Sequence record: NC_028957.1 | Length of the DNA stretch: 64,000 nucleotides | Direction: 5' to 3' (one strand) | Origin: Escherichia phage vB_EcoM_VR26 | In this document: positions 1 to 64,000 of the stretch, piece after piece | How the letters are laid out: every line of letters begins with the position of its first letter | Numbering within the stretch: position 1 is the stretch's first letter | Made by a program: the position numbers and the translations under genes | Notes under the pieces: model-generated | Databases searched by the model: none | The model's input: the letters and a program-made list of their open reading frames with translations, nothing else | What the model was told of the DNA's origin: nothing

Positions 1-1
1 C

Positions 2-1951
2 AAAGAAACAACGGTCCAAAGCACTGTTGTTCGTAACGCGACGGGTCGTGCGGCGCTGGTTGGTAAATTCCAGTGGGGCCCAGCTTTCCAGGTAACTCAG
101 ATTACAAACGAAGTTGAACTTGTTGATTTGTTTGGTGGTCCGAATAATGAAACAGCAGATTACTTTATGAGTGGGATGAACTTCCTGCAATATGGTAACG
201 ACCTTCGTACTGTACGTGTTGTTAACCGCGACGAAGCTAAAAACGCATCCCCTGTTGCCGGCAATATTGAAACTACCATCGTTACTGCGGGTACAAACTA
301 TGCTGTTGGTGATGTTATCCAGGTTAAGCATAACCAGACGGTCGTTGAACCAGCTGGGCGTGTGACCAAGGTTGATGTTGATGGTAAAATTCTGGCAATC
401 TTTATTCCTACCAATAAGATTATTGCATTTGCTAAAACTATTAATCAGTATCCTAATTTGGGTAGTGCGTGGACTGCAGAAGTTACGACCACTTCTTCTG
501 GTGTATCCGGTACAATCACTGTAGGTAAAATTGTTACCGATTCAGGTATTCTGTTGACCGAAGCAGAAAACAGTGAAGAAGCAATTACTTCTCTGGAATT
601 CCAGGCATCTTTAGCCAAATATGCAATGCCAGGTGTTGTTGCTCTTTATCCTGGTGAAATTGGTTCGACTCTTGAAGTTGAAATCGTATCTAAAGCTGAA
701 TTCGAAAAAGGTGCAACTACAAATCTGGATATTTTCCCTGGTGGCGGTACGCGTGCTTCTGTAGCTCGTGCAGTGTTTAACTATGGTCCTCAGTCCGAAA
801 ACCAATATGCAATTATCGTTCGCCGTGATGGTGCAATCGTCGAAAACGTTGTTCTATCTACTAAGCAGGGCGAAAAAGATGTTTACGGTAATAATATTTA
901 CCTGGATGACTACTTTGCAAAAGGTACTTCCAACTACATCTATGCAACATCTCGTAACTGGCCTGTAGGCTTCAGTGGTATTATCAATCTGTCGGGTGGT
1001 ATTTCTGCAAACGATAAGATTACTGCTGGTGATTTGATGCAAGGTTGGGACCTGTTCGCTGACCGCGAAGCTCTGCATATTAACTTGCTTATCGCTGGCG
1101 CGGTCGCTGGTGAAGGTGATGCAACTGCTTCCACTGTTCAGAAGCACGTAGTTTCTATTGCTGACGAACGTCAGGATTGTCTGGCATTCATTTCTCCTCC
1201 GAAAGGGTTGTTGGTTAACGTTCCTCTGACCCGTGCAGTGGATAACCTGATTGACTGGCGTACAGGTGGTGGTACATTCGATACTGATAACATGAATATC
1301 AGCACGACTTATGCAGCGATTGATGGCAACTATAAATATCAGTATGATAAATATAACGACGTTAACCGTTGGGTTCCTCTGGCAGCTGATATGGCTGGTC
1401 TGTGTGCTCGTACTGATGATGTTTCTCAGCCTTGGATGTCTCCGGCTGGTTATAACCGTGGTCAGATTTTGAACGTTCTGAAATTGGCTGTTGAGCCTCG
1501 TCAGACCCAGCGTGACCGCATGTATCAAGAAGCTATCAACCCGGTTGTTGGTTTCGCAGGTGGTGATGGTTTTGTTCTGTATGGTGATAAGACTGCAACT
1601 AAAGTTCCATCTCCGATGGACCATATTAACGTTCGCCGTCTTACGAATATGCTGAAGAAAAATATCGGTGACGCATCCAAATATAAACTGTTTGAGCTTA
1701 ACGATAACTTCACTCGTGCATCATTCCGTATGGAAACTTCTCAATACTTGGATGGTATTCGCGCGCTTGGTGGCATTTATGAAGGTCGTGTGGTTTGTGA
1801 TACTACTAACAACACCCCGTCGGTCATAGACCGAAATGAGTTTGTTGCTAGCATATATTATAAGCCTGCAAGGTCGATAAATTATATCGTGCTTAATTTC
1901 GTAGCAACAAGTACGGGCGCTGATTTTGATGAGTTGATTGGGGTGCAATAA
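2..1951 (+). CDS. 18: Tail sheath protein gp18 (5-prime partial; gene begins upstream of window)
   Basis: Frame 2 is open from nt 2 (KETTVQSTVVRNATG...GKFQWGPAFQ); matches remembered T4 gp18 N-terminal region (ETADYFMSAMNFLQYGNDLR) and length class; track start at 128 is an internal TTG. Confidence 0.93.
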   Translation, partial: KETTVQSTVVRNATGRAALVGKFQWGPAFQVTQITNEVELVDLFGGPNNETADYFMSGMNFLQYGNDLRTVRVVNRDEAKNASPVAGNIETTIVTAGTNYAVGDVIQVKHNQTVVEPAGRVTKVDVDGKILAIFIPTNKIIAFAKTINQYPNLGSAWTAEVTTTSSGVSGTITVGKIVTDSGILLTEAENSEEAITSLEFQASLAKYAMPGVVALYPGEIGSTLEVEIVSKAEFEKGATTNLDIFPGGGTRASVARAVFNYGPQSENQYAIIVRRDGAIVENVVLSTKQGEKDVYGNNIYLDDYFAKGTSNYIYATSRNWPVGFSGIINLSGGISANDKITAGDLMQGWDLFADREALHINLLIAGAVAGEGDATASTVQKHVVSIADERQDCLAFISPPKGLLVNVPLTRAVDNLIDWRTGGGTFDTDNMNISTTYAAIDGNYKYQYDKYNDVNRWVPLAADMAGLCARTDDVSQPWMSPAGYNRGQILNVLKLAVEPRQTQRDRMYQEAINPVVGFAGGDGFVLYGDKTATKVPSPMDHINVRRLTNMLKKNIGDASKYKLFELNDNFTRASFRMETSQYLDGIRALGGIYEGRVVCDTTNNTPSVIDRNEFVASIYYKPARSINYIVLNFVATSTGADFDELIGVQ

Positions 1952-1957
1952 TAAATT

Positions 1958-1983
1958 AGGGGATGAAAGTCCCCTTATCTATT
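1958..1983 (+). terminator. Hairpin terminator after gene 18 (AGGGGA-tgaaag-TCCCCT then T-rich)
   Basis: Perfect 6-bp stem with 6-nt loop immediately after the gp18 stop. Confidence 0.6.
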
Positions 1984-2034
1984 ATGGTTGAGTGTAATTG
2001 CTTAACGAAATAGCTTAGACCCATTATACCGTGT

Positions 2035-2042
2035 TATAAATA
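2035..2042 (+). promoter_or_regulatory. T4-type late promoter TATAAATA
   Basis: Exact TATAAATA between gp18 terminator and downstream genes. Confidence 0.6.
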
Positions 2043-2043
2043 A

Positions 2044-2844
2044 AAGCATAAGGCTCCTATAAACGATTATAGAGCACGCAACCTTTAAGTAAGGTGTTTA
2101 TACATAACACGGATAAAATCGTCCCAGAATCGTTCTGGTGTGTGATTTGAGGCTACTATGATAGTAAGTGATAAACAACTCGTTAATGTAACAAACAGAA
2201 ATGTGACAAATTTGCGTGAGCAAGGTTATGACGTTTTAATCGGAACAAAACATTTGGTGAAAATCGAGCATTTAGGTAAGCGAACTAAAATCGATTGCAA
2301 ATGTGATAAATGTGGTGATGAATACACTGTCACCCAAGATAAAATAAACGAAATCAATATCCAATTCTGCAAAAGCCATAGATGGGAAATTTATTCGGAT
2401 TTGCGTAAAGAATTTTGGAACACACCGGATGGACTAAAAATTCGAAAATCTAAAGGTGCAAAAATCTCCAAAGCCAAAAAGGGTATTCCTTGTATAAATA
2501 CACGCGGGGAATTAAATGGACGATATAATCCGAGATTACGAGAATTTAAACGGTATGCATATGCAGTTCGACAATTCACCGCGTTAAATTTTAAATCTGA
2601 AGTCGAAAATCTCCCAAATTTTGAAAAGACCGGGCGGGCTGGAATTGACGGTGCATATCAGTTAGACCACAAGGTTTCCATTAAATATGGATTTGAAAAT
2701 AATATAGACCCCTCAATCATTGGACATATTTTAAATCTTGAAATGATTCCGTGGGAATTGAATCGAGCAAAGGATATAAATAATAGTATATCAATTCTCG
2801 ATTTACAAAAATATATAGAAAATTATCATAGGAAACAATAACTT
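2044..2844 (+). mobile_element. Putative freestanding homing endonuclease insertion between genes 18 and 19
   Basis: Genes 18 and 19 are adjacent in T4; here a 684-bp HNH-like ORF sits between the late promoter and gene 19. Confidence 0.45.
2158..2841 (+). CDS. HNH-family (Mob-like) homing endonuclease, putative
   Basis: 227 aa; Cys cluster CKCDKCGDEY...CKSH (zinc-finger-like) and HNN-type motif QLDHKVSIKYGFENN...NLEMIPWELNRAK; ATG with GAGG Shine-Dalgarno. Confidence 0.6.
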   Translation: MIVSDKQLVNVTNRNVTNLREQGYDVLIGTKHLVKIEHLGKRTKIDCKCDKCGDEYTVTQDKINEINIQFCKSHRWEIYSDLRKEFWNTPDGLKIRKSKGAKISKAKKGIPCINTRGELNGRYNPRLREFKRYAYAVRQFTALNFKSEVENLPNFEKTGRAGIDGAYQLDHKVSIKYGFENNIDPSIIGHILNLEMIPWELNRAKDINNSISILDLQKYIENYHRKQ

Positions 2845-3336
2845 ATGGAACTTACAGATATCACCAGAGCCTTCGAGTCGGGTGACTTTGCTCGCCCTAA
2901 CCTGTTCGAAGTCGAAATCCCATTCCTGGGTAAAAACTTTGCTTTCCATTGTAAAGCAGCCCCGATGCCAGCAGGCATTGTAGAAAAAGTACCAGTTGGT
3001 TACATGAACCGTAAAATCAACGTTGCGGGAGACCGTACATTTGATGACTGGACTATTACGATTTATAACGACGATGCTCATAAAGTTCGTCAAGCAATTG
3101 TTGATTGGCAAAATATGTGTCACGGTATGACCAACGAAATTACCGGTGCAGCTCCTGCTGATTATAAGAAAACCGCTACTGTTCGCCAGTTCCATCGTGA
3201 TGGCAAGACCGTTACTAAAGAAGTTGTTATCACCGGCATGTGGCCAACTAACGTTGGGGAAGTCCAGATGGATTGGGACAGTAATAATGAGATTGAGACA
3301 TTTGAAACAACGTTTGCAATTGACTGGTGGGAATAA
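2845..3336 (+). CDS. 19: Tail tube protein gp19
   Basis: 163 aa, same length and near-identical to remembered T4 gp19 (MELTDITRAFESGDFARPNLFEV...). Confidence 0.95.
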   Translation: MELTDITRAFESGDFARPNLFEVEIPFLGKNFAFHCKAAPMPAGIVEKVPVGYMNRKINVAGDRTFDDWTITIYNDDAHKVRQAIVDWQNMCHGMTNEITGAAPADYKKTATVRQFHRDGKTVTKEVVITGMWPTNVGEVQMDWDSNNEIETFETTFAIDWWE

Positions 3337-3337
3337 G

Positions 3338-3345
3338 TATAAATA
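3338..3345 (+). promoter_or_regulatory. T4-type late promoter TATAAATA for gene 20
   Basis: Exact TATAAATA directly after gp19 stop. Confidence 0.65.
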
Positions 3346-3353
3346 AAGTTATT

Positions 3354-3371
3354 ATGAGGCTTCGGCCTCAT
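3354..3371 (+). other. Stable stem-loop with UUCG tetraloop in gene 20 leader
   Basis: ATGAGGC-ttcg-GCCTCAT perfect 7-bp stem, not followed by a U-run; likely mRNA 5-prime stabiliser. Confidence 0.5.
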
Positions 3372-3393
3372 TTCCCAAACTTCGGAGACTCTA

Positions 3394-4968
3394 ATGGCAG
3401 GTTTTAATACAATACTAAATTTTCTTAAGCCTTGGGCTAAAGAAGATGAACAAGAATATAAGCAACAAGAAAAAAATAATTTAGAGTCAATGACCGGGCC
3501 GAAGTTTGATGATGGGGCTCGCGAAATTGAGTCACAAGAACAAAACGTCCCGTATAATGCATTGATGCAACAGATGTTCGGGAGCAACGAACCGGAAGTA
3601 AAAAACACCAGGGAATTAATTGACACATACCGCAACCTACTAAATAATTATGAAGTTGATAACGCGGTTCAAGAGATTGTGTCTGATGCCATCGTATTTG
3701 AAGACGGCAAAGATGTTGTAGCTCTTAACCTTGATGCTACCGAATTTAGTCAGAAAATTAAAGACCGAATTCTTGAAGAATTCTCGGAAGTTAATAACCT
3801 CCTTAATTTCGAGCGTAAAGGTTCTGACCACTTTAAACGTTGGTATGTGGATTCTCGAATTTTCTTCCACAAAATTATCAACCCTTCAAAACTTAAAGAA
3901 GGCGTTCAAGAACTTCGTCGCCTTGACCCAAGACAAATCCAGTTCATCCGCGAAATCGTTACACGCATGGAAAATGGTACGAAAATTGTTGACGGTTACA
4001 GAGAATATTTTGTATACGATACAGGTCATGAAAGTTATTGTGCCGATGGTCGTATATATGAAGCGGGTACTAAAATAAAAATTCCTCGTGCGGCAATTGT
4101 ATATGCGCATTCCGGATTACTTGATTGCTGCGGTAAGAATATCATTGGATACCTGCAACGAGCAATCAAACCTGCAAACCAATTAAAACTATTAGAAGAT
4201 GCTTTAGTCATTTATCGTATAACTCGTGCTCCAGACCGCCGAGTCTTTTATATCGATACTGGGAATATGCCGTCTCGTAAAGCAGCAGCACATATGCAAC
4301 ATATTATGAACACGATGAAAAACCGTGTCGTATATGATGCAACTACGGGTAAAATCAAAAACCAACAGCACAATATGTCAATGACAGAAGACTATTGGTT
4401 GCAACGTCGTGACGGTAAAGCAGTCACCGAAGTTGATACTCTCCCAGGTGCACAAGGCATGTCGGATATGGACGATGTTCGCTGGTTTAAGAACAACCTA
4501 TATCAGGCTCTCAGAATTCCATTATCTCGTATCCCTAATGACCAGAACAGCGGCGTTATGTTTGATGCGGGGGCGACAATTACTCGCGATGAATTGAATT
4601 TCTCTAAATGGATTAGACAACTACAGAATAAATTTGAAGAAGTTTTCCTCGACCCGCTTAAAACCAACCTTATCCTGAAAAAAGTTATTTCAGAAGAGGA
4701 ATGGGACAAGGAACTAAATAATATTAAAGTTACGTTCAACCGTGATAGCTATTTCACCGAAATGAAAGATGCAGAAATCATGGAACGCAGAATCAATATG
4801 CTAACGATGGCTGAACCGTTTATCGGTAAATATATTTCGCATCAAACGGCTATGAAGGATTTCCTCCAGATGTCTGATGAAGAAATTAATCAAGAAGCTA
4901 AGCAAATTGAATTGGAGTCCAAAGAGGCTCGTTTCCAAAACCCTGAAGAAGAAGAAGAGGATTTCTAA
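3394..4968 (+). CDS. 20: Portal vertex protein gp20
   Basis: 524 aa (same as T4 gp20); GGAG Shine-Dalgarno; conserved gene order. Confidence 0.95.
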
Positions 4969-5231
4969 TGGATGATTTATTTGAAGCCATTAAATCAAAC
5001 GACCTCGTAGCCGTTCGCAAATATTTTGCTGAAAACATTGGCCCAGTATGCGGTAGTTTGATTCAAGAACGTAAGATTGAAATTGCACGTTCCATCATGA
5101 TTGAAGGCGAAGAGCCTAAAGAAGATGATGAAGACGATAAAGATACCAAGGACGAGAAGAAAGATAAAAAAGATTCTGACGATGCCGATGAAGGCGACGA
5201 TGATGATGAAGACGATGAGGACGACGAATAA
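4968..5231 (+). CDS. 67: Prohead core protein gp67 (acidic C-terminus)
   Basis: 87 aa with poly-Asp/Glu tail; TAATG overlap with gene 20; T4 synteny. Confidence 0.8.
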
Positions 5232-5659
5232 TGCTTATTCTCCCTGAAGGTTACGAATTAACTCTTGAAAATATCGAAAGTATTTCAGAAGCAGCTCAGG
5301 GACAATTTGACTCATTATCCGAAGCCTTAGAAACGGACGATATAAATATTATTGTAGAAAACATGTTTGCCAACGGTGAGATTGAAAAAGCAATCGTTAT
5401 CGGTGCCCTGAATGAAGATATTCAGCTTGACGAATTTATCGTTAAACATGTATCGTCCCGCGGTGAATTAACCCGCACAAAAGACCGTGCTACTCGTAGC
5501 CGTAACGCTTTCCAGACAACCGGTCTTTCTAAAGCAAAACGTCGTCAAATTGCCCGTAAAGCTACTAAAACCAAACGTGCAAACCCATCAACGCAAATCA
5601 GAGCAGAGCGCAAGCGCAAAAAAGCTCGAGCTAAGCGTAAAGCATTCGGACTGAATTAA
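5231..5659 (+). CDS. 68: Prohead core protein gp68
   Basis: 142 aa (T4 gp68 about 141 aa); basic C-terminus; translationally coupled. Confidence 0.75.
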
Positions 5660-6297
5660 TGGAACAGAAACCAGAGTTACTAATCGAACACTGGGGTCAA
5701 CCGGGCGAAATTAAAGATGGTGTACCGATGCTGGAATCACATGATGGTTCTGGCAGCGGTTTAAAACCAGGGCTTTATATTGAAGGGATTTTCCTACAAG
5801 CTGAAGTTGTCAACCGTAATAAACGACTTTATCCTAAACATATTTTGGAAAAAGCCGTTGCGGATTATATCGCCGAACAGGTTGAAACCAAGCAGTCACT
5901 TGGAGAATTAAACCATCCGCCCCGTGCGAACGTCGACCCTATGCAAGCCGCAATTATTATTGAAGAAATGTGGTGGAAAGGAAATGATGTATATGGACGT
6001 GCACGAATTATTGAAGGCGACCATGGCCCAGGTGATAAACTTGCCGCAAATATAAGAGCAGGTTGGATTCCGGGTGTATCTAGTCGTGGACTTGGTTCCT
6101 TGACTAAATCAGCCAAAGGTTATAGTATCGTCAACGAAGGTTTTAAATTGACGGTTGGAGTGGATGCAGTATGGGGGCCGAGTGCTCCGGACGCTTGGGT
6201 CAAACCGAAGCAGATTACAGAATCACAAACGGCAGTTGCCGATACCAGTGCCGATGACGCCTTTATGGCTCTCGCAGAGGCTTTAAAGACGTTATAA
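5659..6297 (+). CDS. 21: Prohead core scaffold protease gp21
   Basis: 212 aa, same as T4 gp21; synteny 68-21-22-23. Confidence 0.92.
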   Translation: MEQKPELLIEHWGQPGEIKDGVPMLESHDGSGSGLKPGLYIEGIFLQAEVVNRNKRLYPKHILEKAVADYIAEQVETKQSLGELNHPPRANVDPMQAAIIIEEMWWKGNDVYGRARIIEGDHGPGDKLAANIRAGWIPGVSSRGLGSLTKSAKGYSIVNEGFKLTVGVDAVWGPSAPDAWVKPKQITESQTAVADTSADDAFMALAEALKTL

Positions 6298-6300
6298 ATA
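6293..6300 (+). promoter_or_regulatory. T4-type late promoter TATAAATA for gene 22
   Basis: Exact TATAAATA overlapping gp21 stop, 30 nt before gene 22 ATG. Confidence 0.65.
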
Positions 6301-6329
6301 AATGTATATCTTAACAACAGGACTACAAA

Positions 6330-7148
6330 ATGCTTAAAGAACAACTCATCGCCGAAGCTCAGACCATCGATGCTTCCGTTGCTCTTGATAGTATTTTCGA
6401 ATCAGTTAATTTGTCCCCGGAAGCGAAAGCTACCTTCGGCACTGTATTCGAAGCTACCGTCAAGCAACACGCCGTTAAACTGGCAGAAATGCACATTCAG
6501 AAAATTGCTGAAAAAGCAGAAGAAGAAGTAGAAAAGAATAAAGAAGAATCTGACGAAAAAGCAGAGAAAAAACTGAAAGAATCCGCAGCTAAATTCCTTG
6601 ACCACGTTGCTAAAGAGTGGCTGGCAGAAAATAAACTGGCTGTTGACCGTGGTATTAAAGCTGACCTGTTCGAATCCATGTTTACTGGCATGAAAGAACT
6701 GTTTGTTGAGCACAACGTTGTTGTTCCAGAAGACTCTGTTGATGTTGTTGCAGAAATGCAGGAAGAACTGGAAGAGCAAAAAGCTGAAACCGCTAGTCTG
6801 TTCGAAGAAGTTTCTAAGCGTGATGCTTATATCAATTATGTCCAGCGCGAAGTTGCGTTGACTGAAGCGACCAAAGACCTGACCGAATCTCAGAAAGAAA
6901 AAGTTGGTTCTCTGGTAGAAGGTATGGATTATTCCGATGCGTTCGGTACCAAAATTGGCGCTATCGTTGAAATGGTTAAAGGTCAGGTAGACACCGCCGA
7001 AAAACCTATCACCGAAGCAGCTATAAATAATTCTGTAGACGATGCTGCGGCACTGAATTACATCTCAGAAGCAGTTGAAGAAAAAGGCGCCAAGCCTACC
7101 CTGTCCTTCGCGGACTTGTCTGCTCTCGCAGCATCACGAATTTCTTAA
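6330..7148 (+). CDS. 22: Prohead scaffold protein gp22
   Basis: 272 aa, Glu/Lys-rich coiled-coil-like; T4 synteny. Confidence 0.9.
   Translation: MLKEQLIAEAQTIDASVALDSIFESVNLSPEAKATFGTVFEATVKQHAVKLAEMHIQKIAEKAEEEVEKNKEESDEKAEKKLKESAAKFLDHVAKEWLAENKLAVDRGIKADLFESMFTGMKELFVEHNVVVPEDSVDVVAEMQEELEEQKAETASLFEEVSKRDAYINYVQREVALTEATKDLTESQKEKVGSLVEGMDYSDAFGTKIGAIVEMVKGQVDTAEKPITEAAINNSVDDAAALNYISEAVEEKGAKPTLSFADLSALAASRIS
7022..7029 (+). promoter_or_regulatory. Candidate late promoter TATAAATA inside gene 22 3-prime end (for gene 23)
   Basis: Exact TATAAATA about 140 nt upstream of gene 23 ATG; no other canonical motif nearer. Confidence 0.4.
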
Positions 7149-7169
7149 TTTAATAAGGTTATACAACAC

Positions 7170-8729
7170 ATGAAAAAGAATGCATTAGTTCAAAAATGGT
7201 CCGCTCTGCTGGAAAACGAAGCTCTTCCTGAAATCGTTGGTGCTTCTAAACAAGCTATCATCGCTAAAATCTTTGAAAACCAGGAACAAGATATCCTGAC
7301 CGCTCCTGAATACCGTGACGAAAAAATCTCCGAAGCATTTGGTTCTTTCCTGACTGAAGCTGAAATCGGTGGTGACCATGGTTATGATGCTACCAATATC
7401 GCGGCTGGCCAGACCTCTGGTGCAGTAACTCAGATTGGGCCGGCAGTTATGGGTATGGTTCGTCGTGCTATCCCACATCTGATTGCGTTTGATATTTGTG
7501 GCGTACAGCCTCTGAACAACCCGACTGGCCAGGTATTTGCCCTGCGTGCAGTTTACGGTAAAGACCCTGTAGCTGCTGGTGCTAAAGAAGCTTTCCACCC
7601 GATGTATGCTCCGAACGCTATGTTCTCCGGTCAGGGCGCTGCTGAAGCTTTCGAAGCTCTGGCTGCAAGCAAAGTTCTTACCGTTGGTAAAATTTATTCT
7701 CACTTCTTCGAAGCAACCGGTTCCGCACACTACCAGGCTGTTGAAGCTGTAACCGTTGATGCCGCCGCTACTGATGCTGCTAAACTTGACGCTGAAGTTA
7801 CCAAACTGCTCGAAGCTGGTAAGCTGGCAGAAATCGCTGAAGGTATGGCTACCTCTATCGCCGAACTGCAGGAAGGTTTCAACGGTTCTCAGGATAACCC
7901 GTGGAACGAAATGGGCTTCCGCATCGATAAACAAGTTATCGAAGCTAAATCCCGTCAGCTGAAAGCAAGCTACTCTATCGAACTGGCACAGGACCTGCGC
8001 GCTGTTCACGGTATGGATGCTGATGCCGAATTGAGTGGTATTCTGGCTACTGAAATTATGCTGGAAATCAACCGCGAAGTTATCGATTGGATTAACTACT
8101 CCGCACAGGTTGGTAAATCTGGTATGACCAACACCGTTGGCGCTAAAGCTGGTGTGTTTGACTTCCAGGACCCAATTGATATCCGTGGCGCTCGTTGGGC
8201 TGGTGAAAGCTTCAAAGCTTTACTGTTCCAGATTGATAAAGAAGCCGCTGAAATCGCTCGTCAGACCGGTCGTGGTGCAGGTAACTTCATCATCGCTTCC
8301 CGTAACGTAGTTAACGTACTGGCTGCAGTTGATACCTCCGTATCTTATGCTGCTCAGGGTCTGGGTAAAGGTTTCAACGTTGACACCACTAAAGCTGTGT
8401 TCGCTGGTGTTCTGGGTGGCAAATACCGTGTCTATATCGACCAGTATGCTCGCGCAGATTACTTCACCATCGGTTACAAAGGCGCTAACGAAATGGATGC
8501 TGGTATCTACTACGCACCATATGTTGCACTGACCCCGCTGCGTGGCTCTGACCCGAAAAACTTCCAGCCAGTTATGGGCTTCAAAACCCGTTACGGTATC
8601 GGTATTAACCCGTTCGCTGACCCGGCAGCTCAGGCTCCGACCAAGCGTATTCAAAACGGCATGCCGGACATCGTTAACAGCCTCGGCTTGAACGGTTACT
8701 TCCGCCGCGTATATGTTAAAGGAATTTAA
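7170..8729 (+). CDS. 23: Major capsid protein gp23
   Basis: 519 aa (T4 gp23 521 aa); strong similarity to remembered gp23. Confidence 0.97.
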   Translation: MKKNALVQKWSALLENEALPEIVGASKQAIIAKIFENQEQDILTAPEYRDEKISEAFGSFLTEAEIGGDHGYDATNIAAGQTSGAVTQIGPAVMGMVRRAIPHLIAFDICGVQPLNNPTGQVFALRAVYGKDPVAAGAKEAFHPMYAPNAMFSGQGAAEAFEALAASKVLTVGKIYSHFFEATGSAHYQAVEAVTVDAAATDAAKLDAEVTKLLEAGKLAEIAEGMATSIAELQEGFNGSQDNPWNEMGFRIDKQVIEAKSRQLKASYSIELAQDLRAVHGMDADAELSGILATEIMLEINREVIDWINYSAQVGKSGMTNTVGAKAGVFDFQDPIDIRGARWAGESFKALLFQIDKEAAEIARQTGRGAGNFIIASRNVVNVLAAVDTSVSYAAQGLGKGFNVDTTKAVFAGVLGGKYRVYIDQYARADYFTIGYKGANEMDAGIYYAPYVALTPLRGSDPKNFQPVMGFKTRYGIGINPFADPAAQAPTKRIQNGMPDIVNSLGLNGYFRRVYVKGI

Positions 8730-8751
8730 TCTTAGATTAAGTTAAATAAAA

Positions 8752-8778
8752 AGGGACCCTTGAGGTCCCTTTCTTGTT
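8752..8778 (+). terminator. Rho-independent terminator after gene 23
   Basis: AGGGACC-loop-GGTCCCT hairpin followed by TTCTTGTTTT. Confidence 0.7.
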
Positions 8779-8779
8779 T

Positions 8780-9073
8780 TCATACCATACCATTTAAATG
8801 AACTTCTACCCGGCGCTTGATGAGGTCTCTGAAATTAACACTGTTCTCTTGAAGTTTCAACCAGTTACCCGATTTGTCTCTGGTGTGAGTAGAATAATTA
8901 CCATTCCACCAAAAATCAGTGTCATATGCTAAGTTTTCATATTTTTTAACTAGTTTGTTCAGAGCATTACCATTAACACCATTTGGGTATTTGTTGACCA
9001 ATGCAACAACTTCAATTTCCAGATTTTTAAAGGTATTCCGAAGGAAAGATACTTTGTTCATTTTAGACTCCAT
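8780..9073 (-). CDS. Hypothetical protein (occupies segD position of T4)
   Basis: 97-aa ORF antisense between genes 23 and 24, with its own early-type promoter upstream; no recognisable motif. Confidence 0.5.
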   Translation of the reverse strand: MESKMNKVSFLRNTFKNLEIEVVALVNKYPNGVNGNALNKLVKKYENLAYDTDFWWNGNYSTHTRDKSGNWLKLQENSVNFRDLIKRRVEVHLNGMV

Positions 9074-9097
9074 TGTTTGGTAACTCAGTATGAAATC

Positions 9098-9127
9098 ATT
9101 ATGTCTTATCTTAATCGGGTTGTAAAC
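9098..9127 (-). promoter_or_regulatory. T4 early-type promoter (GTTTAC-N18-CATAAT)
   Basis: -35 GTTTAC and -10 CATAAT on minus strand upstream of 8780..9073; conserved downstream box also at about 35000 and 52000. Confidence 0.55.
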
Positions 9128-9133
9128 AACTTT

Positions 9134-9141
9134 TATAAATA
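9134..9141 (+). promoter_or_regulatory. T4-type late promoter TATAAATA for gene 24
   Basis: Exact TATAAATA 27 nt before gene 24 ATG. Confidence 0.65.
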
Positions 9142-9167
9142 AAGTATATCACAAAAGGAAAGCGCAA

Positions 9168-10448
9168 ATGGCAAAGATTAACAAATTACTGCGCGAGTCA
9201 ACTACCACTACCAGCAACTCCTTGGGCCGCCCGAATCTTGTTGCTTTGACCCGTGCTACAACCAAATTGATTTACCGCGATATTATCGCTGAACAACGTA
9301 CTAACCAGCCAGTTGCTGCGCTGTACGGTGTTAAATATCTTACTCCTGATAATGAATTCAGTTTCCAGACTGGTGCTACTTATGGTGGTGAAGTTGGTTC
9401 TAAAGACCGTGAAACAATTCCGGAATTTACAACCCCAACTCAGGCCGTAGCTAAAGGTGGATACATTAAATTCCAGAATATCGTTTATAAAGCTCTGGTT
9501 GATAATCCATTTGCATCGACCACAGAAACAGTGTTATCTGATGTTCTGCAAGAAGGTCTTGTTGCATTAACTATTCGTTTAGTTCCTGATGCTGCACACA
9601 CCGAAAAATTTGAAGCTGGTGATGTTGAAATTAGTAACGCCGTGTTCCAGGTTAATAAATGGAATGCTCCTGTTAAATCCCGTAAATTGAAAACTGCATT
9701 AACTGTTGAGCTTGCTCAGGATATGGAAGCAAATGGCTTTAATGCTCCTGCATTCCTGGAAGACCTGCTTGCTACTATTATGGCAGATGAAATTAACAAA
9801 GATGTTCTTCAGTCTCTTATTACCGTTTCCAAGCGTTATAAAGTAACTGGCGTTTCTGACAATGGCACCATCGATTTAACATATGATGCAGCTCCAGAAG
9901 GTGCACGTAAACTGTACGAACTGGTTTGTGAAATGAACTCTGAAATTCAGAAAACTACATCTTACTCTGGTACATTCGTTGTTGCCTCAAGTCGTGTGGC
10001 TGCGATGCTCGCCGGTTCCGGTTGGTTGAAACATAAACCTGAAGATGAACAATGGCTCCCGGAAACCGCGTATGGTTATTTGATTAATGGTCTTCCTGTA
10101 TTCTGTGATGTTAACAGCCCATTGGATTATGTGACTGTTGGTGTTAAAGAGAATTATGGTGGTAACGAGGTCGTGGGCTCAATTTTCTATGCTCCTTATA
10201 CAGAAGGCCTGGACTTAGATGATGAAGAGCATGTAGGCGCGTTTAAGGTCATTGTGGACCCAGACAGCTTGCAGCCATCTATCTCCCTGATGGTTCGATA
10301 TGCACTTTCAGCTAACCCTTACACCGTTGCTAAAGACGACAAAGAAGCTCGTATTATCGATGCAACTAATATGGATTTAATGGCTGGCCAGAGCAACATG
10401 TCTTATCTGCTCGGTGTTAAACTTCCACCAATCATTTATGAGGCGTAA
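9168..10448 (+). CDS. 24: Head vertex protein gp24 (copy 1)
   Basis: 426 aa; N-terminus MAKINKLLRESTTT..., close to remembered T4 gp24 (427 aa). Confidence 0.93.
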   Translation: MAKINKLLRESTTTTSNSLGRPNLVALTRATTKLIYRDIIAEQRTNQPVAALYGVKYLTPDNEFSFQTGATYGGEVGSKDRETIPEFTTPTQAVAKGGYIKFQNIVYKALVDNPFASTTETVLSDVLQEGLVALTIRLVPDAAHTEKFEAGDVEISNAVFQVNKWNAPVKSRKLKTALTVELAQDMEANGFNAPAFLEDLLATIMADEINKDVLQSLITVSKRYKVTGVSDNGTIDLTYDAAPEGARKLYELVCEMNSEIQKTTSYSGTFVVASSRVAAMLAGSGWLKHKPEDEQWLPETAYGYLINGLPVFCDVNSPLDYVTVGVKENYGGNEVVGSIFYAPYTEGLDLDDEEHVGAFKVIVDPDSLQPSISLMVRYALSANPYTVAKDDKEARIIDATNMDLMAGQSNMSYLLGVKLPPIIYEA

Positions 10449-11732
10449 ATGCAAAAGATTAACGCACTAATTCACGAATCAACATTAACGGCGGCCAACC
10501 AGGTCGCCCGTCCTAATTTGCTTTCTTATACTCGAGCTACGAATAAACGAATTTTTAAAGCTCTCGTGGCCGAACAGAAAACTACTCAGCCAGTTGCAGC
10601 GCTGTATGGCGTTCGTGTTCTGAACCCAGATGATAAAATGACTTATCTTGGTGGAGCAACGTTTGCCGGTCAAATTGGTATGTTCGAGCGTAAGAATATT
10701 CCAGAATTTACGAACAAAGACGAAGCTTATGCAGTCGGCGATATGTTCCAGTTTGAAAGCATTGTATTCAAAGCTTTGGAAGCTTCTCCTTTTGCCGGGA
10801 CCCTCGAAACTGATTTGGGTGAAGTTATTTCTGAAGCCATTGCGGCTGGCCATATAAGAATGATGTCAGATGCGGCTTTCACTGATAAATTTGAACAAGG
10901 ACATCCTGAAATTGCTGAAGCCGGTTTCCGTATCGATAAATGGCAGACTGAAGTTAAATCCAGAAAACTGAAAACCTCTTTAACCGTTGAGCTTGCGCAA
11001 GACCTGGAAGCAAATGGTTTCGACGCAACAGATTTTATTGATAATATCCTTGGCATTCAAATGGCAGAGGAAATTAATAAGGACGTACTGCAATCTTTAA
11101 TTACCGTAAGTTCACGTTTTAAAGTCCAGGGTGTTTCCGAAAAAGGTGTACTTAATCTTACTGATGCCGCTTATGATAATGCTCAGGACCGTGCTCGAAC
11201 TCTGTATTATTATATGTGCGAAATGAATTCCGCAGTTCAACGTCAGACTTCGTTCGCTGGTACATATGCAGTCGCTTCTTCCCGTTGTGCAGCTATTTTA
11301 GCCGCTTCTGGCTGGGTTGAGAAAAAGGAAGACCAAGATGAATTGGCCTATGGTGTTCTGAAGAACGGTTTGCCACTTTATGCAGATATGAATAGCCCGT
11401 GCGATTATGTTATTGTTGGTGTAAATGCTGATATGGGTGAAGGCCAGACGGTCGCATCTTTGTATTATGCGCCTTATACGGAAGGTCTTAGTGAAGTTGA
11501 TGATGAGGGTGACACCTCGGTTGGGGAATTCAAGGTTATTGTTGACCCTGAAAGTTTACAGCCTACAGTTGCATTGTTAGCTCGTTATGCACTGACTGCG
11601 AACCCTTATACCGTTGCTAAAGACGATAAAGAAGCTCGCATTATTGATGGGGCTGATATGGATAAGATGGCTAACCAAAGTCAATTGAGTTCTTATCTTG
11701 GTGTTAAACTTCCACCACTGGAAAAAGAATAA
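10449..11732 (+). CDS. Head vertex protein gp24 paralog (copy 2)
   Basis: 427 aa, collinear similarity to copy 1 along whole length (shared KSRKLKT.LTVELAQD.EANGF, INKDVLQSLITVS, NPYTVAKDDKEARIID); directly abutting copy 1. Confidence 0.9.
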   Translation: MQKINALIHESTLTAANQVARPNLLSYTRATNKRIFKALVAEQKTTQPVAALYGVRVLNPDDKMTYLGGATFAGQIGMFERKNIPEFTNKDEAYAVGDMFQFESIVFKALEASPFAGTLETDLGEVISEAIAAGHIRMMSDAAFTDKFEQGHPEIAEAGFRIDKWQTEVKSRKLKTSLTVELAQDLEANGFDATDFIDNILGIQMAEEINKDVLQSLITVSSRFKVQGVSEKGVLNLTDAAYDNAQDRARTLYYYMCEMNSAVQRQTSFAGTYAVASSRCAAILAASGWVEKKEDQDELAYGVLKNGLPLYADMNSPCDYVIVGVNADMGEGQTVASLYYAPYTEGLSEVDDEGDTSVGEFKVIVDPESLQPTVALLARYALTANPYTVAKDDKEARIIDGADMDKMANQSQLSSYLGVKLPPLEKE

Positions 11733-11752
11733 GGGCCTTGCGGCCCTTTTTA
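11733..11752. terminator. Bidirectional terminator between gene 24 paralog and rnlB
   Basis: GGGCC-ttgc-GGCCC hairpin followed by TTTTT. Confidence 0.7.
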
Positions 11753-12757
11753 TTAACTAATTAATGCAATCCAAACATGTCTTAATGTATCTCTTACATT
11801 TGCAATGAGTTGCTTTTTAACTTCAACAGGATTTTCTGCATCGGTTAATTCTAATTCTTCACGGGACGCCTCTTCCAAAATATCTTGGGCTGTTAGTCCC
11901 ATTACCTTTCCGAAATCCTTAGGCGTTACTTCACCAATCTTACTGATAACATTGTTAATACGGTTAACAGTCACATAATCAGTGAATTGCCACAGCAGGT
12001 CCATGTCATCTTGGGACAACACAACAGCAGCCTTGATAGGCTTATCAGACTTTTTCTTTTCGCTAAATTTAGAGTTCTTACATTTAATCGCTACGCGCTC
12101 ACCATTAGGTAACCAGGCAGGAGTATCAGGTTTAAGAACATACCCTTCTGCAGTGAATACTTTACCTTCAACCTTTGCGTCAAAATCGGTGGTATTCGCG
12201 GTAGTCAAACCCGCATTATCTACTGTAAAATTGTAATCAGGAACCACAGAATCCAGGTCGTTAGGGAGCTTAATCAAGTCTTCAAAGCTACCCGTAGCCA
12301 GGCGTGGGGCAACCTTAAATTTATGGATAATACAGAAGGCTTCCATCAATGAATCAGTCAAAACAGATTCAGAGCCATCTTCCTTAGTAACGCGGATATC
12401 AAATACATAGAAATCTTTGTCACCATAATCCACATTCTTCTGGATACCGGCCCCGGCAAACTCACCATAAATTTGGTATGATTGATAATTAATATCCTGT
12501 AAAAGTCTCTGCACAGTTTTAATGGAATCTGCATAGTTCTTGAGTACAATTTCGTAGCCATAGAAATCTTCTGCAGGTGGGATAGGTCCAGTGCGTTTCG
12601 CACATGTCACATTGTCTTGTTCAATGATTAATGAAAAGTTGGTGCCATGAATCTTTTCACGCGCTACCCATTCACCGCTGGTGAAGCCTTGCAGGCGAAT
12701 CTTTTCAATGAACTTGTTGTTATAGTGATTTTCAAGGCTGTTGTATTTCTTAAACAT
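11753..12757 (-). CDS. rnlB: RNA ligase 2 (Rnl2)
   Basis: 334 aa, same as T4 Rnl2; nucleotidyltransferase motif I KIHGTN; N-terminus near-identical to remembered T4 Rnl2. Confidence 0.9.
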
Positions 12758-12854
12758 AATCTCTCACTTTTGATGTTATAAATATCATTATAAATTATAC
12801 CCTCTATACTTTCTTTCTCTGAAAGGAATTAATCGTATCGGAAGGTCTAGAACC

Positions 12855-12882
12855 ATTATACCACAATTTTATTTGAAGCAAA
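12855..12882 (-). promoter_or_regulatory. T4 middle-type promoter (MotA box TGCTTCA, spacer, -10 TATAAT)
   Basis: Minus strand tttTGCTTCAaataaaattgtggTATAAT upstream of rnlB. Confidence 0.55.
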
Positions 12883-12886
12883 AAGG

Positions 12887-13150
12887 TCAGAATTTTACAT
12901 ACAGCATTGGTTTGTTATCTTGCCAGTCATAATTCCAGGTAAATGATGTAAATTTTTCTGCCCGCAGAAAATCAGATATCTTTGTGCGGTTTCCCTCTTC
13001 ATACTCTTTTTCAGAAACTGCCATATTAACAGCATCTTTGCCATTCTCAGCAGCGGCAATAGCCACTTTGCGAAATATAACAATAAAGTCATTTGCAACT
13101 TTATCTTGTGATTCTTTAGCCATTTGACGTAGTTCTTCTGCGAATGTCAT
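12887..13150 (-). CDS. Hypothetical protein (24.2 position)
   Basis: 87-aa ORF, ATG start, coupled to upstream ORF by ATGA overlap. Confidence 0.5.
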   Translation of the reverse strand: MTFAEELRQMAKESQDKVANDFIVIFRKVAIAAAENGKDAVNMAVSEKEYEEGNRTKISDFLRAEKFTSFTWNYDWQDNKPMLYVKF

Positions 13151-13350
13151 TTCTTCACCTTTTTGTTAAACAACCGCTTGCGGTATACGATTTTCTCTCG
13201 TGACTTGAACTTTTCTTTAGCTTGTTCAACATCAACCCATGCCTTTGCCATTTCTTTAGCGGTCCCGCCTAATACCTTGGCGATTTCAATAAATGTCATA
13301 CCAGTTTCATGCAGGAAATGTACTTTAACCTTATTCATAACCATTCTCAT
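13147..13350 (-). CDS. Hypothetical small basic protein, possible helix-turn-helix (24.3 position)
   Basis: 67-aa ORF, ATG start; basic C-terminus. Confidence 0.5.
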   Translation of the reverse strand: MRMVMNKVKVHFLHETGMTFIEIAKVLGGTAKEMAKAWVDVEQAKEKFKSREKIVYRKRLFNKKVKK

Positions 13351-13487
13351 GTTGAGTTAGTGAAGCTATCTTAACATGGAATTTTTAACTTGTAAACAGG
13401 AGTTTTATGCCAGATATTCTTGAACGTAAAGATTTACTTTACAACCGTCACTACCTTAATAAATATTAAATTAATAACGGAGGATTT

Positions 13488-15014
13488 ATGACACAAACTA
13501 CAGGTGAAAAAGAAGGCGTATTTTACGGTTATTCTCTTTATGATTTGAATAAAGAAAAACTAATAACTTTTGATGAATTACTTACGGGTATTCAAGGAGA
13601 GCCCGGAGAAAATGGCGATATTGGACCAAAAGGCCCTATTGGTTTAACAGGTCCTCAAGGACCGAAAGGTGATATCGGGTCAAAAGGTATTAAAGGTGAT
13701 ACAGGTCCTCAAGGTATTCAAGGGCCCGCTGGCCCACAAGGTCCTCAGGGAGAAAAGGGAGTCCAAGGTTTAGCTGGAGTCCAAGGCATTCAAGGACCAG
13801 TCGGCCACCAAGGAGTGAAAGGTGATACCGGCCCTCAAGGTATTCAAGGACCGAAAGGTGATACAGGAGCACAAGGCCCACAAGGTGACAAAGGCGAAAT
13901 GGGTCCGGTGGGTCCGGCTGGTCTAACATGGAAAGGAACATGGGACGCTGATGTAGAGTATTCTATAAATGAGGCTGTCGGATATGGTGGTTCTTTATAT
14001 TTCGCCAAAACAAAAGTTCCTAATGGCGAAATACCAACACCGACTTCTAACTATTGGGGTGTTTTGGCTACCGAGGGTCCACAAGGTCCACAAGGTCAAC
14101 AAGGTCTTAAAGGTGATACCGGTCCTCAAGGTATTCAAGGACCTGTAGGGCCTGTAGGGCCGCAGGGTATTCAGGGACCAAGAGGACTTCAAGGGTCAGA
14201 AGGTGAAATAGGACCGCGGGGTATTCAAGGGCTAAAAGGCGAAACTGGGCCCGCTGGTCCACAGGGTATTCAAGGGCTAAAAGGCGAGGTGGGTGCTCAG
14301 GGTCCTTCTGGTTCTCCTGGACTTACAGGACCAGAAGGACCTCGTGGGTTAACAGGCGAAGCTGGAGCTCAAGGACCTCGTGGTGCTATAGGTCCTATCG
14401 GTTTAACAGGTCCTATCGGTTTAACGGGTCCTCAAGGTATTCAAGGTCCGAAAGGTGATACAGGTCCTCAAGGCTTACAAGGTCCTCAAGGCTTACGAGG
14501 TATTCAAGGAGCTCCTGGAGTAAAAGGAGAAGCGGGTGCACAAGGTCCGAAAGGTGATACAGGAGCACAAGGTCCTATTGGTTTAACTGGACCTAAAGGT
14601 GATACAGGCCCGAGCCCTTATACTGTTTATAATTATTCTAATGTTGCAACTGGTTATGCTGAAATGGTTATGCCTGGTGTGTCATCAAACACAGTATTTA
14701 GACTTCGTTCAGTTGGAACTAATATAGAATATAGTGTTCTAAGTAAAGGCGGAGCTAATAGATATGTAGATTGGCACTTTTCAATTCCAAGTGTTTCCGG
14801 CAATACAGTAAGTACTAATAGCGGAACTAATACATTAACTCCTACAGGTAATTTTACTATTGTGGCGACCGCTTATAATGGACTAAGGGGATTTACAATA
14901 ACATTATGCGAGTGGGGTTCAAGAGCTATTGTTGATATCACTGTTTATCATCATGGGCGTTCGGGAGACACAACCAAAGCTGTGGCTATTCGTATGACTA
15001 CTACAAAATACTAA
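13488..15014 (+). CDS. Collagen-like triple-helix repeat protein with carbohydrate-binding-like insert and C-terminal globular domain
   Basis: 508 aa; two Gly-X-Y tracts (37 and 60 triplets) separated by a W.GTW....Y..N..V.Y.GS.Y insert resembling CBM5/12-type motifs; about 130-aa non-repetitive C-terminal domain; GGAGG Shine-Dalgarno. Confidence 0.85.
   Translation: MTQTTGEKEGVFYGYSLYDLNKEKLITFDELLTGIQGEPGENGDIGPKGPIGLTGPQGPKGDIGSKGIKGDTGPQGIQGPAGPQGPQGEKGVQGLAGVQGIQGPVGHQGVKGDTGPQGIQGPKGDTGAQGPQGDKGEMGPVGPAGLTWKGTWDADVEYSINEAVGYGGSLYFAKTKVPNGEIPTPTSNYWGVLATEGPQGPQGQQGLKGDTGPQGIQGPVGPVGPQGIQGPRGLQGSEGEIGPRGIQGLKGETGPAGPQGIQGLKGEVGAQGPSGSPGLTGPEGPRGLTGEAGAQGPRGAIGPIGLTGPIGLTGPQGIQGPKGDTGPQGLQGPQGLRGIQGAPGVKGEAGAQGPKGDTGAQGPIGLTGPKGDTGPSPYTVYNYSNVATGYAEMVMPGVSSNTVFRLRSVGTNIEYSVLSKGGANRYVDWHFSIPSVSGNTVSTNSGTNTLTPTGNFTIVATAYNGLRGFTITLCEWGSRAIVDITVYHHGRSGDTTKAVAIRMTTTKY
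13596..13928 (+). repeat. Collagen Gly-X-Y coding triplet array 1 (37 triplets)
   Basis: Uninterrupted GXY repeats with recurring GPQGIQG/GDTGPQG units. Confidence 0.9.
14076..14615 (+). repeat. Collagen Gly-X-Y coding triplet array 2 (60 triplets, includes tandem GPIGLTGPIGLTGP)
   Basis: Uninterrupted GXY repeats; direct DNA repeat ggtcctatcggtttaac x2 near 14390. Confidence 0.9.
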
Positions 15015-15023
15015 GGAGCTTTA

Positions 15024-15887
15024 ATGGAACCGGTTAAAGCTGTGTTAGAGCCTGATGTAATAGATGTGGAATATGGTAATACATACTCGGCTACTGTAAC
15101 TCTGTCTCCTATAGAAAATATTCCAGATGGTTCCGTGATAAGATATGATTGGGTTGTTAATAACAAGTTCGTTGGTACGGGTGAAGCTACTCGTACCACC
15201 CAACCATCTCAGACCGGAAATTATGTATTATCATGTAGAGTATTCATTACTCCGCCTAATGAAAATACTGTAATGGTAACAACTAATAAATCATATGGGT
15301 ATGTATATAAAAATTCCGATACAAGTCCAGTAGATGCAGAAATATTATATGATAACAAGATATACCAAGTAGGAAGCAAAGTTAGATTATTAGCCGTTGC
15401 CAATAACCCAGATACCAACTTTGTTAAAGGTATTATATGGAAGGATGCTGATGGTAAGATAATAGGTATAGGTCGGGAATATATCCATACAATGCAATCA
15501 GAGTATGATATAGTTCGAGCTAAAGTTACAATGGATTCGCCTATAAGAGATGAATTTAGTAAGAACTTTACTATACATTTGTACGCTATAAATGTTCAAG
15601 AAGGAACATGTATAAGATATATTCATCCTTTAGACCACAGGGATGCAGGATTTATCTGGTGTGGTTGGTGGGTTATGGATGAAATCCAACGAGCGATAAA
15701 ACTTGGGCTGGATTGGAAAAATCCAAAAGAGCTAGATTTAAATTACAAGTGTGATTTAGAGACATTAGCGTTATTGCTCAAGACATATCCTGAAGCCGAA
15801 GTTCAAGAATCAAGACACGGATATATAATAACCAGACTACAAATTGAGACTGGCGGAATATATGAAAAACCATATGAAGTAAAATAA
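15024..15887 (+). CDS. Hoc-like decoration protein paralog (Ig-like N-terminal region plus Hoc-type capsid-binding C-terminal domain)
   Basis: 287 aa; C-terminal HPLDHRDAGFIWCGWWVMDEIQ...YPEAEVQESRHGYII matches Hoc C-terminus (YVHPLP...YIWCGWWVMD...YPEVDVQESRNG); AGGAG Shine-Dalgarno; 9 nt after collagen-like gene. Confidence 0.8.
   Translation: MEPVKAVLEPDVIDVEYGNTYSATVTLSPIENIPDGSVIRYDWVVNNKFVGTGEATRTTQPSQTGNYVLSCRVFITPPNENTVMVTTNKSYGYVYKNSDTSPVDAEILYDNKIYQVGSKVRLLAVANNPDTNFVKGIIWKDADGKIIGIGREYIHTMQSEYDIVRAKVTMDSPIRDEFSKNFTIHLYAINVQEGTCIRYIHPLDHRDAGFIWCGWWVMDEIQRAIKLGLDWKNPKELDLNYKCDLETLALLLKTYPEAEVQESRHGYIITRLQIETGGIYEKPYEVK
15657..15679 (+). repeat. 23-bp perfect inverted repeat, arm 1 (TGGTGTGGTTGGTGGGTTATGGA, encodes WCGWWVMD)
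   Basis: Exact reverse complement present at about 16112..16134 inside hoc. Confidence 0.85.
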
Positions 15888-15910
15888 AAAGGGCCGCAAG
15901 GCCCTTTTAT
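15888..15910. terminator. Bidirectional terminator between Hoc-like paralog and hoc
   Basis: GGGCC-gcaa-GGCCC hairpin flanked by A-run and T-run. Confidence 0.7.
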
Positions 15911-15912
15911 CA

Positions 15913-17016
15913 TTAATAGACGTAATCGTATATAATACCAGCTTCCAATGCCGAACGGTGGACGATACGACCGTTACGAGATTCCTGTACATCAACTTCC
16001 GGGTAATCACTAAGCATTTTGGCTAATACCGCCAGATGACAATAATATGGTGTATCCTCTTTAGTGGCTTTTTTCCAATCTGTACTTTCAGATGTTAATT
16101 TCTGAATAGCGTCCATAACCCACCAACCACACCAAATATACGCAGTATTACGGACAGGAAGTGGATGTACATAAATTAAAGGACATTCTTCTGGAACAAC
16201 AGGCTCTGCTTCTGTCACCGTAACAGACTTATTACCTGATTTAACTGAATTTGTAAAGCCTGTTTGTGATGCAGTAACTTCACAAGTATATGACTTCAAG
16301 CCTTCAGTGGATTCCGTTATTGCTCTTGTTGCTTCTGTTGAGTTGTCGTCCCATTTATATGCAAGAGTAGCGCCAGGAATAGCAGGGGACACAGAAGCTG
16401 TCAAATTGAATGGAACATCAACCGTTGCAGTAGACGGGCCTGAAATCTCAACAGTGAACTCAGGGAATGTATTGTTTTCGACCGTAACAACTACTGCATC
16501 AGGATTAATAACTTGGTTGTCATAATCTGCAGCAGAAATGGTAATTTGACAAGTTAAAGAAACCGGCCCTGCAACAGTAGCAGTACGAGTAATATCTTTA
16601 GTAATTTCACCAGTAGACCACAAATATGCTATTGTAGCTCCACCAGGTTCACCTGTTACATTAGCCGAAGCGTTATATTCCTCGCCAACTTTAACGGTTG
16701 GAGTGGAAGTTGTTAATGTTGCAGTTGCAGACATAGTCTTGTTATTAACTGTAATAGTTGTTTGAGCCTCTGCCGTTTCAGGCTCTCCTTCTTCCGGCGT
16801 TGTGGTGGCAACAACTTTAATTACTTTTGAACCTGCTGGGCCAGCTGCAATATAATCCATAGTAGCAATAACAGAAGCTTGTGGAACCTCATCAACGGTC
16901 CATACAAAAGATTCGGTACCAGCGACAGCGGCTCCAGCCCCAGTAGCAGTAAAATTAGTTGTTGCACCTATAACCGCTGTAGGTGTTAAAGGGGCAATTG
17001 ATACAGTATAAGCCAT
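15913..17016 (-). CDS. hoc: Highly immunogenic outer capsid protein Hoc
   Basis: 367 aa (T4 Hoc 376 aa); N-terminus MAYTVSIAPLTPTAVIGATTNFTATG like T4 Hoc; Ig-like repeats; C-terminal capsid-binding domain. Confidence 0.88.
   Translation of the reverse strand: MAYTVSIAPLTPTAVIGATTNFTATGAGAAVAGTESFVWTVDEVPQASVIATMDYIAAGPAGSKVIKVVATTTPEEGEPETAEAQTTITVNNKTMSATATLTTSTPTVKVGEEYNASANVTGEPGGATIAYLWSTGEITKDITRTATVAGPVSLTCQITISAADYDNQVINPDAVVVTVENNTFPEFTVEISGPSTATVDVPFNLTASVSPAIPGATLAYKWDDNSTEATRAITESTEGLKSYTCEVTASQTGFTNSVKSGNKSVTVTEAEPVVPEECPLIYVHPLPVRNTAYIWCGWWVMDAIQKLTSESTDWKKATKEDTPYYCHLAVLAKMLSDYPEVDVQESRNGRIVHRSALEAGIIYDYVY
16112..16134 (-). repeat. 23-bp perfect inverted repeat, arm 2
   Basis: Reverse complement of 15657..15679. 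Confidence 0.85.
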
Positions 17017-17044
17017 AAAACCTCCAAGGGCCGAAGCCCTTTTG

Positions 17045-17725
17045 TTAATTTAAACGAATAAAAGATGAGTTACGTGTTTCACGAATAAGAATGGAACCGT
17101 CACGATTGATATAGTAAATCAAACTAAACAATGTTTGGTGTGCGCTTGCATGAGTAAAAGAAGTAGGGCGTTCTTTCCAGTCTGGGGTCTCTTTAATCCA
17201 CTGGTAAATCCACCAAGGGAGAGTACAATATCCAGGAGCTTTGCCCAGCATAAGCAGATTGGGGCTAAAATTTTTAGGCAGTGTAAATTTAGGAGTTTCA
17301 GCTTCGATGATTTGAGCGACAGCTTCTTCAAAGTCTTCGGAAACAAACGGCACTTCAATTTCAACGAGTTTAACTTCTGATTCAGGGACAACTTCCTGGG
17401 TAACTTCGACTACTTCAACGGGTGCTTCTGGAGCATCAAACAAAAGAACAGCTTCAGGTTTAGCTGATTCTTCACCTTCAAACTTACTACCTGATAATTC
17501 ATCATCGGCATTAATAAGGTCGGTGATGCTTAAGCCTTCGTTATCGTCCGGCATAGGCATGTCAGCAAATGCTTTAAGTCCTGCTTCCAGGTCAATCAAC
17601 ATATTATCGAAAGTTTTTGTTTTCTTAACATCAACACCAAGCGATGATGCATATTCAGCTAATTTTTCTTTGGCTTCTTTTTTCTCGAGGATACGAATTT
17701 CCTCAATATAGTTCTTGTCAATCAT
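17045..17725 (-). CDS. inh: Inh-like protein (inhibitor of prohead protease) with Hoc-related C-terminal domain
   Basis: 226 aa (T4 Inh 226 aa); position between hoc and uvsW; C-terminal LPWWIYQWIKETPDWK resembles the Hoc WCGWWVMD...DWK region. Confidence 0.7.
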   Translation of the reverse strand: MIDKNYIEEIRILEKKEAKEKLAEYASSLGVDVKKTKTFDNMLIDLEAGLKAFADMPMPDDNEGLSITDLINADDELSGSKFEGEESAKPEAVLLFDAPEAPVEVVEVTQEVVPESEVKLVEIEVPFVSEDFEEAVAQIIEAETPKFTLPKNFSPNLLMLGKAPGYCTLPWWIYQWIKETPDWKERPTSFTHASAHQTLFSLIYYINRDGSILIRETRNSSFIRLN

Positions 17726-17743
17726 GATGAACCTCGGTTAGTA

Positions 17744-17751
17744 TATAAATA
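17744..17751 (+). promoter_or_regulatory. T4-type late promoter TATAAATA for uvsW
   Basis: Exact TATAAATA about 30 nt before uvsW ATG. Confidence 0.6.
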
Positions 17752-17779
17752 TAGATATATTTATTACCTTGGAATCATC

Positions 17780-19279
17780 ATGGATATCAAAATCAACTTT
17801 TTAAATTTTAGTCATGTACATGTTGAATGTGAAGATAGTATCTTCTATGAACTCCGTGACTATTTCAGTTTTGAAGCCGAAAACTATCGGTTTAACCCTA
17901 AATTCAAAGCGGGAGTTTGGGACGGACGTATCCGTCTCCTGGATTATAACCGTAAATTACCGTACGGCTTAGTTAACCAGATTAAAAAATTCGCTGACCA
18001 GTTTGGTTATTCATTTTGGATTGACCCTCAAATCACCGAGAAAGAGGAAATCTCCCGTGTGGATTTCGATAAATGGGTCGAGTCAAAAGAAATCTATTCA
18101 GGCCATACCAAGATTACTCCCCATTGGTACCAAACAGACGCCGTATACGATGGTCTGGTCAACAGAAGAAAGATATTGAACTTACCTACGTCTGCAGGTA
18201 AAAGCCTCATCCAGGCGCTTCTGGCGCGATATTATCTCGAGAACTATGAAGGCAAGGTTCTTATCCTTGTACCTACAACTGCGCTCGTTGACCAGATGAT
18301 TAATGACTTTGTTGATTATAGATTGTTCCCTCGAGAAGCTTGTCTCGGTATCCGTTCCGGAACTAAACGTGATTCGGATGCAATGATTTATGTGTCTACT
18401 TATCAGACGGCAGTAAAACAACCTAAAGAATGGTTTTCACAGTTCGGTCAGTTTATGAATGATGAATGCCATATGGCTACTGGTAAATCTATTTCGACTG
18501 TTATCGAAGGCCTGACTAATTGTATGTTTAAATTTGGTCTCTCTGGTTCTCTCCGTGACGGCAAAGCAAACCTTATGCAATATATGGGTCTGTTTGGTGA
18601 TATCTTTAAACCAGTATCCACATCCCAATTAATGGATGAAGGACAAGTTACTGACCTTAAGATAAATAGTATTTTCCTTCGATATCCTGATGAATTCACC
18701 GTTAAAATGAAAGGCAAATCTTATCAAGATGAAATCAAGGTAATTACAAAAGCTACGCGTAGAAATAAATGGGTAACAAACCTTGCACTCAAGCTTGCTA
18801 AAAAAGATGAAAACGTCTTTTTGATGTTTAAGAATATCGAGCACGGTAAATCGATGTTTGAAATGCTTAAGGAAGCTGGTCATGAGAATGTGTATTATGT
18901 TTCCGGGGAAGTTGATACAGAAACACGTAACGCATTAAAGGTCATGGCAGAAAATGGAAAGGGAATTATCGTTGTAGCTTCATACGGTGTATTCTCGACG
19001 GGGATTTCCGTTAAAAACCTCCATCATATTATTTTCGCTCATCCGGTCAAGTCAAAGGTAATTGTACTCCAGACAATTGGTCGTGTACTTCGAAAACATG
19101 AATCCAAATCGACCGCAAACGTGTGGGACATCGTGGACGACATGGGGGTTAAACCCAAATCAGCAAACGCTAAAAAGAAATATGTTCACTTGAACTTTGC
19201 ACTGAAACATGCATTAGAGCGTATTCAGCGGTATGCAGACGAAAAATTCAATTATATCATTAAACAGGTGGAAATATAA
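17780..19279 (+). CDS. uvsW: UvsW RNA-DNA / DNA-DNA helicase
   Basis: 499 aa; Walker A LPTSAGKS, DECH box (MNDECH); T4 UvsW-like size and position. Confidence 0.93.
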   Translation: MDIKINFLNFSHVHVECEDSIFYELRDYFSFEAENYRFNPKFKAGVWDGRIRLLDYNRKLPYGLVNQIKKFADQFGYSFWIDPQITEKEEISRVDFDKWVESKEIYSGHTKITPHWYQTDAVYDGLVNRRKILNLPTSAGKSLIQALLARYYLENYEGKVLILVPTTALVDQMINDFVDYRLFPREACLGIRSGTKRDSDAMIYVSTYQTAVKQPKEWFSQFGQFMNDECHMATGKSISTVIEGLTNCMFKFGLSGSLRDGKANLMQYMGLFGDIFKPVSTSQLMDEGQVTDLKINSIFLRYPDEFTVKMKGKSYQDEIKVITKATRRNKWVTNLALKLAKKDENVFLMFKNIEHGKSMFEMLKEAGHENVYYVSGEVDTETRNALKVMAENGKGIIVVASYGVFSTGISVKNLHHIIFAHPVKSKVIVLQTIGRVLRKHESKSTANVWDIVDDMGVKPKSANAKKKYVHLNFALKHALERIQRYADEKFNYIIKQVEI

Positions 19280-19506
19280 TGAAGTCATTTGAAGAAATTA
19301 TGTATGAAGCGGCAATTGAAAGCTTCATGTCTAAGATAGGTTCTTGTCAGACCATGGACGGTCTGAAGGAGCTGGAAGGTTATTATAAAAAGCGCAGTAA
19401 AGAAGCTGAATTGAAAGATTCCGATGATATCAGTGTTCGCGATGCTCTAGCAGGTAAACGTGCCGAGCTTGAAGATATGGACGACGAAGAAGACGAAGAT
19501 TTCTAA
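19279..19506 (+). CDS. uvsW.1: UvsW.1 small acidic protein
   Basis: 75 aa, ATG overlapping uvsW stop, acidic C-terminus as in T4 UvsW.1. Confidence 0.75.
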   Translation: MKSFEEIMYEAAIESFMSKIGSCQTMDGLKELEGYYKKRSKEAELKDSDDISVRDALAGKRAELEDMDDEEDEDF

Positions 19507-19508
19507 AT

Positions 19509-19535
19509 AAAAAGGCCCCAACCAAAAAGGAAGGG
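19509..19535 (-). terminator. Putative hairpin terminator (GCCCC...GGGGC)
   Basis: 5-bp GC stem with T-run on minus strand downstream of small minus-strand gene. Confidence 0.35.
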
Positions 19536-19563
19536 GCAAAACCAAAATGGTTAACAACACTAG

Positions 19564-19731
19564 CTAAATTAAAAGTTGGGTCTCGTTCAGTTGCTCTTGA
19601 GTATTTTCCGTAACTGGCAAACTCTGAACATAATTATAACAGGCGCCCGGATGCACCGGACCTTGGTCTGTATCCACAACCAATGCAGAATCGATTGGAG
19701 TTTTACAGACAACACAAATCTTATCTGACAT
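19564..19731 (-). CDS. Small Cys-containing protein (below ORF-track cutoff)
   Basis: 55-aa ORF MSDKICVVCKTPIDS...HPGACYNY with CxxC; GAGGAG Shine-Dalgarno 6 nt upstream of ATG. Confidence 0.45.
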   Translation of the reverse strand: MSDKICVVCKTPIDSALVVDTDQGPVHPGACYNYVQSLPVTENTQEQLNETQLLI

Positions 19732-19759
19732 GATTGTCTCCTCAGTTAAACTTACATAT

Positions 19760-19870
19760 CTATTTAGTGCTCTTCATTGCTGTGGCTTTTGCTTTCAATT
19801 CATTAACAATTTTGGTTATTCGGTTTGCAGAGATAACCATCTCGTCAAGAATCTTACTAATATTTTTCAT
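19760..19870 (-). CDS. Possible micro-ORF (36 aa)
   Basis: ATG immediately after stop of upstream gene; MKNISKILDEMVISANRITKIVNELKAKATAMKSTK; weak support. Confidence 0.25.
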   Translation of the reverse strand: MKNISKILDEMVISANRITKIVNELKAKATAMKSTK

Positions 19871-20104
19871 TTAACTTTCCTTAAAGTATCTCATACCAGT
19901 ATCTATCCCCATATTGTGAGAATAGAATGCATCATCGATGTATCCCGCAAATTTACCTTTAACATAGATAACATCTTCACCACAAGGGTGGTCAGCGCAG
20001 ATACGAATATCTGCACGATTCAATTTCCATTCCTTCATCATATACTTAATTTCTTCTTCGAACTCTTCGTCTTGGTTAAACGCATCGTCGATAGAATATC
20101 GCAT
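19871..20104 (-). CDS. Hypothetical protein (uvsY.-1/-2 position)
   Basis: 77-aa ORF, ATG start overlapping uvsY stop. Confidence 0.5.
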   Translation of the reverse strand: MRYSIDDAFNQDEEFEEEIKYMMKEWKLNRADIRICADHPCGEDVIYVKGKFAGYIDDAFYSHNMGIDTGMRYFKES

Positions 20105-20538
20105 TACTTGCCTGCCTCGAATTGTCTTATTTCTAACATATGTTTAAGCGCGAAACTTCTCGACTTAACACCATCTAATGCAGCGCTACAGAAGTCCTGG
20201 AGCAGTGCCCAATATTGAATTGAAGTATCAATCTTAAGCACGCTTGAATCTGCGGCCATAACTGTTTTCAATTCTGACTTCTCGTACACATCCATGCATA
20301 CTTCTTCCCCTGGGTCACCCCTTCCCGTATAATGGTCTAGTCGTTTTTTCAGTGCAGTTTTCTTCTGAATCTCAAGACGCATTATTTCTTTCTTGCAGTT
20401 GGTATACAATCTCAACCATTTGCTATGCAACAAAACGTTGTTTTGTGTTTCATATTGAATTTGTGTACCATCAATTTTTAAATCTGCATCCAACTCATCC
20501 TGAAATACTTCCAACTTATATTCAATCTCTGTTTTCAT
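20104..20538 (-). CDS. uvsY: UvsY recombination mediator protein
   Basis: C-terminal region near-identical to remembered T4 UvsY (KWL...KKEIMRLE.QKK.ALK.RLD.Y.GRGD...KSRSFALKH...FEAGK); start moved to internal ATG (MKTEIEYK) because track start overlaps the promoter -10. Confidence 0.88.
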   Translation of the reverse strand: MKTEIEYKLEVFQDELDADLKIDGTQIQYETQNNVLLHSKWLRLYTNCKKEIMRLEIQKKTALKKRLDHYTGRGDPGEEVCMDVYEKSELKTVMAADSSVLKIDTSIQYWALLQDFCSAALDGVKSRSFALKHMLEIRQFEAGK

Positions 20539-20566
20539 AATGTATCCAATGTAAGGGTCTAGAACC

Positions 20567-20592
20567 ATTATACAGCCATAAAATTAAAGCAT
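20567..20592 (-). promoter_or_regulatory. T4 middle promoter (MotA box ATGCTTTA, 12-nt spacer, -10 TATAAT) for uvsY
   Basis: Minus strand aTGCTTtAattttatggctgTATAAT; T4 PuvsY is a classical MotA-dependent promoter. Confidence 0.65.
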
Positions 20593-20981
20593 TAACCGTT
20601 TTGACTTAACTGAATCCTGATTTGTTCGAGGGTGTCAGGGTCATCAACAATGCTGAACTGAACCGTTACGATGATGGAGTTATCATCATACATAGGGACA
20701 ACCGCAACCTGCAGATTGCTTATCCTTGGTTCAAAGTTCCGCACAGCGGAGACGATGTTGCGTTTAATGGTATCTGTGATTAATGGTGTGATATTCTCAA
20801 AAAGCTGATTACTTATATCACATCCAAATTCAGGCATAAAAGGCCTTGACCCTTTTCTTGTGGTGATTATTCCCAGAAGACTGTTCTTAACAGACCTTGC
20901 ACCAGTTACTTTAGCAACGTCTTTATCCCAACTTGTAGATAAGTCGGGAGACACATCGCTATACATTTTGTTTATATTCAT
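20592..20981 (-). CDS. 25: Baseplate wedge protein gp25
   Basis: 129 aa; MNINKMYSD...TRKGSRPFMPEFGCD... close to remembered T4 gp25. Confidence 0.9.
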   Translation of the reverse strand: MNINKMYSDVSPDLSTSWDKDVAKVTGARSVKNSLLGIITTRKGSRPFMPEFGCDISNQLFENITPLITDTIKRNIVSAVRNFEPRISNLQVAVVPMYDDNSIIVTVQFSIVDDPDTLEQIRIQLSQNG

Positions 20982-21605
20982 TTACATAAACTTAAAGAAT
21001 TCTTTAAGCCCCTTAATTACATGGACAGAATGCGCTCCACACTCACAAGAGATAGGAATAGCCATTTGGACCTGTGGCTTGAGAAGTTCTTCCGTTAGTG
21101 CATTGATATCATCGAGGGTAATTGCATTGTACAGGTCCTCGATTTCGGCCTCATTTAAGTCATCAACAACGATGCGCTCGCCGCCTTCCGTGATAATATA
21201 TTCAATGCAACAAGCAATCATTTTTCCTTTATCACCGTCTTCAAACAGTCCAGGATAACGGAATTTAATTTTAAACGACCCGAAATCACGAATAACTTCA
21301 GACTCGTCCACGATGCTCGCGCGGCTTATTGTCACAGGAATGTCTTGTTCCTTTCCGCACTCACATACCCATGTATGCTCGACGTTAACAGCTCCGAGAC
21401 TATTTGCCCAGAGATTAATAAGAAGCAACTCGGCTTCCTGTTTGTTTAACCCTTTAGCATCAGTGCATTTATTAAGCAGTTCAATTATTGCAGGTTCCAT
21501 ACGCTTTTCTAATTTTGCCTGAAGCAAATCTTTATATTCGCGCAAGGTAAAAGCCCTACAATTTATAGTTTTATTTTTAATTTGGACAATAAATTCATAA
21601 GTCAT
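20982..21605 (-). CDS. 26: Baseplate hub protein gp26
   Basis: 207 aa from internal ATG (T4 gp26 about 208 aa); track start is TTG inside the promoter. Confidence 0.8.
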   Translation of the reverse strand: MTYEFIVQIKNKTINCRAFTLREYKDLLQAKLEKRMEPAIIELLNKCTDAKGLNKQEAELLLINLWANSLGAVNVEHTWVCECGKEQDIPVTISRASIVDESEVIRDFGSFKIKFRYPGLFEDGDKGKMIACCIEYIITEGGERIVVDDLNEAEIEDLYNAITLDDINALTEELLKPQVQMAIPISCECGAHSVHVIKGLKEFFKFM

Positions 21606-21622
21606 AATTTGCTCCTTTACTG

Positions 21623-21630
21623 TATTTATA
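21623..21630 (-). promoter_or_regulatory. Late promoter TATAAATA (minus) for gene 26
   Basis: Part of palindromic TATTTATAAATA shared with gene 51 promoter. Confidence 0.6.
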
Positions 21631-21634
21631 AATA
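21627..21634 (+). promoter_or_regulatory. Late promoter TATAAATA (plus) for gene 51
   Basis: Overlapping divergent late promoters as in T4 26/51. Confidence 0.6.
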
Positions 21635-21658
21635 TCAATAAAGATAAAAGGGGATTCT

Positions 21659-22411
21659 ATGGCCAATATCGTAAGATGTGAAATGCCAGACGGAGTTCAT
21701 CGTTTCAAACCGTTTACAGTCGCTGATTACCGTGATTTACTGCTTGTGCGAAACGACATGAACAACAAACCCGTCGAAGAACAAAAACAATTATTAGACG
21801 AACTGTTGGAAGATTATTTTGGAGAATATCCGAAAGCATGGAGACCTTACATATTCCTGAAGGTATTCACTTCCTCTATCGGTAAGACAAAAGTCCCGGT
21901 AGCGTTCGAATGTCAAAAATGTAAAAAGACAAAGCAGACTTTGTTTAACATGAGTCAAGGCCCATTGATAAATCCAACGATGGAAACTGCCGGGATAAAA
22001 ATACAATTTAAGTTCCCTGAAGTGGAATATAAAGATAAGTCGGAGCTTGTTCTAAACACCATCCAGACTGTCGAAGACTCGGAACAAAAGTACAATTGGG
22101 AAGACCTCCCTGAAGAAACGAAGATGCAAGTTATCGATGCAATTGATATAGAAAGTCTCGAAGAGCTCCTTAAGAAAATGCACTCGATTTATCTTCCATT
22201 TACATATGGTTGCTGCGAAAAACACAAAACCGAATATACAGACTTGATTGATGTCTTTAAGCTTATCCTTAACCCGGATGAAGTCTTTGTATTTTATCAA
22301 ATTAACCACTTGCTGGTAAAGAACCAATATACGCTGGATAGCATCATGCACATGATTCCTATTGAACGAGGTATTGCTTTATCACTAGTTGAGAAGGACT
22401 TGAAAAAATGA
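21659..22411 (+). CDS. 51: Baseplate hub assembly catalyst gp51
   Basis: 250 aa (T4 gp51 249 aa); Cys-rich; divergent from gene 26. Confidence 0.85.
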
Positions 22412-23577
22412 CAGTTAAATCTATGCAGCGTGAAGGCTTTCCTAATATCAGCATCCGCCTTTATGAAGATTATGATGCGTGGCTTGAACACCGTTTTGTA
22501 GAACTAGCCGCCACCTTTACAACGTTAACCATGCGTGATTCCCTTTATGGAAGAAACGAGGGGTTGTTGCAATTCTACGATACGAAAAACCTGCATACAA
22601 AAATGAATGGTGAACAGGTTATTCAGATTTCTGTTAAGAATGCCAACTCTGACCGAACCCAATCCAGAATATATGGAAGCAAACACTTTGCAGTTTCTGT
22701 GGATTCAAAGGGTGATAACATAATTACAATTCAACTGGCACCTATTCACGAAATTGAAGACCTGAAATTTAGTCGTATGTTTTACCCGAGTGTACAAGAA
22801 ACATTAGTCGAAATGACCGGGGTAATTTATCAAGACAGGCCCTTACTTGCTCCTCCTATAAACGGAATCAACGTTTATGCTCCTAATGTTCCATGGTGTG
22901 ATTCGATGAACCAATATATGGAATTCATAAGGGAAGTGGGTCTTGCAGTTGAGTCTGATAAATTTGTATTTGTGTGGGAAGATATTGATGGCATCAGTAT
23001 CCAGGATTATGAGTGGTTAACTGCACAAGAGCCAATTAACTTTGTCGTAGGGGAACCTCGATTGATTGGTCAGTTTGTGCAAAACCTCGATGCTCCGTTA
23101 GCCTTCGATTTTGAATGGTTAACAAAGGCAAACCAACACACAAGAAAACCATATGAAAACGCAACCGTGTATGCGCATTCATTCCTTGACAAGAACGCAA
23201 CCAGAATAACTTTTGGGGAAGGTCAAAACAGTATTCTGGTATCTCGTTCCGGGGGCTATTCGGATTACACGTACCGAAATGGTTTCGAGGAAGCACAACG
23301 ATTAATAACCATGTCTCAGTATGACGGTTACGCACATTGCAAAACGTACGGGAACTTTGAATTAACCCCGGGTGATAAGATAAATTTCTTTGACCCTAAG
23401 AACCAATTCAAATATGATTTTTACGTAGACGAAGTTATTCATGAAGTGAGTAACAATACATCAATTACAAACCTCTATATGTTTACCAATGGTAAGCCTA
23501 TCGAAGTTGAAGAACCACCGAAGGTTAAAAATGAACTTAAAACTGATTCTGCCGACGAAGAAAATACAGCTGGGTGA
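22408..23577 (+). CDS. 27: Baseplate hub subunit gp27
   Basis: 389 aa (T4 gp27 391 aa); synteny. Confidence 0.9.
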
Positions 23578-24049
23578 TAAAGAGATTCATGTACCCAAGC
23601 TTGGGCTTAAGCATCACAATCTGATTAAAAACGAGGCCAACCCTTACGCTGCATTAAGAAAGGTTATGCAATCGATATTCCCTAATCTTACAGCAGCCGA
23701 ATCCGACTTTGTATCCTTACATCTTCTGGAATTCAATGGTAAGCTAAAAGACAAACGCGAGATTAACGGATTTACATATAAGCTGGATGATGTTTATATC
23801 TGTCAACGTCTTGAATTCTCTTATCAAGGAAAGACATTTAAATTCCGCTCGAATAAACCGTATGAAGAATTTGGGCCAGTTGACAATCTTCTGGAGACTC
23901 TTTATCTCGGGGAAGATGTTCCAGACTTTCTGGATATGCCTGCTTTTGTTGCTAAGTGGGCAGACGATATCACAAGCACATTAGCAATCCCGGGCCCGAA
24001 TGGTCCTGTTAAGGGGTTACTGAAAATAATGGAACTCCTAAATGAATAA
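23531..24049 (+). CDS. 28: Baseplate hub distal subunit gp28
   Basis: 172 aa from internal ATG ([11 protein letters not shown]); T4 gp28 177 aa; alternative start 23489; overlaps gp27 3-prime end. Confidence 0.75.
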
Positions 24050-25787
24050 GAACTCCGAACAAACGAGCTTCAGACGCGGTGGACCGAATAAAAAGCTTAT
24101 CGAAGAATTAGCACCACAAAGGAGGGCGGAAGCCCTCTCTGCTGAACAGAATGATGAACTATCGAATCTGAATACGACTCTTACAAATACTCAGGCTGCG
24201 ACCGAACTTGTATCGGAAGCTATTGAGGATAAGGGTAATCAGATTATCGAGAATATCCAAACCAATAATGGAGTCCTCCAGGATATCAGTGCTGGGGTCG
24301 AACTGACGGCTGAAGCCACCGAGAAGACTCAACAAGGGATTAAAAACCTCACGGATATTCTCTCGGATAAGCTCGACAAACTCAGTGCAATGATAAGCGG
24401 TAAAATAGGCGTCACGTCTCCTGTGGCTGGTTCTGAAAGCCTTAAACCCGTTGAGGATGCATTACCAGAGCCTGAAGAGAATAAGCCTACAGCGAGCGTT
24501 CCAGCGCTTATACCACCCGAAGAACAAAAGCCAGATGCAGACTTCATACCGGAACCGGAGCAGCCAAAGAATGATGCAGAAGGTAAAGAGACTAACACTT
24601 GGTCTCTCGGCGATAAGCTTGACACTCTTTCGAAGATAACCGAAAAAGGATTTAAGGCATCGGTTTCTGTAGCCGACCGAATCTCAGGGATGTTGTTCAA
24701 ATACACAATAACTGCGGCAGCTGAAGCAGCTAAATTAATAGGCGGATTATTGTTGTTGGTATTCGGCATCGATGCAATACGAGTTTACTTCCAGTATTTC
24801 ATGAAGCAATTCGAAAAAGGATGGGTCGAATTTAATGATAAGTTCAAAGAATGGGGGCCATTACTCGAAGGATTAATGACTTGGGCGAAGAATGCTGAAG
24901 CTATGTTTAGTGAAAGAAATTGGCTTGGCCTGGCAGAAGCTATTATCCGTGGAATGGTTAACTTAACGAAGAATATGGCTCAACTTCTTATGCTTGGTAT
25001 TTCAAAATTAATCTCGGCTATCTTAAGTAAAATCCCCGGGATGGGTGACCTAGCAGATAATGTGGAAGCCTCTGCGTTGATGTCTTATCAGCAAAACACG
25101 GGCGCAACCCTTGATGATGAAGACCAAACAAAGATAGCTAAGTATCATGATAAACGTTCGGCCGAAGCAATGAAAACTGCGGAGAAGATGAATAAGAAGT
25201 ATAAGGATAAACCTGAACTGATTAATCAAGCCGAAAAATATGGCAACCTTACCAAGGAACAAGCTGACCAGCTTCGTGCAGGTGGTATTGACACAAGCTT
25301 CAGAGACCTTCCAGAAGAAGAACGTCTGGACTATTTCAAGAAGCGTGATAAAACCCAAGCCGATATTATTCGTTTAACCCAGACTGCAGATAACTTAATG
25401 AAGCCAGATGCAACCGATAAAAAGAATGCTGAAGCCTCGTATAAAGCAATCCAGGAACAGTTGGCTGACCCGGTTATGTCAAAAGGTGGAGCTCCGAAAG
25501 ACCTTAATATGCGTGCTCTCCTGGAAAAACTCGATAAGTCTCTTGAGAAGTTCAAAGACGAACCGAAAGTTAAACCACCTGATGTTAAGACTTCTCCGGA
25601 CGCACAACAAGCCGCGAAGGTCGACGAAGGCATGAAGGCCAAAGAAAATAAATACAAGGATGCACCGGCTCAGGCACAAATTAACACGGTCAATAATATT
25701 CAGAAGACTTCAAGGACGCAATACAATATGCCTCCTCAAAGTTCAACCCCTGCCCCTGGCATGAGACAGGCCACGAGAATTAACTAA
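24042..25787 (+). CDS. 29: Baseplate hub / tail length determinator gp29
   Basis: 581 aa (T4 gp29 590 aa); synteny. Confidence 0.88.
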   Translation: MNKNSEQTSFRRGGPNKKLIEELAPQRRAEALSAEQNDELSNLNTTLTNTQAATELVSEAIEDKGNQIIENIQTNNGVLQDISAGVELTAEATEKTQQGIKNLTDILSDKLDKLSAMISGKIGVTSPVAGSESLKPVEDALPEPEENKPTASVPALIPPEEQKPDADFIPEPEQPKNDAEGKETNTWSLGDKLDTLSKITEKGFKASVSVADRISGMLFKYTITAAAEAAKLIGGLLLLVFGIDAIRVYFQYFMKQFEKGWVEFNDKFKEWGPLLEGLMTWAKNAEAMFSERNWLGLAEAIIRGMVNLTKNMAQLLMLGISKLISAILSKIPGMGDLADNVEASALMSYQQNTGATLDDEDQTKIAKYHDKRSAEAMKTAEKMNKKYKDKPELINQAEKYGNLTKEQADQLRAGGIDTSFRDLPEEERLDYFKKRDKTQADIIRLTQTADNLMKPDATDKKNAEASYKAIQEQLADPVMSKGGAPKDLNMRALLEKLDKSLEKFKDEPKVKPPDVKTSPDAQQAAKVDEGMKAKENKYKDAPAQAQINTVNNIQKTSRTQYNMPPQSSTPAPGMRQATRIN

Positions 25788-25795
25788 GGAATAAC

Positions 25796-26896
25796 ATGAA
25801 AGTAAAAGAACTCGATTTCGATTTAGATATTGCGGGTTTATTTAACGGAGGTTCTAAGACCTCCGCTGGGCAGTCAAAAGCTGCCCAGACTCAAGCTACT
25901 ATTGTGGCGCAATATCCAGCAGAACGAGCTTCCGGTAATGATTCTTCAGATGATATGCGAGTTAATGACCTTTATAAAAATGGTCTGTTATTCACGGCAT
26001 ACAATTTCAGTTCAAGAACATCTCCGGAATTACGCTCAGACCGGTCAAGCCAATTGACTTCATTAAAGAAAGTTTCCAATGGTGCTTCATTTAACCCAGT
26101 TAAAAGTTTAACATCTTTTGCTAAATCAAAATTAACCGGCTCCGGTTCAACAGGTAAAAGTTTTGATTCGAACGCTGTTGCAAATATCCTGTTGCCTCGT
26201 TCAAAGTCTGATGTAGAATCCGTATCGCATCGATTCAACGATGTTGGCGAATCTCTTATTACGAAAGGCGGCGGCTCAGCTACGGGTATTCTTAGTAACA
26301 TCGCATCGACCGCAGTTTTTGGCGCGCTCGAATCAGTTACAAACGGTGTAATGGCCGACCATGGCGAACAGATTTACACAACGGCAAGAAGCATGTATGC
26401 TGGTCCGGATAACAGGACAAAAGTTTACACATGGGAAATGACTCCACGTAGCGCGCAAGACTTAATCCAGATAGTGAAGATATACGAGATTTTCAACTAT
26501 TATTCTTATGGTGAAACCGGTAAAAGCTCCTTTGCTTCCGAGCTGAAAGATAAAATCGATACGTGGTATAAATCCACCTTCAAAAAGGAAGCAATCGATA
26601 ACTTTGACGGTAAGTTGCTCGGTGAAGAGATAACAAGCTTCTTAACGAACGTTCTGGTGGTCTCTAACCCTACTATCTGGTATATCCGTAACTTCGGTGA
26701 TACAAGCTCATACGATGGCCGTGGGGAGCTATTTGGGCCATGTCAGATTCAGAGCATAAGATTCGATAAATCTCCGGATGGTCATTTCGGTGGATTAGCT
26801 ATTGCTCCTAACCTGCCATCGACTTTTGTACTTGAAATCACTTTCCGTGAAATCATTACGCTTAACCGTGGCTCATTATATGCGGAAGGTTTCTAA
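25796..26896 (+). CDS. 48: Baseplate tail tube cap gp48
   Basis: 366 aa (T4 gp48 364 aa); synteny. Confidence 0.88.
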   Translation: MKVKELDFDLDIAGLFNGGSKTSAGQSKAAQTQATIVAQYPAERASGNDSSDDMRVNDLYKNGLLFTAYNFSSRTSPELRSDRSSQLTSLKKVSNGASFNPVKSLTSFAKSKLTGSGSTGKSFDSNAVANILLPRSKSDVESVSHRFNDVGESLITKGGGSATGILSNIASTAVFGALESVTNGVMADHGEQIYTTARSMYAGPDNRTKVYTWEMTPRSAQDLIQIVKIYEIFNYYSYGETGKSSFASELKDKIDTWYKSTFKKEAIDNFDGKLLGEEITSFLTNVLVVSNPTIWYIRNFGDTSSYDGRGELFGPCQIQSIRFDKSPDGHFGGLAIAPNLPSTFVLEITFREIITLNRGSLYAEGF

Positions 26897-27855
26897 TGTT
26901 TACTTTACAAGAATTTCAAACACAAGCGATTAATATCGACTTGCAGAGGAATAACCTTTTTAGCGTGGTCTTCGCGACCGCGCCTTCCTCTAAATCTCAG
27001 AATCTTCTGGACCAGTTCGGTGGTGCATTATTCAGCAACCTTCCTGTTAACTCGGATTGGTTTGGTTTAACGCAAGGCGACTTAACCCAGGGAATAACAA
27101 CTCTTGTTACTGCAGGAACTCAAAAGCTTATTCGTAAATCAGGAATAAGCAAATATCTTATCGGGGCAATGAGTAACCGTGTTGTGCAATCATTATTAGG
27201 GGAATTTGAGGTTGGTACTTACCTGCTTGATTTCTTTAATATGGCTTATCCAACGGCCGGGCTATTAGTTCACTCCGTTAAGCTTCCGGACAACACATTG
27301 AACTACGAAATGGACCTTAACCATAACGCGCCAAATATCAAGATAACAGGGAGAGAATATTCTCCGTTGGTATTAAGCTTTAGAATGGATTCAGAGGCAG
27401 GGAACTTCAGAGCATTTAACGATTGGGTCAACTCTGTACAGGACCCAGTTACCCAGCTAAGGGCTTTGCCTGAAGATGTTGAAGCAGATATTCAGGTCAA
27501 CCTTCACTCACGTAATGGATTGCCACACACGGTTGTTATGTTAACTGGTTGTGTTCCTGTAAGTGTATCTGCACCTGAATTGAGTTATGAAGGGGATAAT
27601 CAGATAGCTACATTTGATGTGACTTTTGCTTATCGCGTTATGTCAACTGGGGCGGTGGGAAGAAATGCTGCATTAGAATGGTTAGAAGATAAGGTTATTA
27701 AGGGTGTATCTGGTATTAGTTCAGATAACAACTTGAACGCAGAAGTTGCCAAATTGAGTCGCCTGTCTGGTGCCCAATCTGGATTAACAAGTCTGTACAA
27801 TACGTTCACTGGTTCCGGGAGAGCAATCTCTGGTGGAAGTCAACGTATATTATAA
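26896..27855 (+). CDS. 54: Baseplate tail tube initiator gp54
   Basis: 319 aa; near-identical stretches to remembered T4 gp54 (SKYLIGAMSNRVVQSLLGEFEVGTYLLDFFNMAYP). Confidence 0.92.
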   Translation: MFTLQEFQTQAINIDLQRNNLFSVVFATAPSSKSQNLLDQFGGALFSNLPVNSDWFGLTQGDLTQGITTLVTAGTQKLIRKSGISKYLIGAMSNRVVQSLLGEFEVGTYLLDFFNMAYPTAGLLVHSVKLPDNTLNYEMDLNHNAPNIKITGREYSPLVLSFRMDSEAGNFRAFNDWVNSVQDPVTQLRALPEDVEADIQVNLHSRNGLPHTVVMLTGCVPVSVSAPELSYEGDNQIATFDVTFAYRVMSTGAVGRNAALEWLEDKVIKGVSGISSDNNLNAEVAKLSRLSGAQSGLTSLYNTFTGSGRAISGGSQRIL

Positions 27856-27861
27856 AAAGAA

Positions 27862-27885
27862 AGGGACCCGAAGGTCCCTTTTTTA
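27862..27885. terminator. Bidirectional terminator after gene 54
   Basis: AGGGACC-cgaa-GGTCCCT hairpin followed by TTTTTT. Confidence 0.75.
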
Positions 27886-28173
27886 TTTGCGGAATGAAAT
27901 GAAACCTGCTACAGTCATTACAGCTTCTTTCTTAACAAAGACTGTAATCGCAATTGGCGCTTCAGATTCAAGCTGTCCAGTTACTATACCATTAAAAATA
28001 TTTTCTGTTTGTTCAGAATTTACAAAGTTTTCAACAGGGCGAAGGTCAAACTTCTTATCTTCACCAAACACGCGGCGCAATTCATTACCCACCGCGCTGT
28101 CAAACTCTTCTGAAGCTGGGATAACATTCTCAACTACCAGTTCCTGACCATTAAAGCGAAAAGATGATTTCAT
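27883..28173 (-). CDS. Hypothetical protein (alt.-1 position)
   Basis: 96 aa from internal ATG with GAGGA Shine-Dalgarno; track start lies inside the promoter -10. Confidence 0.5.
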   Translation of the reverse strand: MKSSFRFNGQELVVENVIPASEEFDSAVGNELRRVFGEDKKFDLRPVENFVNSEQTENIFNGIVTGQLESEAPIAITVFVKKEAVMTVAGFISFRK

Positions 28174-28204
28174 TTTGTTTTCCTCATGTGCAATTGATAT
28201 GAAC

Positions 28205-28234
28205 ATTGTATCGCACTTCCTTGTGCTTGTAAAC
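28205..28234 (-). promoter_or_regulatory. Early-type promoter (GTTTAC-N18-TACAAT)
   Basis: Minus-strand -35/-10 upstream of 27883..28173. Confidence 0.45.
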
Positions 28235-28236
28235 CC

Positions 28237-30288
28237 CTATGAAAGGAATTTAGGAGGAATACTTTCCAAATTAATACAACTAGCAAGAATACCAAGACCT
28301 TGGTTGACTTTCTTCGTCACCCTGGAGGATGCAAACGATGCGAAGTCAACAGATTCTTCTGGTTCCTCGCCTTTATAAACGACAAGCTCGCCAGTTTCCA
28401 TCAACACATCACCATCATAGATAACTGCATTTTCATCCAGTTGGTCAGTGGTCTGAATGTCAGCTTCCAGCATTTTGACGTTCGCATTTCCTTGATACGA
28501 CGCATCTGTAATCTTTGTAATCTTAACTATAGTTCCACGAGGAAGAATAACTTCCTGCTCGGATGGGTTGCCTGACAATTCACCAGGAACAATTACGTTA
28601 ATTAAGTCCGCTCCAGAAATTTTCCAACCGACATGCATCATTACGTGGTCGCGGCGGGCATCCGGCATATCTGGTAAAACAATTTCGTCATCAGCCTGGA
28701 AAGATGTCCCATCACGATAGTCCTGATGAACTGCGGCCATAGCAACGTTCGCCACCCAGCCACCAAAGATAATCGGTTTAAACGACGTTGATACATAGTT
28801 CCTGAAATAAAATAATTTAGATTTCTTAATTTTATCAAATGTAGGAACGTTTAAATATTGACCACGCCAAAGAGTTGTATTAGGCGGCAACTTATGTCCA
28901 ATTTCAAAGGCCGAATCCAATTCCTTAATTGTTTCGACAACTCTGTCTAGATTTAGGAATTCAGCTTCTTCTTCATAATATTTGCCCATCAAATAATTAT
29001 TAATATCGGCATAGTTTGCTCCACAATAATCTGCAATTGCTTCTCGCTGGCCATAATGGAAACGGTTGTCAGTATACCCTGCTGTGAAATTAAGAGTATT
29101 TTCTGATGCTTCTTCGGCAAAGTCTTTAACTGCAACACGAATGGCGCTTGTGTATTCTTTTTCCCAGAGCGTGGCTGCATAAGTGGCTGCATCCAGGTTA
29201 GGAGGAGCATCATTCATTTTTCTTTCGATAAATGCGGCTTTGCGAAGGTTAAGAATCTCTGCACATGATTCGGCAAAAATCTGCATCTGCTTCATACTAC
29301 CAACTGGAGCACGTTTAAGTTCACGGTGCATACGGTTAAAAATTGGGTCAGTATCTTCAACACGAATTTCTTCTTTCCAAACACCATTTGCTCGCATAGC
29401 CGTATCTGCTGCGCGCATACGTGCCATAGTATTCGTTTCAGAAGGCCGAACAAAAATTTCCAGTTCTTCGGCATCATCAATTAATTCAGCAGTTGCAGGT
29501 CGACTAAACTTAGCAGCTTCTGCATCAATTTCGTCCCAACCTTCTGGCACGGAATCACTTGGTGCGTACTGGGCTTGTGCAATAGCTCGGCGACTGATTT
29601 TAGTTTTCTGGGCAACAGCAGCGTCGGTCTTTTTGTTTGCTGCGTCAATCAGAACTTCGGCTGCGATTTCTTGTTTGGAGACTTGAGCACCTGTATCTTT
29701 ATTGGTGAATACATCGCCAACTTTAGTTTCAACTTTTTGATATTTCTCAGGGACTGGTGGCATACCATCAACCGAAAGCAGGTCAACACCCTTTTTGTAC
29801 ATAATTACATAAGCGTTCTTTTTACCGAGGCCAGAAGCATTCGGAAGAACATGATAACGCCCGCTGGTTTTCATTTGAATCAGTCGATTCATAATACGAA
29901 TAACAGCTTGGTCTTGTCCTTTCATCTTTTTGGATGGGAAACGGAACAAGACTACATCAGGTTTACCTAGTTTAATGCTTTCCCAGACTGTAACAAAAAT
30001 CAGGTTAATCGCGTCAAGAGGTTTTTCACCTAGACCACCCTTCAGAGGAACAGCATGGCCATGTGAAGTCCCGGATAACAGAAATACCTCGGCAATCGCA
30101 TCACCGCGTTTATATTGTTTAACCGTTTCTTTGCCCGTGAATTGCATCAAACGAGCCATAAGAGAATTTGTCCCAGGAACACCGAATTGCCAAACCTGTG
30201 GGACCTTGTATTTTGGGTTCATATTAATGACAGGATAACCGAAGGCTTCGATATATTTGTCAAAGAGTTCATTTAATTGTTCAGACAT
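28237..30288 (-). CDS. alt: Alt ADP-ribosyltransferase (packaged into heads)
   Basis: 683 aa (T4 Alt 682 aa); position between genes 54 and 30; late promoter upstream. Confidence 0.9.
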   Translation of the reverse strand: MSEQLNELFDKYIEAFGYPVINMNPKYKVPQVWQFGVPGTNSLMARLMQFTGKETVKQYKRGDAIAEVFLLSGTSHGHAVPLKGGLGEKPLDAINLIFVTVWESIKLGKPDVVLFRFPSKKMKGQDQAVIRIMNRLIQMKTSGRYHVLPNASGLGKKNAYVIMYKKGVDLLSVDGMPPVPEKYQKVETKVGDVFTNKDTGAQVSKQEIAAEVLIDAANKKTDAAVAQKTKISRRAIAQAQYAPSDSVPEGWDEIDAEAAKFSRPATAELIDDAEELEIFVRPSETNTMARMRAADTAMRANGVWKEEIRVEDTDPIFNRMHRELKRAPVGSMKQMQIFAESCAEILNLRKAAFIERKMNDAPPNLDAATYAATLWEKEYTSAIRVAVKDFAEEASENTLNFTAGYTDNRFHYGQREAIADYCGANYADINNYLMGKYYEEEAEFLNLDRVVETIKELDSAFEIGHKLPPNTTLWRGQYLNVPTFDKIKKSKLFYFRNYVSTSFKPIIFGGWVANVAMAAVHQDYRDGTSFQADDEIVLPDMPDARRDHVMMHVGWKISGADLINVIVPGELSGNPSEQEVILPRGTIVKITKITDASYQGNANVKMLEADIQTTDQLDENAVIYDGDVLMETGELVVYKGEEPEESVDFASFASSRVTKKVNQGLGILASCINLESIPPKFLS

Positions 30289-30313
30289 AATAGGTTCCTT
30301 ATAAAATATGATG

Positions 30314-30321
30314 TATTTATA
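30314..30321 (-). promoter_or_regulatory. Late promoter TATAAATA (minus) for alt
   Basis: Exact motif on minus strand 26 nt upstream of alt ATG. Confidence 0.6.
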
Positions 30322-30324
30322 CTA

Positions 30325-30345
30325 AAAAAGGCCGAAGCCCTTTTG
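30325..30345 (-). terminator. Putative imperfect hairpin terminator after gene 30
   Basis: GGC-cgaa-GCC core with flanking A/T runs. Confidence 0.4.
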
Positions 30346-31878
30346 TTATTTTAACCCCGTCTGTGACCAGTCGCCAAATACTTCTTCGAAAGTATCTGCA
30401 CGGTCTTTATCGAATCTGAACCCTTTGATAATCGGAAGGAACAGTTTAACAGTATTATCTTTACGAGTTTCAGAAGTCAACCAACCATTACATTCACAAT
30501 CAGCAATCATTCCAACTAATTCACCTTTACGAGCCTTAATCATAAGAGCTTCGCGGTCCATTTCATGACGCTCATCAATTGGGATAATAGCCCATTTCTT
30601 AGTCTTCGGGTCTTTGACTTGTGTTGTATCTTTGAAGCCTGACCCACAATTGGTAACAATTTTACCGCAAGAAGATTGAAGCACAACACCACCAATTTTA
30701 TTTGGGTCTTTCTCGTGCTCATAGAATCCGATAATTTCCAAAGCGATGTCAATAACTTCTTTGAACTTGTACATATTCTTAGAACGCTTGTTTTCCCAAG
30801 GAGCTGCAGTGTTTTTAAGAATAATACCTTCGAGCTTTAAAGCAATATATTTCTTATAGATGGCTTTGGCTTCTTCGAGGTTATTAACCACGTGGTTTTC
30901 AATCAGAATCATGCGGTCGTAGCCATGAAGCACCACGTTATCTGCAATCATCTTCTCTAATACCGCGAACCGCACATCATATTTCAGAGGGTTAAGAATT
31001 TTAACATCTGAATACACTTCAATCAACGGAACATAATCCCAGACCTGGAATTTCATGCCAGCTGCTTCAGTCGCAGTGATAGTTCCTTTTAATGATTTGT
31101 TCGCTAGACCGTTTGACTTAGTACGAGATTCCGCAGATTCAATTTGAGTCTCGGCTTGCTCTGTATCGCCAAAAAGGAAGGCCAAACCGTCATTCTGGGG
31201 AGCTACTTTCTGTTCATGGTATACTAACTCGCCATCAATTAAAACGCCCTCAGGATGTCTCTCACGCGCTTCACGGGTGGCTTCAATCAGTTCCTTTTTA
31301 AGGAGGTCAAGCTTGAGGTATTCGTTACCGGCACGGGATAACAATCGAACATCATCCAACTCATCACCACGAACTTCTGCAAAACACCTGGCACCATCGG
31401 CTTTCAATTGTGCAAAGGCCGGGAACTTAATGTTTTTAGCAATACCTGCTTCATCATAAGAAGAAGCAAGCATCTGTGGCTGTTCAGGAATTAAACCTTT
31501 CCAAACTTTATTCGCAATCGATACGGATGCCCCACATTCCAGGTCACGCATCATCACACGGCGCAGGACTTCAACATCTGCTTTTTTACCATCAGCAATA
31601 TAACCCGATAATTCCTCGATTGCAGCATTACCTGTTAATTTACGAGGGGCTAATGTAAATTCGATAAAGTCAAGCATATCACTTATATTCAGCATACCAA
31701 AGCTTTGAGTCGTTGTCCCAGGTTTTGGCCATTTCTTGATATAGAACTGAATGCCTTTGGAATATGTCAAACGATACACACGTTTAAGCGTTTCATTTTC
31801 AGAATACGATTCCAGGATAGCTTGTTTCTCTTTCGTAGAATCGGTTGCAGCAATTTCATTTAAAATATCTAAAATCAT
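30346..31878 (-). CDS. 30: ATP-dependent DNA ligase gp30
   Basis: 510 aa; N-terminus MILDILNEIAATDSTKEKQAILE and adenylation motif KADGAR match remembered T4 DNA ligase. Confidence 0.95.
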   Translation of the reverse strand: MILDILNEIAATDSTKEKQAILESYSENETLKRVYRLTYSKGIQFYIKKWPKPGTTTQSFGMLNISDMLDFIEFTLAPRKLTGNAAIEELSGYIADGKKADVEVLRRVMMRDLECGASVSIANKVWKGLIPEQPQMLASSYDEAGIAKNIKFPAFAQLKADGARCFAEVRGDELDDVRLLSRAGNEYLKLDLLKKELIEATREARERHPEGVLIDGELVYHEQKVAPQNDGLAFLFGDTEQAETQIESAESRTKSNGLANKSLKGTITATEAAGMKFQVWDYVPLIEVYSDVKILNPLKYDVRFAVLEKMIADNVVLHGYDRMILIENHVVNNLEEAKAIYKKYIALKLEGIILKNTAAPWENKRSKNMYKFKEVIDIALEIIGFYEHEKDPNKIGGVVLQSSCGKIVTNCGSGFKDTTQVKDPKTKKWAIIPIDERHEMDREALMIKARKGELVGMIADCECNGWLTSETRKDNTVKLFLPIIKGFRFDKDRADTFEEVFGDWSQTGLK

Positions 31879-31888
31879 TAATCACCTC

Positions 31889-32167
31889 TTAGTCGTTGGC
31901 TCTATTATATGCCACGTCTTCCAAAAGCAAATCCAGACGCTTATGATAAGTGAACACAAATTTCGTGGCACCGTCTGGTTTCATTTTAGTCATGAAGTGA
32001 ACATAAATGAACCCCTGCTCAACACATTCACGCCAAACGGGATTATCTTTAGTCGGATTAATATCAAACGAGTAATCATGATTCACATGACGAATAAACT
32101 GGTTAACATGACCATAATCCATCGTAGTGGTTGGACCACGGTCAGAAATAGTATGAACGACAAACAT
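31889..32167 (-). CDS. Hypothetical protein (30.1 position)
   Basis: 92 aa from internal ATG directly after upstream stop. Confidence 0.5.
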   Translation of the reverse strand: MFVVHTISDRGPTTTMDYGHVNQFIRHVNHDYSFDINPTKDNPVWRECVEQGFIYVHFMTKMKPDGATKFVFTYHKRLDLLLEDVAYNRAND

Positions 32168-32168
32168 A

Positions 32169-32987
32169 TTAACCCCTTCCACCAGTTGGTTGATTGTACC
32201 AGTATTCAATACCAGTACCTACGCGCTGACCATATTGGTATGGATATGCTGGATTATATCCAGGAGTCCATTGTTGACCTGGCTGCCAGCCTTGCTGCAT
32301 TTGTTGTTGAAGACGCCGAGTTTCACGAAACAGTTCTTCCAGTTTATGAAGTTCATCTGGTGTGAATTCTGGTTTGGTCGGTTCATCTTTGTGTTTCAGT
32401 TTAAGCTGTCCGGCAACATCGTCCCAATTAAAAACTTTGGAAGCTGTTTTAGGAATAGCATCACGTTCGCCACGAGCCATCCAATAAACTGGAACTGCAA
32501 GGATTTCACTCGCATGGTCGCAATGGTGAGCAAGGTCATCAATATAACAAATGACATTATATTTGTCTTTTGCCTTCTGGAACAACTCCTCTTTAGAGGC
32601 TGTATGACCACACATCATAACTTCTTTAAACGCACCAGGGAACAAAGCATTCAGGTTGAATTGACGATTCAGACGAGCATCAATGGAATCGCCCAGGGCT
32701 GTAACAGCCACAAAATCATATTGTTCTTTGAGGCTATTAATAACCCTTAACGCATCTGCATAAGGAGACAAATAACGAATAAAATCTGAACAGTTATATT
32801 TCTCAATCAACTGTGCGCCCAACTCTTCATCACAATTGAACAGTTTGCCAGGGGTCACAAATTTTTCATCCTGAATCATCTTAAGGATATGTTCCAGGGG
32901 TAAATTGTATTTTTGGGCGAAATAAGGCAAGCCAGACTGCCATGACAAACATACGCCATCAATGTCTGTTAAAATAACGGGTTTCAT
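32169..32987 (-). CDS. HAD-superfamily hydrolase-like protein with Gln/Tyr/Pro-rich C-terminal tail (30.2 position)
   Basis: 272 aa; N-terminal motif LTDIDGV (DxDG[TV] of HAD enzymes, as in 5-prime(3-prime)-deoxyribonucleotidases); low-complexity tail QQQMQQGWQPGQQWTPGYNPAYPYQYGQ. Confidence 0.55.
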   Translation of the reverse strand: MKPVILTDIDGVCLSWQSGLPYFAQKYNLPLEHILKMIQDEKFVTPGKLFNCDEELGAQLIEKYNCSDFIRYLSPYADALRVINSLKEQYDFVAVTALGDSIDARLNRQFNLNALFPGAFKEVMMCGHTASKEELFQKAKDKYNVICYIDDLAHHCDHASEILAVPVYWMARGERDAIPKTASKVFNWDDVAGQLKLKHKDEPTKPEFTPDELHKLEELFRETRRLQQQMQQGWQPGQQWTPGYNPAYPYQYGQRVGTGIEYWYNQPTGGRG

Positions 32988-33442
32988 AATGCATCTCTCA
33001 ATTGGTTAAGTATGTCAATAAATTCTTGTTCAGTCAATATTGTATCATGAACAGTAAGGTGGCTCGCCATCGAATGCTTTAAAACTTTGCCCTTTGTAGC
33101 TTGTAATGCGTCGCGGAATCCTTTGTTTTGGAGAGCTGCTTCAAAATATGCACTTGTATACAACTCTTTCCATGCTGCAGAGTATCTTGAAAAGGGAATT
33201 CCAAGCCAGAAAAGCGTCCCACGGTCCGCAGCTCTTGCATAAGCTCTTCCAGTTTGTTGTGCGACCAGCCCGGACATCCCAAATATACGTTTTTGTTGTT
33301 CATAATTTCTCACCTTGCACCCTTGGAGGAAGCCTTCAAGACCTCCAAACTGGATACCATCCATAACAAAAGGCCATTTGGCAAAGTTACTTAATGCACA
33401 TGATGGCCACGGGAAATTGCTTCTGATTTCTAACTCAGACAT
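32984..33442 (-). CDS. NADAR/YbiA-like domain protein (30.3 position)
   Basis: 152 aa from ATG; LSNFAKWPFVMDGIQFGGLEGFLQGCK resembles the NADAR SNF...F..DG...S.E..FQ..K signature. Confidence 0.55.
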   Translation of the reverse strand: MSELEIRSNFPWPSCALSNFAKWPFVMDGIQFGGLEGFLQGCKVRNYEQQKRIFGMSGLVAQQTGRAYARAADRGTLFWLGIPFSRYSAAWKELYTSAYFEAALQNKGFRDALQATKGKVLKHSMASHLTVHDTILTEQEFIDILNQLRDAL

Positions 33443-33647
33443 CTTTGACACTTATAATATCGATATCACACCAATGACCATAACCTGGTAGACGGTCTTC
33501 AACAGATAAACCGCTGACATATTTGAGCATCGTTGTTTTCATTATAACAGGTTCAATATCTTGACCGCCTGGGCGAACGTCAGTCACGCGATAAGTCACT
33601 TCAACCATTTCTGTGCCCAAAATTTTCTGAATCAATTTCTTAAACAT
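33435..33647 (-). CDS. Hypothetical protein
   Basis: 70-aa ORF, ATG, GAGGA Shine-Dalgarno. Confidence 0.5.
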   Translation of the reverse strand: MFKKLIQKILGTEMVEVTYRVTDVRPGGQDIEPVIMKTTMLKYVSGLSVEDRLPGYGHWCDIDIISVKDV

Positions 33648-33648
33648 A

Positions 33649-33843
33649 TTATCCTCGCTTTAAACATTTGATTACAGACAATTCTTGCCCCATGCGGACG
33701 TCTTCAGTTCCATCAACCCACAGGACTGCATAGGCTTCTTTAATGGAAATATTACCAAATTTGAAAGCAGGCAGGACCTTGGAAATCATTCCAGGAATAC
33801 CCACACCTTTTAACTGAACAGTTTGTGATAAGAACAATTTCAT
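33649..33843 (-). CDS. Hypothetical protein
   Basis: 64-aa ORF, ATG, coupled to upstream gene. Confidence 0.45.
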   Translation of the reverse strand: MKLFLSQTVQLKGVGIPGMISKVLPAFKFGNISIKEAYAVLWVDGTEDVRMGQELSVIKCLKRG

Positions 33844-34130
33844 TAAAACCTCGTCTGAAAACCGCGCGATTTAACATTCTTGCCATTGATATCAGAGGAA
33901 TTAATTTCACGTGCTGCAATTGGGTCAATATCAATGTCGCGACTAAGCTTGGTGATTGCTAGAGTATCGCGACCATTTACAGTGCGAAATTCTAGTGGAC
34001 AAACTACATCAACATAGTTCTTAATGGAATCGCGTGTTGGTTCACACCCAGCAGGAACATTAGGGCCTTTTTTAGAGAAAACAACTTCACAGAAATTTTT
34101 ACGAGTATCAAAATAAGTGGTCATAAACAT
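33843..34130 (-). CDS. Hypothetical protein
   Basis: 95 aa from internal ATG with GAGGA Shine-Dalgarno; hairpin GGGGC-tttc-GCCCC just upstream. Confidence 0.5.
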   Translation of the reverse strand: MFMTTYFDTRKNFCEVVFSKKGPNVPAGCEPTRDSIKNYVDVVCPLEFRTVNGRDTLAITKLSRDIDIDPIAAREINSSDINGKNVKSRGFQTRF

Positions 34131-34166
34131 AATATTTTCCTCAAGGGGCTTTCGCCCCATTTAAGA

Positions 34167-34532
34167 TTAGATATCAAATTCATTAAGAACTACATCAAAG
34201 ATTGCTTCCAGGTGTGCAGGTTTTGCTTTGTTGCTCAGAATATGGCGAATCCAAGTTTTAACCAGAAGCTTACGATTAACACCATTCCAGCAAGGATGAG
34301 TACCTAAATCACGTTCACGGAAATCATCATCCAGAGCGATTTTAAAGTTGGAACCTTCCATTGTGATTGAAAGAGTGATACCATTTTCAAATCGCATATA
34401 AACATAGTTGGGAGTCATATACTGTTCAATTTCACACACTGAACCATTTTTATGTTTCCATAAACAAATAACTTCAGAAGAACCTGGGATACAGTTGGAA
34501 ACATATTTGCGTTCAAAGTTGATGTAGTTCAT
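34167..34532 (-). CDS. Hypothetical protein
   Basis: 121-aa ORF; leader ctggagaataaaATG identical to neighbouring gene. Confidence 0.55.
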   Translation of the reverse strand: MNYINFERKYVSNCIPGSSEVICLWKHKNGSVCEIEQYMTPNYVYMRFENGITLSITMEGSNFKIALDDDFRERDLGTHPCWNGVNRKLLVKTWIRHILSNKAKPAHLEAIFDVVLNEFDI

Positions 34533-34603
34533 TTTATTCTCCAGTTATTTTCATTTGTTGGTACAGGTTTATAATATCATAACCTGTACCAAAGTAAACT
34601 GTT

Positions 34604-34972
34604 TTATGCGACTTTAATCCAATTATCTAAATTTAATTCACCCTTAGCTTTCATTTTTTCAATCAGAAGGTCTGCAGTGGTGCGACCATTTTGATACCAT
34701 GTAACATCTTCAGAATAACCAGTTTCTTCATCTTCATAGGTCTTACAACGAATCTTACCAAGAATCAAAGTTTTCAGTTCGTAGGTATCACCAGTAAAAA
34801 AGTTTGTTACCAAAATTTTCCAGGAGAAGTCATCAGAAGGACCTTCAGGAGTCATGCAACCAACAAATTCAAACTGTTCTTTATGCAAGTGCCATTGGAG
34901 TTCTTTAGTTTCAATGGCTTTATAACCGTCGTGGTCTTTACCTTTGATGTATGAGTTAAGATTGATTTTCAT
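34604..34972 (-). CDS. Hypothetical protein
   Basis: 122-aa ORF; GGAG Shine-Dalgarno; early-type promoter upstream. Confidence 0.55.
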   Translation of the reverse strand: MKINLNSYIKGKDHDGYKAIETKELQWHLHKEQFEFVGCMTPEGPSDDFSWKILVTNFFTGDTYELKTLILGKIRCKTYEDEETGYSEDVTWYQNGRTTADLLIEKMKAKGELNLDNWIKVA

Positions 34973-35013
34973 TTTATTCTCCAGTGTTTTATTGTGTAAC
35001 TCAGTATGGAATC

Positions 35014-35043
35014 ATTATGCACTGGTCAAACCCTGTTGTAAAC
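35014..35043 (-). promoter_or_regulatory. T4 early-type promoter (GTTTAC-N18-CATAAT)
   Basis: Same conserved cassette as at 9098 and 52018. Confidence 0.55.
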
Positions 35044-35053
35044 CTTTTTATGG

Positions 35054-35082
35054 AAATAAAAAAGGGACTCCGAAGAGTCCCT
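35054..35082 (-). terminator. Rho-independent terminator (AGGGACTC-cgaa-GAGTCCCT then T-run)
   Basis: Perfect 8-bp stem immediately after stop of small basic ORF. Confidence 0.75.
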
Positions 35083-35086
35083 GAAC

Positions 35087-35248
35087 TTATGCTTTCGGCT
35101 TACCAAAGCAAGCTGCATCGGCACGCAATACCGCACGAGCACGAGCCTGAAGTTTATCAGTCACCTGATTGATTCGCTTGTTGGACGCACGCTTGTAACC
35201 AGCGCGTTTGGAGGAGCCATCAACAACTTTAACTTCTTTCTTAGCCAT
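35087..35248 (-). CDS. Small basic protein (53 aa; below ORF-track cutoff; 30.9 position)
   Basis: ATG-to-TAA ORF MAKKEVKVVDGSSKRAGYKRASNKRINQVTDKLQARARAVLRADAACFGKPKA; CGT/GCT-biased codons; followed directly by strong terminator. Confidence 0.45.
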   Translation of the reverse strand: MAKKEVKVVDGSSKRAGYKRASNKRINQVTDKLQARARAVLRADAACFGKPKA

Positions 35249-35646
35249 ATTAAATTCTCTTTAAAATAGAATGCAGGACTTATTGACATTGCCCGCGCAA
35301 GCCCTCGAAGGGAACATTAGGTTTCGGATATTTAACGGCAGGATAACCATAAACCTCGCCATCATACCTTATAGCTCTTATCTGTTGCACACCGTTAGCT
35401 TAAAGGTTCCGGGTTCGATTACTCGAGGATAAGATATATACTGATGGATATATAGGCCTTGAGGCGTACTCCCGATTGGCCATCACCTCGGGGTAGCATG
35501 CACTTGCCGCTATAAAATAACATTCAAGAGGTACACCATAAAACTGCCGAGGTCTTAAAACTATAATGATTCGCAAATCATTAATCAGACAGTTCGATGG
35601 CTCCTCGATTTTCTAGCCGCACTTAAGGTAGCGAATCACCTAAAAC

Positions 35647-35901
35647 TTACTTCAGAGTAACGACAAAATGGCGAACAGCTTTGCGAGCTGCAGATGCCAG
35701 CGGCTTAGCAAATTTCAGTTCATCTTTAGCTTCGAGCACAGCGCGAAGGTCGGTTTGTACCGGGTTAAGATGTTTGAAATACTGCAGAATTTCCAGTGCT
35801 TCGGCTTCAACATCAATAGATGCGCCGTAGTTTTCGTGACCGTTATTCCATGCAGTGCGTTGCAGTTCAAGAGCGTGTTGTAATTGTTTGTTTAAAGACA
35901 T
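35647..35901 (-). CDS. rIII: rIII lysis-inhibition accessory protein
   Basis: 84 aa from internal ATG (MSLNKQLQHALELQ...); sequence matches my recollection of T4 rIII (82 aa), which is not certain; upstream part of the track ORF uses rare codons and contains a late promoter, so is treated as leader. Confidence 0.6.
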   Translation of the reverse strand: MSLNKQLQHALELQRTAWNNGHENYGASIDVEAEALEILQYFKHLNPVQTDLRAVLEAKDELKFAKPLASAARKAVRHFVVTLK

Positions 35902-36041
35902 TTTAGAAGCCTCAATATGAGGTGAATATTTGGTGGACACGTTCTTCTGAATTTCACTTCCTTTCGGCAAGTCTCTCAGTTGTAGTCCACCGTTTAGGAT
36001 TCTCCGGGTAACTAACTGGTCCGGCAGCCAATCCATATTAT

Positions 36042-36049
36042 TATTTATA
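36042..36049 (-). promoter_or_regulatory. Late promoter TATAAATA (minus) upstream of rIII
   Basis: Exact motif on minus strand in the 31-rIII intergenic region. Confidence 0.5.
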
Positions 36050-36058
36050 ACGCTAATT

Positions 36059-36406
36059 TTACTTATAAAGGCAAGGAACAGCTTTATAATGACAGGTCAC
36101 AAATTTCTGCTTAACTTCTTTAGCCTGCTTAAGTCCCAAGGCAACCAGAGGATGTGGAACGTTTGCAATCTTGCCAACCGGAAGAGGAGTCAAATCACCT
36201 ACTTCACAGAAGCCTTCAGGAACATCTGAACCAATCGAAAATACTTCACACATCTCGGGAATTTCACCCTGATGAAGTTTTCCGATAACGATACCTGATG
36301 CCGTAGTTTCTTCGTCACCAGCTTGCTTTGGCTCAGAAACCAAAATAATATATTCACCTACTGCTTTAATTGGTAATTCCATATTTAATCCATGTTGTTT
36401 GGTCAT
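36059..36406 (-). CDS. 31: Co-chaperonin gp31 (GroES analogue)
   Basis: 115 aa; [16 protein letters not shown]...[13 protein letters not shown] near-identical to remembered T4 gp31; alternative start 36382. Confidence 0.88.
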
Positions 36407-36412
36407 GTATTA

Positions 36413-36438
36413 ATAATAACACGCGTTGTTTGAAGCAT
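36413..36438 (-). promoter_or_regulatory. Middle-type promoter (MotA box ATGCTTCA, 12-nt spacer, TATTAT) upstream of gene 31
   Basis: Minus strand aTGCTTcAaacaacgcgtgtTATTAT. Confidence 0.45.
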
Positions 36439-36737
36439 TAAAGGACGAGCAGAGTCTCGGTCTGTAATCCATTCACAGAAATCAATTTATTGAAACAGAA
36501 TGAACGCCACTCATTAAGCTTGGTATCAAATACCCTGATATAGCTAACCGGTTCTTTACTAGCTTCTGGTCCAGGGGCCTGGATTTCTTTATACGGCAAC
36601 AGGTCCAGGTCGCGAGTACAAGTCATACGACGGATGCTGCCATCTGCTTTTTCAAACAGAACTTCGTGAAAGCCAACAGACAAGATAGTCTTGACTTTTT
36701 CACGGAGGCGAATTGTTTCTTGTTCAGTTAAAATCAT
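36438..36737 (-). CDS. Hypothetical protein (31.1 position)
   Basis: 99-aa ORF, ATG start. Confidence 0.55.
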   Translation of the reverse strand: MILTEQETIRLREKVKTILSVGFHEVLFEKADGSIRRMTCTRDLDLLPYKEIQAPGPEASKEPVSYIRVFDTKLNEWRSFCFNKLISVNGLQTETLLVL

Positions 36738-36739
36738 AA

Positions 36740-36973
36740 TTATTCCAAAACAGTTTTAATGGTGGTTGTACCGCGCGATTTTAAAGCGCTCAACAGGTTT
36801 TTACATTTTTCAAAAACTGGGTCCGTTTTATACTTAATGCTTTCATCAATCCATTCGGATTTATAGTAAGACTTCCAGCGAGAGAAAAAGTTCTTTTTGT
36901 ATTCTACTGAAAAAGCAATTATACCAGTTCCTCTTGAACTAAGCCCGGATATTTTAACCATACGAAATTTCAT
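36740..36973 (-). CDS. Hypothetical protein (31.2 position)
   Basis: 77-aa ORF, ATG overlapping cd stop. Confidence 0.5.
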   Translation of the reverse strand: MKFRMVKISGLSSRGTGIIAFSVEYKKNFFSRWKSYYKSEWIDESIKYKTDPVFEKCKNLLSALKSRGTTTIKTVLE

Positions 36974-37554
36974 TATTCACCACAAAATTCGTTAATGTTT
37001 TCCCAGTTCAATTTGTCTAGACTACGCTTAGGCACATTGAACACCTCAATTCCTGCATTCTTTAGGATATCATCCCAACCGGGAATATTCTTGTCATACG
37101 TTTCACAGTAAACCAATTTCTTGATTCCTGATTGAGAAATTGCCTTTGCACAATCAGGGCAAGGAGAAAGCGTCACGTACATAGTCGCTCCCTCAATTGA
37201 CGACCCCATCCTTGCTGCGAACAAAATCGCATTAAGTTCTGCGTGGATTTCGTTGTTCTTTGACCATGCAGAATGTTCTTCACGATGAGCTTTCGCCAAT
37301 ACAAAACGGTCAACCTTACTGAATCTCACACATTCTGGCTTGTGGCCAGGGACGAGAACAGGTTTAGGTTTATTCAGTAACCAACCTTGCTCCTCTGCAT
37401 GCTCGCAACAGTTAACCCCACCTGCAGGGGAACCATTATACCCTGTAGAAATAATGCGACCATTCTTTTCAATAACAGCTCCCACTTTCCAGGAGCAGCA
37501 TTTTGATTCTTGAGATACAAGGTACGCGATTTGCAGAACAGTAGTTGGTTTCAT
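36973..37554 (-). CDS. cd: dCMP deaminase
   Basis: 193 aa (same as T4 Cd); cytidine/dCMP deaminase zinc motifs CEHAE and PCPDC. Confidence 0.93.
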   Translation of the reverse strand: MKPTTVLQIAYLVSQESKCCSWKVGAVIEKNGRIISTGYNGSPAGGVNCCEHAEEQGWLLNKPKPVLVPGHKPECVRFSKVDRFVLAKAHREEHSAWSKNNEIHAELNAILFAARMGSSIEGATMYVTLSPCPDCAKAISQSGIKKLVYCETYDKNIPGWDDILKNAGIEVFNVPKRSLDKLNWENINEFCGE

Positions 37555-37890
37555 TTACATCACCACGAGATAATTGGTTTTAATAGTTTCAACACGATAT
37601 AATTCATGTCGCAATTTAGTAATGCTCTTAACATGTGTTGTAATTATACTATCACCATCACTGAAGCGTTTTTTCTTATCATCAAAAATCACCCCAAACA
37701 TTCGCTCACCAATTTCTACAGGAGCTTCTGTGATAACAACCGCATCATAATTACTTGGGTGAATACTTTTAAACAGAGCATCATTCGCAAGCGTTACTTT
37801 AATAAATGCAGTTGTCTCCGGGTCCAACTTACGATGGTCACCCAAATCATTTTTAAGTGCTTCCTGGAAAATATCCATCAAATTCATCAT
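37555..37890 (-). CDS. Hypothetical protein (cd.x cluster)
   Basis: 111-aa ORF, ATG. Confidence 0.5.
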   Translation of the reverse strand: MMNLMDIFQEALKNDLGDHRKLDPETTAFIKVTLANDALFKSIHPSNYDAVVITEAPVEIGERMFGVIFDDKKKRFSDGDSIITTHVKSITKLRHELYRVETIKTNYLVVM

Positions 37891-38120
37891 TGAATGTACA
37901 CTCGCTGCGCTTCAACCAGACCATCAGAACCCAATTTCAATTGAGTAAGCTGGTCACCATCTTTTGGATTAATGACAATCATAAAACTGCGTGCAGATTC
38001 CTGAATAACTTGCAAAGTCGCATTAGGGAATCGCTCTGATACGCGGTTAATCATCGTTTGAGCAAATGCCTTCACTTTTTCGTGGAACTCTTCAACAGTA
38101 ATTGGGGTTTCGCTAAGCAT
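37887..38120 (-). CDS. Hypothetical protein (cd.x cluster)
   Basis: 77-aa ORF, ATG, ATGA-type overlap. Confidence 0.5.
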   Translation of the reverse strand: MLSETPITVEEFHEKVKAFAQTMINRVSERFPNATLQVIQESARSFMIVINPKDGDQLTQLKLGSDGLVEAQRVYIQ

Positions 38121-38662
38121 CAGATTGTCTCCTGTTTTACTTGTTTAACGATAGAAGCTTTTGTGATATCGCCCTTGATAATATAGCAATCTTCTGCAGT
38201 ACCACGGTTTAATAGGCGCTCTGCTTCGTCTTCCGCATATTCTTTTGATGTATGACGAGAGTTAATCTCAATCTTGCCATTTTTAACCACGAGTAATTTC
38301 CAAACTGATGCAAGTTTCACCGGTACAGGCTCAACTTCTGGCTTAACACCAACTTCCGCCTGGATGAAATAATCAAATTCATCAGACAATGGACCAGCAG
38401 AAACAAACATTGCTCCATGATGCCTGTTCTGTGTGCTAGATATTTTTGCCAAATCCACAAAATCATTTTCATCAATCAAACGAATCTCACAAACTTTTTT
38501 ACCGCCGCTGATAGCATCAGGTACAATCTTAACTTCAAACGGAGTCATGCCGATGTATCCAGCAATTTGGTAATTAGCTGCCCAGCCTCCGGCAATAAAT
38601 TGTTTTTTGGCATTTTCAGACGTGAATTTGTAAAACTTACCTTCTTCAAAGAAATTGCTCAT
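38120..38662 (-). CDS. Hypothetical protein; N-terminal motif shared with 51606..51974
   Basis: 180 aa; GKFYKF...AKKQFIAG; GAGGA Shine-Dalgarno. Confidence 0.55.
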   Translation of the reverse strand: MSNFFEEGKFYKFTSENAKKQFIAGGWAANYQIAGYIGMTPFEVKIVPDAISGGKKVCEIRLIDENDFVDLAKISSTQNRHHGAMFVSAGPLSDEFDYFIQAEVGVKPEVEPVPVKLASVWKLLVVKNGKIEINSRHTSKEYAEDEAERLLNRGTAEDCYIIKGDITKASIVKQVKQETI

Positions 38663-38722
38663 TTTGTTTTCCTCATGTGTTGATGAAATTCATTATACAC
38701 CATCCGTGGTGAAAGTAAACAC

Positions 38723-39001
38723 TTAAATTGCTTCGACAACTACCGTTTGTTTCTGGAAGTCCATTTTGCATGAAATGGCCAAAATGCGGTTATCAATTTT
38801 AAACGGAACAATTGCAAATGCTGCACCAGGCGTGAGTTGAACAGTGATTGCATCAACTGCATCCGGGAACATGATTTCCAGAATAGCAGACAAACGACCA
38901 TGCACCTTTAGTTCAGTCGACACGTCGACGCTTTCGTATAGATAATCAGATACAATCTGACTAAAAACTACTTTAACAATTTCAGAATACGTAGGAAACA
39001 T
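38723..39001 (-). CDS. Hypothetical protein
   Basis: 92 aa from internal ATG (track start is TTG). Confidence 0.45.
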   Translation of the reverse strand: MFPTYSEIVKVVFSQIVSDYLYESVDVSTELKVHGRLSAILEIMFPDAVDAITVQLTPGAAFAIVPFKIDNRILAISCKMDFQKQTVVVEAI

Positions 39002-39073
39002 TTTCTTTTCTCGCTTAGTTATTGGGGTATCCAAAGGACCTAGACCCCATTATAACATAAAATTTTTAAAGCG

Positions 39074-39289
39074 TTAATGAACGGTATGCACCTTGACATT
39101 AACGATAAATCGGTCAATGACTTCAGTCAGCGGAACAAACTCAACATAGTACTCGCCTTTGTAACGTTCATTGAGGTCATTACGAAGGGCCGCTAGCGAG
39201 TTAATGAGGGCAGGAGACATATTCTGCCCTACCAGTTTCTGAAGCTCTTTATAAGCTTCTTCTTCAACTTCATGGTGTTTGTTATACAT
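39074..39289 (-). CDS. Hypothetical protein
   Basis: 71 aa from internal ATG chosen to remove 77-nt overlap with upstream gene. Confidence 0.4.
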   Translation of the reverse strand: MYNKHHEVEEEAYKELQKLVGQNMSPALINSLAALRNDLNERYKGEYYVEFVPLTEVIDRFIVNVKVHTVH

Positions 39290-39478
39290 AATGTTCTTCC
39301 AAGAAGGCCAAGAGTTCTGGAGCGGATTTAAAAATACCACCATCGACCTTGTCTTCATCTTTATAGTCCATCACATCCAGGCCAATACGTCCATCAGTTA
39401 AAGGCCATACGCCGAAGAAAAAGCATTTACGTTTTTCAATTTCTTCGATTGTACGAAAAATCTTTTCGATATTATTCA

Positions 39479-39479
<1 letters not shown>
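39282..39479 (-). CDS. Hypothetical protein
   Basis: 65 aa from internal ATG forming TAATG overlap with pseT stop. Confidence 0.4.
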
Positions 39480-40697
<1,218 letters not shown>

Positions 40698-40701
<4 letters not shown>

Positions 40702-41180
40702 ACACCAAGCTCCTTATAAAGTTCTTCGCGACAGGTTTTAAGGATTTTACCAGTTTCATAAGCTGCACTTTCAGAAACATCACCAAGTGCAGCGGCAGAT
40801 TGCATTTGTCCATGGCGTTTAGCTGCATATTCAAAACTTTTTACTAGCTCACGAATACGTTCTTTTTCATTGTATTCTTCAATGAATTCAGGATATTCCC
40901 AAACTGGGCGCATCATACGATACCAATGCTGAATAGTAATATAATTACTTCCATCCAGATTAATAATTTGCGAAGGCTTAATAGCGCCCGGAGCATAAAA
41001 AGTTACCTGTCTTACTACATCAATACCGTCCACAATAGCCCAAGCAAAATCGAAAGTGGCCTTCTTTTCAATTGGCGTGCTCGCACAAGACCCTAACTTT
41101 AAGAGCTTTTGTAATACAGGAGATTTAACTCCTGAAATGTACACAGGATTAGCTACAAAGCTGTTATCACGTAATGACAT
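40698..41180 (-). CDS. Hypothetical protein (pseT.1 position)
   Basis: 160 aa from internal ATG with GAGGA Shine-Dalgarno; track start is TTG upstream of a predicted promoter. Confidence 0.5.
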
Positions 41181-41216
41181 AATAGTTTCCTCAAATATTT
41201 TATAATCCGTAGGAGC

Positions 41217-41246
41217 ATTATACTCTGCTCCCGTGAGTTTGTATAC
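41217..41246 (-). promoter_or_regulatory. Early-type promoter (GTATAC-N18-TATAAT)
   Basis: Minus-strand elements upstream of 40698..41180. Confidence 0.4.
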
Positions 41247-41349
41247 TACTTTCCGAAAAGACCTTGAACACATAAAGTGGCCGCAATCCCAAAACAAAAA
41301 CAGAATGCACCAAATCTAACAATATCCCAACCAAGGCTACAGGTCTCTA

Positions 41350-41640
41350 TCATTTGCAACGTTCCTCTTTTAGTTCAGAACGATAATAACATAACATACC
41401 TTTTTGGTCATGTACATATCTTTTTACATCATTCATCCAAATCCTGAATTCTTGCGATGCTTCAAAAGGCATACCAACCCAGGCTTGACCCTCAATTACC
41501 TTCACTTCCCATTGCTGCTTATAATCAGCCAATGCAACAGGCCAATTAGGATGAACTTGGATTGTGGGCTCCACAACGGGCTTCTGGGCACATGAAACGA
41601 GTCCGATAGCCAAACATACTGCCATGATAGATTTCATCAT
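41350..41640 (-). CDS. Outer-membrane spanin (Rz1-like lipoprotein; T4 pseT.2 equivalent)
   Basis: 96 aa; signal peptide with lipobox LVSC (MMKSIMAVCLAIGLVSCAQ); directly follows i-spanin. Confidence 0.65.
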   Translation of the reverse strand: MMKSIMAVCLAIGLVSCAQKPVVEPTIQVHPNWPVALADYKQQWEVKVIEGQAWVGMPFEASQEFRIWMNDVKRYVHDQKGMLCYYRSELKEERCK

Positions 41641-41990
41641 TTGGTGAGCTCCTGGAAGTCCTGGGCAAACTTATCAAAGGACTGATTAATCTGTTTTTCA
41701 ACTAATTTAGGCTTAGCTGCCACAACCTTAGTACGTTTTGCATCTGCGCGAAGTTTATCATTTTCCTTCTGCAGAAGTTCAACATATTCCTGGCGCTCCT
41801 GGTCAAGGAGATTAATTTGATTAACCTGGTCTTTTATTGATTGCAGATTTTTTGCGTTATCTTCTGCAACTTTGGTGACCGCAGCCACCTCTGTCTTGAG
41901 ATTATCCACTTTTGCTTTTAGATAGAAACCACTACCAGCAGTTACTACCAGGGCAAGCATAAGCCCTGCGGTCAGATTACTTATTTGCAT
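41637..41990 (-). CDS. Inner-membrane spanin (Rz-like; T4 pseT.3 equivalent)
   Basis: 117 aa; N-terminal transmembrane helix then charged coiled-coil region. Confidence 0.65.
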   Translation of the reverse strand: MQISNLTAGLMLALVVTAGSGFYLKAKVDNLKTEVAAVTKVAEDNAKNLQSIKDQVNQINLLDQERQEYVELLQKENDKLRADAKRTKVVAAKPKLVEKQINQSFDKFAQDFQELTK

Positions 41991-42484
41991 AACTTGATGA
42001 TTACCTCAACAATATCATCCTGGGATAAACCATTCAGGAGGATGTGATTTGTACTGTCAGATGCTGAAATGCGGAACTGATTACCAACTTCATCCGCCAT
42101 ATCATCCTGGGTTAACACTGGGTGTTTAATTCCCAGGCGGTGTTGAAGTGTCAGGGGTTCAACCACAACATAACAAACACATCCATTGATATGCACATTA
42201 GGTTGGGTCTGATTGATGAACACTTCTGCATCATATTTAACCAAATGGTTCTTTAAGAAGTCAACCATTTCTGGAACAGATTCATGAAGGGCTTCTTTCC
42301 GCTCTTCTGATTTCTTATTGCGATATTCCTTCTGTTTGGTCTTCAACTTATTATCAGACGCCAGTTTCTTTCTTAAGTCAGTAAGGAACCCAACATTTTT
42401 GGAACCTTTATAAACATAGATTCCGTCATGGCGGTCACCATATACATCAACAATCATATCATTTGAAATCAGTTGCATATTCAT
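41981..42484 (-). CDS. alc: Alc-like protein (host transcription termination on C-DNA), putative
   Basis: 167 aa from internal ATG (T4 Alc 167 aa), GAGGA Shine-Dalgarno; position between rnlA and the spanins as in T4. Confidence 0.5.
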   Translation of the reverse strand: MNMQLISNDMIVDVYGDRHDGIYVYKGSKNVGFLTDLRKKLASDNKLKTKQKEYRNKKSEERKEALHESVPEMVDFLKNHLVKYDAEVFINQTQPNVHINGCVCYVVVEPLTLQHRLGIKHPVLTQDDMADEVGNQFRISASDSTNHILLNGLSQDDIVEVIIKLCK

Positions 42485-42494
42485 AATATTTTCC

Positions 42495-42728
42495 TCAATA
42501 GCGGTTATAACCTCTAGGACCAAAAGAGTTTGCACCCAGGCGCTCATCTTTCTTTTTAGCTCTTGCTCTAAACCCAGAATCACCTGTTTGGTCTTTCAGT
42601 TCTTTTAACAATTTGGCCTTCAGGTCAGTAATGAAACCAATCCGGCGGTCTCCCTTGTAGACATAGATTCCATCATTTCTGTCGCCATATGCCTTTGTAA
42701 CTCTGTCATTTGAAATTAAGTTTAACAT
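42495..42728 (-). CDS. Truncated paralog of the Alc-like N-terminal domain
   Basis: 77 aa; LISNDRVTKAYGDRNDGIYVYKGDRRIGFITDLKAKL versus downstream LISNDMIVDVYGDRHDGIYVYKGSKNVGFLTDLRKKL; GAGGA Shine-Dalgarno. Confidence 0.45.
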   Translation of the reverse strand: MLNLISNDRVTKAYGDRNDGIYVYKGDRRIGFITDLKAKLLKELKDQTGDSGFRARAKKKDERLGANSFGPRGYNRY

Positions 42729-42759
42729 GTTTTGGTCCTCATCAGTAGTTGATGGAACC

Positions 42760-42789
42760 ATTATGTATAGAAAGAAGGGGCTTGTACAC
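42760..42789 (-). promoter_or_regulatory. Early-type promoter (GTGTAC-N18-CATAAT) overlapping rnlA terminator hairpin
   Basis: Minus-strand elements upstream of 42495..42728. Confidence 0.4.
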
Positions 42790-42791
42790 CC
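42776..42791 (-). terminator. Hairpin after rnlA (GGGGTGTACAAGCCCC)
   Basis: 4-bp GC stem with 8-nt loop then T-rich tract on minus strand. Confidence 0.4.
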
Positions 42792-42799
42792 CTTTTTTA

Positions 42800-43936
42800 T
42801 TATTCAGGCAGGATTACATCCGCTTGGTAGTCCGCTGGGATGTAAAGTTTATGATTTTTAAGGAAAACATTATTGATTTGAGCGATAGTTTGCTCTGTTT
42901 CCTGGGGACGTTGATAGGTGTTCATTAATACAGAGAACAAACCCGGATATGGTTTACACAGTTCTTGACCTTTAATCGCAAACTCGCGTCGGTCTTTTCC
43001 TGCCAACTGTTTCTGGGCATCAAGCAACAGTCCCAGGGTATTGGACAGATAATCCAGATGGGTCAAAGTAAAGGCATTAACTTTTTCACGAGCATACTCA
43101 TCGCCAGTAAACATGGCAATAACATCATCTGCACCGCCTGCAACAACAACTTCAAAAAGACGCTGGTTATTGTTAACAGAATCCTTTGTATGGTGTAAAG
43201 CACAATACCATTCTGTCTTAACTTTAAATTTGCGACCATCGACCAGCTCATAGACAAAGCCTTCAATCTCTTTCATATCACGGACGTTTTCAATTGTAGC
43301 CGGGTCATATGCTTCAACCAGGAATGGACGAAGCGCTGCATCTTTAAACAAATCCTGATAAGGGATATATTCACCAGTTTCATTATGGCGAACGTTCAGT
43401 AAAATCAGGTCACGTTCCTGGTAAGGCAAAACAATGCGGTTGGTTGGCGCAACATATTCCATATTGCATGTATAACCAGCTTCAGTAATTTCAGTTACGC
43501 GCTCACGGAAAGCTATACGGTGTTCTTGTTTGAATACCTGCAGCGCTTCTGCAGCCTGGGAGCTTTTGATTGACCCTTTGGATTTAAAAGCAATATTGGT
43601 CTGGTCCATATAAGTGGAGACAAGAGAGCCATCGGCCTTGGTCATGACCAGCGCAACTTCATCCATATTGATATCCATGGTCAACGGATTTTCGCCTAAG
43701 TTAAAGAACTTTTCCATAGGACGAGCCGCAATACGAACTGGACCATCTGCATCCATTTCAAACATAATGCCGCGGCACTCTAATGCATCATCAAGGAGCC
43801 AATCACTATAGGAAGCATAGTTATAGCTAAAGATGCGGAACTTGGTTTCAAATGGAGAAACGAAATCAGTATAGAAAAACTTACCTTTTTCAGATTCAGC
43901 ACACAGCTTCATTAAGTTGTCATATAATTCAATCAT
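42800..43936 (-). CDS. rnlA: RNA ligase 1 (Rnl1)
   Basis: 378 aa (T4 Rnl1 374 aa); FYTDFVSPFETKFRIFSYNYASYSDWLLDDALECRGIMFEMD near-identical to remembered T4 Rnl1. Confidence 0.93.
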   Translation of the reverse strand: MIELYDNLMKLCAESEKGKFFYTDFVSPFETKFRIFSYNYASYSDWLLDDALECRGIMFEMDADGPVRIAARPMEKFFNLGENPLTMDINMDEVALVMTKADGSLVSTYMDQTNIAFKSKGSIKSSQAAEALQVFKQEHRIAFRERVTEITEAGYTCNMEYVAPTNRIVLPYQERDLILLNVRHNETGEYIPYQDLFKDAALRPFLVEAYDPATIENVRDMKEIEGFVYELVDGRKFKVKTEWYCALHHTKDSVNNNQRLFEVVVAGGADDVIAMFTGDEYAREKVNAFTLTHLDYLSNTLGLLLDAQKQLAGKDRREFAIKGQELCKPYPGLFSVLMNTYQRPQETEQTIAQINNVFLKNHKLYIPADYQADVILPE

Positions 43937-44343
43937 TTCTTCACCTTATGTTGGTAGTTCCACGGGGGATTAAAAAGCTTTATGAACATCGGCTCTTCCA
44001 GAGACATAGTTTCGACTGACATCGTACCAAGTTCATTGGTCATTGATAGATTGAAACATTGTCGTGCATAGAATACCACCTTTTGACCTGCATGTAAAGC
44101 TTCATGTATCATCCGGGATTTGTTTGAATCACTCGTTTGTTCTATACGATTGATTGCAGTCCGGTAATAATTGATTCGCTTCTTCAGGTTGTTCGTCTTA
44201 CCAATATACACTAGTTCGTCGTCAACTGAAATAGCGTAGATAACATTTTTCTTGTTCGCGAGTGTAAGGGTAGGGATTTTACCATCGACTAACTCTAACT
44301 CCGCATATTTTATAAAACTGTATTCGTCAGCGATTTGTTTCAT
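43933..44343 (-). CDS. denA: Endonuclease II (GIY-YIG family)
   Basis: 136 aa from ATG (same as T4 DenA); IYAISVDDELVYIGKTNNLKKRINYYRTAINR near-identical to remembered T4 DenA. Confidence 0.9.
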   Translation of the reverse strand: MKQIADEYSFIKYAELELVDGKIPTLTLANKKNVIYAISVDDELVYIGKTNNLKKRINYYRTAINRIEQTSDSNKSRMIHEALHAGQKVVFYARQCFNLSMTNELGTMSVETMSLEEPMFIKLFNPPWNYQHKVKK

Positions 44344-44345
44344 AG

Positions 44346-44366
44346 ACAAAAAGGGCCGAAGCCCTT
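44346..44366 (-). terminator. Terminator after nrdB (AGGGC-cgaa-GCCCT then T-run)
   Basis: Hairpin between nrdB stop and denA start. Confidence 0.6.
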
Positions 44367-44369
44367 TCC

Positions 44370-45548
44370 TTATAGATATTTACGGAAACCAGCAAGAACA
44401 TTCTCATCGACGTCATTGTCAATCTGGGCTACCAGGTAAGCGGACAACTCAACTTCTTGTGGCGCAGATTGCACATTATCAGAATTGAGATATTCGCGAA
44501 TCCATGGAATCGGGTGCTTAGTAGATTCTAACACGATTTCACAAGGGAGACCGCATTGCTTCATACGAGAAACTGTCAGGTAATCGATGAACCGGTTAAG
44601 AATCTCGACGCTCAGCCCGGGGAGTCCACCATCTTTAAACAGATGCACAGCCCATTCTTTTTCCTGGCGATTGACTTCCATAAAAATGGCTGCGGCTTCT
44701 GCTTCGCATTCTTGAGCGATTTTAACCCATTCGTCACCGTCAACACCGGTCTGCAGCTGACGAAGAATATATTGGGTCCCCTTAAGGTGGAGCTGTTCAT
44801 CACGGGCGATGAACTTCATTATCTTCGCATTGCCTTCCATGATTTCCATGTTCTTATGGAAGTTGAAAGTACAAGCAAAAGATACATAAAAACGAATGGC
44901 TTCCAGCGCATTAATGACATGAAGGCAGAGATAAAGAGACTTCATCAATGCTCGTTTGGCAATAGCTTCTTGTGTGATAGCTCGTTCCAAACGTTGGTCC
45001 GCTTCGGGAGTTTCTTTGGCTAGTTCAATAAAAGCAATCTGGTTTTGCCATTGACGAGTTTTATTCAGAACGTCGTCATAATAATGTCCGATGGATTCGG
45101 CTCGCTTCATGATTGCATCATCTAACAGGATTTCGTCGAATACCTTCGCCGGGTCTGTATAGAGATTTCGCATGATGTGTGTATAAGAACGAGAGTGAAT
45201 TGTCTCGCTGAATGTCCAGGTCTGAATCCATGTATCAAGACTTGGGTCAGAAACTAATGCGGCTAATGCTGCAGCTGGAGCACGGCCCTGGATACTATCC
45301 AGAAGTGATTGGTATTTCAGGTTATTGGTAAAAATATTTTGTTGATGTTCAGGAAGCTTATTAAATTGAGCCCCGTCCATCATCAGGTTTACTTCCTCGG
45401 GTCGCCAGAAAAAACTCAACTGCTTTTCACAAAGCTCTTCAAAAACTTTATGACGCTGGATATCATACCGGGCGATGCCCAATCCAGAACCAAAGAACAT
45501 CGGCTCGGCTAAAACATCCACCGGAGTGGTATTAAAAACTGTACTCAT
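44370..45548 (-). CDS. nrdB: Ribonucleotide reductase small subunit NrdB (no intron)
   Basis: 392 aa contiguous (T4 NrdB 388 aa, intron-interrupted in T4). Confidence 0.95.
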   Translation of the reverse strand: MSTVFNTTPVDVLAEPMFFGSGLGIARYDIQRHKVFEELCEKQLSFFWRPEEVNLMMDGAQFNKLPEHQQNIFTNNLKYQSLLDSIQGRAPAAALAALVSDPSLDTWIQTWTFSETIHSRSYTHIMRNLYTDPAKVFDEILLDDAIMKRAESIGHYYDDVLNKTRQWQNQIAFIELAKETPEADQRLERAITQEAIAKRALMKSLYLCLHVINALEAIRFYVSFACTFNFHKNMEIMEGNAKIMKFIARDEQLHLKGTQYILRQLQTGVDGDEWVKIAQECEAEAAAIFMEVNRQEKEWAVHLFKDGGLPGLSVEILNRFIDYLTVSRMKQCGLPCEIVLESTKHPIPWIREYLNSDNVQSAPQEVELSAYLVAQIDNDVDENVLAGFRKYL

Positions 45549-45586
45549 TTTATTTCCTCAATAGCTCATCCATGAGCATAATTATA

Positions 45587-47842
45587 TCAAAGTTTACATG
45601 CGGAGCAGTCTTCTGCTTTAGGAGCTTCGATTTCGTAATCGTCTGTTCCGGAACCGTCTCTAGTGTTATGATAATAAAGGTTTTTTCCACCAAAATACCA
45701 GAAGTACATCAAGTCGTCAAGCATAACTGACATCGGAACTTTTCCTTTCGGATAATTCTGCGGGTCATAATATGTGTTTGCTGATGCTGACTGACAAATC
45801 CATTTCAACATAATTGCGACTTGAGTCAGATAAGGTTTGTTACCTTGCTTAGCCAGCACCCATGCGTAATCGTACAATCCTTTATTATGTTCGATATTAG
45901 GAACAACCTGGTTAAAGGAACCTTCTTTACTTTCCTTGATACTTACTGGTCCACGCGGAGGTTCGATACCGTTTGTACTGTTAGAAACTTGGGAAGATGA
46001 CTCACACGGCATAAGTGCTGATAATGTGCTATTACGGATGCCATGTGCAACCAGGTCTTCCCGCAGCTGCGCCCAGTCACAAACGTAGTTTGGAGCTGCG
46101 ATTTGGTCAATCTTTTTATTGTACCAGTCGATAGGTAATTCGCCTCGAGCCCAACGAGTGTCTGAATAATATTCGCAAGGTCCTTTTTCTTTGGCGAGCT
46201 TGATTGACGCTCGGATAAGGCCATATTGTAATCTCTCAAATAATTCATGGGTTAAATCGTTTGCATCAGCGTAAGAAGCGAAATTGCTTGCCAGCCATGC
46301 AGCATAGTTAGTAACCCCAACACCCAGGTTGCGGCGTTTTTTGGCTTTCAGAGCTTCTTTAACCGGATAACCCTGGTAGTCCAACAGGTTATCAAGAGCA
46401 CGAACTTGAACTTCGGCCAGCTCGTTAATCTTATCTTGGTCCTGCCAGTCAAAACTATCCAGAACAAATGCAGAGAGGGTGCACAATCCGATTTCAGCGT
46501 CTTCGCTGTTCACATCAGTGGTCGGGATTGCAATTTCACAACATAAATTCGATTGACGAATCGGAGCCTTATCGCGGATGAACGGAGTATAGTCATTCAC
46601 GTTATCAACGAACTGTGGATAAACCCTGGCTGTACCGGAACGTTCAGTCATGAATAATTCGAACAGGTCTTTTGCTTTGATGCGCTTCTTACGAACTGTC
46701 GGGTCTTTTTCCAAGGCTTCGTATAACTCACGGAATTTATCCGGGTTATCAAAATATGAATAATACAATTCACCACCAGCTTCATGTGGACTAAACAGAG
46801 TGATGTAATCATTCTTAGCCAGACGTTCCATCATCAAGTTATTCAACTGGACGCCATAGTCCATATGTCTGATGCGGTTTTCTTCAACGCCCTTGTTGTT
46901 CTTCAGAACGAGCAAATTTTCAACTTCCAAATGCCATAAAGGATAATAAGCAGTAGCAGCGCCGCCCCGGATTCCACCTTGTGAACAGGATTTAACAGCC
47001 GTTTGGAAATGTTTCCAGAACGGAATAACACCAGTATGACGAACTTCACCCATACCGATTTTCGAACCTTCAGCACGAATCATACCAACGTTGATGCCGA
47101 TACCCGCACGCTTACTGATATATTCGATGATTGAATTGGCAGTCTTATTGATTGACTTCAGGGAGTCTGCAGCTTCGATAACCACGCAGGAACTGAACTG
47201 CCGGGTAGGTGTTCTGGCGCCCGCCATGATAGGTGTGGGCAACGAAACCTGTCTTGTGGATACTGCATCATAAAAACGGCAAACGTGCTTCAGACGGTCC
47301 GTTGGTTCATCCTGGTGCAGTGCCATGCCGATAGCCATGATAGCGAATTGTGGAGTCTCGTAGATTTTACCAGTGGTTTTATCTTTAACCAGGTATTTCT
47401 CTTTAAGCTGCATCGCGCCTGCATAAGTCAGGTCAAAATCACGTTCGTGCTTGATACGAGATTCCAGATAAGTAATCTCTTCGGCGGAGTAGCTTGACAA
47501 CAGCTCTGGGTCATATTTGCCTTCATTAACACAATAAGAAATCTGGTCAATAAAAGAACGTGGCTCGAATTGCCCATAAACATCTTTACGCAGAGCAAAC
47601 ATCGTAGCCTTCGCTGCAACATATTGATAATCCGGTTCTTCGACCGAGATAAGCCCAGCAGACACTTTGATGATAACCGTCTGAATATCGCGGGTAGTCA
47701 TACCATCGCGCAGATGTGGTTTGATTGTTTCGTATAATTCATACGGGTCGATATTAGTTCCTTCGCATGACCAGGAAAGAACTTTAATAATTTTCTGGCC
47801 ATCAAAATCTTGAGAGACACCACTACTTTTTTGTACTTGCAT
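45587..47842 (-). CDS. nrdA: Ribonucleotide reductase large subunit NrdA
   Basis: 751 aa (T4 NrdA 754 aa); N-terminal ATP-cone; class Ia active-site region NLCCEI. Confidence 0.97.
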   Translation of the reverse strand: MQVQKSSGVSQDFDGQKIIKVLSWSCEGTNIDPYELYETIKPHLRDGMTTRDIQTVIIKVSAGLISVEEPDYQYVAAKATMFALRKDVYGQFEPRSFIDQISYCVNEGKYDPELLSSYSAEEITYLESRIKHERDFDLTYAGAMQLKEKYLVKDKTTGKIYETPQFAIMAIGMALHQDEPTDRLKHVCRFYDAVSTRQVSLPTPIMAGARTPTRQFSSCVVIEAADSLKSINKTANSIIEYISKRAGIGINVGMIRAEGSKIGMGEVRHTGVIPFWKHFQTAVKSCSQGGIRGGAATAYYPLWHLEVENLLVLKNNKGVEENRIRHMDYGVQLNNLMMERLAKNDYITLFSPHEAGGELYYSYFDNPDKFRELYEALEKDPTVRKKRIKAKDLFELFMTERSGTARVYPQFVDNVNDYTPFIRDKAPIRQSNLCCEIAIPTTDVNSEDAEIGLCTLSAFVLDSFDWQDQDKINELAEVQVRALDNLLDYQGYPVKEALKAKKRRNLGVGVTNYAAWLASNFASYADANDLTHELFERLQYGLIRASIKLAKEKGPCEYYSDTRWARGELPIDWYNKKIDQIAAPNYVCDWAQLREDLVAHGIRNSTLSALMPCESSSQVSNSTNGIEPPRGPVSIKESKEGSFNQVVPNIEHNKGLYDYAWVLAKQGNKPYLTQVAIMLKWICQSASANTYYDPQNYPKGKVPMSVMLDDLMYFWYFGGKNLYYHNTRDGSGTDDYEIEAPKAEDCSACKL

Positions 47843-47875
47843 GTTTTCCTCTATAGTTCAAAAGGGTTGGGAACC

Positions 47876-48121
47876 TTAAATTGACTCTGGCAGTTCCGAA
47901 GACATTTCATCATTATATTCTTCTTCTGACTGGACGGTGATGTCAAAATATGATTGGACGTCACCGGCTGCATCATGACAGTAGACACGTTCATGACGTT
48001 TGGCCAGAAATTTGATTCCGTCAATAGTGATATAAGAATTTGGTGCCGGTAAATCCTGTTCGGTAAATTGCAGCATTTCAAAAATGACTTCGCCGGTCTG
48101 GCGTTTAAATCGTAAATTCAT
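47876..48121 (-). CDS. Hypothetical protein (nrdA.1 position)
   Basis: 81-aa ORF, ATG. Confidence 0.5.
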   Translation of the reverse strand: MNLRFKRQTGEVIFEMLQFTEQDLPAPNSYITIDGIKFLAKRHERVYCHDAAGDVQSYFDITVQSEEEYNDEMSSELPESI

Positions 48122-48180
48122 AATTTCCTCTCATTAAATTTTAAATAATTATATCACAGTGCCCTGAAGCGGAATCGTAT

Positions 48181-48480
48181 TTATGTTCCCAAATCCTCGA
48201 GCGAAAAGGTATCTTTGAAAAGTTTGTTAACGACCAGGGCGATAACATCGCCATGGCATGCTTTTGGTTTGCATGTACAGGCCAATCGCATTCCGCGTAG
48301 GGTTTCTAGGTGTTCTCTTTTGATTTCGCCCGATTTAATCTTTGCTATGAAATATTCTTTAAAGTTCTTTATGTTTTCTTCTCGGGTACCATCTTTATAT
48401 GGGTTTCCCCACATGGTACCCCGTTGAATATTCACATCAAAGTCGGATTGATATTTGTTAACAACCCGACAGGCTTTCAT
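48181..48480 (-). CDS. Hypothetical protein, DUF4326-like
   Basis: 99 aa; GNPY...CTCKPKACHGDV pattern. Confidence 0.45.
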   Translation of the reverse strand: MKACRVVNKYQSDFDVNIQRGTMWGNPYKDGTREENIKNFKEYFIAKIKSGEIKREHLETLRGMRLACTCKPKACHGDVIALVVNKLFKDTFSLEDLGT

Positions 48481-48541
48481 AGTAGGAAGTTAAGTCCGAC
48501 CATTACGACCAGAAATAAAATACCGGCAATTTGAATTTTCA

Positions 48542-48744
48542 TTAGACCTCGACAATAAACCAGATAGACTGGTGTTGGGTTAAATCGTGATATTCATATG
48601 ATTTAATCACACGCATAACATAAAGTTCTTTGTTCTGGACAAAAATCGTTGTTTTCTCTTTAGGCAGCTCATCGAGACTTATATTCATTTTTTCAAACAG
48701 CACCTCACGGGTGCCGTATCTATTGTTTACTATACGAATATTCA

Positions 48745-48745
<1 letters not shown>
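48542..48745 (-). CDS. Hypothetical protein
   Basis: 67-aa ORF overlapping td stop. Confidence 0.45.
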
Positions 48746-50403
<1,658 letters not shown>

Positions 50404-50407
<4 letters not shown>

Positions 50408-50745
50408 TTTAATTCCTTAACTGCCTTTTTGATGGCAGTAAAATCTTTGCGAATATCGAGAACCAATTTGTAAAGATGTTTAATTGTATCTGTATCAAAA
50501 TATGATACCGCGCAACGTGATTGGCGAATATCTTCTAATGAATACTTGCTTTCACCTGCGCCATATCCAATGATACCACTAATGCACTTGTCATTAAGCG
50601 TATACTTCTGGGGGACATCAATAATATTTTTAGGATAGATGTAAAGACTCCAATCAAATTTTTGTTCAAGCGTATCAACCTTAACTTCAAGAACCAGTTC
50701 AGGATGCGCATCATCTTTAGCAAAACAAGTGTATTCAGCAAGCAT
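50404..50745 (-). CDS. Hypothetical protein
   Basis: 114 aa from internal ATG with GAGGA Shine-Dalgarno; removes overlap with next gene. Confidence 0.45.
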
Positions 50746-50755
50746 TATATTTTCC

Positions 50756-50995
50756 TCACGCTTTCTTAGCGATTTTCCAGTCAGCTTTAAATTGGTCAAC
50801 ATCAGAGTGGTGAATCCAGAAACCAGATGAGCTACCATCTTCATAAAGAGGGCAACCATCACACTCATCTTTCCAACCCATTGTACACAAAGTTTCTTCT
50901 GCTTTTTCCAGAGCTTCAGGATTGTTACCTTGGATTGTGAAGTACCATTTGCCTTTAACTTCTGAATCTTTGATGCTCTCACGTTTTAATTTCAT
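50756..50995 (-). CDS. Hypothetical protein
   Basis: 79-aa ORF, ATG, GAGGAG Shine-Dalgarno. Confidence 0.5.
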   Translation of the reverse strand: MKLKRESIKDSEVKGKWYFTIQGNNPEALEKAEETLCTMGWKDECDGCPLYEDGSSSGFWIHHSDVDQFKADWKIAKKA

Positions 50996-51053
50996 TTTAT
51001 TCTCCTCAAGTTGGTAAGGCTATAGTATCATTACCATAGCCTGTTGTAAACAT

Positions 51054-51281
51054 TTATTTTTGGATTAAGCCCATATAAAATTCAGCATCTTCAACATGCA
51101 TACCATCACAATACTCGTCAGTCATAAAACGAGTAAGGTCTTCAAGAGGACCTTGGATTTCAATTTGGATACTGAAGAATTGAGTATCTTTAATATAAGT
51201 CATACTCAAAGAAGGATAACGATTACGGATAACTTCGTAAGTGTATTCAAAATCAACAATATCAATATTAACTTTAGCCAT
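51054..51281 (-). CDS. Hypothetical protein
   Basis: 75-aa ORF, ATG, GAGGA Shine-Dalgarno. Confidence 0.5.
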
Positions 51282-51313
51282 TTTATTTTCCTCACTTATT
51301 AGTTGATAGGTCT

Positions 51314-51342
51314 ATAATAACATAATCATAGACATTGTATAC
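51314..51342 (-). promoter_or_regulatory. Early-type promoter (GTATAC-N17-TATTAT)
   Basis: Minus-strand elements upstream of 51054..51281. Confidence 0.4.
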
Positions 51343-51349
51343 TACTTTT

Positions 51350-51604
51350 TTAAATTTTATCAAGCCATTTGCCAAGTTTAGTCATTTCTTTAGTAGCTTT
51401 TTCTAGACTTCTGAACTTGACTAACAAAGGATGAGTGTCTACGCCCATGACTAAAGTGGTTACAAGACTATGCTCGCCTACAAGCCATAGAGAATACGTT
51501 TGAACATCAAGTCCGTAATTTCGGTCTTTATGAACACGTACACCCATCACTTCAAACTGTTCGCTGGCTTTTTCTACTGCATCCAGGAAATCATCTTTAG
51601 TCAT
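51350..51604 (-). CDS. Hypothetical protein
   Basis: 84 aa from internal ATG (track start is TTG). Confidence 0.45.
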   Translation of the reverse strand: MTKDDFLDAVEKASEQFEVMGVRVHKDRNYGLDVQTYSLWLVGEHSLVTTLVMGVDTHPLLVKFRSLEKATKEMTKLGKWLDKI

Positions 51605-51605
51605 A

Positions 51606-51974
51606 TTAAATTCCAAAGGTAGCTTTAATCAGGGCAATGACTTCAGCAGCATTTTTGTGATTAACTTGTACATGAATGGTTTGCGTGTCAACAACAGGAG
51701 CATCTTCATCAACTTCCAGGAAGTGACGGAATTCCCACTCAGCGAGTTCAAAGTACTCATCAGCACCATCCATACTATCCAGGATGGTGCCATCTTTCAT
51801 TTCAACTTTTTCGACAAAATAATCGCCATCAATATAGCACATATCCAGGACTTTGAAGGAACTGCCATGTTGTTCCATCAGCTTAATCATACGCGAATTG
51901 TCATCAGGACTACCAGCGATGAATTGTTTTTTGGCAGCAGGGTCTAATGTATAAAATTTACCAGTTTCCATCAT
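51606..51974 (-). CDS. Hypothetical protein; N-terminal motif shared with 38120..38662
   Basis: 122 aa; GKFYTL...AKKQFIAG; GAGGA Shine-Dalgarno. Confidence 0.55.
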   Translation of the reverse strand: MMETGKFYTLDPAAKKQFIAGSPDDNSRMIKLMEQHGSSFKVLDMCYIDGDYFVEKVEMKDGTILDSMDGADEYFELAEWEFRHFLEVDEDAPVVDTQTIHVQVNHKNAAEVIALIKATFGI

Positions 51975-52017
51975 TTTAATTTCCTCGGTTGTTTATCGTG
52001 TAACTCAGTATGGAATC

Positions 52018-52047
52018 ATTATGCCTTAGCTCAAAGGACTTGTACAC
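52018..52047 (-). promoter_or_regulatory. T4 early-type promoter (GTGTAC-N18-CATAAT)
   Basis: Same conserved cassette as at 9098 and 35014. Confidence 0.5.
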
Positions 52048-52060
52048 TACTTTTTGAAAA

Positions 52061-52084
52061 TAAAAAAGGGACCCGAAGGTCCCC
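52061..52084 (-). terminator. Terminator after gene 32 (GGGACC-cgaa-GGTCCC then T-run)
   Basis: Perfect hairpin 6 nt after gene 32 stop. Confidence 0.75.
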
Positions 52085-52089
52085 TTATA

Positions 52090-53007
52090 TTAAAGGCCAG
52101 CCAGAAGGTCGTCAAGACCATCATCAGAAGGCTCTGGAGTGCTTGGAGCAGTCGCAGTGCGTTCAGACTTAGCAGGTTTACTGGAAGTGAAATCTTCCAT
52201 ATCTTTATCAAAATCGTCCAGGTCAGCGCCCAGTTTATCAGCTTGTGCAGCAGCTTTAGAAGCAGCGCCGCCGAGAGCAGCCGTACCCATTACTTTAGAG
52301 AATTTCTTCTGATTCTCTTCAAGGGATTTAAACACCAGCAATTCATTCAGGTCAGACATTTCGTCCCAAAGTTTTTTCTGGAACGCTTCATCATTGATGC
52401 CAGCGATTTCAGACTGGTTCATGAATTTGGAATCATCGTAGTTTTTATAACCGGAAACCATTTTAGATTTCAGTACGAAGTTTGCACCTTCAAAAGGACA
52501 AGTTACATCAATAGCTGTTTCGCCCATGTCAACATCGACTTCAACCATCTGGTTGATTTTGTCCATGATTTTCTTACCGAAGCGGTATTTGAATACTTGG
52601 CCTTCGTTAGACGGAACAGCAGGGTCTTTAATGACCAGGATGTTAGCCCAGTAAGAAGTATTACGCTTCAGTTTACGATATTCGGATTCGTTTGTATTGT
52701 ACAGGTCATTCTTATTCATGTACGAACACACAGGGCAGTTTTCATAGTCGCCGTGAGTAGAAGTACAGTTTTCAATATACCATTGACCAGCATTTTTAAA
52801 GCCGTGGTTAACCAACTTAATGAACGGAGATGGATTTTCTTCATTCTTAGAAGGCAGGAAACGAATAACCGCAGAGCCGACGCCATCAGTATCTTTCAGT
52901 TTCCATTCTTTTTTATCGTCAGAAGAGAAACCAGAACCACCTTTAAGTGCATTCAGGGAAGCGGCGAGGTCAGCTGGGTTTTTACGTTTAAACATAGACA
53001 TAGACAT
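52090..53007 (-). CDS. 32: Single-stranded DNA-binding protein gp32
   Basis: Zinc-binding and OB-fold region near-identical to remembered T4 gp32 (AVIRFLPSK...CPVCS...[16 protein letters not shown]); three in-frame ATGs at 53007/53001/52995, the last giving the T4 length of 301 aa. Confidence 0.95.
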
Positions 53008-53066
53008 AGTGATTTCCTTAGATTATTTGATTTTAACAGTTGTTTTGATTACGTATTAATTATACT

Positions 53067-53735
53067 TCAGAGTGATTGAAGCGTTATTTGACAGTTTTTA
53101 ACCGTCTCAATGAAAAGCTTACGAGCTTCAAGAGCATCTATATTTAAGATTTTCTTATAAGCATTTAGTTTGGTTGAATACTTGTCCCAAACCAAATCGT
53201 TAGTCTGTTCATCATGTTTATTTATTATATGCAAAAATGAGTCAAGCAAACAAAACGTTTCAAATGAAATAACATTCGATTGGAGAAGTTTGAAAATATA
53301 ACTTGTGTTCACTTTAGTATTATACTCGAAAATCTCTTGAAGCGATTTGACTTCGACTTTCTTACTGAAGTAATAGATGTTCTTTATATCATCTTCGTAT
53401 ACTTGTTTAATTCTTTTAAGTCTGCCGATGTATTCCCTATAAAATATCAGAGCATCGGCATCACTTATATCACCTATCCATGCATCCTGGTTCGCGACCA
53501 GGTTTGACATGAATATTAACGTTAATTCTTTGAGAGTGTACTTATCGCTAAGCTTTTCGAAAAAATACTTGTCACGACGTTTTTGATAAGCACTATCGGA
53601 GATTCGCATGGTCCAGTTATATTTGATAATATCATAACGACCCGAAAAATGCTGTTTGATGGATAAGTACAGTTGATATACTGATTTACCATTTATGTAT
53701 CGGTTGTTATTTGGAGGCATGCGAATCGTAATCAT
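53067..53735 (-). CDS. 59: Helicase loader gp59
   Basis: 222 aa; near-identical to remembered T4 gp59 (YINGKSVYQLYLSIKQH...ISNLVANQDAWIGDISDADAL). Confidence 0.93.
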   Translation of the reverse strand: MITIRMPPNNNRYINGKSVYQLYLSIKQHFSGRYDIIKYNWTMRISDSAYQKRRDKYFFEKLSDKYTLKELTLIFMSNLVANQDAWIGDISDADALIFYREYIGRLKRIKQVYEDDIKNIYYFSKKVEVKSLQEIFEYNTKVNTSYIFKLLQSNVISFETFCLLDSFLHIINKHDEQTNDLVWDKYSTKLNAYKKILNIDALEARKLFIETVKNCQITLQSL

Positions 53736-54025
53736 AACAAAAAGTCCAGCGTATTAGTTTTCTGTGTACGAGACATACTCGGACGAAGCAGGTTATCATC
53801 ATATGCTTCATTCATAATCTTATCAATGATCCCCGCGGGGATATATCGCGCAAAATTACCCTCAGGAACACCACGTTCTTCCAACCAGGCAGTCGTAGCT
53901 TCCAGATAAGACATTTCAGTTGACTCAACCATGGCTTCAATATCAAGCCCGTTTTGCTGCTTACTAATCGCCCCGGAAGGTGATTCAGTTTTCTGTGTAT
54001 CAAAATTAACTAAAGAGGACATCAT
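53732..54025 (-). CDS. 33: Late transcription accessory protein gp33
   Basis: Position between dsbA and 59; start moved to internal ATG with GGAG Shine-Dalgarno because the track start overlaps dsbA by 116 nt; start uncertain. Confidence 0.55.
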   Translation of the reverse strand: MMSSLVNFDTQKTESPSGAISKQQNGLDIEAMVESTEMSYLEATTAWLEERGVPEGNFARYIPAGIIDKIMNEAYDDNLLRPSMSRTQKTNTLDFLL

Positions 54026-54275
54026 AGAGCTCCACAGCTTCGGTTTTTTCATCTTCAAAACGCTCACGAGTACCTTTATGATACAAGCCGAGCTGTGTAT
54101 TGAACATCTTACCGTCAACACCTAATTCAGTTTTTGCCTTATCTTTAAGGTCTTTAATTTCGTCCGCGTATGCTTCCATTTTTAATTTAGTATCGGAAGC
54201 AGCTTTAATCAGTTTGGCCAGTTCAGCGCCGTGAGTATCAGGACAAAATTCAACTTTCACTTTTTTCTCTTTCAT
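54006..54275 (-). CDS. dsbA: Double-stranded DNA-binding protein DsbA
   Basis: 89 aa (same as T4 DsbA); position between rnh and 33. Confidence 0.8.
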   Translation of the reverse strand: MKEKKVKVEFCPDTHGAELAKLIKAASDTKLKMEAYADEIKDLKDKAKTELGVDGKMFNTQLGLYHKGTRERFEDEKTEAVELYDVLFS

Positions 54276-54283
54276 AATATACC

Positions 54284-55228
54284 TTAATAAAATTCAGCAA
54301 TATTTGCAGTTAGTTTAGACAGACCAGACTTAACAAAGTAAGGATAAACTTTACTTTTGGCTGGGATAGTGTAGTTATTATATCGTTCTAAGATTGAAGC
54401 GGATATTTCTGTTGGGATAAAGTCCATATCAATCAACAATTGGTTTTCACAGAATCTATTATATTGCTCTTCTGTTAAAAGCGTTTTCAGGACGTCATGG
54501 TCGTAATAGTTGAGCGCAATTTGTTCAAGCTCAGCAGCACGGGTCGGTGGAGTACGTTCCCCTTCTTCGTGAGTGTAATAAAAATCACCACGAACTTTGA
54601 TGCTTGACACGTTATCTTTTTTGTCGCCTTTAACAACTTTTGTCACGCAATCCATAAGGGCATCGCCAGATTTTGTTTTTACATATTTTTTCTGCATCGG
54701 GGACCATTGTTTTACCCCAGGGAATTTATGCAACTGGGTAAAGTCGCCATCCGAAGAAACAATCATAACCGGATGTCCGAGACCGGTGAGCAACTTCGTT
54801 AAGACTGCAATATGGTCGTCTGCCTCAACTTTATCCATATTCATCACGATGTACGGCATGTATTTTTCCATTTCATCAATGATGATGTGCATGGCAGCAT
54901 GTAGACCTTCCCAATCGAATTGAGACTCTTCACGAGCTTTCGCACGGTTTTTCTTATAATAATAAGATTTCGTTCGACGCCAATAACCATTCTTCGAGTT
55001 ATCAACACAAATAATTGGAATCGTATAACCGAGCTTCTTGAACTGCACAATATTTTTTCTGATGGAGTTCAGAACCAGGTGCCGGGTCATTGCGGTTGTT
55101 ACCTTTGGATAACCAGCGTCTTTGCCGAATTCCTGGAAGGCTGCAGCCATGATGAGCTGACTAAAATCGAGTAACTGAAAACCATCTTTTTGACGGTCTT
55201 CTTCAGGGAGTAAGAAATCTAAATTCAT
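54284..55228 (-). CDS. rnh: RNase H (FEN-family 5-prime nuclease)
   Basis: 314 aa (T4 Rnh 305 aa); conserved blocks SGYWRR...YYKKNR...AREES.WDWEG and SSDGDFTQLHK. Confidence 0.93.
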   Translation of the reverse strand: MNLDFLLPEEDRQKDGFQLLDFSQLIMAAAFQEFGKDAGYPKVTTAMTRHLVLNSIRKNIVQFKKLGYTIPIICVDNSKNGYWRRTKSYYYKKNRAKAREESQFDWEGLHAAMHIIIDEMEKYMPYIVMNMDKVEADDHIAVLTKLLTGLGHPVMIVSSDGDFTQLHKFPGVKQWSPMQKKYVKTKSGDALMDCVTKVVKGDKKDNVSSIKVRGDFYYTHEEGERTPPTRAAELEQIALNYYDHDVLKTLLTEEQYNRFCENQLLIDMDFIPTEISASILERYNNYTIPAKSKVYPYFVKSGLSKLTANIAEFY

Positions 55229-55285
55229 ATGTACCTCTGTACAAGTAGTTAACTCAATTATATTAGCATAAAAATTTTAAAGCAA

Positions 55286-55293
55286 TATAAATA
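55286..55293 (+). promoter_or_regulatory. Late promoter TATAAATA for gene 34
   Basis: Exact motif 32 nt upstream of gene 34 ATG. Confidence 0.65.
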
Positions 55294-55324
55294 CACATAT
55301 ACCAAATCAATAAGGATAAAGCAC

Positions 55325-58300
55325 ATGGCCGATATTTTAAAACCAGCATTCAGAGCAACATCCGGTCTCGATGCTGCTGGTGAGAAAGTCATTAATGTCG
55401 CGAAAGCTGATTACTCAGTTTTGTCAGACGGCGTTAACGTAGATTTCTTTATAGAAGAAAACACAGTTCAACAATATGATGCAACGCGTGGATACAAAAA
55501 GAACTTCGCAGTTATTAATGATAACCGTATTTGGGTTGCTCAACGTGATATTGATGCTCCTGCTGGAGCATTTACCCCTCAGTATTGGTTAGCAACTCGT
55601 ACTGACCCTAAATGGGAAACTGTTGCATCTCCGACTCGTCAGCTTAATTCGGGTGAATTTATCGCAGTTGACTCTGCTGCAAGCTTTACCACATTTACAT
55701 TGCCTACAAACCCGGTCGATGGCGATACCATCGTTATTAAAGATATCGGCGGCAATGTTGGTTACAACGAAATTAAAGTGCAGTCAAGCAACGTACCAGG
55801 CGGCGGTAACCAAAAGATTGTTCGTTTTGGTAATCAGTATTCAGAAGTTTTAATTACCAAACCGTTCTCTTATAATATGCTTATCTTCTCGAATCGCTTA
55901 TGGCAATTCTGGGAAGCTGGCAACGAAGAACGTGGCATCAGAGTAGAACCATCAACTGGTCGTTTCCATGCGCAAGCCGGCGACTTTATTATGCGTCGTT
56001 ATACAACCGGTGCACCGATTACTTTCATTCTTCCTAAGTATGCGAACCAGGGCGATATTGTCAAATCTGTTGATATCGATGGCCTGGGGCCAACATTCCA
56101 CCTGATGGTTGAAACCTTTGACTCCAGTTCCAGTCTTGGTAAAGCTGGACAGCATCAAATGGAATTCCGCACCACGGGCGATGGCTTCTTTGTTTATAAT
56201 GCCGCCGAAAAACTCTGGTATGTTTGGGACGGTGATTTTAAAACTCGTCTTCGCGTTATTCGCGATAACGTTAAACTTTTACCGAACGAAAGTGTCATTG
56301 TATTTGGTGAAGATAACTCAACTCCAGCGACGATTAATATCGATTTGCCAACGGATGTTTTGCAAGGTGACATTGTTAAAATTGCACTGAACTATCTCCG
56401 CAAATCACAGACTGTTAATATAAGAGCTGCTGCTGGTGATAAGATTGCATCTGACATTAAATTGTTGCAATTTCCTAAACGCTCCGAGTATCCACCAGAT
56501 TCAACTTGGGTATTGGTTGATTCATTGACCTTTAATGGTAACATCAGTTATACTCCAGTTATTGAATTGTCTTATGCCGAAGATAAATTGTCTGGAACAA
56601 GTTATTGGGTTGTTGCTCAAAACGTTCCGACTGTTGAGCGAGTTGACTCATTAAATGATTCCACGCGTGCTCGTCTTGGTGTTATTGCTCTGGCAAACCA
56701 GACTCAGGCAAACGTTGACCATGAAAATAACCCAGAAAAAGAACTCGCAATTACTCCTCAGACTTTGGCTAACCGTGTTGCTAAAGAGAACCAACGAGGC
56801 ATTGCCAGAATCGCAACGACTGCCCAAGTAAATCAGAACAGTGATTTTGCATTTGTTGATGATGTAATTATTTCTCCGAAAAAACTCAATGAACGTACGG
56901 CAACAGAAACGAGACGTGGGCTCGCAGAACTCGCCACACAGCAAGAAACTGATGCAGGTGTAGATGATACCACAATTATCACTCCAAAGAAACTGCAAGC
57001 GCGTCAGGGCTCAGAATCGCTGTCCGGTATCGTGACTTACGTCCCGACCACTGGTGCAACTCCAGCTACTTCGCGTGAATTAAATGGTACAAACGTTTAT
57101 AATAAAAATACCACTAATCTGGTAATTTCTCCGAAAGCTCTTGACCAATACAAAGCTACTTACACTCAGCAAGGCGCAGTTATTCTGGCCGTTGAAAGTG
57201 AAGTAATTGCAGGTACATCGCAATCTGGCTGGCCAAACGCTGTTGTTACTCCGGAGATGTTGCATCGTAAAACAGCTCTTGATTCCCGTATCGGTTTAAT
57301 CGAAATTGCTACTCAGACAGAAACAAATGCAGGAACCGATTATACCAGAGCCGTGACTCCTAAAACGTTAAATGACCGTAAAGCATCAGAAACGTTAACC
57401 GGCATAGCCGAGATTGCTACGCAATCAGAATTTGATACTGGAACTGATGATACTCGTATCTCAACTCCATTAAAAGTTAAAACTAGATTTAATAATACTG
57501 CTCGTACTTCTGTTAATGCATTAAGTGGTTTAGTAGAAACAGGGACGCTCTGGGACCATTATAACCTGAATATTCTTGAAGCAAATGAGACACAACGTGG
57601 TACGGCAAGATTAGCAACTCAGGGTGAAGTTAATACCGGTACTGACGATAAAACAATCGTTACTCCGCTTAAATTGATGTCGAAAAAAGCCACTGAAAAT
57701 GCCGAAGGTATTGTTCGCATTGCGACAAACGCAGAAGCGACTGCCGGTACATCGAAAGTTCTGGCCATCAGTCCGTCTGCGCTGAAATATATTGCACAAA
57801 CGGAAACAACCTGGGAAGCATCTGAAACACTGCGTGGATTTGTTCGTTTATCTTCTGGCACAGCTACTTCGGCCGCAACTACAACGACTGGTGCAGGATT
57901 TACATATGAGAATGGTGTATATACCCCGGACCCAAGTAAACTGGTTAACTACGTAAAATCTGGCTATGCAGTTTCGCCTTACGAATTAAACCGCGTATTG
58001 CAAAACTTCTTACCGATAAATGCGATGGCTGTTAATGCCGAAAAACTTGATAGCCTCGATTCAACCCAGTTTATTCGTCGTGATATTGCTCAGACTGTTG
58101 AAGGTGTGTTAACTCTCACCAAACAGACAAATTTATCCGCTCCGGTTGTATCGACGAGCACTGCAGTGTTTACTGATGTAACGGCTGGCACTTCGACGTT
58201 CGGAACTGTGAATGTTGTTAATGGAACCAACAAGTGGAAAATCACTGCTCCTTCCACCGGAACGACAATGACTATTGGCGATACGACTAACGTATTGACA

Positions 58301-59338
58301 TTAAACACTGCCTCGGGCAATGTTGCTGTATTGAACAACCTTAGTGCCGGAAACGATGTTCAAGCCAAAAATAATTACGTTCTAAACGGTCGTACTATTG
58401 CAACCACGACGGGTGAAGCTTCTGGTGCAACTCTGGCCCTGGGTGATAACTCGCAGAATTTAGTGCTCAAAACTCTTGATGCTGGTAATATCATAGCAAA
58501 TGGTGGCGGTGCATTTAAAGTCCTGACCGAGAAAAACGCTGTTGAGATTGTTGATAGAAACTTTGTTAACCAAGCGGGCGATACAATGTCTGGTATGCTC
58601 CGTGTGAATGCTCCGGTCCGTGTATTCGGTACGAAACCAAGTCTTATCGCACAAGCCCCAACTGCGGAAACTGTTGGCTTCTGGTCTGTTGATATTAATG
58701 ATGAACCGACTTACAGTCAGTTCCCCGGTTATTGGACAATGATTTTAAAACGTCAAATAAACATTGATACCGTTCAAACTAAACCGGCCGGTATGTCCGA
58801 TGAAGTTTGGAATAGTTCTGGTTGGTTAACAGAAAACGGCAAGAATGGTAAATTACCCGGTGGACAAGAATTGGGTCCCGATGGACAACCGATTACACCA
58901 CAGCCTCCGGTTGTACCAATTCATTATCGTAAACCAGATGGAACTTTAGGTGACCCAGTTAGTACACCAGAGGCTCCTATACGTGGTACATGGTTTGACT
59001 ATTCAGTTCGTGACAAACAAATTAAATATCCTGGTACATTGACTCAGTTTGGTAATACGCTGGATTCATGCTATCAAGATTGGGTTTGCTATCCTACTGG
59101 ATTAAACGGTGGTACTATTCGTTATACTCGCACATGGCAGAAAAATAAATCAGCCTGGACGACTTTCGCAATGGTTTACACCGCGGATAACCCTCCGTCT
59201 GCAGAGGATGTTGGTGCATTACCGGCGGACAACACAACAATGGGGAACTTGACCATTCTTGATTGGTTACGTATCGGTAACGTGCGTATCATCCCAGACC
59301 CGACCACTAAATCCGTTAAGTTTGAATGGGTTGAATAA
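55325..59338 (+). CDS. 34: Long tail fibre proximal subunit gp34
   Basis: 1337 aa (T4 gp34 1289 aa); N-terminus and internal repeats typical. Confidence 0.95.
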   Translation: MADILKPAFRATSGLDAAGEKVINVAKADYSVLSDGVNVDFFIEENTVQQYDATRGYKKNFAVINDNRIWVAQRDIDAPAGAFTPQYWLATRTDPKWETVASPTRQLNSGEFIAVDSAASFTTFTLPTNPVDGDTIVIKDIGGNVGYNEIKVQSSNVPGGGNQKIVRFGNQYSEVLITKPFSYNMLIFSNRLWQFWEAGNEERGIRVEPSTGRFHAQAGDFIMRRYTTGAPITFILPKYANQGDIVKSVDIDGLGPTFHLMVETFDSSSSLGKAGQHQMEFRTTGDGFFVYNAAEKLWYVWDGDFKTRLRVIRDNVKLLPNESVIVFGEDNSTPATINIDLPTDVLQGDIVKIALNYLRKSQTVNIRAAAGDKIASDIKLLQFPKRSEYPPDSTWVLVDSLTFNGNISYTPVIELSYAEDKLSGTSYWVVAQNVPTVERVDSLNDSTRARLGVIALANQTQANVDHENNPEKELAITPQTLANRVAKENQRGIARIATTAQVNQNSDFAFVDDVIISPKKLNERTATETRRGLAELATQQETDAGVDDTTIITPKKLQARQGSESLSGIVTYVPTTGATPATSRELNGTNVYNKNTTNLVISPKALDQYKATYTQQGAVILAVESEVIAGTSQSGWPNAVVTPEMLHRKTALDSRIGLIEIATQTETNAGTDYTRAVTPKTLNDRKASETLTGIAEIATQSEFDTGTDDTRISTPLKVKTRFNNTARTSVNALSGLVETGTLWDHYNLNILEANETQRGTARLATQGEVNTGTDDKTIVTPLKLMSKKATENAEGIVRIATNAEATAGTSKVLAISPSALKYIAQTETTWEASETLRGFVRLSSGTATSAATTTTGAGFTYENGVYTPDPSKLVNYVKSGYAVSPYELNRVLQNFLPINAMAVNAEKLDSLDSTQFIRRDIAQTVEGVLTLTKQTNLSAPVVSTSTAVFTDVTAGTSTFGTVNVVNGTNKWKITAPSTGTTMTIGDTTNVLTLNTASGNVAVLNNLSAGNDVQAKNNYVLNGRTIATTTGEASGATLALGDNSQNLVLKTLDAGNIIANGGGAFKVLTEKNAVEIVDRNFVNQAGDTMSGMLRVNAPVRVFGTKPSLIAQAPTAETVGFWSVDINDEPTYSQFPGYWTMILKRQINIDTVQTKPAGMSDEVWNSSGWLTENGKNGKLPGGQELGPDGQPITPQPPVVPIHYRKPDGTLGDPVSTPEAPIRGTWFDYSVRDKQIKYPGTLTQFGNTLDSCYQDWVCYPTGLNGGTIRYTRTWQKNKSAWTTFAMVYTADNPPSAEDVGALPADNTTMGNLTILDWLRIGNVRIIPDPTTKSVKFEWVE

Positions 59339-59346
59339 GAGGTAAT

Positions 59347-60477
59347 ATGGAAAAATTTATGGCAGAGTTTGGACAAGGATACGTCCAAACGCCAGTTATA
59401 TCAGAAAATAATGCCGTTAAATTTAAAATGAGTATAGCAGGGAGCTGTACTCTTTCCACGGTGAAATCGTATATCAAATTTCAGGACGAACGAATCGGGC
59501 CAACTACTTTTGGTAATGGTCTGACTCTATTGGAAATTGATACAACTACGAATAAAATTGTTAACACGAAAAACTATTCATTAACCAGCACACACGATGC
59601 AATCAGTCAGGCATTAATTACCTTTGTGGAATCTGTTCCAGCCGGAAGATTAATTGCATTTATTTCTTCCGGTAAGCTAAATGCTTCACAGACATTAATT
59701 GACTGGATGCGATTAAAGGGGTCAAAGGCATTCCCTGAAAAATGGCTAATCGACAAAGTTGACACATCTTACTCGGCATTCTATATCTCTGGTCGAAATG
59801 TAATCGTCTCCGAGCATGTAAAATATAACGATGGCAAATTTGTTGAAGATGTATCCACCCCATTAGAAGTTGTTTATGATACCTTTAGTGATATAGGAGC
59901 AACAGGCTATCCTGTGCGCATAACGGAAGACGAGAGCACGTATTCATCAACAGGTGATGGAACACCAGCCACAATTAAAAGGTTCCCTAGAGAGGACCTG
60001 GTGACTCCTATGGCTGGCTACAACCTTTTGCCTTTGGATATGCTTTATCTGAAGTTTCAGATGTCATTTGATGCTGCTCTGAAAGCCGCTGGGACTGTAA
60101 GGACTTCGGTTCGATTCTTTAAAAGCCCCAGCACCTCTCCTATATCAAATACAAACATCGATATTGCAACAAACGTTCCAGCCGGTGCATGGGCGAGTTT
60201 TGAAAGATATGTCGAGATTCCAGCAGGTGCCGATGGTTTTACAGTAGTAACGTCAAGAACTGTAGCTGTGGGAACTGGGTCAATACGTAATATTGTTATT
60301 GGTGAGATAACCAGAGACGACTCTGCGTTCAAACCAGCTGAATTTGGTGTCAACGGCATAAGGATGTCATATGCAAACGATGCAACAAATACAGGCAATA
60401 CAATTGTAACATTCCCTGATGCACAAGCTCCGCGTGCAGGCAAGATTTATGCAGCCGAACTTCGAGAAAAACAATAA
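59347..60477 (+). CDS. 35: Long tail fibre hinge connector gp35
   Basis: 376 aa; N-terminus MEKFMAEFGQGYVQTP identical to remembered T4 gp35. Confidence 0.92.
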   Translation: MEKFMAEFGQGYVQTPVISENNAVKFKMSIAGSCTLSTVKSYIKFQDERIGPTTFGNGLTLLEIDTTTNKIVNTKNYSLTSTHDAISQALITFVESVPAGRLIAFISSGKLNASQTLIDWMRLKGSKAFPEKWLIDKVDTSYSAFYISGRNVIVSEHVKYNDGKFVEDVSTPLEVVYDTFSDIGATGYPVRITEDESTYSSTGDGTPATIKRFPREDLVTPMAGYNLLPLDMLYLKFQMSFDAALKAAGTVRTSVRFFKSPSTSPISNTNIDIATNVPAGAWASFERYVEIPAGADGFTVVTSRTVAVGTGSIRNIVIGEITRDDSAFKPAEFGVNGIRMSYANDATNTGNTIVTFPDAQAPRAGKIYAAELREKQ

Positions 60478-60498
60478 GGACCTTCGGGTCCTTTTTTC
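60477..60498 (+). terminator. Terminator after gene 35 (AGGACC-ttcg-GGTCCT then TTTTTT)
   Basis: Perfect hairpin with UUCG loop. Confidence 0.75.
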
Positions 60499-60500
60499 GT

Positions 60501-60508
60501 TATAAATA
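60501..60508 (+). promoter_or_regulatory. Late promoter TATAAATA for genes 36-37
   Basis: Exact motif directly after the terminator, 37 nt upstream of gene 36. Confidence 0.65.
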
Positions 60509-60544
60509 TTGAATAATGAATAAGCTGACCGAAGAGGATTTGAA

Positions 60545-61192
60545 ATGGCTGATTTAAAATTAGGTTCAACCGCCGGAGGTTCAGTCCTTTGGCATCAGGG
60601 TAATTTCCCTTTAACACCAGTTAGTAATGATGTATATTACAAAACTTATAAAATTTATTCCGAATATAATAAGCCACAGGCAGTAGATAATGATTTCGTT
60701 TCTAAAGCTCTTGGTGGTAATTATAAAGCAAACGTATATTTCGAACAAGGTCTGACCTTTAACGATTCAAATGGTTATGGCATTAAACTCGGAGCAAGAA
60801 CAGGCGGTGCACCATTTACAGCTTCATTCCGTATAAAAGGTCCGTTTGGTTTCGAAACCGAAACAGGCACGCCATTTGTTATTTTTGACCCCGATACTAC
60901 AACCGGAGCAAAACGTTTTACTGTTATGGGTGATACGCTGGCTCGTCAAGTTTATGATGATTCGGGTCGTGTATTTTCCCCAGGGAACACTCCGTCGAAA
61001 GCTCAAGTTGGTTTAGGAAACGTAACTAACCAGCAACAGGTAGAACTAAATAATAGTACATTACAATCAATGACAGGAAACTTGTCAGCGCCCAATTTTT
61101 TCTCTAGGAACCCTGCATCAGACCCGGCTCACGTGCCTCGTTTTGACCAAATCGTTCTTAAAGACTCCGTACAAGACTTTGGATATTATTAA
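60545..61192 (+). CDS. 36: Long tail fibre distal connector gp36
   Basis: 215 aa; N- and C-termini (MADLKLGSTAGGSVLWHQGNFPL...PRFDQIVLKDSVQDFGYY) match remembered T4 gp36. Confidence 0.92.
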   Translation: MADLKLGSTAGGSVLWHQGNFPLTPVSNDVYYKTYKIYSEYNKPQAVDNDFVSKALGGNYKANVYFEQGLTFNDSNGYGIKLGARTGGAPFTASFRIKGPFGFETETGTPFVIFDPDTTTGAKRFTVMGDTLARQVYDDSGRVFSPGNTPSKAQVGLGNVTNQQQVELNNSTLQSMTGNLSAPNFFSRNPASDPAHVPRFDQIVLKDSVQDFGYY

Positions 61193-61200
61193 GAGGCATT

Positions 61201-64000
61201 ATGGCTACTTTAAAACAAATACAATTTAAAAGAAGTAAAATTGCTGGTGTCCGCCCAACCCCAACTGTATTGGCTGAAGGTGAACTCGCAATTAACTTGA
61301 AAGACCGCTTGTTATTCACAAAGGATGATACCGGAGCTATTATTGACCTTGGTTTTGCTAAAGGTGGCAATATCGATGGTAACGTTATCCATAAAGGCAA
61401 TTACAACCAAACGGGCGATTATACCCTCAATGGCACATTTACCCAGACAGGTAATTTTAATTTAACCGGAATTGCTCGTGTAACTCGTGATATTATTGCT
61501 GCAGGTCAGATAATGACTGAAGGTGGCGAACTGATTTCTAAGAGCGCTTCTACTTCACACCTTCGTTTCTTTGATGGCGATGACCGAGAACGCGGTATTA
61601 TCTTTTCGCCAAATAATGCGGGTCTTACCAATCAAGTAGTTAATATTCGTGTCCAAGACTACGCCGCTGGTAGCGAAAGCACCTACGCGTTTTCAGGCAG
61701 TGGCCTATTTACTTCACCAGAAGTATCAGCATGGAAATCTATTTCTTCGCCACAAATTCTTACCGATAAAGTTATTACCAACGGCAAGAAGGCAGACGAT
61801 TATGACATCTATTCGTTGGCTGACAACACTCCTTTAACCGAAAGCGAAACAGCAATTAATCATCTTCGTGTCATGCGTAATGCCGTTGGTTCTGGTATTT
61901 TCCATGAAGTTAAAGATAATGATGGAATAACTTGGTATGCTGGTGATGGGCTAGAGGCCTATCTATGGTCGTTTACATGGTCTGGTGGATTGAAAGCGGG
62001 TCATTCCATTTCTATAGGCACCCCAGGCGGCCCCAAAGGATATTCCGAATTAGGAACGGCTTCAATTGCCCTCGGTGATAATGGCACCGGATTTAAATGG
62101 CATCAAGATGGATATTTTTTTACGGTAAACAACGGTACAAAAACTTTCCTTTCCGGTCCGGCGGAAACTACTAGTCTTAGAAAAATGGTTATGGGTTATT
62201 CTGTAAATGGTACTGATTTGACAACGCCGCCGGAAGAAAACTATGCCCTGGCAACTGTAGTTACTTACCATGATAATAACGCCTTTGGTGATGGTCAAAC
62301 CCTTTTAGGATATTATCAAGGTGGTAATTACCATCACTATTTCCGTGGTAAAGGTACTACAAACATTAACACCGCCGGCGGATTGTTAGTTACTCCAGGT
62401 AATATTGATGTTGTTGGTGGTTCGGTTAATATCGACGGACGTAGTAATGCTTCTACTGTGCTTTTTAAAGGAAATACTATAGGACATAGTTCAGTTGATA
62501 ATATAGAGCTCAAAGTTTGGGGCGATACTTTTGCTACTGTAGGTGGTACTCGCAAAAACGTAATGGAAACATCTGATGCTACCGGCTGGATGCAGTATAT
62601 TCAGCGAACTACAGCAGGTAAAGTCGAATCTTATTTAAACGGCGCGATGAACATCGTCGAAGGATTAAATGTAGGTCAAGATGCATCCTTAAAACGCAAT
62701 CTGTACGTTTCCAATGAAATTAAAGTTCGCGGTTCTAGTGGACTTCGTATTTGGAACGATAAGTACGGCGTTATTTTCAGGAATTCAGAAGACCAACTAC
62801 ATATTATTCCAACTAATATTAACCAAGGCGAAAGTGGCGGATTAGGTCCATTACGTCCATTGAGTATTACATTAGACACTGGTCTGGTTAAAATTCCCAA
62901 TTTGGCAGCTGGCCAGGTTTCTTTTAGTAGTACAGGCGTATTGGAATTTCCCGCCGGTAATGGCGGCTCTTATGCCAACCAGAACACGGCTAAAGCCCCA
63001 CTGTATCAAACATTAGGTTCGTCGTCGGCTCAAGCATTCTATCCTATTACTAAGCAGAAAAATACTGTTTCGAATGTAACTGTTACTCAAGGTATGGACC
63101 GAACTACAAGTGAATACCGAATTGTTGCTCAAGGCGATTTGCTTGGTGATGGTGATGCTACTGGATTAAAATACTGGCGCTTTACTAAAGAAGGTCACTT
63201 CATAACTCAGAGCCGCTTATATGCTGGTACAGCATTCTTGAACACTGACGGTAACATTGCTGGTTCTATCTGGAACAAATATTCTGGTTCCACTAACCTT
63301 GATGCAGCAGTGAGTACTCGTGTCGGTAAAAGCGGTGATACAATGACCGGAAAATTGACTATTGAGGCTCCGGGTGATGCATTAGTATTGAGAACAACCA
63401 CAGGTAATAGCTCGCATATCCGTTCTGATGTAGGTGGTACAGGTAACTGGTATATAGGCAAAGGCGGCGACGACAATGGTCTAGGTTTCTACAGTTACGC
63501 TACACAAGGTGCTATATACATAACAAATAATGGCGAAATATCTCTCTCTCCTCAAGGTCAAGGAACATTTAATTTTAACAAAGACCGTATTCATATAAAC
63601 GGTACACAATGGACTGCACACCAGGGTGGTGACTGGGCCAGTCAATGGCGTCAAGAAGCTCCTGTGTTTGTGGATTTTGGTAATGTCGGTAATGATAGTT
63701 ATTATCCTATTATTAAAGGAAAATCTGGTATTACTAATGAAGGTTATATATCTGGTGTAGATTTTGGTATGCGCCGTATCACTAATACATGGGCCCAAGC
63801 TATTATCCGTGTTGGTAACCAGGAAAACGGTCATGACCCACAAGCTGTCTACGAATTCCACCATAGTGGTACTTTTTATGCCCCTGGGTTGCTCAAGAGT
63901 AGCAGGGTATCAGCAGGTGGTGGTGACCCCGCCTGGTTAGGGCCGTGTATTGTTCTTGGCGATAATGACACAGGTCTAGTTTGGGAATCTGATGGTGTCT
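61201..64000 (+). CDS. 37: Long tail fibre distal subunit gp37 (3-prime partial; continues beyond window)
   Basis: Frame 1 open from ATG 61201 to window end; N-terminus MATLKQIQFKRSKIAG...LAEGELAINLKDR matches remembered T4 gp37; absent from ORF track because no stop in window. Confidence 0.9.
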   Translation, partial: MATLKQIQFKRSKIAGVRPTPTVLAEGELAINLKDRLLFTKDDTGAIIDLGFAKGGNIDGNVIHKGNYNQTGDYTLNGTFTQTGNFNLTGIARVTRDIIAAGQIMTEGGELISKSASTSHLRFFDGDDRERGIIFSPNNAGLTNQVVNIRVQDYAAGSESTYAFSGSGLFTSPEVSAWKSISSPQILTDKVITNGKKADDYDIYSLADNTPLTESETAINHLRVMRNAVGSGIFHEVKDNDGITWYAGDGLEAYLWSFTWSGGLKAGHSISIGTPGGPKGYSELGTASIALGDNGTGFKWHQDGYFFTVNNGTKTFLSGPAETTSLRKMVMGYSVNGTDLTTPPEENYALATVVTYHDNNAFGDGQTLLGYYQGGNYHHYFRGKGTTNINTAGGLLVTPGNIDVVGGSVNIDGRSNASTVLFKGNTIGHSSVDNIELKVWGDTFATVGGTRKNVMETSDATGWMQYIQRTTAGKVESYLNGAMNIVEGLNVGQDASLKRNLYVSNEIKVRGSSGLRIWNDKYGVIFRNSEDQLHIIPTNINQGESGGLGPLRPLSITLDTGLVKIPNLAAGQVSFSSTGVLEFPAGNGGSYANQNTAKAPLYQTLGSSSAQAFYPITKQKNTVSNVTVTQGMDRTTSEYRIVAQGDLLGDGDATGLKYWRFTKEGHFITQSRLYAGTAFLNTDGNIAGSIWNKYSGSTNLDAAVSTRVGKSGDTMTGKLTIEAPGDALVLRTTTGNSSHIRSDVGGTGNWYIGKGGDDNGLGFYSYATQGAIYITNNGEISLSPQGQGTFNFNKDRIHINGTQWTAHQGGDWASQWRQEAPVFVDFGNVGNDSYYPIIKGKSGITNEGYISGVDFGMRRITNTWAQAIIRVGNQENGHDPQAVYEFHHSGTFYAPGLLKSSRVSAGGGDPAWLGPCIVLGDNDTGLVWESDGV

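Follow-up and report, generated by a model that had tools for sequence, protein, structure and literature searches.

In this Gaprivervirus-like phage, what separates the genes for tail sheath and tail tube (genes 18 and 19) is likely a mobile cassette, positions 1952–2844; its gene (2158–2841) belongs to the ORF19.1/gp19.1 family and probably specifies a site-specific DNA endonuclease with two domains. In the window, meaning the whole 64,000-nt stretch of DNA that was analysed, the locus reads late-promoter octamer (2035–2042), ORF 2158–2841, gene 19. The type of element is familiar; the family is large, and curated databases do not recognise it as a nuclease.

An earlier note had described a 227-aa ORF lying between a late promoter at 2035 and gene 19, with a cluster of cysteines and an HNN-type motif. 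The ORF is present exactly as described, with an ATG start; the octamer TATAAATA occupies 2035–2042 and gene 19 runs from 2845. The cysteine cluster consists of C47, C49, C52, and C71, plus H74, and the quoted motif letters fall at D170–H171, N193 (NLEMIP), and N202 (ELNRAK). Genes 18 and 19 are indeed adjacent in T4, where a 116-nt spacer separates them. The window begins ~28 nt into gene 18, and the strand opposite ORF 2158–2841 holds no competing ORF of more than 62 aa. The seg, mob, and intron sites of T4 are empty, as had also been claimed: the window is colinear with VR7 at 23–24, inh–uvsW, and nrdB–nrdA, with no added gene, and td is an uninterrupted 286-aa ORF. An additional 883 bp between nrdA and td was considered as a second homing gene and rejected; it contains small ORFs of unknown function.

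Table 1. Features of the sheath–tube junction, in window coordinates
Feature	Position	Strand	Basis or remark
Gene 18 (tail sheath), 3' portion	1–1951	+	Pfam sheath domains, E 1e-38; left flank of cassette
Putative "type-A" cassette, entire 18–19 spacer, 893 bp	1952–2844	+	blastn and contig comparisons, GC
Terminator-like GC hairpin with T-rich tail, directly 3' of gene 18	1958–1975	+	Fold z-score of region −2.15
Sole block (35 bp) that still aligns with the native spacer in relatives lacking the insert	2016–2051	+	blastn 94% to VR25, 89% to VR7
Leader hairpin (2124–2138) and Shine-Dalgarno GAGG (2149–2152), 5 nt before ATG	2124–2152	+	
ORF19.1-family gene, 227 aa, putative freestanding homing endonuclease	2158–2841	+	PHROG 5104, E 6.5e-73
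N-terminal domain, residues 1–101, beta-rich, DUF4379-like treble-clef zinc finger	2158–2460	+	DUF4379 matches, PDB profile, model pLDDT
Zinc ligands C49, C52, C71, H74 (codons)	2302–2304, 2311–2313, 2368–2370, 2377–2379	+	
Basic disordered linker, residues 102–116	2461–2505		
Internal TATAAATA inside ORF	2493–2500	+	352 nt upstream of gene 19
C-terminal nuclease-like domain, residues 117–227	2506–2838	+	Invariant residues, model, structure searches
Secondary structure of C-terminal domain			beta1 167–171 (YQLDH), beta2 194–198, alpha 199–205
Invariant residues D170, H171, N193, N202	2665–2667, 2668–2670, 2734–2736, 2761–2763	+	
Internal TATAAATA, encoded by KDINNS codons	2775–2782	+	70 nt upstream of gene 19
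21-nt junction ATAGGAAACAATAACTTATGG	2828–2848	+	ORF end, stop 2839–2841, gene 19 Shine-Dalgarno AGGAAA 2830–2835, gene 19 ATG
Gene 19 (tail tube)	2845–3336	+	PF06841; PHROG tail tube, E 4e-65; right flank of cassette
First 39 nt of gene 19	2845–2883	+	Differs from VR7/VR25/UPEC01 at 10 synonymous sites; identity 74%, against 97–99% in remainder of gene

Family and domain architecture of the encoded protein

PHROG 5104, a family of unknown function, matches the protein over residues 1–227, and tblastn links it to T6 ORF19.1, VR7 19.1, and RB3_165. By homology, then, the window gene belongs to an existing but uncharacterised family, ORF19.1/gp19.1. The family was first deposited for T6; it comprises at least 4,335 cluster representatives (E <= 1e-3; 50% identity clusters) in 1.84 billion proteins. 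Single-sequence searches of the curated models of Pfam, NCBIfam, and PADLOC gave no match to the window protein, and the literature searched gave no function for ORF19.1/gp19.1, the name matches being to Candida genes only. Homologs of the ORF were found at 88, 74, and 57% identity. Comparison with the 74%-identical allele gives a dN/dS of 0.17, the same in both domains, and these alignments indicate that ORF 2158–2841 is a real gene under purifying selection. Seven metagenomic contigs carry the cassette gene; in all seven the ORF is full length, with the catalytic tetrad intact.

That tetrad—D170, H171, N193, and N202—makes up the only invariant columns in alignments of 118 and 134 diverse family members. 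The AlphaFold model of the C-terminal domain is of high confidence (pLDDT 94.2, pTM 0.84) and places H171 at the end of beta1, N193 just before beta2, and N202 on the helix; as modelled, the domain has both the beta-beta-alpha topology and the His/Asn positions of a His-Me finger. HNH nucleases rank first in two independent structure searches, and nearly all of the best 20 Foldseek matches in the PDB are HNH domains (best E 0.94, none significant). The sole nuclease family matched in Pfam is HNH_4, with a weak, sub-threshold match in 9 of 118 members. Pfam support for HNH remains weak because none of the ten members consisting of the C-terminal domain alone matches HNH_4, and PDB sequence and profile searches (15- and 118-sequence profiles) gave no match for this domain. 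The HNH (beta-beta-alpha-Me) fold proposed in the earlier note is hence detected, weakly. The invariant residues and the model together point to the C-terminal domain as a divergent HNH-type nuclease with putative endonuclease activity.

Might the C-terminal domain instead be something other than a nuclease, and the protein a regulator, perhaps of late tail-gene expression, that binds DNA or RNA with a zinc finger? The lack of a significant sequence or Foldseek match to HNH models would suit such a role, as would the setting of the gene, which lies amid late promoters and shares sequence with the ribosome-binding site of gene 19. Against it stand the four invariant residues, which form exactly D-H...N...N on a beta-beta-alpha finger, and the top rank of HNH in both structure searches; nor would a regulator on which gene 19 depended be missing from 22 of 26 relatives. 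We consider a regulator very unlikely.

The N-terminal half is matched by mS66 in the PDB profile search (E 3.6e-4), and the 15- and 118-sequence profiles match nothing else; DUF4379 is matched by 11 of the 118 family members. The treble-clef domain is presumed to be a DNA-recognition module. The family is modular, HTH modules standing in for the zinc finger in some members. Whether the basic linker (KSKGAKISKAKKG) is NUMOD3-like was considered; Pfam lends this no support.

Edges and distribution of the cassette

Comparison with relatives indicates that ORF 2158–2841 is not a simple insertion: the entire 18–19 spacer has been replaced. The GC content of the cassette is 34.3% and that of the ORF 33.8%, against 41.1% for the window. 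Similarity to VR7 and VR25 ends at the gene 18 stop codon (1951). When the 18–19 junction is aligned with that of insert-less relatives, a check proposed in the earlier note, only the promoter block at 2016–2051 proves homologous, and recombination footprints are seen at the edges. On the left, four metagenomic phage contigs share the cassette at 99.4% identity, whereas the gene 18 of contigs that carry it is only 87.6% identical, with 12–17 mismatches in its last 100 nt. Approximately 17 nt at the 3' end of gene 18 (the GGGGTGCAATAA end) are common to all type-A carriers, and gene 18 is mosaic independently of the cassette.

On the right, the junction ATAGGAAACAATAACTTATGG is unchanged in Serratia phage 4S, though the ORF of that phage is only 56% identical. 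Beyond it, 10 of 30 mismatches to VR7 fall within the first 36 nt of gene 19, all of them silent (P = 9e-8), and a sharp breakpoint follows 36–39 nt inside the gene. The gene 19 tip is 90% identical to that of the carrier vB_EcoM_005 and 74% identical to those of same-genus non-carriers; the remainder of the gene shows the opposite pattern, being closer to the same-genus non-carriers than to vB_EcoM_005. We read the tip as the end of a co-conversion tract or a recombination breakpoint, and as a candidate target-site region.

In phage SP18, which has no insert, the gene 19 tip agrees with that of the window at 36 of 39 nt. The silent-site allele is therefore not exclusive to carriers, and a reading of the tip as a carrier-specific immunity allele was rejected. 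SP18 also weakens the flank footprint as evidence of homing.

Rather than being fixed among relatives, the gene is patchily distributed. The 18–19 junction of 26 Gaprivervirus isolates is empty in 22; the other four have another allele (~35% identical), located ahead of the promoters, and the window allele occurs in none of the 26. In each of the 13 viral contigs matched by the N-terminal half, the gene lies between sheath and tube genes, a location also seen for the family in isolates from several genera. Where only the C-terminal domain is shared, members are found behind baseplate-wedge genes and at the gp47–gp46 junction; in Acinetobacter phage 133 a family homolog sits between rnlA-A and rnlA-B, splitting rnlA. 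Two features of homing genes are thus present: (i) a presence/absence polymorphism at a fixed site, and (ii) an element more conserved than its flanks. These comparisons bear out mobility indirectly, and the cassette looks like a selfish mobile (homing) element.

Spacers of T4-type phages are recombination hot spots. Ordinary recombination, homologous or illegitimate, acting on a hyperplastic spacer might be all that moves the cassette, its protein being a DNA-binding nuclease with some role other than homing, for instance excluding or degrading co-infecting phage DNA or counter-defence. The frequent recombination of these spacers, the independent mosaicism of gene 18, and the gene-less tip of SP18 are in its favour; given that tip, ordinary recombination between lineages could have made the gene 19 breakpoint. 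Such a history accounts poorly for the splitting of rnlA in phage 133 and for a cassette identity far above that of the flanks, and a non-homing role finds no PADLOC or defence-related match. Recurrence of the family at the same junction in distant subfamilies, seen only where the N-terminal domain is shared, also tells against this account. On balance we hold this account to be unlikely.

We also weighed a packaging-associated HNH protein that assists terminase, like HK97 gp74 or the GVE2 HNH endonuclease, and rejected it as extremely improbable. A gene of that type is expected in all related phages, whereas 22 of 26 close relatives are without it and package normally; T4-type headful packaging uses the gp17 nuclease (according to annotation), and family members lie at unrelated junctions.

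Late promoters of gene 19 and a proposed mechanism

The octamer TATAAATA occurs 17 times in the window, compared with 4.35 expected from shuffles, none of which reached 17. Three copies fall within 750 nt at this locus. The first (2035–2042) lies 810 nt upstream of the gene 19 ATG, inside the block 2016–2051; the last is kept in the 74%-identical allele (L013) and probably stands in for the late promoter that gene 19 natively has at −60. Leader hairpins that sequester the ribosome-binding site are known for some T4 homing genes; a search for such a leader structure ahead of ORF 2158–2841 found none that was significant (z = −0.83).

The cassette provides the −70 TATAAATA and the Shine-Dalgarno sequence of gene 19, an essential gene, and its deletion would therefore be costly. 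This would be expected, too, of an inactive, decaying remnant of a homing gene, retained only for the gene 19 promoter and ribosome-binding site. A decaying gene is at odds with the dN/dS of 0.17 in both domains, the full-length ORF in every contig, and the intact tetrad, and we regard a remnant as highly improbable.

If the gene is, as we favour, that of an active homing endonuclease, its spread may proceed as follows. The promoter at 2035 would drive late transcription of the ORF. When a carrier infects a cell together with a relative that has no cassette, the zinc-finger half would bind the sheath–tube junction of the relative, its target site probably falling within or close to the first ~40 nt of gene 19. 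The endonuclease would then nick or cut at the junction, with H171 as the general base and D170 and N202 as metal holders. Through T4-type recombination-dependent repair, the cut genome would acquire a copy of the cassette and, with it, some tens of bases from the adjoining ends of genes 18 and 19. Gene 19 would have its −60 promoter and its own ribosome-binding site overwritten in the process; sequences inside the ORF, namely TATAAATA at 2775 and AGGAAA at 2830, would take their place.

A broader reading is more tentative, and we think it doubtful as a whole: that the ORF19.1 family is a very large, previously unrecognised His-Me-finger homing clade of reversed architecture, one lineage of which tracks the sheath–tube junction across several T4-like subfamilies, and that the present allele holds the promoter and ribosome-binding site of gene 19. 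In that reading, the window allele took over the proximal late promoter and ribosome-binding site of gene 19, and therefore the phage cannot lose the element cleanly. The apparent take-over would show a selfish gene entangled with an essential host gene and, if true, would amount to an addiction-like retention strategy of a homing gene.

A gene listed as "hypothetical" in T-even genomes ever since T6 ORF19.1 was deposited gains a mechanistic label from this analysis, that of a putative mobile nuclease with a zinc finger and an HNH-like domain; Pfam, NCBIfam, PHROG, and PADLOC do not annotate the family as a nuclease despite its thousands of relatives. The analysis also points to the sheath–tube junction as a place of repeated homing among T4-like phages, and to one genus in which the locus occurs naturally in three states: without an insert, with allele B ahead of the promoters, or with allele A beyond the first of them. 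Cassettes of this kind are relevant to phage engineering and therapy genomics, since they drive marker exclusion and make structural modules mosaic.

Comparison with known systems

The earlier note had called the gene an HNH-type homing endonuclease and likened its arrangement to that of freestanding Mob/Seg-type enzymes. The freestanding, HNH-like character and the homing-type context stand; membership of either family does not. MobA–MobE of T4 are freestanding spacer genes that combine an HNH catalytic motif with a separate DNA-binding module (PMC2988022, PMC2790892). The window gene resembles them in being freestanding, in occupying a spacer between conserved T4-type genes, and in its patchy distribution. 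In Mob proteins, however, the HNH domain is N-terminal and the DNA-binding region C-terminal (PMC2988022), while the window protein has its motif at residues 170–202 of 227 and its zinc finger at the N-terminus, the reverse of the order in both Mob and I-TevIII. Mob membership was rejected: the hhalign probability against the MobE-like VR7 ORF236w is 1%, with no Pfam families in common. VR7 ORF236w matches Pfam NUMOD3 and, weakly, Pfam HNH; the window ORF matches neither, nor does the protein match Pfam HNH_3, NUMOD, or GIY-YIG. The Seg family was likewise rejected, with no GIY-YIG match in Pfam at E <= 1 or among the structure matches.

I-TevIII, from the RB3 nrdB intron, has an N-terminal HNH domain and two C-terminal CX2CX12-13HX3C zinc fingers for DNA binding (PMC1865063). 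It shares with the window protein the pairing of an HNH-type domain with zinc finger(s) in a T-even-type phage. Unlike the intron-encoded I-TevIII, the window gene is freestanding and would encode a single N-terminal treble-clef-like finger followed by a C-terminal nuclease.

The nearest structural neighbours, all below significance, are Cas9/McrA-type HNH domains (HNH_4), the Gme HNH 4h9d, the GVE2 HNH 5h0o, and T5 SciA. The D-H...N...N(R.K) signature is common to the window domain and HNH_4/small phage HNH nickases; the window domain differs from those HNH domains in that a helical insert of 22 residues separates beta1 from beta2 and the flanking CxxC zinc site is absent.

Hef/I-Bth0305I enzymes (Vsr-like, EDxHD) are also unconventional freestanding homing enzymes of T4-related phages, and in LIMEstone1 a "Hef-like" gene has been reported beside a tail tube gene (PMC3296691). 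Membership of this Hef/Vsr-like family was rejected: no Vsr or PD-(D/E)xK structure was matched, and comparison with F379_132 aligns only the CxxC knuckle. The reference list of PMC3322345 places mobE of Aeh1 nrdA in a genes-in-pieces arrangement. The phage 133 homolog in rnlA has the same layout; the window, unlike Aeh1, has no split gene, its cassette lying 3 nt from gene 19.

The closest counterparts are the ORF19.1 genes of T6, VR7, and RB3, which occupy the same 18–19 locus (tblastn identity 31–36% over ~80% of the length) and encode the same zinc-finger plus D-H...N...N layout as the window protein. The window allele is highly diverged from that of VR7 and DK-13, whose records label the gene hypothetical. 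In those two phages the gene lies upstream of two native late promoters, both intact; the window allele instead lies downstream of the first promoter and appears to overwrite the second, together with the ribosome-binding site of gene 19.

The junction between genes 18 and 19

The window begins ~28 nt into gene 18 of a T4-type phage, the closest isolate relatives of which are the Gapriverviruses VR7, VR25, UPEC01 and SP18 (flanks 93–96% identical). An earlier note on this DNA had placed a homing endonuclease gene between the late-promoter octamer at 2035 and gene 19, and this placement is correct: gp18 and gp19 lie on either side of the 227-aa ORF (see table). It was also right that genes 18 and 19 are neighbors in T4, where only 116 nt separate them. 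The octamer, TATAAATA, is strongly over-represented in the window (17 copies vs 4.35 expected). Two overlapping copies on opposite strands (21623–21634), ~1.5 kb downstream of uvsY by VR7 colinearity, point to divergent late promoters set back to back, probably where genes 26 and 51 diverge.

Features of the 18–19 junction, the encoded protein and other window ORFs
Feature	Position	Strand	Remarks
gp18 end	1951
Terminator-like hairpin	1958–1975		directly after gene 18
TATAAATA	2035–2042		octamer ahead of 227-aa ORF
SD of 227-aa ORF	2149–2152		GAGG
227-aa ORF	2158–2841	plus	ATG start
gp19 start	2845
N-terminal domain	residues 1–101		beta-rich; CxxC...CxxH knuckle C49, C52, C71, H74
Linker	residues 102–116		basic, low model confidence
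ORF between uvsY.-2 and uvsY	19871–20104	minus	77 aa, PHROG 1541, no function assigned
nrdA–td spacer ORF	47876–48121	minus	81 aa, PHROG 2458
nrdA–td spacer ORF	48181–48480	minus	99 aa, PHROG 464

When the junction is aligned with VR7 and VR25, similarity breaks off at the gene 18 stop codon and returns precisely at the gene 19 ATG. The sole part of the intervening 893 bp to match the native spacer is a 35-bp stretch (2016–2051) that surrounds the 2035 promoter. Where relatives lack the insert, the spacer measures 202–205 bp and holds late promoters at -147 and -60. VR7 and DK-13 carry a ~35%-identical allele ("allele B") upstream of both native promoters; in the window, the ORF lies downstream of the first, and the second promoter has been overwritten together with gene 19's own RBS. 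Substitutes for both are probably furnished by the coding sequence of the cassette: (i) a TATAAATA copy at 2775 (-70), inside the ORF and kept in the 74%-identical allele of Logan contig L013, and (ii) AGGAAA at 2830–2835, inside a 21-nt junction shared without a mismatch by Serratia phage 4S, although the proteins are only 56% identical. No significant RBS-masking fold was found in the ORF leader.

Distribution and probable mobility of the cassette

Of the 26 distinct Gaprivervirus isolates compared, 22 lack any insert at the junction (span ~1,210 bp), four—VR7, TH57, DK-13 and RZ—carry allele B (span 1,876 bp), and none carries the window allele. This three-state junction polymorphism inside one genus is new. 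The exact window protein is encoded by seven metagenomic contigs, between genes 18 and 19 in every one. The N-terminal half matched 13 viral contigs, very diverged ones included, and in all of them the gene lies between the sheath and tube genes; relatives sharing only the nuclease domain are located either between gp47 and gp46 or behind baseplate-wedge genes. Sinorhizobium and Campylobacter phages likewise have an ORF19.1-family gene after the sheath gene; rnlA of Acinetobacter phage 133 is broken into two pieces by a homolog whose annotation reads "some similarity to ORF19.1 of T6". Endonuclease genes have a hot spot in the 18–20 block. Dhakavirus QL01 (L065) has a 19.1-like gene with another N-terminal half between genes 18 and 19 (1189–1809), and between genes 19 and 20 an HNH endonuclease with its own annotation (2573–3154).

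Window and metagenomic contigs agree at 99.4% of positions in the cassette, as against 87.6% over the neighboring 1,800 nt of gene 18 in two of these contigs; the last 100 nt of gene 18 hold 12–17 mismatches. On the other side, VR7 differs from the window at 30 sites over 1,056 nt, and 10 of these, all synonymous, are crowded into the first 36 nt of gene 19 (binomial P = 9e-8). Identity to UPEC01 rises from 74% (nt 1–39) to 99.1% (nt 40–492), while that to the carrier vB_EcoM_005 falls from 90% to 84%. When the 60-nt gene 19 tip was compared with the entire phage collection, SP18 was followed mostly by known carriers of the ORF subfamily from other genera (vB_EcoM_005, Gravdalen, CHI14 and X20), which rank ahead of same-genus non-carriers. 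SP18 itself has no insert, yet its tip is window-like (36/39 nt); hence, the silent-site tract is best taken for a recombination breakpoint or the terminus of a co-conversion tract, rather than for an immunity allele exclusive to carriers. SP18 may belong to a lineage that is resistant or that once carried the cassette.

The ORF is poorer in GC than the window (33.8% vs 41.1%), and its dN/dS is 0.17 in both domains. Contig L013 (SRR31646604_268570) carries its 74%-identical allele (149–832; dS ~1.1) next to a gene 19 with 94.5% identity to that of the window; thus, very diverged endonuclease alleles circulate among closely related phages. Independently of the cassette, gene 18 is mosaic: its 5' two-thirds (window 1–1400) are ~85–89% identical to VR7 and metagenomic contig L014 (15–30 mismatches per 100 nt), and its 3' quarter ~96%.

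In principle, the same mosaic could come from ordinary recombination within a plastic spacer. The explanation that we favor, and consider probable, is a mobile cassette (1952–2844) with the ORF as a putative site-specific homing endonuclease of the ORF19.1 family. The ORF would be transcribed late from the 2035 promoter, and the zinc-finger half of its product would recognize the empty sheath–tube junction in a relative infecting the same cell, probably close to where gene 19 begins. The HNN finger would then nick or cut, with H171 as the base and D170 and N202 as metal ligands, judging by the fold. T4 recombination-dependent repair would copy the cassette and short flanks, which fits the breakpoints in genes 18 and 19. 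Clean loss of the cassette would likely be costly, because it carries gene 19's proximal promoter and RBS.

Other differences from VR7

The T4 segD, segE, mobE and intron sites are empty, as the note had stated: the window is colinear with VR7 over those junctions, and td is intact (286 aa). VR7 genes ORF236w (MobE-like HNH, beside pseT) and 32.1 (SegG-like GIY-YIG, beside gene 32) are absent from the window (sites ~39478 and ~53067–53096), so that three endonuclease sites in 64 kb distinguish the two phages. The nrdA–td spacer (47853–48735) measures 883 bp vs 112 bp in VR7; neither of its ORFs is a homing gene, and no function is assigned to either PHROG. The uvsY.-2 to uvsY segment (19775–20101) measures 327 bp vs 87 bp. 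Window 13634–15880, without megablast homology to VR7 (which there encodes the collagen-repeat protein ORF196w and the Hoc-like ORF197w), is a replaced head-decoration module. In 57737–64000, similarity to VR7 collapses in the long-tail-fiber genes (distal gene 34 onward, including genes 35–37), as expected for host-range modules.

The encoded protein and its relation to known homing enzymes

The ORF belongs to the uncharacterized ORF19.1 family, for which an exhaustive profile search returned 4,335 cluster representatives at E ≤ 1e-3, of which 1,881 also pass E ≤ 1e-10. Scans of Pfam, NCBIfam and PADLOC gave no match for the window protein, and no treatment of the family was found in the literature searched; the T6 record of ORF19.1 is presumably part of 1994 work on T-even genomic polymorphism. 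For this large orphan family, the insight at the level of annotation is new.

Whether 118 or 134 diverse members are aligned, the sole invariant columns are D170, H171, N193 and N202. AlphaFold, given the 134-sequence alignment, modeled residues 117–227 with pLDDT 94.2 and pTM 0.84; in this predicted domain H171 closes strand 167–171, N193 lies just ahead of strand 194–198 and N202 is on helix 199–205, a His-Me-finger layout. The top 20 Foldseek hits to the model are nearly all HNH domains. Pfam HNH_4 gives sub-threshold matches only, in 9/118 members, and none in 10 members consisting of the C-terminal domain alone. Alignment with a Cas9 HNH segment (approximate sequence) by hhalign reaches 7% probability, with DH on DH and NR.K on NR.K. 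Motif and fold, without statistically significant homology, make membership of the HNH superfamily very likely.

The N-terminal domain resembles the DUF4379 "treble-clef" finger (Pfam in 11/118 members; PDB mS66 at E 3.6e-4). Elsewhere in the family this half is swapped for resolvase-type or other HTH modules, or DUF7487; phage homing enzymes typically show beads-on-a-string modularity of this sort. Freestanding HNH-like homing genes are a familiar biological kind in T4-type phages, and in substance the earlier note's reading is supported. By family, the ORF is neither Mob- nor Seg-type, and the ORF19.1 family has no detectable relation to a MobE-like protein or to a Vsr/Hef-type enzyme. Moreover, in Mob proteins (PMC2988022) and I-TevIII (PMC1865063) the HNH domain is N-terminal, whereas in the 227-aa protein the domain order is reversed.

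Follow-up and report, generated by a model that had tools for sequence, protein, structure and literature searches.

We interpret the minus-strand open reading frame between head genes 23 and 24 of Escherichia phage vB_EcoM_VR26, with a probability of roughly 80%, as part of a compact, self-contained early transcription unit, in which a promoter, a ribosome-binding site, a 93-codon gene and a terminator together express an accessory gene. The window from which this reading was drawn is a 64,000-nucleotide stretch of the phage genome (NC_028957.1), and the features on which the interpretation is based are, in window coordinates:

8748 to 8774, both strands: predicted bidirectional intrinsic terminator, stem GGGACC/GGTCCC with a T-run on each strand (terminator scan).
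8780 to 9061, minus strand: protein-coding gene, 93 amino acids plus stop (homology, synteny, dN/dS, AF2 model).
9068 to 9071, minus strand: Shine-Dalgarno sequence GGAG, 6 nt before the true start codon at 9061-9059.
9098 to 9127, minus strand: putative T4-type early (sigma-70) promoter, GTTTACA-N17-CATAAT (consensus scan, conservation in 11 loci, RB69 homologue).
9134 to 9141, plus strand: late promoter box TATAAATA of gene 24(1), 26 nt before the ATG at 9168 and invariant in aligned relatives.

The window belongs to a T4-like Gaprivervirus. The 700 bases around the ORF are 99.0% identical to vB_EcoM_VR20 and 97.6% identical to VR7, both members of Gaprivervirus within the Tevenvirinae, and the surrounding genes follow the order of the T4 head-gene block: 20, 67, 68, 21, 22, 23, the ORF, two tandem copies of gene 24, and rnlB. 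The 93-aa protein exactly matches RefSeq entry YP_009214024.1, a VR26 "hypothetical protein", and its gene corresponds to VR26 gp250 in the family that also includes VR7ORF190c, JS98 orf173 and PhAPEC2_170. The antisense slot between genes 23 and 24 holds this ORF in Gaprivervirus, Dhakavirus and Mosigvirus, as well as in divergent metagenomic T4-like phages. Dozens of near-identical genomes in GenBank and RefSeq thus already list its product as a hypothetical protein, and the gene is ordinary in kind. The VR phages have been described as low-temperature isolates. Gene 24 itself occurs in two tandem copies on the plus strand (9168-10448 and 10449-11732), which are separated by zero gap and encode proteins that are 57% identical; the copies are named 24(1) and 24(2) in VR7 and 24a and 24b in JS98, while SP18, PhAPEC2 and T4 have a single copy.

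An initial annotation had described the ORF as encoding 97 amino acids, and we found the reading frame to be real and its length to be overstated by one in-frame start. Read from the first ATG, the minus-strand ORF spans 8780..9073 and 97 codons, and the minus-strand sequence at its start reads ...CCAAACAATGGAGTCTAAAATGAAC... No ribosome-binding site precedes the first ATG (9073-9071), which itself overlaps the GGAG at 9071-9068, whereas the second ATG (9061-9059) is preceded by this same GGAG at a spacing of 6 nt. SP18 and UPEC01 lack the first ATG yet keep GGAG-N6-7-ATGAAC, and the GGAG is present in all 11 loci compared. Because the second ATG follows a conserved GGAG, and the first is unconserved and lacks a ribosome-binding site, we assign the gene to 8780..9061, encoding 93 amino acids. 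The 93-aa form is annotated in VR7, VR20, VR26 and SP18, and the 97-aa form only in CJ20.

Conservation of the ORF is extensive. A tblastn search returned 236 phage records, each covering at least 80% of the query at 36–99% identity, with synteny kept across genera, and pairwise dN/dS among five Gapriverviruses ranged from 0.04 to 0.28, as expected for a real gene under purifying selection. Residues 5-94 of the 97-aa form matched the phrog_6003 profile over positions 1-90 of its 90 (E=4.7e-49), and this full-length match, together with the 23/24 synteny, places the gene in the phrog_6003/VR7ORF190c-JS98 orf173 family of hypothetical proteins. The GC content of the ORF is 35%, compared with 49% for gene 23. 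Two plus-strand ORFs that overlap the gene (8798-8932 and 8919-9083) were set aside and taken as shadows of the conserved minus-strand frame.

The predicted protein is soluble, has a mass of 10.9 kDa and is basic (pI 9.6), with a pI of 9.5–9.6 across the family including its distant relatives. From only 19 aligned sequences, AF2 produced a model with a pLDDT of 93.1 and a pTM of 0.80, in which helices at residues 3-24 and 31-48 are followed by a beta-hairpin (strands 52-61 and 67-71) and a third helix at residues 77-90. This fold is kept at 30–36% identity. Among the 19 family members, M1, K3, F6, N30-G31-N32, A45 and Q71 are invariant, and L14, L21 and N35 are nearly so.

Similarity searches with this protein recovered only its own phage family (phrog_6003, tblastn, profile and Foldseek searches) and no characterised homologue. 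Pfam gave zero families at E<=10 for the protein and none across all 19 family members, PADLOC-DB gave zero defence or anti-defence families at E<=10, and sequence and profile searches of the PDB gave no match. A profile HMM run against 1.84 billion representative sequences returned nine hits, comprising family members or fragments and two long repetitive proteins that we judged spurious. With the AF2 model as query, Foldseek found nothing in the PDB at E<=0.001 and no nuclease-specific match, and in BFVD it found one family member only. All named cluster members are annotated as "hypothetical protein", and literature searches for RB69ORF188c, phrog_6003 and the JS98 gp24 duplication found nothing. 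On the strength of the model and these searches, the 93-aa family is structurally unassigned, having no sequence or fold relatives beyond its own small phage family. The orthologue in EAWsc9 (PQ341120.1 9976-10257) bears the label "glycosyl hydrolase family 25"; this label has no Pfam match behind it and is probably an annotation error. We also considered an internal-protein capsid-targeting or gp21-cleavage motif (L-x-E near residue 15) and rejected it, as its Glu is unconserved across the family.

The slot occupied by the ORF is that of T4 segD, as the initial annotation had stated: segD, too, is a minus-strand gene in the interval between 23 and 24. The window gene is free-standing in an intergenic slot, as are genes of the Seg family, and this likeness is positional only and confers no membership. 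The reported lack of GIY-YIG motifs likewise held up: GIY-YIG and Seg-family membership were rejected on the grounds that no Pfam family was hit, BLASTP against T4 SegD gave E=1.1, and the modelled protein consists of three helices and a beta-hairpin. The two cargoes differ, SegD being a 223-aa GIY-YIG enzyme to which the 93-aa window protein has no similarity, whereas the slot, the antisense strand and the bidirectional terminator are alike.

Comparison with segD-bearing relatives showed that the likeness extends to promoter and leader. Upstream of T4 segD lies TTTACA-17-TATTAT (NC_000866 about 107253-107281, minus strand), which is homologous to the promoter of the window gene and stands in nearly the same register with the TATAAATA box of gene 24; its predicted -35 element is at 107276-107281, its -10 element at 107253-107258 and its start near 107246. 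T4 segD also has a leader, ATAC..AAACGGAG, that is homologous to the one in the ORF family. The T4 segD unit thus appears, from these alignments, to have inherited the early promoter and leader of the ORF cassette. A 2010 review stated that no segD-specific promoter had been found and supposed segD transcripts to be vanishingly rare (PMC2988022). A more recent T4 RNA-seq study (Table S2 of PMC9697503) assigned the segD transcript to the class "early" and the protein to the class "middle", with SegD peptides quantified, although these classes are coarse. The conserved sigma-70 early promoter and leader before T4 segD fit the early RNA and the detected protein and conflict with the statement in the review, and the segD transcript class supports early use of this family of promoters.

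Occupancy of the slot varies widely among related phages. A megablast search with the T4 23-segD-24 region found segD in only 53 of 696 matching records, and in most Tequatroviruses the 23-24 gap is about 85 bp and contains neither the ORF nor the early promoter. By this comparison the gap is a three-state slot that may be empty, hold segD or hold the ORF. The Tequatrovirus fPS-2, whose slot is empty, has the terminator and the late TATAAATA box in its gap and lacks the GTTTAC box. Because the empty slot keeps the terminator and late box without GTTTAC, the early promoter travels with the cargo, and promoter plus ORF behave in these alignments as an exchangeable cassette. In the Tequatrovirus 310Ecol104PP, the gene 23 and 24 flanks are 96–98% identical to T4 while the cassette is identical to that of the Dhakavirus JS98 at 393 of 428 positions, which points to lateral replacement via recombination in conserved flanks. 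The cargo of the slot and its early promoter would accordingly have been exchanged between genera by recombination in conserved capsid-gene flanks.

Several copies of the ORF are broken. In 310Ecol104PP two changes of 10 nt each, one a deletion and the other a tandem duplication, interrupt the frame, with promoter and terminator intact, and in RB69 (NC_004928 about 109210-109632) frameshifting indels divide the copy into ORF188c (41 aa) and ORF189c (29 aa), again with an intact promoter. The split RB69 copy is either a pseudogene or a product of sequencing error in the reference; the PhAPEC2 orthologue is intact. Some further records carry a C-terminal fragment only, such as the 51-aa fragment of phage mogra. 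Since the ORF is absent from most Tequatroviruses, broken in RB69 and 310Ecol104PP, replaced by segD in T4, and reduced to fragments elsewhere, it is evidently dispensable and decays repeatedly, at least so far as laboratory or isolation hosts are concerned. Homologues in rV5-like phages (30–36% identity) lie outside the 23-24 slot, in arrays of small co-directional genes that include a T7 gp0.6-like ORF, and such arrays are a typical setting of early accessory genes.

The resemblance to segD raises the alternative that the gene is left over from a mobile element or acts as the partner of one, being either a degenerate SegD-type DNA-binding fragment or a factor that protects the 23-24 junction from SegD-like cleavage. 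Slot, strand, promoter and leader as in T4 segD, the movement of the cassette between genera, and the basic character of the protein throughout the family would all suit such an origin. We nonetheless regard it as improbable, given that the comparison with SegD is insignificant, that no GIY-YIG, nuclease or DNA-binding Pfam domain was found, that the rV5-like homologues do not adjoin endonuclease genes, and that ordinary recombination in the conserved gene 23/24 flanks explains the transfer. An early unit carrying its own accessory gene remains the reading that we favor, and the transcription signals around the gene bear on it directly.

A consensus scan of positions 8400-9500 gave a single sigma-70-type hit, TTTACA-17-CATAAT at 9126..9098 on the minus strand, which matches the consensus at 10 of 12 positions. 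GTTTACA occupies 9127-9121 in the -35 region and is separated by a 17-bp spacer from CATAAT at 9103-9098 (-10), with the G at 9127 completing a T4-type GTTTAC motif (9127-9122). The start site is predicted near A9091, 7 nt after the -10 element, which would give a leader of 30 nt that is predicted to be unstructured. In the published description of early promoters from T4-like phages, GTTTAC spans -36 to -31 and UP-like, A-rich sequence lies upstream of it, from -40 to -44 (PMC1524935). Taking A9091 as +1, the window site has GTTTAC at -36..-31 and, on the minus strand, ATAAAA at -45..-40, together with the 17-bp spacer and a -10 element with A at -11 and T at -7. The -10 sequence is CATAAT and not TAnnnT, which counts against an early-promoter reading. 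No TGCTT was found in the minus-strand sequence 9062-9180, and we rejected a T4 middle (MotA-dependent) promoter because the MotA box (a/t)(a/t)TGCTT(t/c)A (consensus from PMC1524935), centred near -30, is absent. The GTTTAC motif, the spacer, the A-rich stretch and the lack of a MotA box, together with conservation in 11 loci, support assignment to the T4 early class, in agreement with the early-type promoter of the initial annotation.

By number the hit is unremarkable, since shuffling predicts 2.5 sigma-70 matches in 1.1 kb and 1 was found, and the evidence for this promoter lies instead in its class and its conservation. The pattern TTTAC[AT]-N16-18-[TC]ANNAT occurs nine times in the whole window, compared with 3.8 +/- 2.1 expected from Markov-shuffled sequence, and eight of the nine matches are minus-strand sites that follow a G; by this count the site at 9126..9098 belongs to a strand-biased promoter class. 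Another early-type promoter in the window, at 35042..35014 on the minus strand (GGTTTACA-17-CATAAT), has a -10 element and downstream sequence, GCATAATGATTCCATAC, almost identical to ACATAATGATTTCATAC at 9103-9087. Across loci, the module TATTTATAAA(A/G)(G/A)TTGTTTACA-N17-(C/T)A(T/C)(A/T)AT retains its sequence, its spacing and its register in all 11 compared (the window, VR7, SP18, UPEC01, phage 212, JS98, PhAPEC2, 310Ecol104PP, two metagenomic T4-likes and T4), while the sequence of the 17-bp spacer diverges freely. These loci span at least four genera (Gaprivervirus, Dhakavirus, Mosigvirus and Tequatrovirus) in addition to the two metagenomic T4-likes, and the deviations among them are small: TGTACA in one locus, and in T4 ATTTACA together with a late box that is nearer by 1 nt. 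For the rV5-like homologues, scans of the upstream sequence gave promoter matches that were not above chance.

The terminator at 8748-8774 is common to gene 23, whose stop ends at 8729 on the plus strand, and to the 93-aa gene, whose stop codon is at 8780-8782 on the minus strand. Its predicted folding energy is -15.9 kcal/mol on the plus strand and -17.0 kcal/mol on the minus strand (z about -3), and the site is conserved in VR7, JS98, PhAPEC2, 310Ecol104PP and T4. An Rfam search of 8600-9300 gave only sub-threshold, terminator-like sRNA matches.

The early promoter adjoins the late promoter of gene 24. As is characteristic of T4 late promoters, the TATAAATA box lies on the same strand as the late gene and within ~20-30 nt upstream of its start codon. 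The initial annotation had placed the early -35 element only 7 nt from this box, and this distance proved exact: the 5' end of the -35 hexamer is at 9126 and the box begins at 9134, leaving a gap of 9127-9133. Relative to the early start, the reverse complement of the late box falls at -43..-50 and shares bases with the UP-like, A/T-rich region of the early promoter: part of the minus-strand ATAAAA is the late TATAAATA box read on the opposite strand. The same annotation had called the arrangement convergent, and here it must be corrected. The early promoter has its predicted start near 9091 (minus strand) and the late promoter at about 9147 (plus strand), so that the two are back-to-back and diverge; only the 3' end of the ORF converges with gene 23, and the terminator at 8748-8774 lies between the two.

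Such an arrangement had already been predicted for RB69 in 2006. There, an early-promoter HMM predicted the early promoter Pe:109605 with a score of 29.9, and this site overlaps Pl:109573, a late-promoter prediction from that study (Nolan et al. 2006, PMC1524935); the accompanying terminator "23-><-RB69ORF188c" was predicted in the supplements to the same paper. The RB69ORF188c/189c locus resembles that of the window in gene family (the annotation of PhAPEC2_170 notes similarity to RB69ORF188c), slot, strand, back-to-back promoters and common terminator, and differs in that the RB69 copy is split into two small ORFs whereas the window copy is intact, the proteins being about 36% identical. Like generic T4 early genes, the window gene combines this promoter class with small size, AT-richness, dispensability and patchy distribution, and 13 of the 57 predicted RB69 early promoters precede novel ORFs. 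Unlike those genes, which lie in long early operons, it forms an isolated one-gene unit within a block of late head genes.

These elements suggest how the unit may operate. During the first few minutes after infection, host sigma-70 polymerase would initiate from GTTTACA-N17-CATAAT, at about minus-strand position 9091, and would transcribe the 30-nt leader and the ORF before stopping at the bidirectional hairpin common to gene 23. Because the early transcript would end at this hairpin, antisense RNA against the major capsid gene should be scarce. In T4, initiation that depends on a -35 contact is abolished when AsiA binds region 4 of sigma-70; the window promoter, which is -35-dependent and has no MotA box, would be off once AsiA remodels region 4. 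Later in infection, gene 24 would be transcribed by polymerase with gp55, gp33 and gp45 from TATAAATA, which lies on the opposite strand at a distance of 7 nt. The polymerase footprints of the two promoters probably overlap, and the temporal programme would keep their use apart. The early timing proposed here rests on promoter type and, through promoter homology, on the analogy with T4 segD. Our search for a transcriptome of a phage carrying the ORF family found none, and the PhageExpressionAtlas paper names no RB69, Mosigvirus, Dhakavirus, Tevenvirinae, T4-like or Straboviridae.

The proximity of the two promoters also invites the alternative that the unit exists for its transcription and not for its protein, such that occlusion of the gene 24 late promoter, or antisense pairing, regulates genes 23 and 24. 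The probable overlap of footprints at a distance of 7 nt would allow this, as would the fact that the promoter pairing is kept in register in 11 loci. We consider it very improbable, however, since the promoters are divergent, so that neither collision nor antisense overlap with gene 24 would arise, and a strong bidirectional terminator would halt the early transcript before gene 23. Purifying selection on the ORF and a fold kept at 30–36% identity would be needless for an RNA role, and most Tequatroviruses use the same late box for gene 24 with no adjoining early promoter. The possible interference raised in the initial annotation is therefore unsupported: because the two promoters would act at different times under the T4 programme, and because the same late box serves phages without the early promoter, interference is neither needed nor indicated. 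That the unit is simply a chance open frame in an AT-rich spacer with a fortuitous promoter match, as its shortness, 35% GC, lack of a characterised homologue and unremarkable number of sigma-70 hits might suggest, is refuted by the dN/dS values, the 236 phage records at 36–99% identity, the phrog_6003 match, a pLDDT of 93 from only 19 sequences, and promoter hexamers that are conserved while the spacer sequence diverges.

For the early unit itself, we propose with low confidence that the product is a non-essential early accessory factor. It may act by stoichiometric binding to a host or phage macromolecule, in host takeover, host range or anti-defence, and the specific suggestion that it binds a host factor is tentative. 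An extended version of this proposal, which we think unlikely, holds that the 93-aa basic protein founds a structurally unassigned family, marked by the invariant N-G-N loop and a conserved Gln, of early effectors that neutralise a host factor or defence on particular hosts, and that the promoter and leader form a portable slot later hijacked by T4 segD. If true, such a portable promoter-leader slot would give segD the early promoter that reviews say is absent. The residual novelty of the locus lies in the structurally unassigned protein and in the apparent inheritance of the cassette's early promoter and leader by T4 segD. With a confident model and no fold relatives, the protein is a reasonable, though not outstanding, candidate for host-takeover and anti-defence screens.

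A different pairing of promoters was observed elsewhere in the window. At 21623-21634, the sequence TATTTATAAATA comprises overlapping TATAAATA late boxes, one on each strand, flanked by a 218-aa minus-strand ORF (20982-21638) and a 250-aa plus-strand ORF that begins at 21659. This site looks like a back-to-back late/late promoter pair and, judged by its position, we take it to be perhaps the counterpart of the T4 gene 26/51 junction.

What the first reader, a model, noticed from the sequence alone, without database searches (positions are those of the whole stretch)
9168..11732. Tandem duplication of head vertex gene 24
Two adjacent full-length gp24 paralogs (426 and 427 aa) share blocks of identity along their whole length, separated by a single nucleotide. 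gp24 is itself an ancient paralog of gp23 that forms the pentameric vertices. Two diverged copies raise the question of whether both are incorporated or one is specialised or a spare.
Basis: seen in the sequence. Interest (0 to 1): 0.55.

Follow-up and report, generated by a model that had tools for sequence, protein, structure and literature searches.

The report
Two tandem T4-type vertex protein genes
This VR7-like T4-type coliphage carries two intact, co-expressed genes for the protein that caps the corners of its head; the pair is real but already annotated in several phage genera, it descends from one very old duplication, and what the second copy does is still unknown.

Summary
ORFs 9168-10448 (426 aa, c1) and 10449-11732 (427 aa, c2) are both full-length gp24 homologues and are 57% identical. 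They abut with no intergenic base, not one. The window is a Gaprivervirus; c2 is 100% identical to VR7 24(2). The pair is already annotated in JS98 (24a/24b), VR7 and S16-like phages, and is noted in print for S16 and Melville.

New here: this is not a recent or lineage-specific duplication.
- c2 belongs to a distinct, monophyletic gp24-II clade (down to 65% identity). It occurs in Dhaka-, Gapriver- and S16-like phages, the Erwinia phages Cronus, IT22 and FBB1, and many metagenome contigs.
- In all 13 contexts checked, c2 lies directly downstream of a canonical gp24.
- Likelihood placement puts c2 as sister to the whole canonical enterobacterial gp24 clade, so T4, RB69-like and other genera have lost it.
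- Both copies are under strong purifying selection (dN/dS 0.02-0.19) and keep the propeptide cleavage motif. They form one late operon.
- c2's diagnostic substitutions are mostly derived and cluster in the N-arm and I-domain linker, a segment that includes an intra-pentamer contact in T4.

The best reading is that both are processed head proteins. Division of labour between vertices is an untested inference. Interest is modest.

The parts
7170..8729 (+). Gene 23, the major capsid protein. It is upstream context and the distant paralog of both gp24 copies.
   Evidence: 519 aa; Pfam PF07068 E = 1.7e-122. Annotated as gene 23 in VR7 and JS98.
8750..8772 (.). G+C-rich hairpin (terminator-like on both strands) that separates gene 23 from the gp24 operon.
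   Evidence: Terminator scan: 9-12 bp stem followed by a T-run.
9134..9141 (+). T4-type late promoter motif TATAAATA, 27 nt upstream of c1. It is the only such motif serving both genes.
   Evidence: Exact match; 17 matches in the window against 4.35 expected. The motif is conserved upstream of c1 in 9 of the 10 loci read; in mgL021 it is one base off (CATAAATA). There is none between c1 and c2.
9155..9162 (+). Shine-Dalgarno-like AAGGAAAG for c1.
   Evidence: Read directly from the sequence.
9168..10448 (+). c1: canonical gene 24, the orthologue of T4 gp24 (equivalent to VR7 24(1) and JS98 24a). Codons 1-10 encode the propeptide MAKINKLLRE, ending in the L-x-E motif.
   Evidence: About 70% identical to T4 gp24 and 99.8% to VR20 'capsid vertex protein I'. 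It lies inside the canonical clade in the ML tree. It shares the canonical 2-aa insertion at T4 residues 292-293. dN/dS is 0.04-0.19.
10440..10443 (+). GAGG Shine-Dalgarno for c2, lying inside the last codons of c1. Together with the TAA-ATG junction it suggests translational coupling.
   Evidence: Sequence read. The c1/c2 junction spans -4 to +1 nt in all 10 loci.
10449..11732 (+). c2: gp24-II paralog (equivalent to VR7 24(2) and JS98 24b). Codons 1-10 encode the propeptide MQKINALIHE, ending in the I-x-E motif.
   Evidence: 100% identical to VR7 24(2). It belongs to a monophyletic c2 clade. An AF2 model (pLDDT 75.6) matches T4 gp24* 5vf3_a with TM 0.86/0.88. dN/dS is 0.02-0.09. It carries the eight N-terminal c2-diagnostic residues: L25, S26, N32, R34, F36, R56, V57 and G68 (and the sequence).
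11731..11748 (.). Bidirectional terminator hairpin. It closes the c1-c2 operon and the convergent rnlB gene.
   Evidence: 7-bp stem with 5 G-C pairs and T-runs on both strands.
11753..12757 (-). rnlB, RNA ligase 2. It is the convergent downstream neighbour, as in T4.
   Evidence: Pfam PF09414 and PF18043; VR7 and JS98 annotation.

Best explanation
The locus is a bicistronic late operon: late promoter, c1, c2, terminator. It encodes two head vertex proteins.

c1 is the orthologue of T4 gp24. c2 belongs to a separate, old 'gp24-II' family. That family arose by tandem duplication of gene 24 before the enterobacterial T4-like genera radiated. Some genera retained it (Dhakavirus, Gaprivervirus, S16-like Salmonella phages, Erwinia phages Cronus, IT22 and FBB1, and many uncultured lineages). 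Others lost it (T4, a Mosigvirus, Moonvirus, Karamvirus, Kagamiyamavirus).

Shown here:
- Both genes are intact and co-transcribed by arrangement, and probably translationally coupled.
- Both are under strong purifying selection.
- Both have the full-length gp24 fold.
- Both keep the 10-residue propeptide with the (L/I)-x-E motif that the prohead protease gp21 cuts in T4.

Inferred:
- Both are built into the prohead and processed there.
- After a burst of c2-specific substitutions, concentrated in the N-terminal arm and I-domain linker, the paralogs assemble into separate c1 and c2 pentamers. In T4, part of that segment pairs with the neighbouring subunit of the same pentamer.
- The two kinds of pentamer share out the 11 non-portal vertices of the prolate head, for example apex versus shoulder vertices. 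c1 can cover all of them when c2 is lost.

The confidence figure refers to the core claim: an ancient duplicate, with both products being functional, processed head proteins. I put the vertex-partition step at only about 0.25-0.3.
For: Anatomy:
- ORFs and junction.
- A TATAAATA motif only upstream of c1, and terminator hairpins on both sides.
- The gp23-c1-c2 order, a -4 to +1 nt junction and a late promoter motif are conserved in 10 loci, with the promoter motif one base off in mgL021. The gene order holds in 13 independent contexts.

Function retained:
- Orthologue dN/dS is 0.04-0.19 for c1, 0.02-0.09 for c2 and 0.02-0.17 for gp23.
- All 27 c2-clade proteins keep (L/I)-x-E10 followed by S11.
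- 144 of 427 sites are conserved and identical in both clades.
- c2 matches 1YUE at E = 7.9e-149, and its AF2 model matches T4 gp24* with TM 0.86/0.88.

Age of the duplication:
- dS between the paralogs is saturated (1.4 to more than 2.7) and dN is about 0.36-0.41 in six genomes.
- The c2 clade is monophyletic, with identities from 98% down to 65%.
- ML placement is best as sister to the whole canonical clade, lnL -14307.6. Placing c2 as sister to the Dhaka/Gapriver c1 clade costs 57 lnL units (z = 3.7). Sister to WIN/JS98 c1 costs 118 (z = 5.7). RELL support for the best of the four topologies compared is 0.9997.
- The canonical clade has a 2-aa insertion at T4 292-293 that is absent from c2 and from all outgroups.
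- c1-c1 and c2-c2 distances co-vary across 18 genomes (Mantel r = 0.86, p = 2e-4).
- Two-copy phages fall in at least three separate gp23 clades, interleaved with single-copy genera.

Functional shift in c2:
- The c2 stem is 0.31 substitutions per site against 0.11 for the canonical stem, yet crown rates are no higher.
- 16 of the 18 diagnostic sites are derived in c2.
- 8 of the 18 lie in T4 residues 25-68 (Fisher p = 6e-4).
- In T4, residues 26-29 form a beta-interaction with the I-domain linker of the adjacent subunit of the same pentamer (PMC9546572).
Against: - There is no direct evidence that either product, and c2 in particular, is in the virion. No proteomics, genetics or structure of a two-copy phage was found in the held library.
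- In T4 all 55 gp24* subunits adopt essentially one conformation at all 11 vertices. Geometry therefore does not obviously demand two vertex proteins.
- c2 has been lost repeatedly, so it is dispensable on evolutionary time scales.
- The ML analysis used my own implementation with a BLOSUM62-derived rate matrix and a fixed backbone. Placements one or two nodes deeper, including next to Jiaodavirus gp24, are only 4.7-8.3 lnL units worse. The exact node, and duplication versus early lateral acquisition, are not settled.
- Eight of the 18 c1/c2 pairings used for the Mantel test rest on matching contig lengths, not on inspected contigs.
Confidence: 0.7

Rival explanations
1. Interchangeable or mixed vertex subunits. 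c1 and c2 both fill any vertex, as mixed pentamers or stochastically as homopentamers. The pair is kept for dosage, robustness, or condition-dependent fitness such as temperature, pH or host.
For: The genes are co-transcribed and probably translationally coupled, so both are made at the same time. 144 sites are conserved in common, including most of the P and A domains. T4 vertices tolerate substitution even by mutated gp23 (bypass-24 mutants; PMC10580926).
Against: Simple redundancy does not predict 18 fixed paralog-specific residues, 16 of them derived in c2 and clustered in the N-arm/I-linker segment. It also does not predict retention of both copies at dN/dS below 0.1 after synonymous sites have saturated.
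Confidence: 0.2
2. c2 is a xenolog. It was acquired early by recombination from a divergent T4-like lineage and inserted next to the resident gene 24, rather than arising by duplication in place.
For: c2 is as close to the single gp24 of Jiaodavirus (63-64% identity) as to any canonical gp24, and closer than to its own neighbour (57%). Placements next to or just below JD18 are only 4.7-5.3 lnL units worse than the best. T4-like phages are mosaic. c1 itself has been swapped between close relatives: between the window phage and VR7, dS is 0.30 for c1 but 0.076 for c2. The metagenome phage mgL023 combines a JD18-like gp23 with a T4-group c1.
Against: No lineage was found in which a c2-type protein is the only gp24. 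It was preceded by c1 in 13 of 13 contexts. c1 and c2 distances co-vary (Mantel r = 0.86). The best ML position, as sister of the whole canonical clade, is what a duplication in their common ancestor predicts.
Confidence: 0.12
3. c2 has a new role and is no longer a shell pentamer. It could be an assembly factor, a core component, or a decoy or modulator for host defences that sense capsid proteins.
For: c2 shows an asymmetric burst of change on its stem (0.31 against 0.11 substitutions per site). It has been lost repeatedly without loss of viability. The gp24 of T6 is needed to trigger type IV Thoeris, so vertex proteins are under defence-related selection (PMC13243611).
Against: The whole gp24 fold is kept, including the propeptide motif and the conserved P- and A-domain residues. 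In T6, wild-type gp24 supplied in trans restores immunity, so sensing is dominant and an extra copy would not hide the phage. The residue that mutates in T6 escapers, A380, is Ala in both copies.
Confidence: 0.08
4. A recent duplication specific to the JS98/VR7 lineage, in which the second copy is a fast-drifting, redundant spare.
For: The genes are in tandem. c2 is less similar to T4 gp24 (about 56%) than c1 is (about 70%).
Against: Placing c2 as sister to the Dhaka/Gapriver c1 clade costs 57 lnL units, and as sister to WIN/JS98 c1 costs 118. c2 orthologues exist in S16-like phages, Erwinia phages and many metagenome lineages. dN/dS for c2 is 0.02-0.09. dS between the paralogs is saturated, and the longest shared nucleotide word is 18 nt.
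Confidence: 0.02

Closest known systems
T4 gp24 head vertex protein (PDB 1YUE; gp24* in 5VF3, 7VRT, 7VS5)
   Same: c1 is its orthologue. It is about 70% identical, has the same length and the same position after gene 23 behind a late promoter, has the same propeptide (T4 MAKINELLRE, window c1 MAKINKLLRE), and shares the derived 292-293 insertion. c2 shares the whole fold (TM 0.86/0.88) and the propeptide motif.
   Different: T4 has a single gene 24. c2 is about 56% identical to it and lies outside the clade that contains T4 gp24 and every c1. c2 also carries 18 fixed diagnostic substitutions and lacks the 292-293 insertion.
Annotated gp24 pairs: JS98 24a/24b, VR7 24(1)/24(2), VR5/VR20/VR25 'capsid vertex protein I/II', S16/Melville/CGG4-1 'head vertex protein I/II'
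   Same: This is the same two-gene module. Window c2 is 100% identical to VR7 24(2), and c1 is 99.8% identical to VR20 protein I. The order and junction are identical. [quoted passage not shown]
   Different: Nothing differs structurally. In what I could read, the published notes treat the pair as a feature of single genomes. I found no statement that the second copies form one ancient orthologous family, and no functional data.
gp23/gp24 duplication in T4-like phages (vertex protein derived from the major capsid protein)
   Same: The principle is the same: tandem duplication of a capsid gene, followed by specialisation of the downstream copy for a particular lattice position. This would be a second round of the same process at the same locus.
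   Different: gp23 and gp24 are about 21% identical and have proven distinct positions (hexamers versus pentamers). c1 and c2 are 57% identical, and any positional specialisation is unproven.

Membership tests
T4 gp24 capsid vertex protein family (within Pfam PF07068) | Full-length sequence homology to T4 gp24 | tested here: met
   phmmer against PDB chain 1yue_A: c1 E = 2.7e-196 over residues 1-424; c2 E = 7.9e-149 over residues 1-424. Pfam PF07068 E is about 1e-97 for both.
T4 gp24 capsid vertex protein family (within Pfam PF07068) | HK97-type fold with the inserted I domain, closer to gp24* than to gp23* | tested here: met
   AF2 model of c2: pLDDT 75.6, pTM 0.71. Foldseek: 5vf3_a (gp24*) TM 0.86/0.88, rmsd 3.3 A; the best gp23* chains give TM of about 0.6. 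c1 was not modelled; it is about 70% identical to the solved protein.
T4 gp24 capsid vertex protein family (within Pfam PF07068) | N-terminal 10-residue propeptide ending in the (L/I)-x-E site cut by prohead protease gp21 | tested here: met
   c1 has MAKINKLLRE followed by S. c2 has MQKINALIHE followed by S. The motif is kept in all 27 c2-clade and the 84 canonical sequences. A gp21 homologue is present at 5659-6297 (PF03420). Only the motif was tested; actual cleavage cannot be tested with these tools.
T4 gp24 capsid vertex protein family (within Pfam PF07068) | Gene located just downstream of gene 23 and expressed from a late promoter | tested here: met
   The order is gp23, c1, c2. TATAAATA lies at 9134-9141. 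The order is conserved in all 10 loci and the exact motif in 9 of them.
T4 gp24 capsid vertex protein family (within Pfam PF07068) | Forms pentamers at the 11 non-portal vertices of the head | not testable with these tools
   This needs virion proteomics or cryo-EM. No such data for a two-copy phage were found in the held literature.
Orthologue of T4 gene 24 (canonical clade) | Branches inside the clade containing T4, Mosigvirus, Moonvirus and Karamvirus gp24, and shares the 2-aa insertion at T4 292-293 | tested here: met
   This holds for c1: ML tree and indel. It does not hold for c2. c2 is sister to that whole clade and lacks the insertion.
gp24-II paralog family (JS98 24b / VR7 24(2) / second head vertex protein of S16) | Member of the monophyletic c2 clade, carrying its diagnostic residues (for example L25, S26, N32, R34, F36, R56, V57, G68) | tested here: met
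   Window c2 is 100% identical to VR7 24(2). It lies in the c2 clade. The eight N-terminal diagnostic residues were read directly in the window sequence.
gp24-II paralog family (JS98 24b / VR7 24(2) / second head vertex protein of S16) | Lies immediately 3' of a canonical gene 24 with an overlapping or abutting junction and no promoter of its own | tested here: met
   0-nt junction in the window. The junction spans -4 to +1 nt in 10 loci. The same order is seen in 13 contexts. There is no TATAAATA between the genes.

The most novel reading that the evidence does not exclude
c2 pentamers occupy a fixed subset of the 11 non-portal vertices of the prolate head, for example the single apical vertex or one ring of five, while c1 occupies the rest. 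That would make these phages the first tailed viruses known to use two different penton proteins for geometrically different vertices. It would also be a second round of the gp23-to-gp24 specialisation, one that T4 itself has lost.
Probability: 0.25. Interest if true: 0.65.

Novelty: already known. Interest (0 to 1): 0.3.

Why it matters
As an observation this is ordinary. The gp24 pair has been in GenBank annotations since JS98 and VR7 and is mentioned in print for S16 and Melville.

The second look adds context. The second copy is not a local oddity. It belongs to an old, conserved, strongly constrained paralog family present in roughly a tenth of sequenced gp24-bearing phages, and the model phage T4 lacks it.

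That leaves a small, well-posed question in capsid assembly: why would a prolate T4-type head keep two vertex proteins, and do they mark different vertices? It is answerable with routine virion mass spectrometry, knock-outs and cryo-EM of phages already in culture, such as VR7, JS98 and S16.

There is also a practical point. PHROGs and Pfam lump gp23, c1 and c2 together. Automated annotation therefore often labels all three 'major head protein', and the I/II names are applied inconsistently between records.

Tried and rejected
- **NJ trees with Kimura distances.** These put c2 next to JD18 with only 51% bootstrap and could reflect long-branch attraction. I replaced them with likelihood placement and an indel character.
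- **AF2 on a 31-sequence alignment.** It failed with pLDDT 45 and was discarded. A 107-sequence alignment gave a usable model.
- **Literature.** The JS98 genome paper (PMC2168658) is not held. Six full-text searches for proteomics, genetics or discussion of the two gp24 copies found nothing. A seventh gave only T4 structural context. An eighth led to the one-sentence note on Melville and S16. The transposon-mutagenesis preprint and the Sextaphag paper turned out to be unrelated.
- **NCBIfam.** No model matches either copy. PHROGs puts both in phrog_138, 'major head protein', so the libraries do not separate the paralogs.
- **Gene conversion between the copies.** I rejected this. The longest shared nucleotide word is 18 nt. 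Third-position identity is about 0.3-0.6 throughout. The c1-c2 distance within a genome (0.43-0.48) is no smaller than between genomes (mean 0.45).
- **Defence evasion by an extra copy.** This is unlikely. Sensing of gp24 in T6 is dominant, and the escape position A380 is unchanged in both copies.
- **A gene that co-occurs with c2.** I looked at collagen-like and Hoc-like genes and at extra ORFs downstream. None is consistent across the two-copy lineages.
Full report
**1. The observation**

The window holds two adjacent + strand ORFs at exactly the stated coordinates: 9168-10448 (426 aa, here c1) and 10449-11732 (427 aa, here c2). They align over their full length with 245/428 identities (57%) and E = 6e-178. 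Both match Pfam PF07068 end to end. Both match the solved T4 gp24 (1YUE) over residues 1-424, with E = 2.7e-196 for c1 and 7.9e-149 for c2. One detail in the finding is wrong. The TAA stop of c1 (10446-10448) is followed directly by the ATG of c2 (10449), so the intergenic distance is zero, not one.

**2. Where the window comes from and what is already annotated**

Megablast of 7000-12000 gives 96-97% identity to Escherichia phages VR25, VR7 and VR20 of the genus Gaprivervirus, and about 84-86% to JS98-like Dhakavirus. These GenBank records already annotate the pair: VR7 '24(1)/24(2)', JS98 '24a/24b', VR5/VR20/VR25 'capsid vertex protein I/II'. Window c2 is 100% identical to VR7 24(2).

**3. 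Anatomy of the locus**

- A hairpin terminator follows gene 23 at 8750-8772.
- The T4 late-promoter motif TATAAATA lies at 9134-9141, and a Shine-Dalgarno sequence follows at 9155-9162.
- c1 and c2 come next. The GAGG ribosome-binding site of c2 (10440-10443) sits inside the end of c1.
- A bidirectional hairpin at 11731-11748 closes the unit against the convergent rnlB gene.
- There is no late-promoter motif between the two genes.

The same layout recurs in all 10 related loci I read: gp23, a late promoter motif, c1, then c2, with a c1/c2 junction of -4 to +1 nt. The promoter motif is one base off in mgL021. By arrangement the pair is a single late operon with probable translational coupling.

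**4. Both genes are maintained by selection**

Nei-Gojobori estimates between orthologues give dN/dS of 0.04-0.19 for c1, 0.02-0.09 for c2 and 0.02-0.17 for gp23. Between the paralogs, dS is saturated (1.4 to more than 2.7) and dN is about 0.36-0.41 in six genomes.

There is no sign of recent gene conversion. The longest shared nucleotide word is 18 nt. The c1-c2 protein distance within a genome (0.43-0.48) is no smaller than between genomes (mean 0.45).

An AlphaFold2 model of c2 built on a 107-sequence alignment (pLDDT 75.6, pTM 0.71) superposes on mature T4 gp24* (5vf3_a) with TM 0.86/0.88 and rmsd 3.3 A. The best gp23* chains reach TM of only about 0.6. A first model from 31 sequences was unusable (pLDDT 45).

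**5. The second copy is a widespread, old paralog family**

A search of 5.8 billion proteins with c2 returned a graded series from 98% down to 65% identity (P0001-P0021). It includes Salmonella phage AKM_NP4 and Erwinia phage FBB1. FBB1 also contributes a canonical copy from the same genome.

tblastn with the FBB1 c2 finds the pair in these groups:
- Erwinia phages Cronus, IT22 and FBB1;
- Salmonella phages S16, STML-198, STP4-a, Melville, CGG4-1 and SEA1;
- Dhakavirus and Gaprivervirus.

At E < 1e-100 there are 1204 matching places in 1088 records. About 116 records, or 11%, therefore carry two gp24 genes.

In all 13 independent genomic contexts inspected, a c2-type gene lies directly downstream of a canonical gp24, and it was never alone. 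Single-copy loci were confirmed for T4, a Mosigvirus, a Moonvirus, two Karamvirus, Kagamiyamavirus EcS1 and Jiaodavirus JD18.

**6. When the duplication happened**

c1 is about 70% identical to T4 gp24 but only 57-58% identical to c2. c2 is about 56% identical to T4 gp24 and 63-64% identical to Jiaodavirus gp24.

NJ trees recover a monophyletic c2 clade on a long stem, but its attachment point is weakly supported. I therefore wrote a likelihood engine with a BLOSUM62-derived exchangeabilities matrix, empirical frequencies and four gamma rate categories, applied to 36 taxa and 419 columns. I optimised the tree (lnL -14312.7, alpha 0.83) and regrafted the c2 clade onto every backbone branch.

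| Placement of the c2 clade | lnL cost | z |
|---|---|---|
| Sister to the whole canonical clade (all c1 plus T4, KM16, ZX13, EcS1, PM2, PEi20, Serratia 4S) | 0 (best) | – |
| One or two nodes deeper, or next to JD18 | 4.7-8.3 | not computed |
| Sister to the FBB1-group c1 | 31.5 | 2.9 |
| Sister to the Dhaka/Gapriver/MY742/CGG4-1 c1 clade | 57.4 | 3.7 |
| Sister to WIN/JS98 c1 | 118.2 | 5.7 |

The last three rows are after full branch-length optimisation, where the best tree has lnL -14307.6. RELL support for the best of the four topologies compared is 0.9997.

Other results point the same way.
- An independent rare character agrees. The canonical clade, including the c1 sequences inspected, has residues at T4 292-293. 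These are absent from every c2 and from Jiaodavirus, Tegunavirus, Acinetobacter-phage and Proteus-phage gp24.
- c1-c1 and c2-c2 distances co-vary across 18 genomes (Mantel r = 0.86, p = 2e-4). Eight of those pairings rest on equal contig lengths only.
- On a gp23 tree the two-copy phages fall in at least three clades interleaved with single-copy genera.

The simplest account is one duplication near the base of the enterobacterial T4-like radiation, co-inheritance of both copies, and several losses of c2. An early lateral acquisition cannot be excluded, because the deeper placements are only slightly worse.

Mosaicism is evident. Between the window phage and VR7, c1 has dS 0.30 while c2 has 0.076 and gp23 has 0.042. 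The metagenome phage mgL023 combines a JD18-like gp23 with a T4-group c1.

**7. How c2 differs**

The c2 stem is 0.31 substitutions per site against 0.11 for the canonical stem. Within the crown, c2 evolves no faster than c1. This is a burst followed by a freeze.

Of 427 T4-numbered sites, 144 are conserved and identical in both clades. Eighteen are conserved in both but differ between them. At 16 of those 18 sites the outgroups carry the canonical residue, so the change is derived in c2.

Eight of the 18 lie in T4 residues 25-68: V25L, A26S, T32N, L34R, Y36F, K56R, Y57V and T68G. This is an enrichment relative to shared-conserved sites (Fisher p = 6e-4). In the T4 head structures, gp24* residues 26-29 form a parallel beta-interaction with an I-domain linker of the adjacent subunit of the same pentamer. 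Residues 11-20 reach onto the neighbouring hexamer (PMC9546572).

All 27 c2 proteins keep the (L/I)-x-E10 followed by S11 propeptide junction. A gp21 protease homologue is encoded at 5659-6297.

**8. Interpretation**

Shown: there are two intact, co-expressed, strongly constrained gp24-fold proteins. c1 is orthologous to T4 gp24. c2 belongs to an old paralog family.

Inferred: both enter the prohead and are processed, because the propeptide motif is retained. The paralog-specific changes in the N-arm/I-linker segment, part of which is an intra-pentamer contact in T4, favour separate c1 and c2 pentamers.

Speculative (about 0.25-0.3): the two kinds of pentamer occupy different classes of the 11 non-portal vertices of the prolate head. 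Two things weigh against this. T4 gp24* looks the same at all vertices, and c2 has been lost repeatedly.

A defence-evasion role is unlikely. Sensing of gp24 in T6 by type IV Thoeris is dominant (PMC13243611), and the escape residue A380 is unchanged in both copies.

**9. Verdict**

It is already known as an annotation and has a one-line mention in the literature. The function of the second copy remains open and can be tested with standard methods. Interest is modest.

Noticed in passing
window 13488-15014 (+): A 508-aa protein made largely of G-X-Y collagen triple-helix repeats (Pfam PF01391, E = 2.2e-47). It sits in the hoc/inh region of the head gene block and corresponds to VR7ORF196w. It may be a capsid fibre or decoration protein.
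   Followed up: partly
window 15024-15887 (+) and 15913-17016 (-): Two convergent ORFs of 287 and 367 aa share a C-terminal block of about 105 aa at 44% identity (E = 4e-28). The VR7 counterpart of the first is annotated as Hoc-like. The phage therefore seems to carry two Hoc-type decoration paralogs as well as two vertex paralogs. Neither has a Pfam hit.
   Followed up: partly
window 8780-9073 (-): A small reverse-strand ORF of 97 aa lies between genes 23 and 24, where T4 has the segD homing endonuclease. It has no Pfam match. It is conserved as VR7ORF190c and JS98 orf173, and is labelled 'glycosyl hydrolase family 25' in one record (EAWsc9).
   Followed up: no
window 9168-10448 compared with L001 (VR7) 5168-6448: Allele swapping of c1 among near-identical phages. 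Between the window phage and VR7, dS is 0.30 for c1 but 0.076 for c2 and 0.042 for gp23. Window c1 is 99.8% identical in protein to VR20. The two paralogs can therefore recombine independently.
   Followed up: partly
L019 4890-6427; L021 6326-7841; L025 2634-4140; L023 6327-7046; L026 5312-6046: In several divergent two-copy lineages, one or two extra + strand ORFs with no Pfam hit follow c2 directly, before the convergent rnlB block. They are about 334-352 aa plus about 166 aa, or about 240 aa. They are absent from the window. They may be co-transcribed head accessory genes.
   Followed up: no
L023 (metagenome contig SRR22802695_265) compared with L005 (JD18): This phage's gp23 is sister to that of the single-copy Jiaodavirus JD18. 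Yet it carries both c1 (in the T4-group clade) and c2. This is a clear mosaic within the head gene block.
   Followed up: partly
L003 (MY742), L018 (dhabil); PHROGs phrog_138: Annotation is inconsistent. MY742 labels gp23, c1 and c2 all as 'major head protein'. dhabil calls the downstream copy 'capsid vertex protein I'. PHROGs and Pfam place gp23 and both gp24 types in one family, and NCBIfam has no model for either copy.
   Followed up: yes
whole window: There are 17 exact TATAAATA motifs against 4.35 expected (0 of 100 shuffles reach 17). Most are on the + strand in the head and neck gene block at 1331-9141, consistent with T4-type late promoters.
   Followed up: partly

Follow-up and report, generated by a model that had tools for sequence, protein, structure and literature searches.

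An 18-nucleotide repeat upstream of rnlB and uvsY in a T4-type phage belongs to a subfamily of putative MotA-dependent middle promoters

The 18-mer GGTCTAGAACCATTATAC is present as two exact plus-strand copies in the window (the whole 64-kb stretch of DNA analyzed here), one upstream of rnlB (site 1) and one upstream of uvsY (site 2). As a regulatory repeat it is genuine, if largely ordinary. Read on the minus strand, both copies appear to form the core of MotA/AsiA-dependent middle promoters, with activity and MotA dependence assigned by homology. The pair belongs, as judged from its sequence, to a discrete promoter subfamily with the layout MotA box-N12/13-TATAAT-G(G/A)NTCT-A(G/A)G..CC. Membership in this subfamily, with selection on the start region and concerted evolution acting together, probably explains the identity of the two copies. 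The identical pair itself had been recognized in the original prediction; the coordinates given there (12845-12862 and ∼20554) were 1 to 2 nt away from the positions found here (Table 1).

Close matches to both site regions are found only in Gaprivervirus genomes (VR25, VR7, SP18, TH15, and others), and sequence relationships place the window in the same genus, among VR7/VR25/SP18-like T4-type phages of the Straboviridae. The genes directly downstream of the two elements are rnlB and uvsY, as predicted, and Pfam matches confirm that they encode RNA ligase 2 and UvsY. A 130-bp gap that separates the gene 24.2 stop codon (12887-12889) from the start of rnlB (12757) contains site 1, from which an rnlB leader of ∼91 nt would be transcribed. 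Site 2 is located in a 53-bp gap between the stop codon of gene 25 (20592-20594; gp25 was identified by Pfam PF04965) and the start of uvsY (20538). On the minus strand, site 1 reads TTTTGCTTCA-N13-TATAAT-GGTTCTAGACC and site 2 reads TAATGCTTTA-N12-TATAAT-GGTTCTAGACCC.

Several lines of evidence favor the assignment of both sites to the middle promoter class. First, the T4 middle promoter consensus consists of a MotA box, (a/t)(a/t)(a/t)TGCTTtA, and a -10 element, TAtaaT, 12 ± 1 bp downstream (PMC2988021), and the MotA-like box that had been proposed for each site is indeed present at the right spacing: TGCTTCA or TGCTTTA occurs 13 bp (site 1) or 12 bp (site 2) from a perfect TATAAT. Second, a consensus scan found no TTGACA-like sigma-70 -35 hexamer 16 to 18 bp from either TATAAT, and a scan for terminator hairpins found none at site 1 or site 2. 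Third, the nearest relative, VR25, which is 97 to 98% identical to the window at both sites, encodes both asiA (161352-161627) and motA (163695-164303); the window stops short of these loci. Fourth, the list of 58 mapped T4 middle promoters includes PrnlB and PuvsY.

Comparison with T4 differs in outcome between the two sites. By position, site 2 is orthologous to T4 PuvsY, the oriF promoter, both lying in the gene 25/uvsY intergenic region. T4 PuvsY reads AATGCTTCA-N12-TATAAT-GAATCTAAGTCC; like the window sites, it and T4 PnrdC.7 have a MotA box 12 to 13 bp from TATAAT, no -35 element, and the G(G/A)NTCT-A layout. The core differs, being GGTTCTAGACC in the window and GAATCTAAGTCC or GGTTCTAAGCCC in T4, and the uvsY leader is predicted to be ∼22 nt long in the window, compared to ∼44 nt in T4. 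Upstream of rnlB, in contrast, T4 has no intergenic gap where the window has one of 130 bp, and T4 PrnlB, located within gene 24.2 and of unrelated sequence, is not a member of the subfamily, whereas the rnlB promoter of the window is an intergenic member.

The likely transcription starts follow from those mapped in T4, where +1 is the A seven nucleotides after TATAAT in PuvsY (115371), PnrdC.7 (53325), and P34i (153011). On this basis, transcription would begin at the A at 12848 for rnlB and at the A at 20560 for uvsY, and the 18-mer would therefore span positions -13 to +5. The shared sequence had been thought to include the first 12 transcribed nucleotides, but six of the 11 bases following the -10 element would belong to the untranscribed discriminator, leaving five (AGACC) that are transcribed. 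The related suggestion of a shared initial-transcript element fares no better: five transcribed bases are too few, and the leaders have no significant RNA structure.

Table 1. Positions of predicted promoter elements, adjacent genes, and subfamily members in the window, VR25, and T4
Genome	Feature	Position	Strand	Remarks
Window	Site 1 MotA box TTTTGCTTCA	12874..12883	-	Consensus match; 13 bp upstream of -10
Window	Site 1 extended -10, TGG + TATAAT	12855..12863 (TATAAT, 12860-12855)	-	TGn present
Window	18-mer copy 1	12844..12861	-	G(-13) TATAAT(-12..-7) GGTTCT(-6..-1) AGACC(+1..+5)
Window	rnlB (RNA ligase 2)	11753..12757	-	Pfam PF09414 + PF18043; VR25/VR7 annotation
Window	Site 2 MotA box TAATGCTTTA	20585..20594	-	12 bp upstream of -10; overlaps gene 25 stop codon
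Window	18-mer copy 2	20556..20573	-	G TATAAT(20572-20567) GGTTCT AGACC
Window	uvsY	20104..20538	-	Pfam PF11056, E = 6.7e-50; annotation of relatives
Window	Third member, TATGCTTTT-N13-TATAAT-GGGTCT-AAGC	2011..2056	-	nhmmer, 35.4 bits
Window	Fourth member, AACGCTTTA-N12-TATAAT-GGGGTCT-AGGTCCTTTGG	39035..39083	-	nhmmer, 26.2 bits
Window	Outlying middle promoter inside gene 34, TTTGCTTCA-N13-TATAAT-GGTCCC-AGAGCG	57555..57585	-	11.5 bits against subfamily profile
VR25	Member, srd/modA gap	11029	+	
VR25	Member, upstream of nrdC.6	46549	-	
VR25	Member, gene 3/mob gap	73694	+	Exact TATAATGGTTCTAGACC
VR25	Member, gene 18/19 gap	98567	-	
VR25	Member, rnlB	108720	-	
VR25	Member, uvsY	116245	-	
VR25	Member, upstream of cd.3	134629	-	
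T4	Member PuvsY	115383	-	
T4	Member PnrdC.7, TATAATGGTTCTAAGCCC	53337	-	
T4	Member, srd/modA gap	11885	+	
T4	Member, gene 3/gene 2 gap	75988	+	

The recurrence of the motif elsewhere in the genome and in relatives, which had been suggested as a check, was borne out by a motif search that located the subfamily at further loci in the window, VR25, VR5, and T4. The window and T4 have four members each, and VR25 and Dhakavirus VR5 have seven each; the same seven loci are occupied in VR25 and VR5, and the T4 members lie at four of those loci. The full VR25 genome contains TATAAT-G[GA][ATG]TCT 7 times, compared to 0.28 expected, and each of these seven occurrences has a MotA-type box with a GCTT core 12 to 13 bp upstream, two of which end in GCTTTT and are off consensus. 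The published middle promoter consensus ends at the -10 element and has no conserved discriminator or start block (PMC2988021).

All four window members are on the minus strand, with TATAAT at 2028, 12860, 20572, and 39054. The member at 2028 lies between gene 18 and ORF 2158, points back into gene 18, and is conserved in relatives; the member at 39054 lies upstream of a cd.3-like gene and has orthologues at 134629 in VR25 and 135354 in VR5. The two plus-strand members of T4 are not among the 58 published middle promoters, and the T4 record AF158101 carries no promoter features. At three of the seven loci the element is antisense to the neighboring genes, and no ORF or protein downstream of these antisense copies is common to T4, VR25, and VR5. 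Neither an ordinary role as gene promoters nor the other explanations examined account for the antisense copies. A T4 dRNA-seq preprint reports 150 start sites, of which 22 are antisense (bioRxiv 10.1101/2024.04.04.588121).

The subfamily was delimited with an nhmmer profile covering positions -32 to +14 from the first T of TATAAT (approximately -43 to +2 in promoter numbering), which replaced a fuzzy genome search for GGTTCTAGACC with ≤2 edits that was too noisy. Members score 26 to 40 bits against this profile, and the next best site anywhere scores ≤12 bits. As the profile was built from its own members, it was cross-checked with separate models: a model of the four T4 members only ranked the four window members first, with the member at 2028 as its top match, and a model of the VR25 members recovered the four T4 members first. 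The outlying promoter inside gene 34 is the orthologue of T4 P34i, the oriG promoter, and has TATAATGGTCCCAGAG in common with the subfamily core. No published description of the subfamily and no promoter analysis of VR7 was found in the openly accessible literature, and an earlier description of the subfamily is possible.

Conservation among Gaprivervirus relatives is concentrated on the repeat. The 18-mer is invariant in all relatives examined (13 genomes for site 1 and 12 for site 2), and in most of them the identity between the sites extends to 21 nt, GTATAATGGTTCTAGACCCTT. The site 1 alignment contains no true variable columns inside the 18-mer, compared to 27 of 112 elsewhere; the corresponding Fisher test is weak (p ∼ 0.05) and conservative, an alignment gap artefact having been counted as one variable column in the 18-mer. 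Positions +6 to +17 of site 1, immediately after the 18-mer, are the most variable part of the rnlB intergenic region. A scan of IMG/VR with the 14-mer AATGGTTCTAGACC returned mostly unrelated contigs, with VR20 and VR25 as the only relatives, and was uninformative because the pattern is too short.

Within each of the three genera the members have been homogenized. T4 has the core TCTAAGTCC, with identical 21-nt copies of TGGTATAATGAATCTAAGTCC at PuvsY and the srd/modA site; Dhakavirus has the core TCTAGGTCC, with identical 23-nt copies of TGTTATAATGGGTCTAGGTCCTT at PrnlB and Pcd.3; and Gaprivervirus has the core TCTAGACC, with identical copies at PrnlB, PuvsY, and the gene 3/mob site. In all three genera, the uvsY copy is closest to a paralogue in its own genome. 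Over the 12 nt following the -10 element, paralogues differ by a mean edit distance of 3.17 (n = 48) and orthologues by one of 3.93 (n = 15), these being raw means of a small sample. The rnlB copy of the window combines a downstream TTCCG, as in the Dhakavirus rnlB copy, with a core of the Gaprivervirus uvsY type, a mosaic that, in sequence, looks like a short conversion patch. With core and identical pair both specific to the genus, functional constraint together with concerted evolution is favored over recent duplication of a cassette. T4-type phages recombine on short homologies of <50 bp (PMC2839356), which makes short-patch recombination among the copies plausible. Parallel selection for a genus-specific factor would yield the same within-genome pattern.

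The extended core has a possible functional basis in the chemistry of initiation. Positions G(-6), TCT(-3 to -1), and A(+1) are invariant in the subfamily, and G at -5, G or A at +2, and CC near +4/+5 are frequent. Non-template G residues at -6/-5 contact sigma region 1.2 and prolong the life of the open complex, and precise starts are favored by G at +2 and by a purine at +1 preceded by a pyrimidine at -1. MotA would bind its box centered near -30, and sigma-70 region 2 would bind TATAAT, plus the TGn at site 1. Selection would act on the discriminator and start region, most plausibly through RNA polymerase contacts, with the GG discriminator touching sigma region 1.2 and the +2 G touching the core-recognition pocket; with MotA taking the place of the -35 contact, such contacts could help the open complex to persist and the start to be chosen precisely. 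Exchange between the scattered copies, by gene conversion or short-patch recombination, would generate a genus-specific core and an identical pair. We prefer this polymerase-contact reading of the extension, which we infer from general knowledge of initiation. It leaves the TCT at -3 to -1 and the CC at +4/+5 unexplained.

Two known systems offer partial parallels. The lambda PR promoter (GATAAT-GGTTGC-A) has GGTT directly after the -10 element, as do the window sites, and this discriminator is associated with long-lived open complexes via sigma region 1.2. Unlike the window sites, lambda PR has a -35 hexamer and requires no activator, and the likeness is confined to four bases. PeSLs (Arbiol 2010; Comeau 2014) are, like the sites described here, dispersed and highly similar intergenic promoter cassettes, and recombination in T4-type genomes uses them as short patches of homology (PMC2839356). 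PeSLs, however, are early promoters of the sigma-70 type, which carry a -35 box and always a stem-loop terminator; the putative MotA-type sites of the window lack both. Some members of the subfamily border variable insertions (19.1 and mob).

For annotation, the analysis adds two probable Gaprivervirus middle promoters, with likely starts at 12848 and 20560, and identifies the uvsY promoter of the window as the counterpart of the T4 oriF promoter. Modestly new is that the promoters fall into a conserved subfamily evolving in concert, of which the oriF promoter is a member and which has a discriminator/start block outside the published consensus. The subfamily provides a compact test case both for the role of sequence past the -10 element where MotA would replace the -35 contact and for short-patch recombination between dispersed regulatory repeats. 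As it includes oriF and antisense copies, two of them in T4 beyond the list of 58 promoters, it also provides a modest handle on what distinguishes origin promoters, a question raised by Kreuzer and Brister (PMC3016281).

The best surviving alternative, which we nevertheless consider unlikely, is that the extended core is read by something other than RNA polymerase, as part of an R-loop primer, as a source of non-coding or antisense RNA, or as the site of a phage DNA-binding protein. T4 oriF (ori(uvsY)) consists of a middle promoter and an unwinding element, and its transcript primes replication as an R-loop; site 2 is the positional orthologue of its promoter and is followed by A+T-rich DNA. 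The TATAATGGTCCCAGAG shared with the oriG promoter and the three antisense loci with no conserved ORF downstream would fit such a role, as would the retention of CTAG in the element despite ∼5.7-fold CTAG depletion in the window. However, oriF and oriG have little homology beyond the middle promoter and unwinding element, and an R-loop needs no specific sequence (PMC3016281, Kreuzer and Brister). The oriG promoter scores as a nonmember of the subfamily, site 1 has no T4 origin counterpart, and the T4 members at 11.9, 53.3, and 76.0 kb lie away from oriA (16.8 kb) and oriE (79.4 kb) in the record and are not at oriC, which is placed near rI.-1 (PMC3016281). No candidate factor was identified.

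The A+T content of the downstream DNA proved to be of little help in this respect. It is 70% at +1 to +60 of site 2 (93rd percentile) and 77% at +11 to +70 of site 1 (99th percentile), which would be in keeping with a role in replication, but T4 oriG lies at the 46th percentile by the same measure, and A+T content was dropped as a proxy for an unwinding element because it fails on this known origin. A palindromic or dimeric protein site was also considered and rejected: GGT(T)CTAGACC is near-palindromic in the window, but the T4 core GAATCTAAGTCC contains no palindrome.

In a broader form of the same idea, with an equally low probability in our estimation, the block from -6 to about +8 may mark out a class of MotA promoters with a function of its own, in which it specifies more than initiation, such as R-loops or primers, or short non-coding or antisense RNAs. 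The block would then have a reader, a factor evolving in step with it genus by genus. This idea draws on the seven loci over three genera, of which three are antisense with no ORF and one is the oriF promoter.

Selection on polymerase contacts with concerted evolution also has to be weighed against the origin originally suggested for the repeat, a recently duplicated promoter cassette, in which one promoter was copied to a position before the other gene and the 18-mer is the remnant that has not yet decayed. The exact identity over 18 nt (21 nt in most relatives) and the weaker likeness that continues downstream (12827-12861 versus 20539-20573; 77% identity over 35 nt) are as expected for such an event, as is the fact that T4, whose PrnlB is unrelated, has no intergenic promoter before rnlB. 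The upstream halves of the promoters speak against it: the MotA box flanks and the 12- to 13-nt spacers share only A/T richness, and the spacers differ in length. Both promoters are, moreover, fixed in every Gaprivervirus genome examined, and both have counterparts in Dhakavirus, where the subfamily promoter upstream of rnlB carries the TTCCG that matches the rnlB copy of the window and not its uvsY copy. In more distant T4-like contigs, too, rnlB is preceded by a MotA-type promoter whose start carries TCTAG. As family promoters occupy both loci in the sister genus, both sites are old, and recent duplication of a whole cassette is rejected as quite improbable.

Still less probable is a function in RNA, in which the 18-mer on read-through transcripts would mask the ribosome-binding region, such that only promoter-proximal transcripts are translated. 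Masking of this kind on read-through transcripts is known for T4 genes e, soc, and 49, and in the predicted fold of the uvsY read-through transcript the UAUAAU of the -10 element can pair with AUUAUG at the start codon. No such pairing is found at rnlB, whose AUG is ∼91 nt away, or at T4 uvsY, and the members in antisense orientation would be left unexplained. The four folds examined are no better than shuffles (z = -0.70 for uvsY read-through, -0.25 for the rnlB leader, +0.40 for the uvsY leader, and +0.99 for the cd.3 leader), and the RNA-element reading was rejected on these grounds. An Rfam search of the whole window gave no matches.

Chance coincidence of two strong promoters, for which it may be said that 7 of the 18 bases are the -10 consensus plus one G and that an exact 18-mer repeat anywhere in 64 kb of AT-rich DNA is not very improbable (∼0.06 to 0.2 pairs expected by our estimate), is effectively refuted by the subfamily and its conservation, the identical core recurring at further loci and in three genera. 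It is the context of the pair that is non-random: both copies are on the same strand, intergenic, and in register with a MotA box and TATAAT. In dinucleotide-preserving shuffles of the window, matches to the 18-mer with ≤3 mismatches averaged 0.07, with all 100 shuffles staying below 3. Sites 1 and 2 agree in every one of the 11 nt that follow TATAAT (11/11); among the 1653 pairs formed by the 58 mapped T4 middle promoters, mean identity in this segment is 3.3 and the maximum is 8/11, with none reaching even 9/11. The longest identical run through the -10 element in these T4 pairs is 16 nt (PtRNAE/P31), and all other pairs have runs of ≤12 nt. The window pair is thus exceptional in comparison with arbitrary promoters and normal within its subfamily.

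It is nothing out of the ordinary for this phage genome to carry closely similar regulatory repeats. Other repeated motifs in the window include a 44-nt early-promoter family with three copies, families of terminator hairpins, and ribosome-binding-site repeats, one of which is an exact 21-mer.

One member of the promoter subfamily defined by a conserved block downstream of the MotA-type -10 lies in the gap between gene 18 and ORF 2158 and is directed back towards gene 18. The sequence ~40 nt downstream of it can form a strong terminator hairpin (1975-1958; fold z = -3.4) that is apparently bidirectional, and a non-coding RNA of ~60 nt is predicted from this arrangement. The promoter is kept in the other Gaprivervirus genomes, where its core (the discriminator and start-site bases following TATAAT) is GGTTCTACGG, compared with GGGTCTAAGC in the window.

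T4 also has two subfamily members in antisense orientation, one between srd and modA and one between genes 3 and 2, and neither is included in the published list of 58 T4 middle promoters. The 21-mer TGGTATAATGAATCTAAGTCC is found unchanged in the srd/modA copy and in the oriF promoter PuvsY. Orthologous antisense copies are present in VR25 and VR5. The antisense-oriented members are followed, 12-50 nt further on, by a recurrent short motif, ATAATAGAT(T)A, which lies where the converging gene ends; it may be mere stop-codon or terminator-tail sequence. The MotA-type promoter within gene 34 of the window is near-identical to P34i, which is the oriG replication origin promoter of T4.

Positions of promoters, repeats and associated features in the window, VR25 and T4
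Feature	Genome	Position	Strand	Remarks
Subfamily promoter, gene 18/ORF 2158 gap	Window	1950-2056 region; TATAAT 2028-2023	minus	Inferred start 2016
Subfamily promoter, AACGCTTTA-N12-TATAAT-GGGGTCTAGGTCCTTTGG	Window	39035-39083	minus	Upstream of cd.3-like gene
MotA-type promoter, TTTGCTTCA-N13-TATAAT-GGTCCC-AGAGCG	Window	57555-57585	minus	Within gene 34, antisense to it
Sigma-70-like match, TTCAGA-18-TATAAT	Window	12794-12823	minus	Second promoter match, in rnlB leader
Subfamily MotA-type promoter	T4	11860-11904	+	srd/modA gap, antisense into modA
Subfamily MotA-type promoter	T4	75959-76006	+	Gene 3/gene 2 gap, antisense into gene 2
Motif ATAATAGAT(T)A	Window	~1978-1986		
Motif ATAATAGAT(T)A	VR25	~73740		
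Motif ATAATAGAT(T)A	T4	~76050 and ~11910		
33-44-nt repeat family	Window	9061-9104, 34977-35020, 51981-52024; 35036-35068, 52040-52072		
Exact 21-mer repeat	Window	28170-28190 and 38659-38679		Spans ribosome-binding site and start codon; reverse complement CACATGAGGAAAACAAAATGA
Near-identical terminator hairpins, two families (GGGACCCGAAGGTCCC and GGGCCGAAGCCC)	Window	8745-8772, 15881-15908, 27854-27881, 52059-52086; 17026-17053, 30327-30354, 44351-44378		
Collagen-like Gly-X-Y protein gene	Window	13595-14611	+	Dense 9-nt-periodic repeats; homologue of VR7 gp196

Upstream of the cd.3-like gene, the window promoter nearly matches the core of the Dhakavirus cd.3 and rnlB copies, having one G more, and the core of the VR25 cd.3 promoter is identical to these copies. 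The tetranucleotide CTAG is strongly depleted in both the window (41 observed versus 234 expected) and the VR25 genome (108 versus 615), and is only ~2-fold depleted in that of T4 (243 versus 463). Despite this depletion, subfamily cores retain TCTAG at the start site.

Within the rnlB leader, the TATAAT of the sigma-70-like match is restricted to the window, VR25 and VR7, and is replaced by TCTAAT in UPEC01 and the other relatives. Two divergent haplotype groups can be distinguished across the entire stretch from +6 to +17 of this leader, one comprising the window, VR25, VR7 and UPEC01 and the other the remaining relatives.

The 33-44-nt repeat family corresponds to T4-type early promoters on the minus strand, in which the block after the -10, TATAATGATTCC(A/G)TACTGAGTTAC, is conserved; the middle-promoter subfamily is therefore not alone in having conserved sequence beyond the -10. 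The collagen-like gene and its neighbour, located between 24.3 and hoc, are missing from many relatives (SP18, RZ, VR20 and others), and this interval is thus a variable region.
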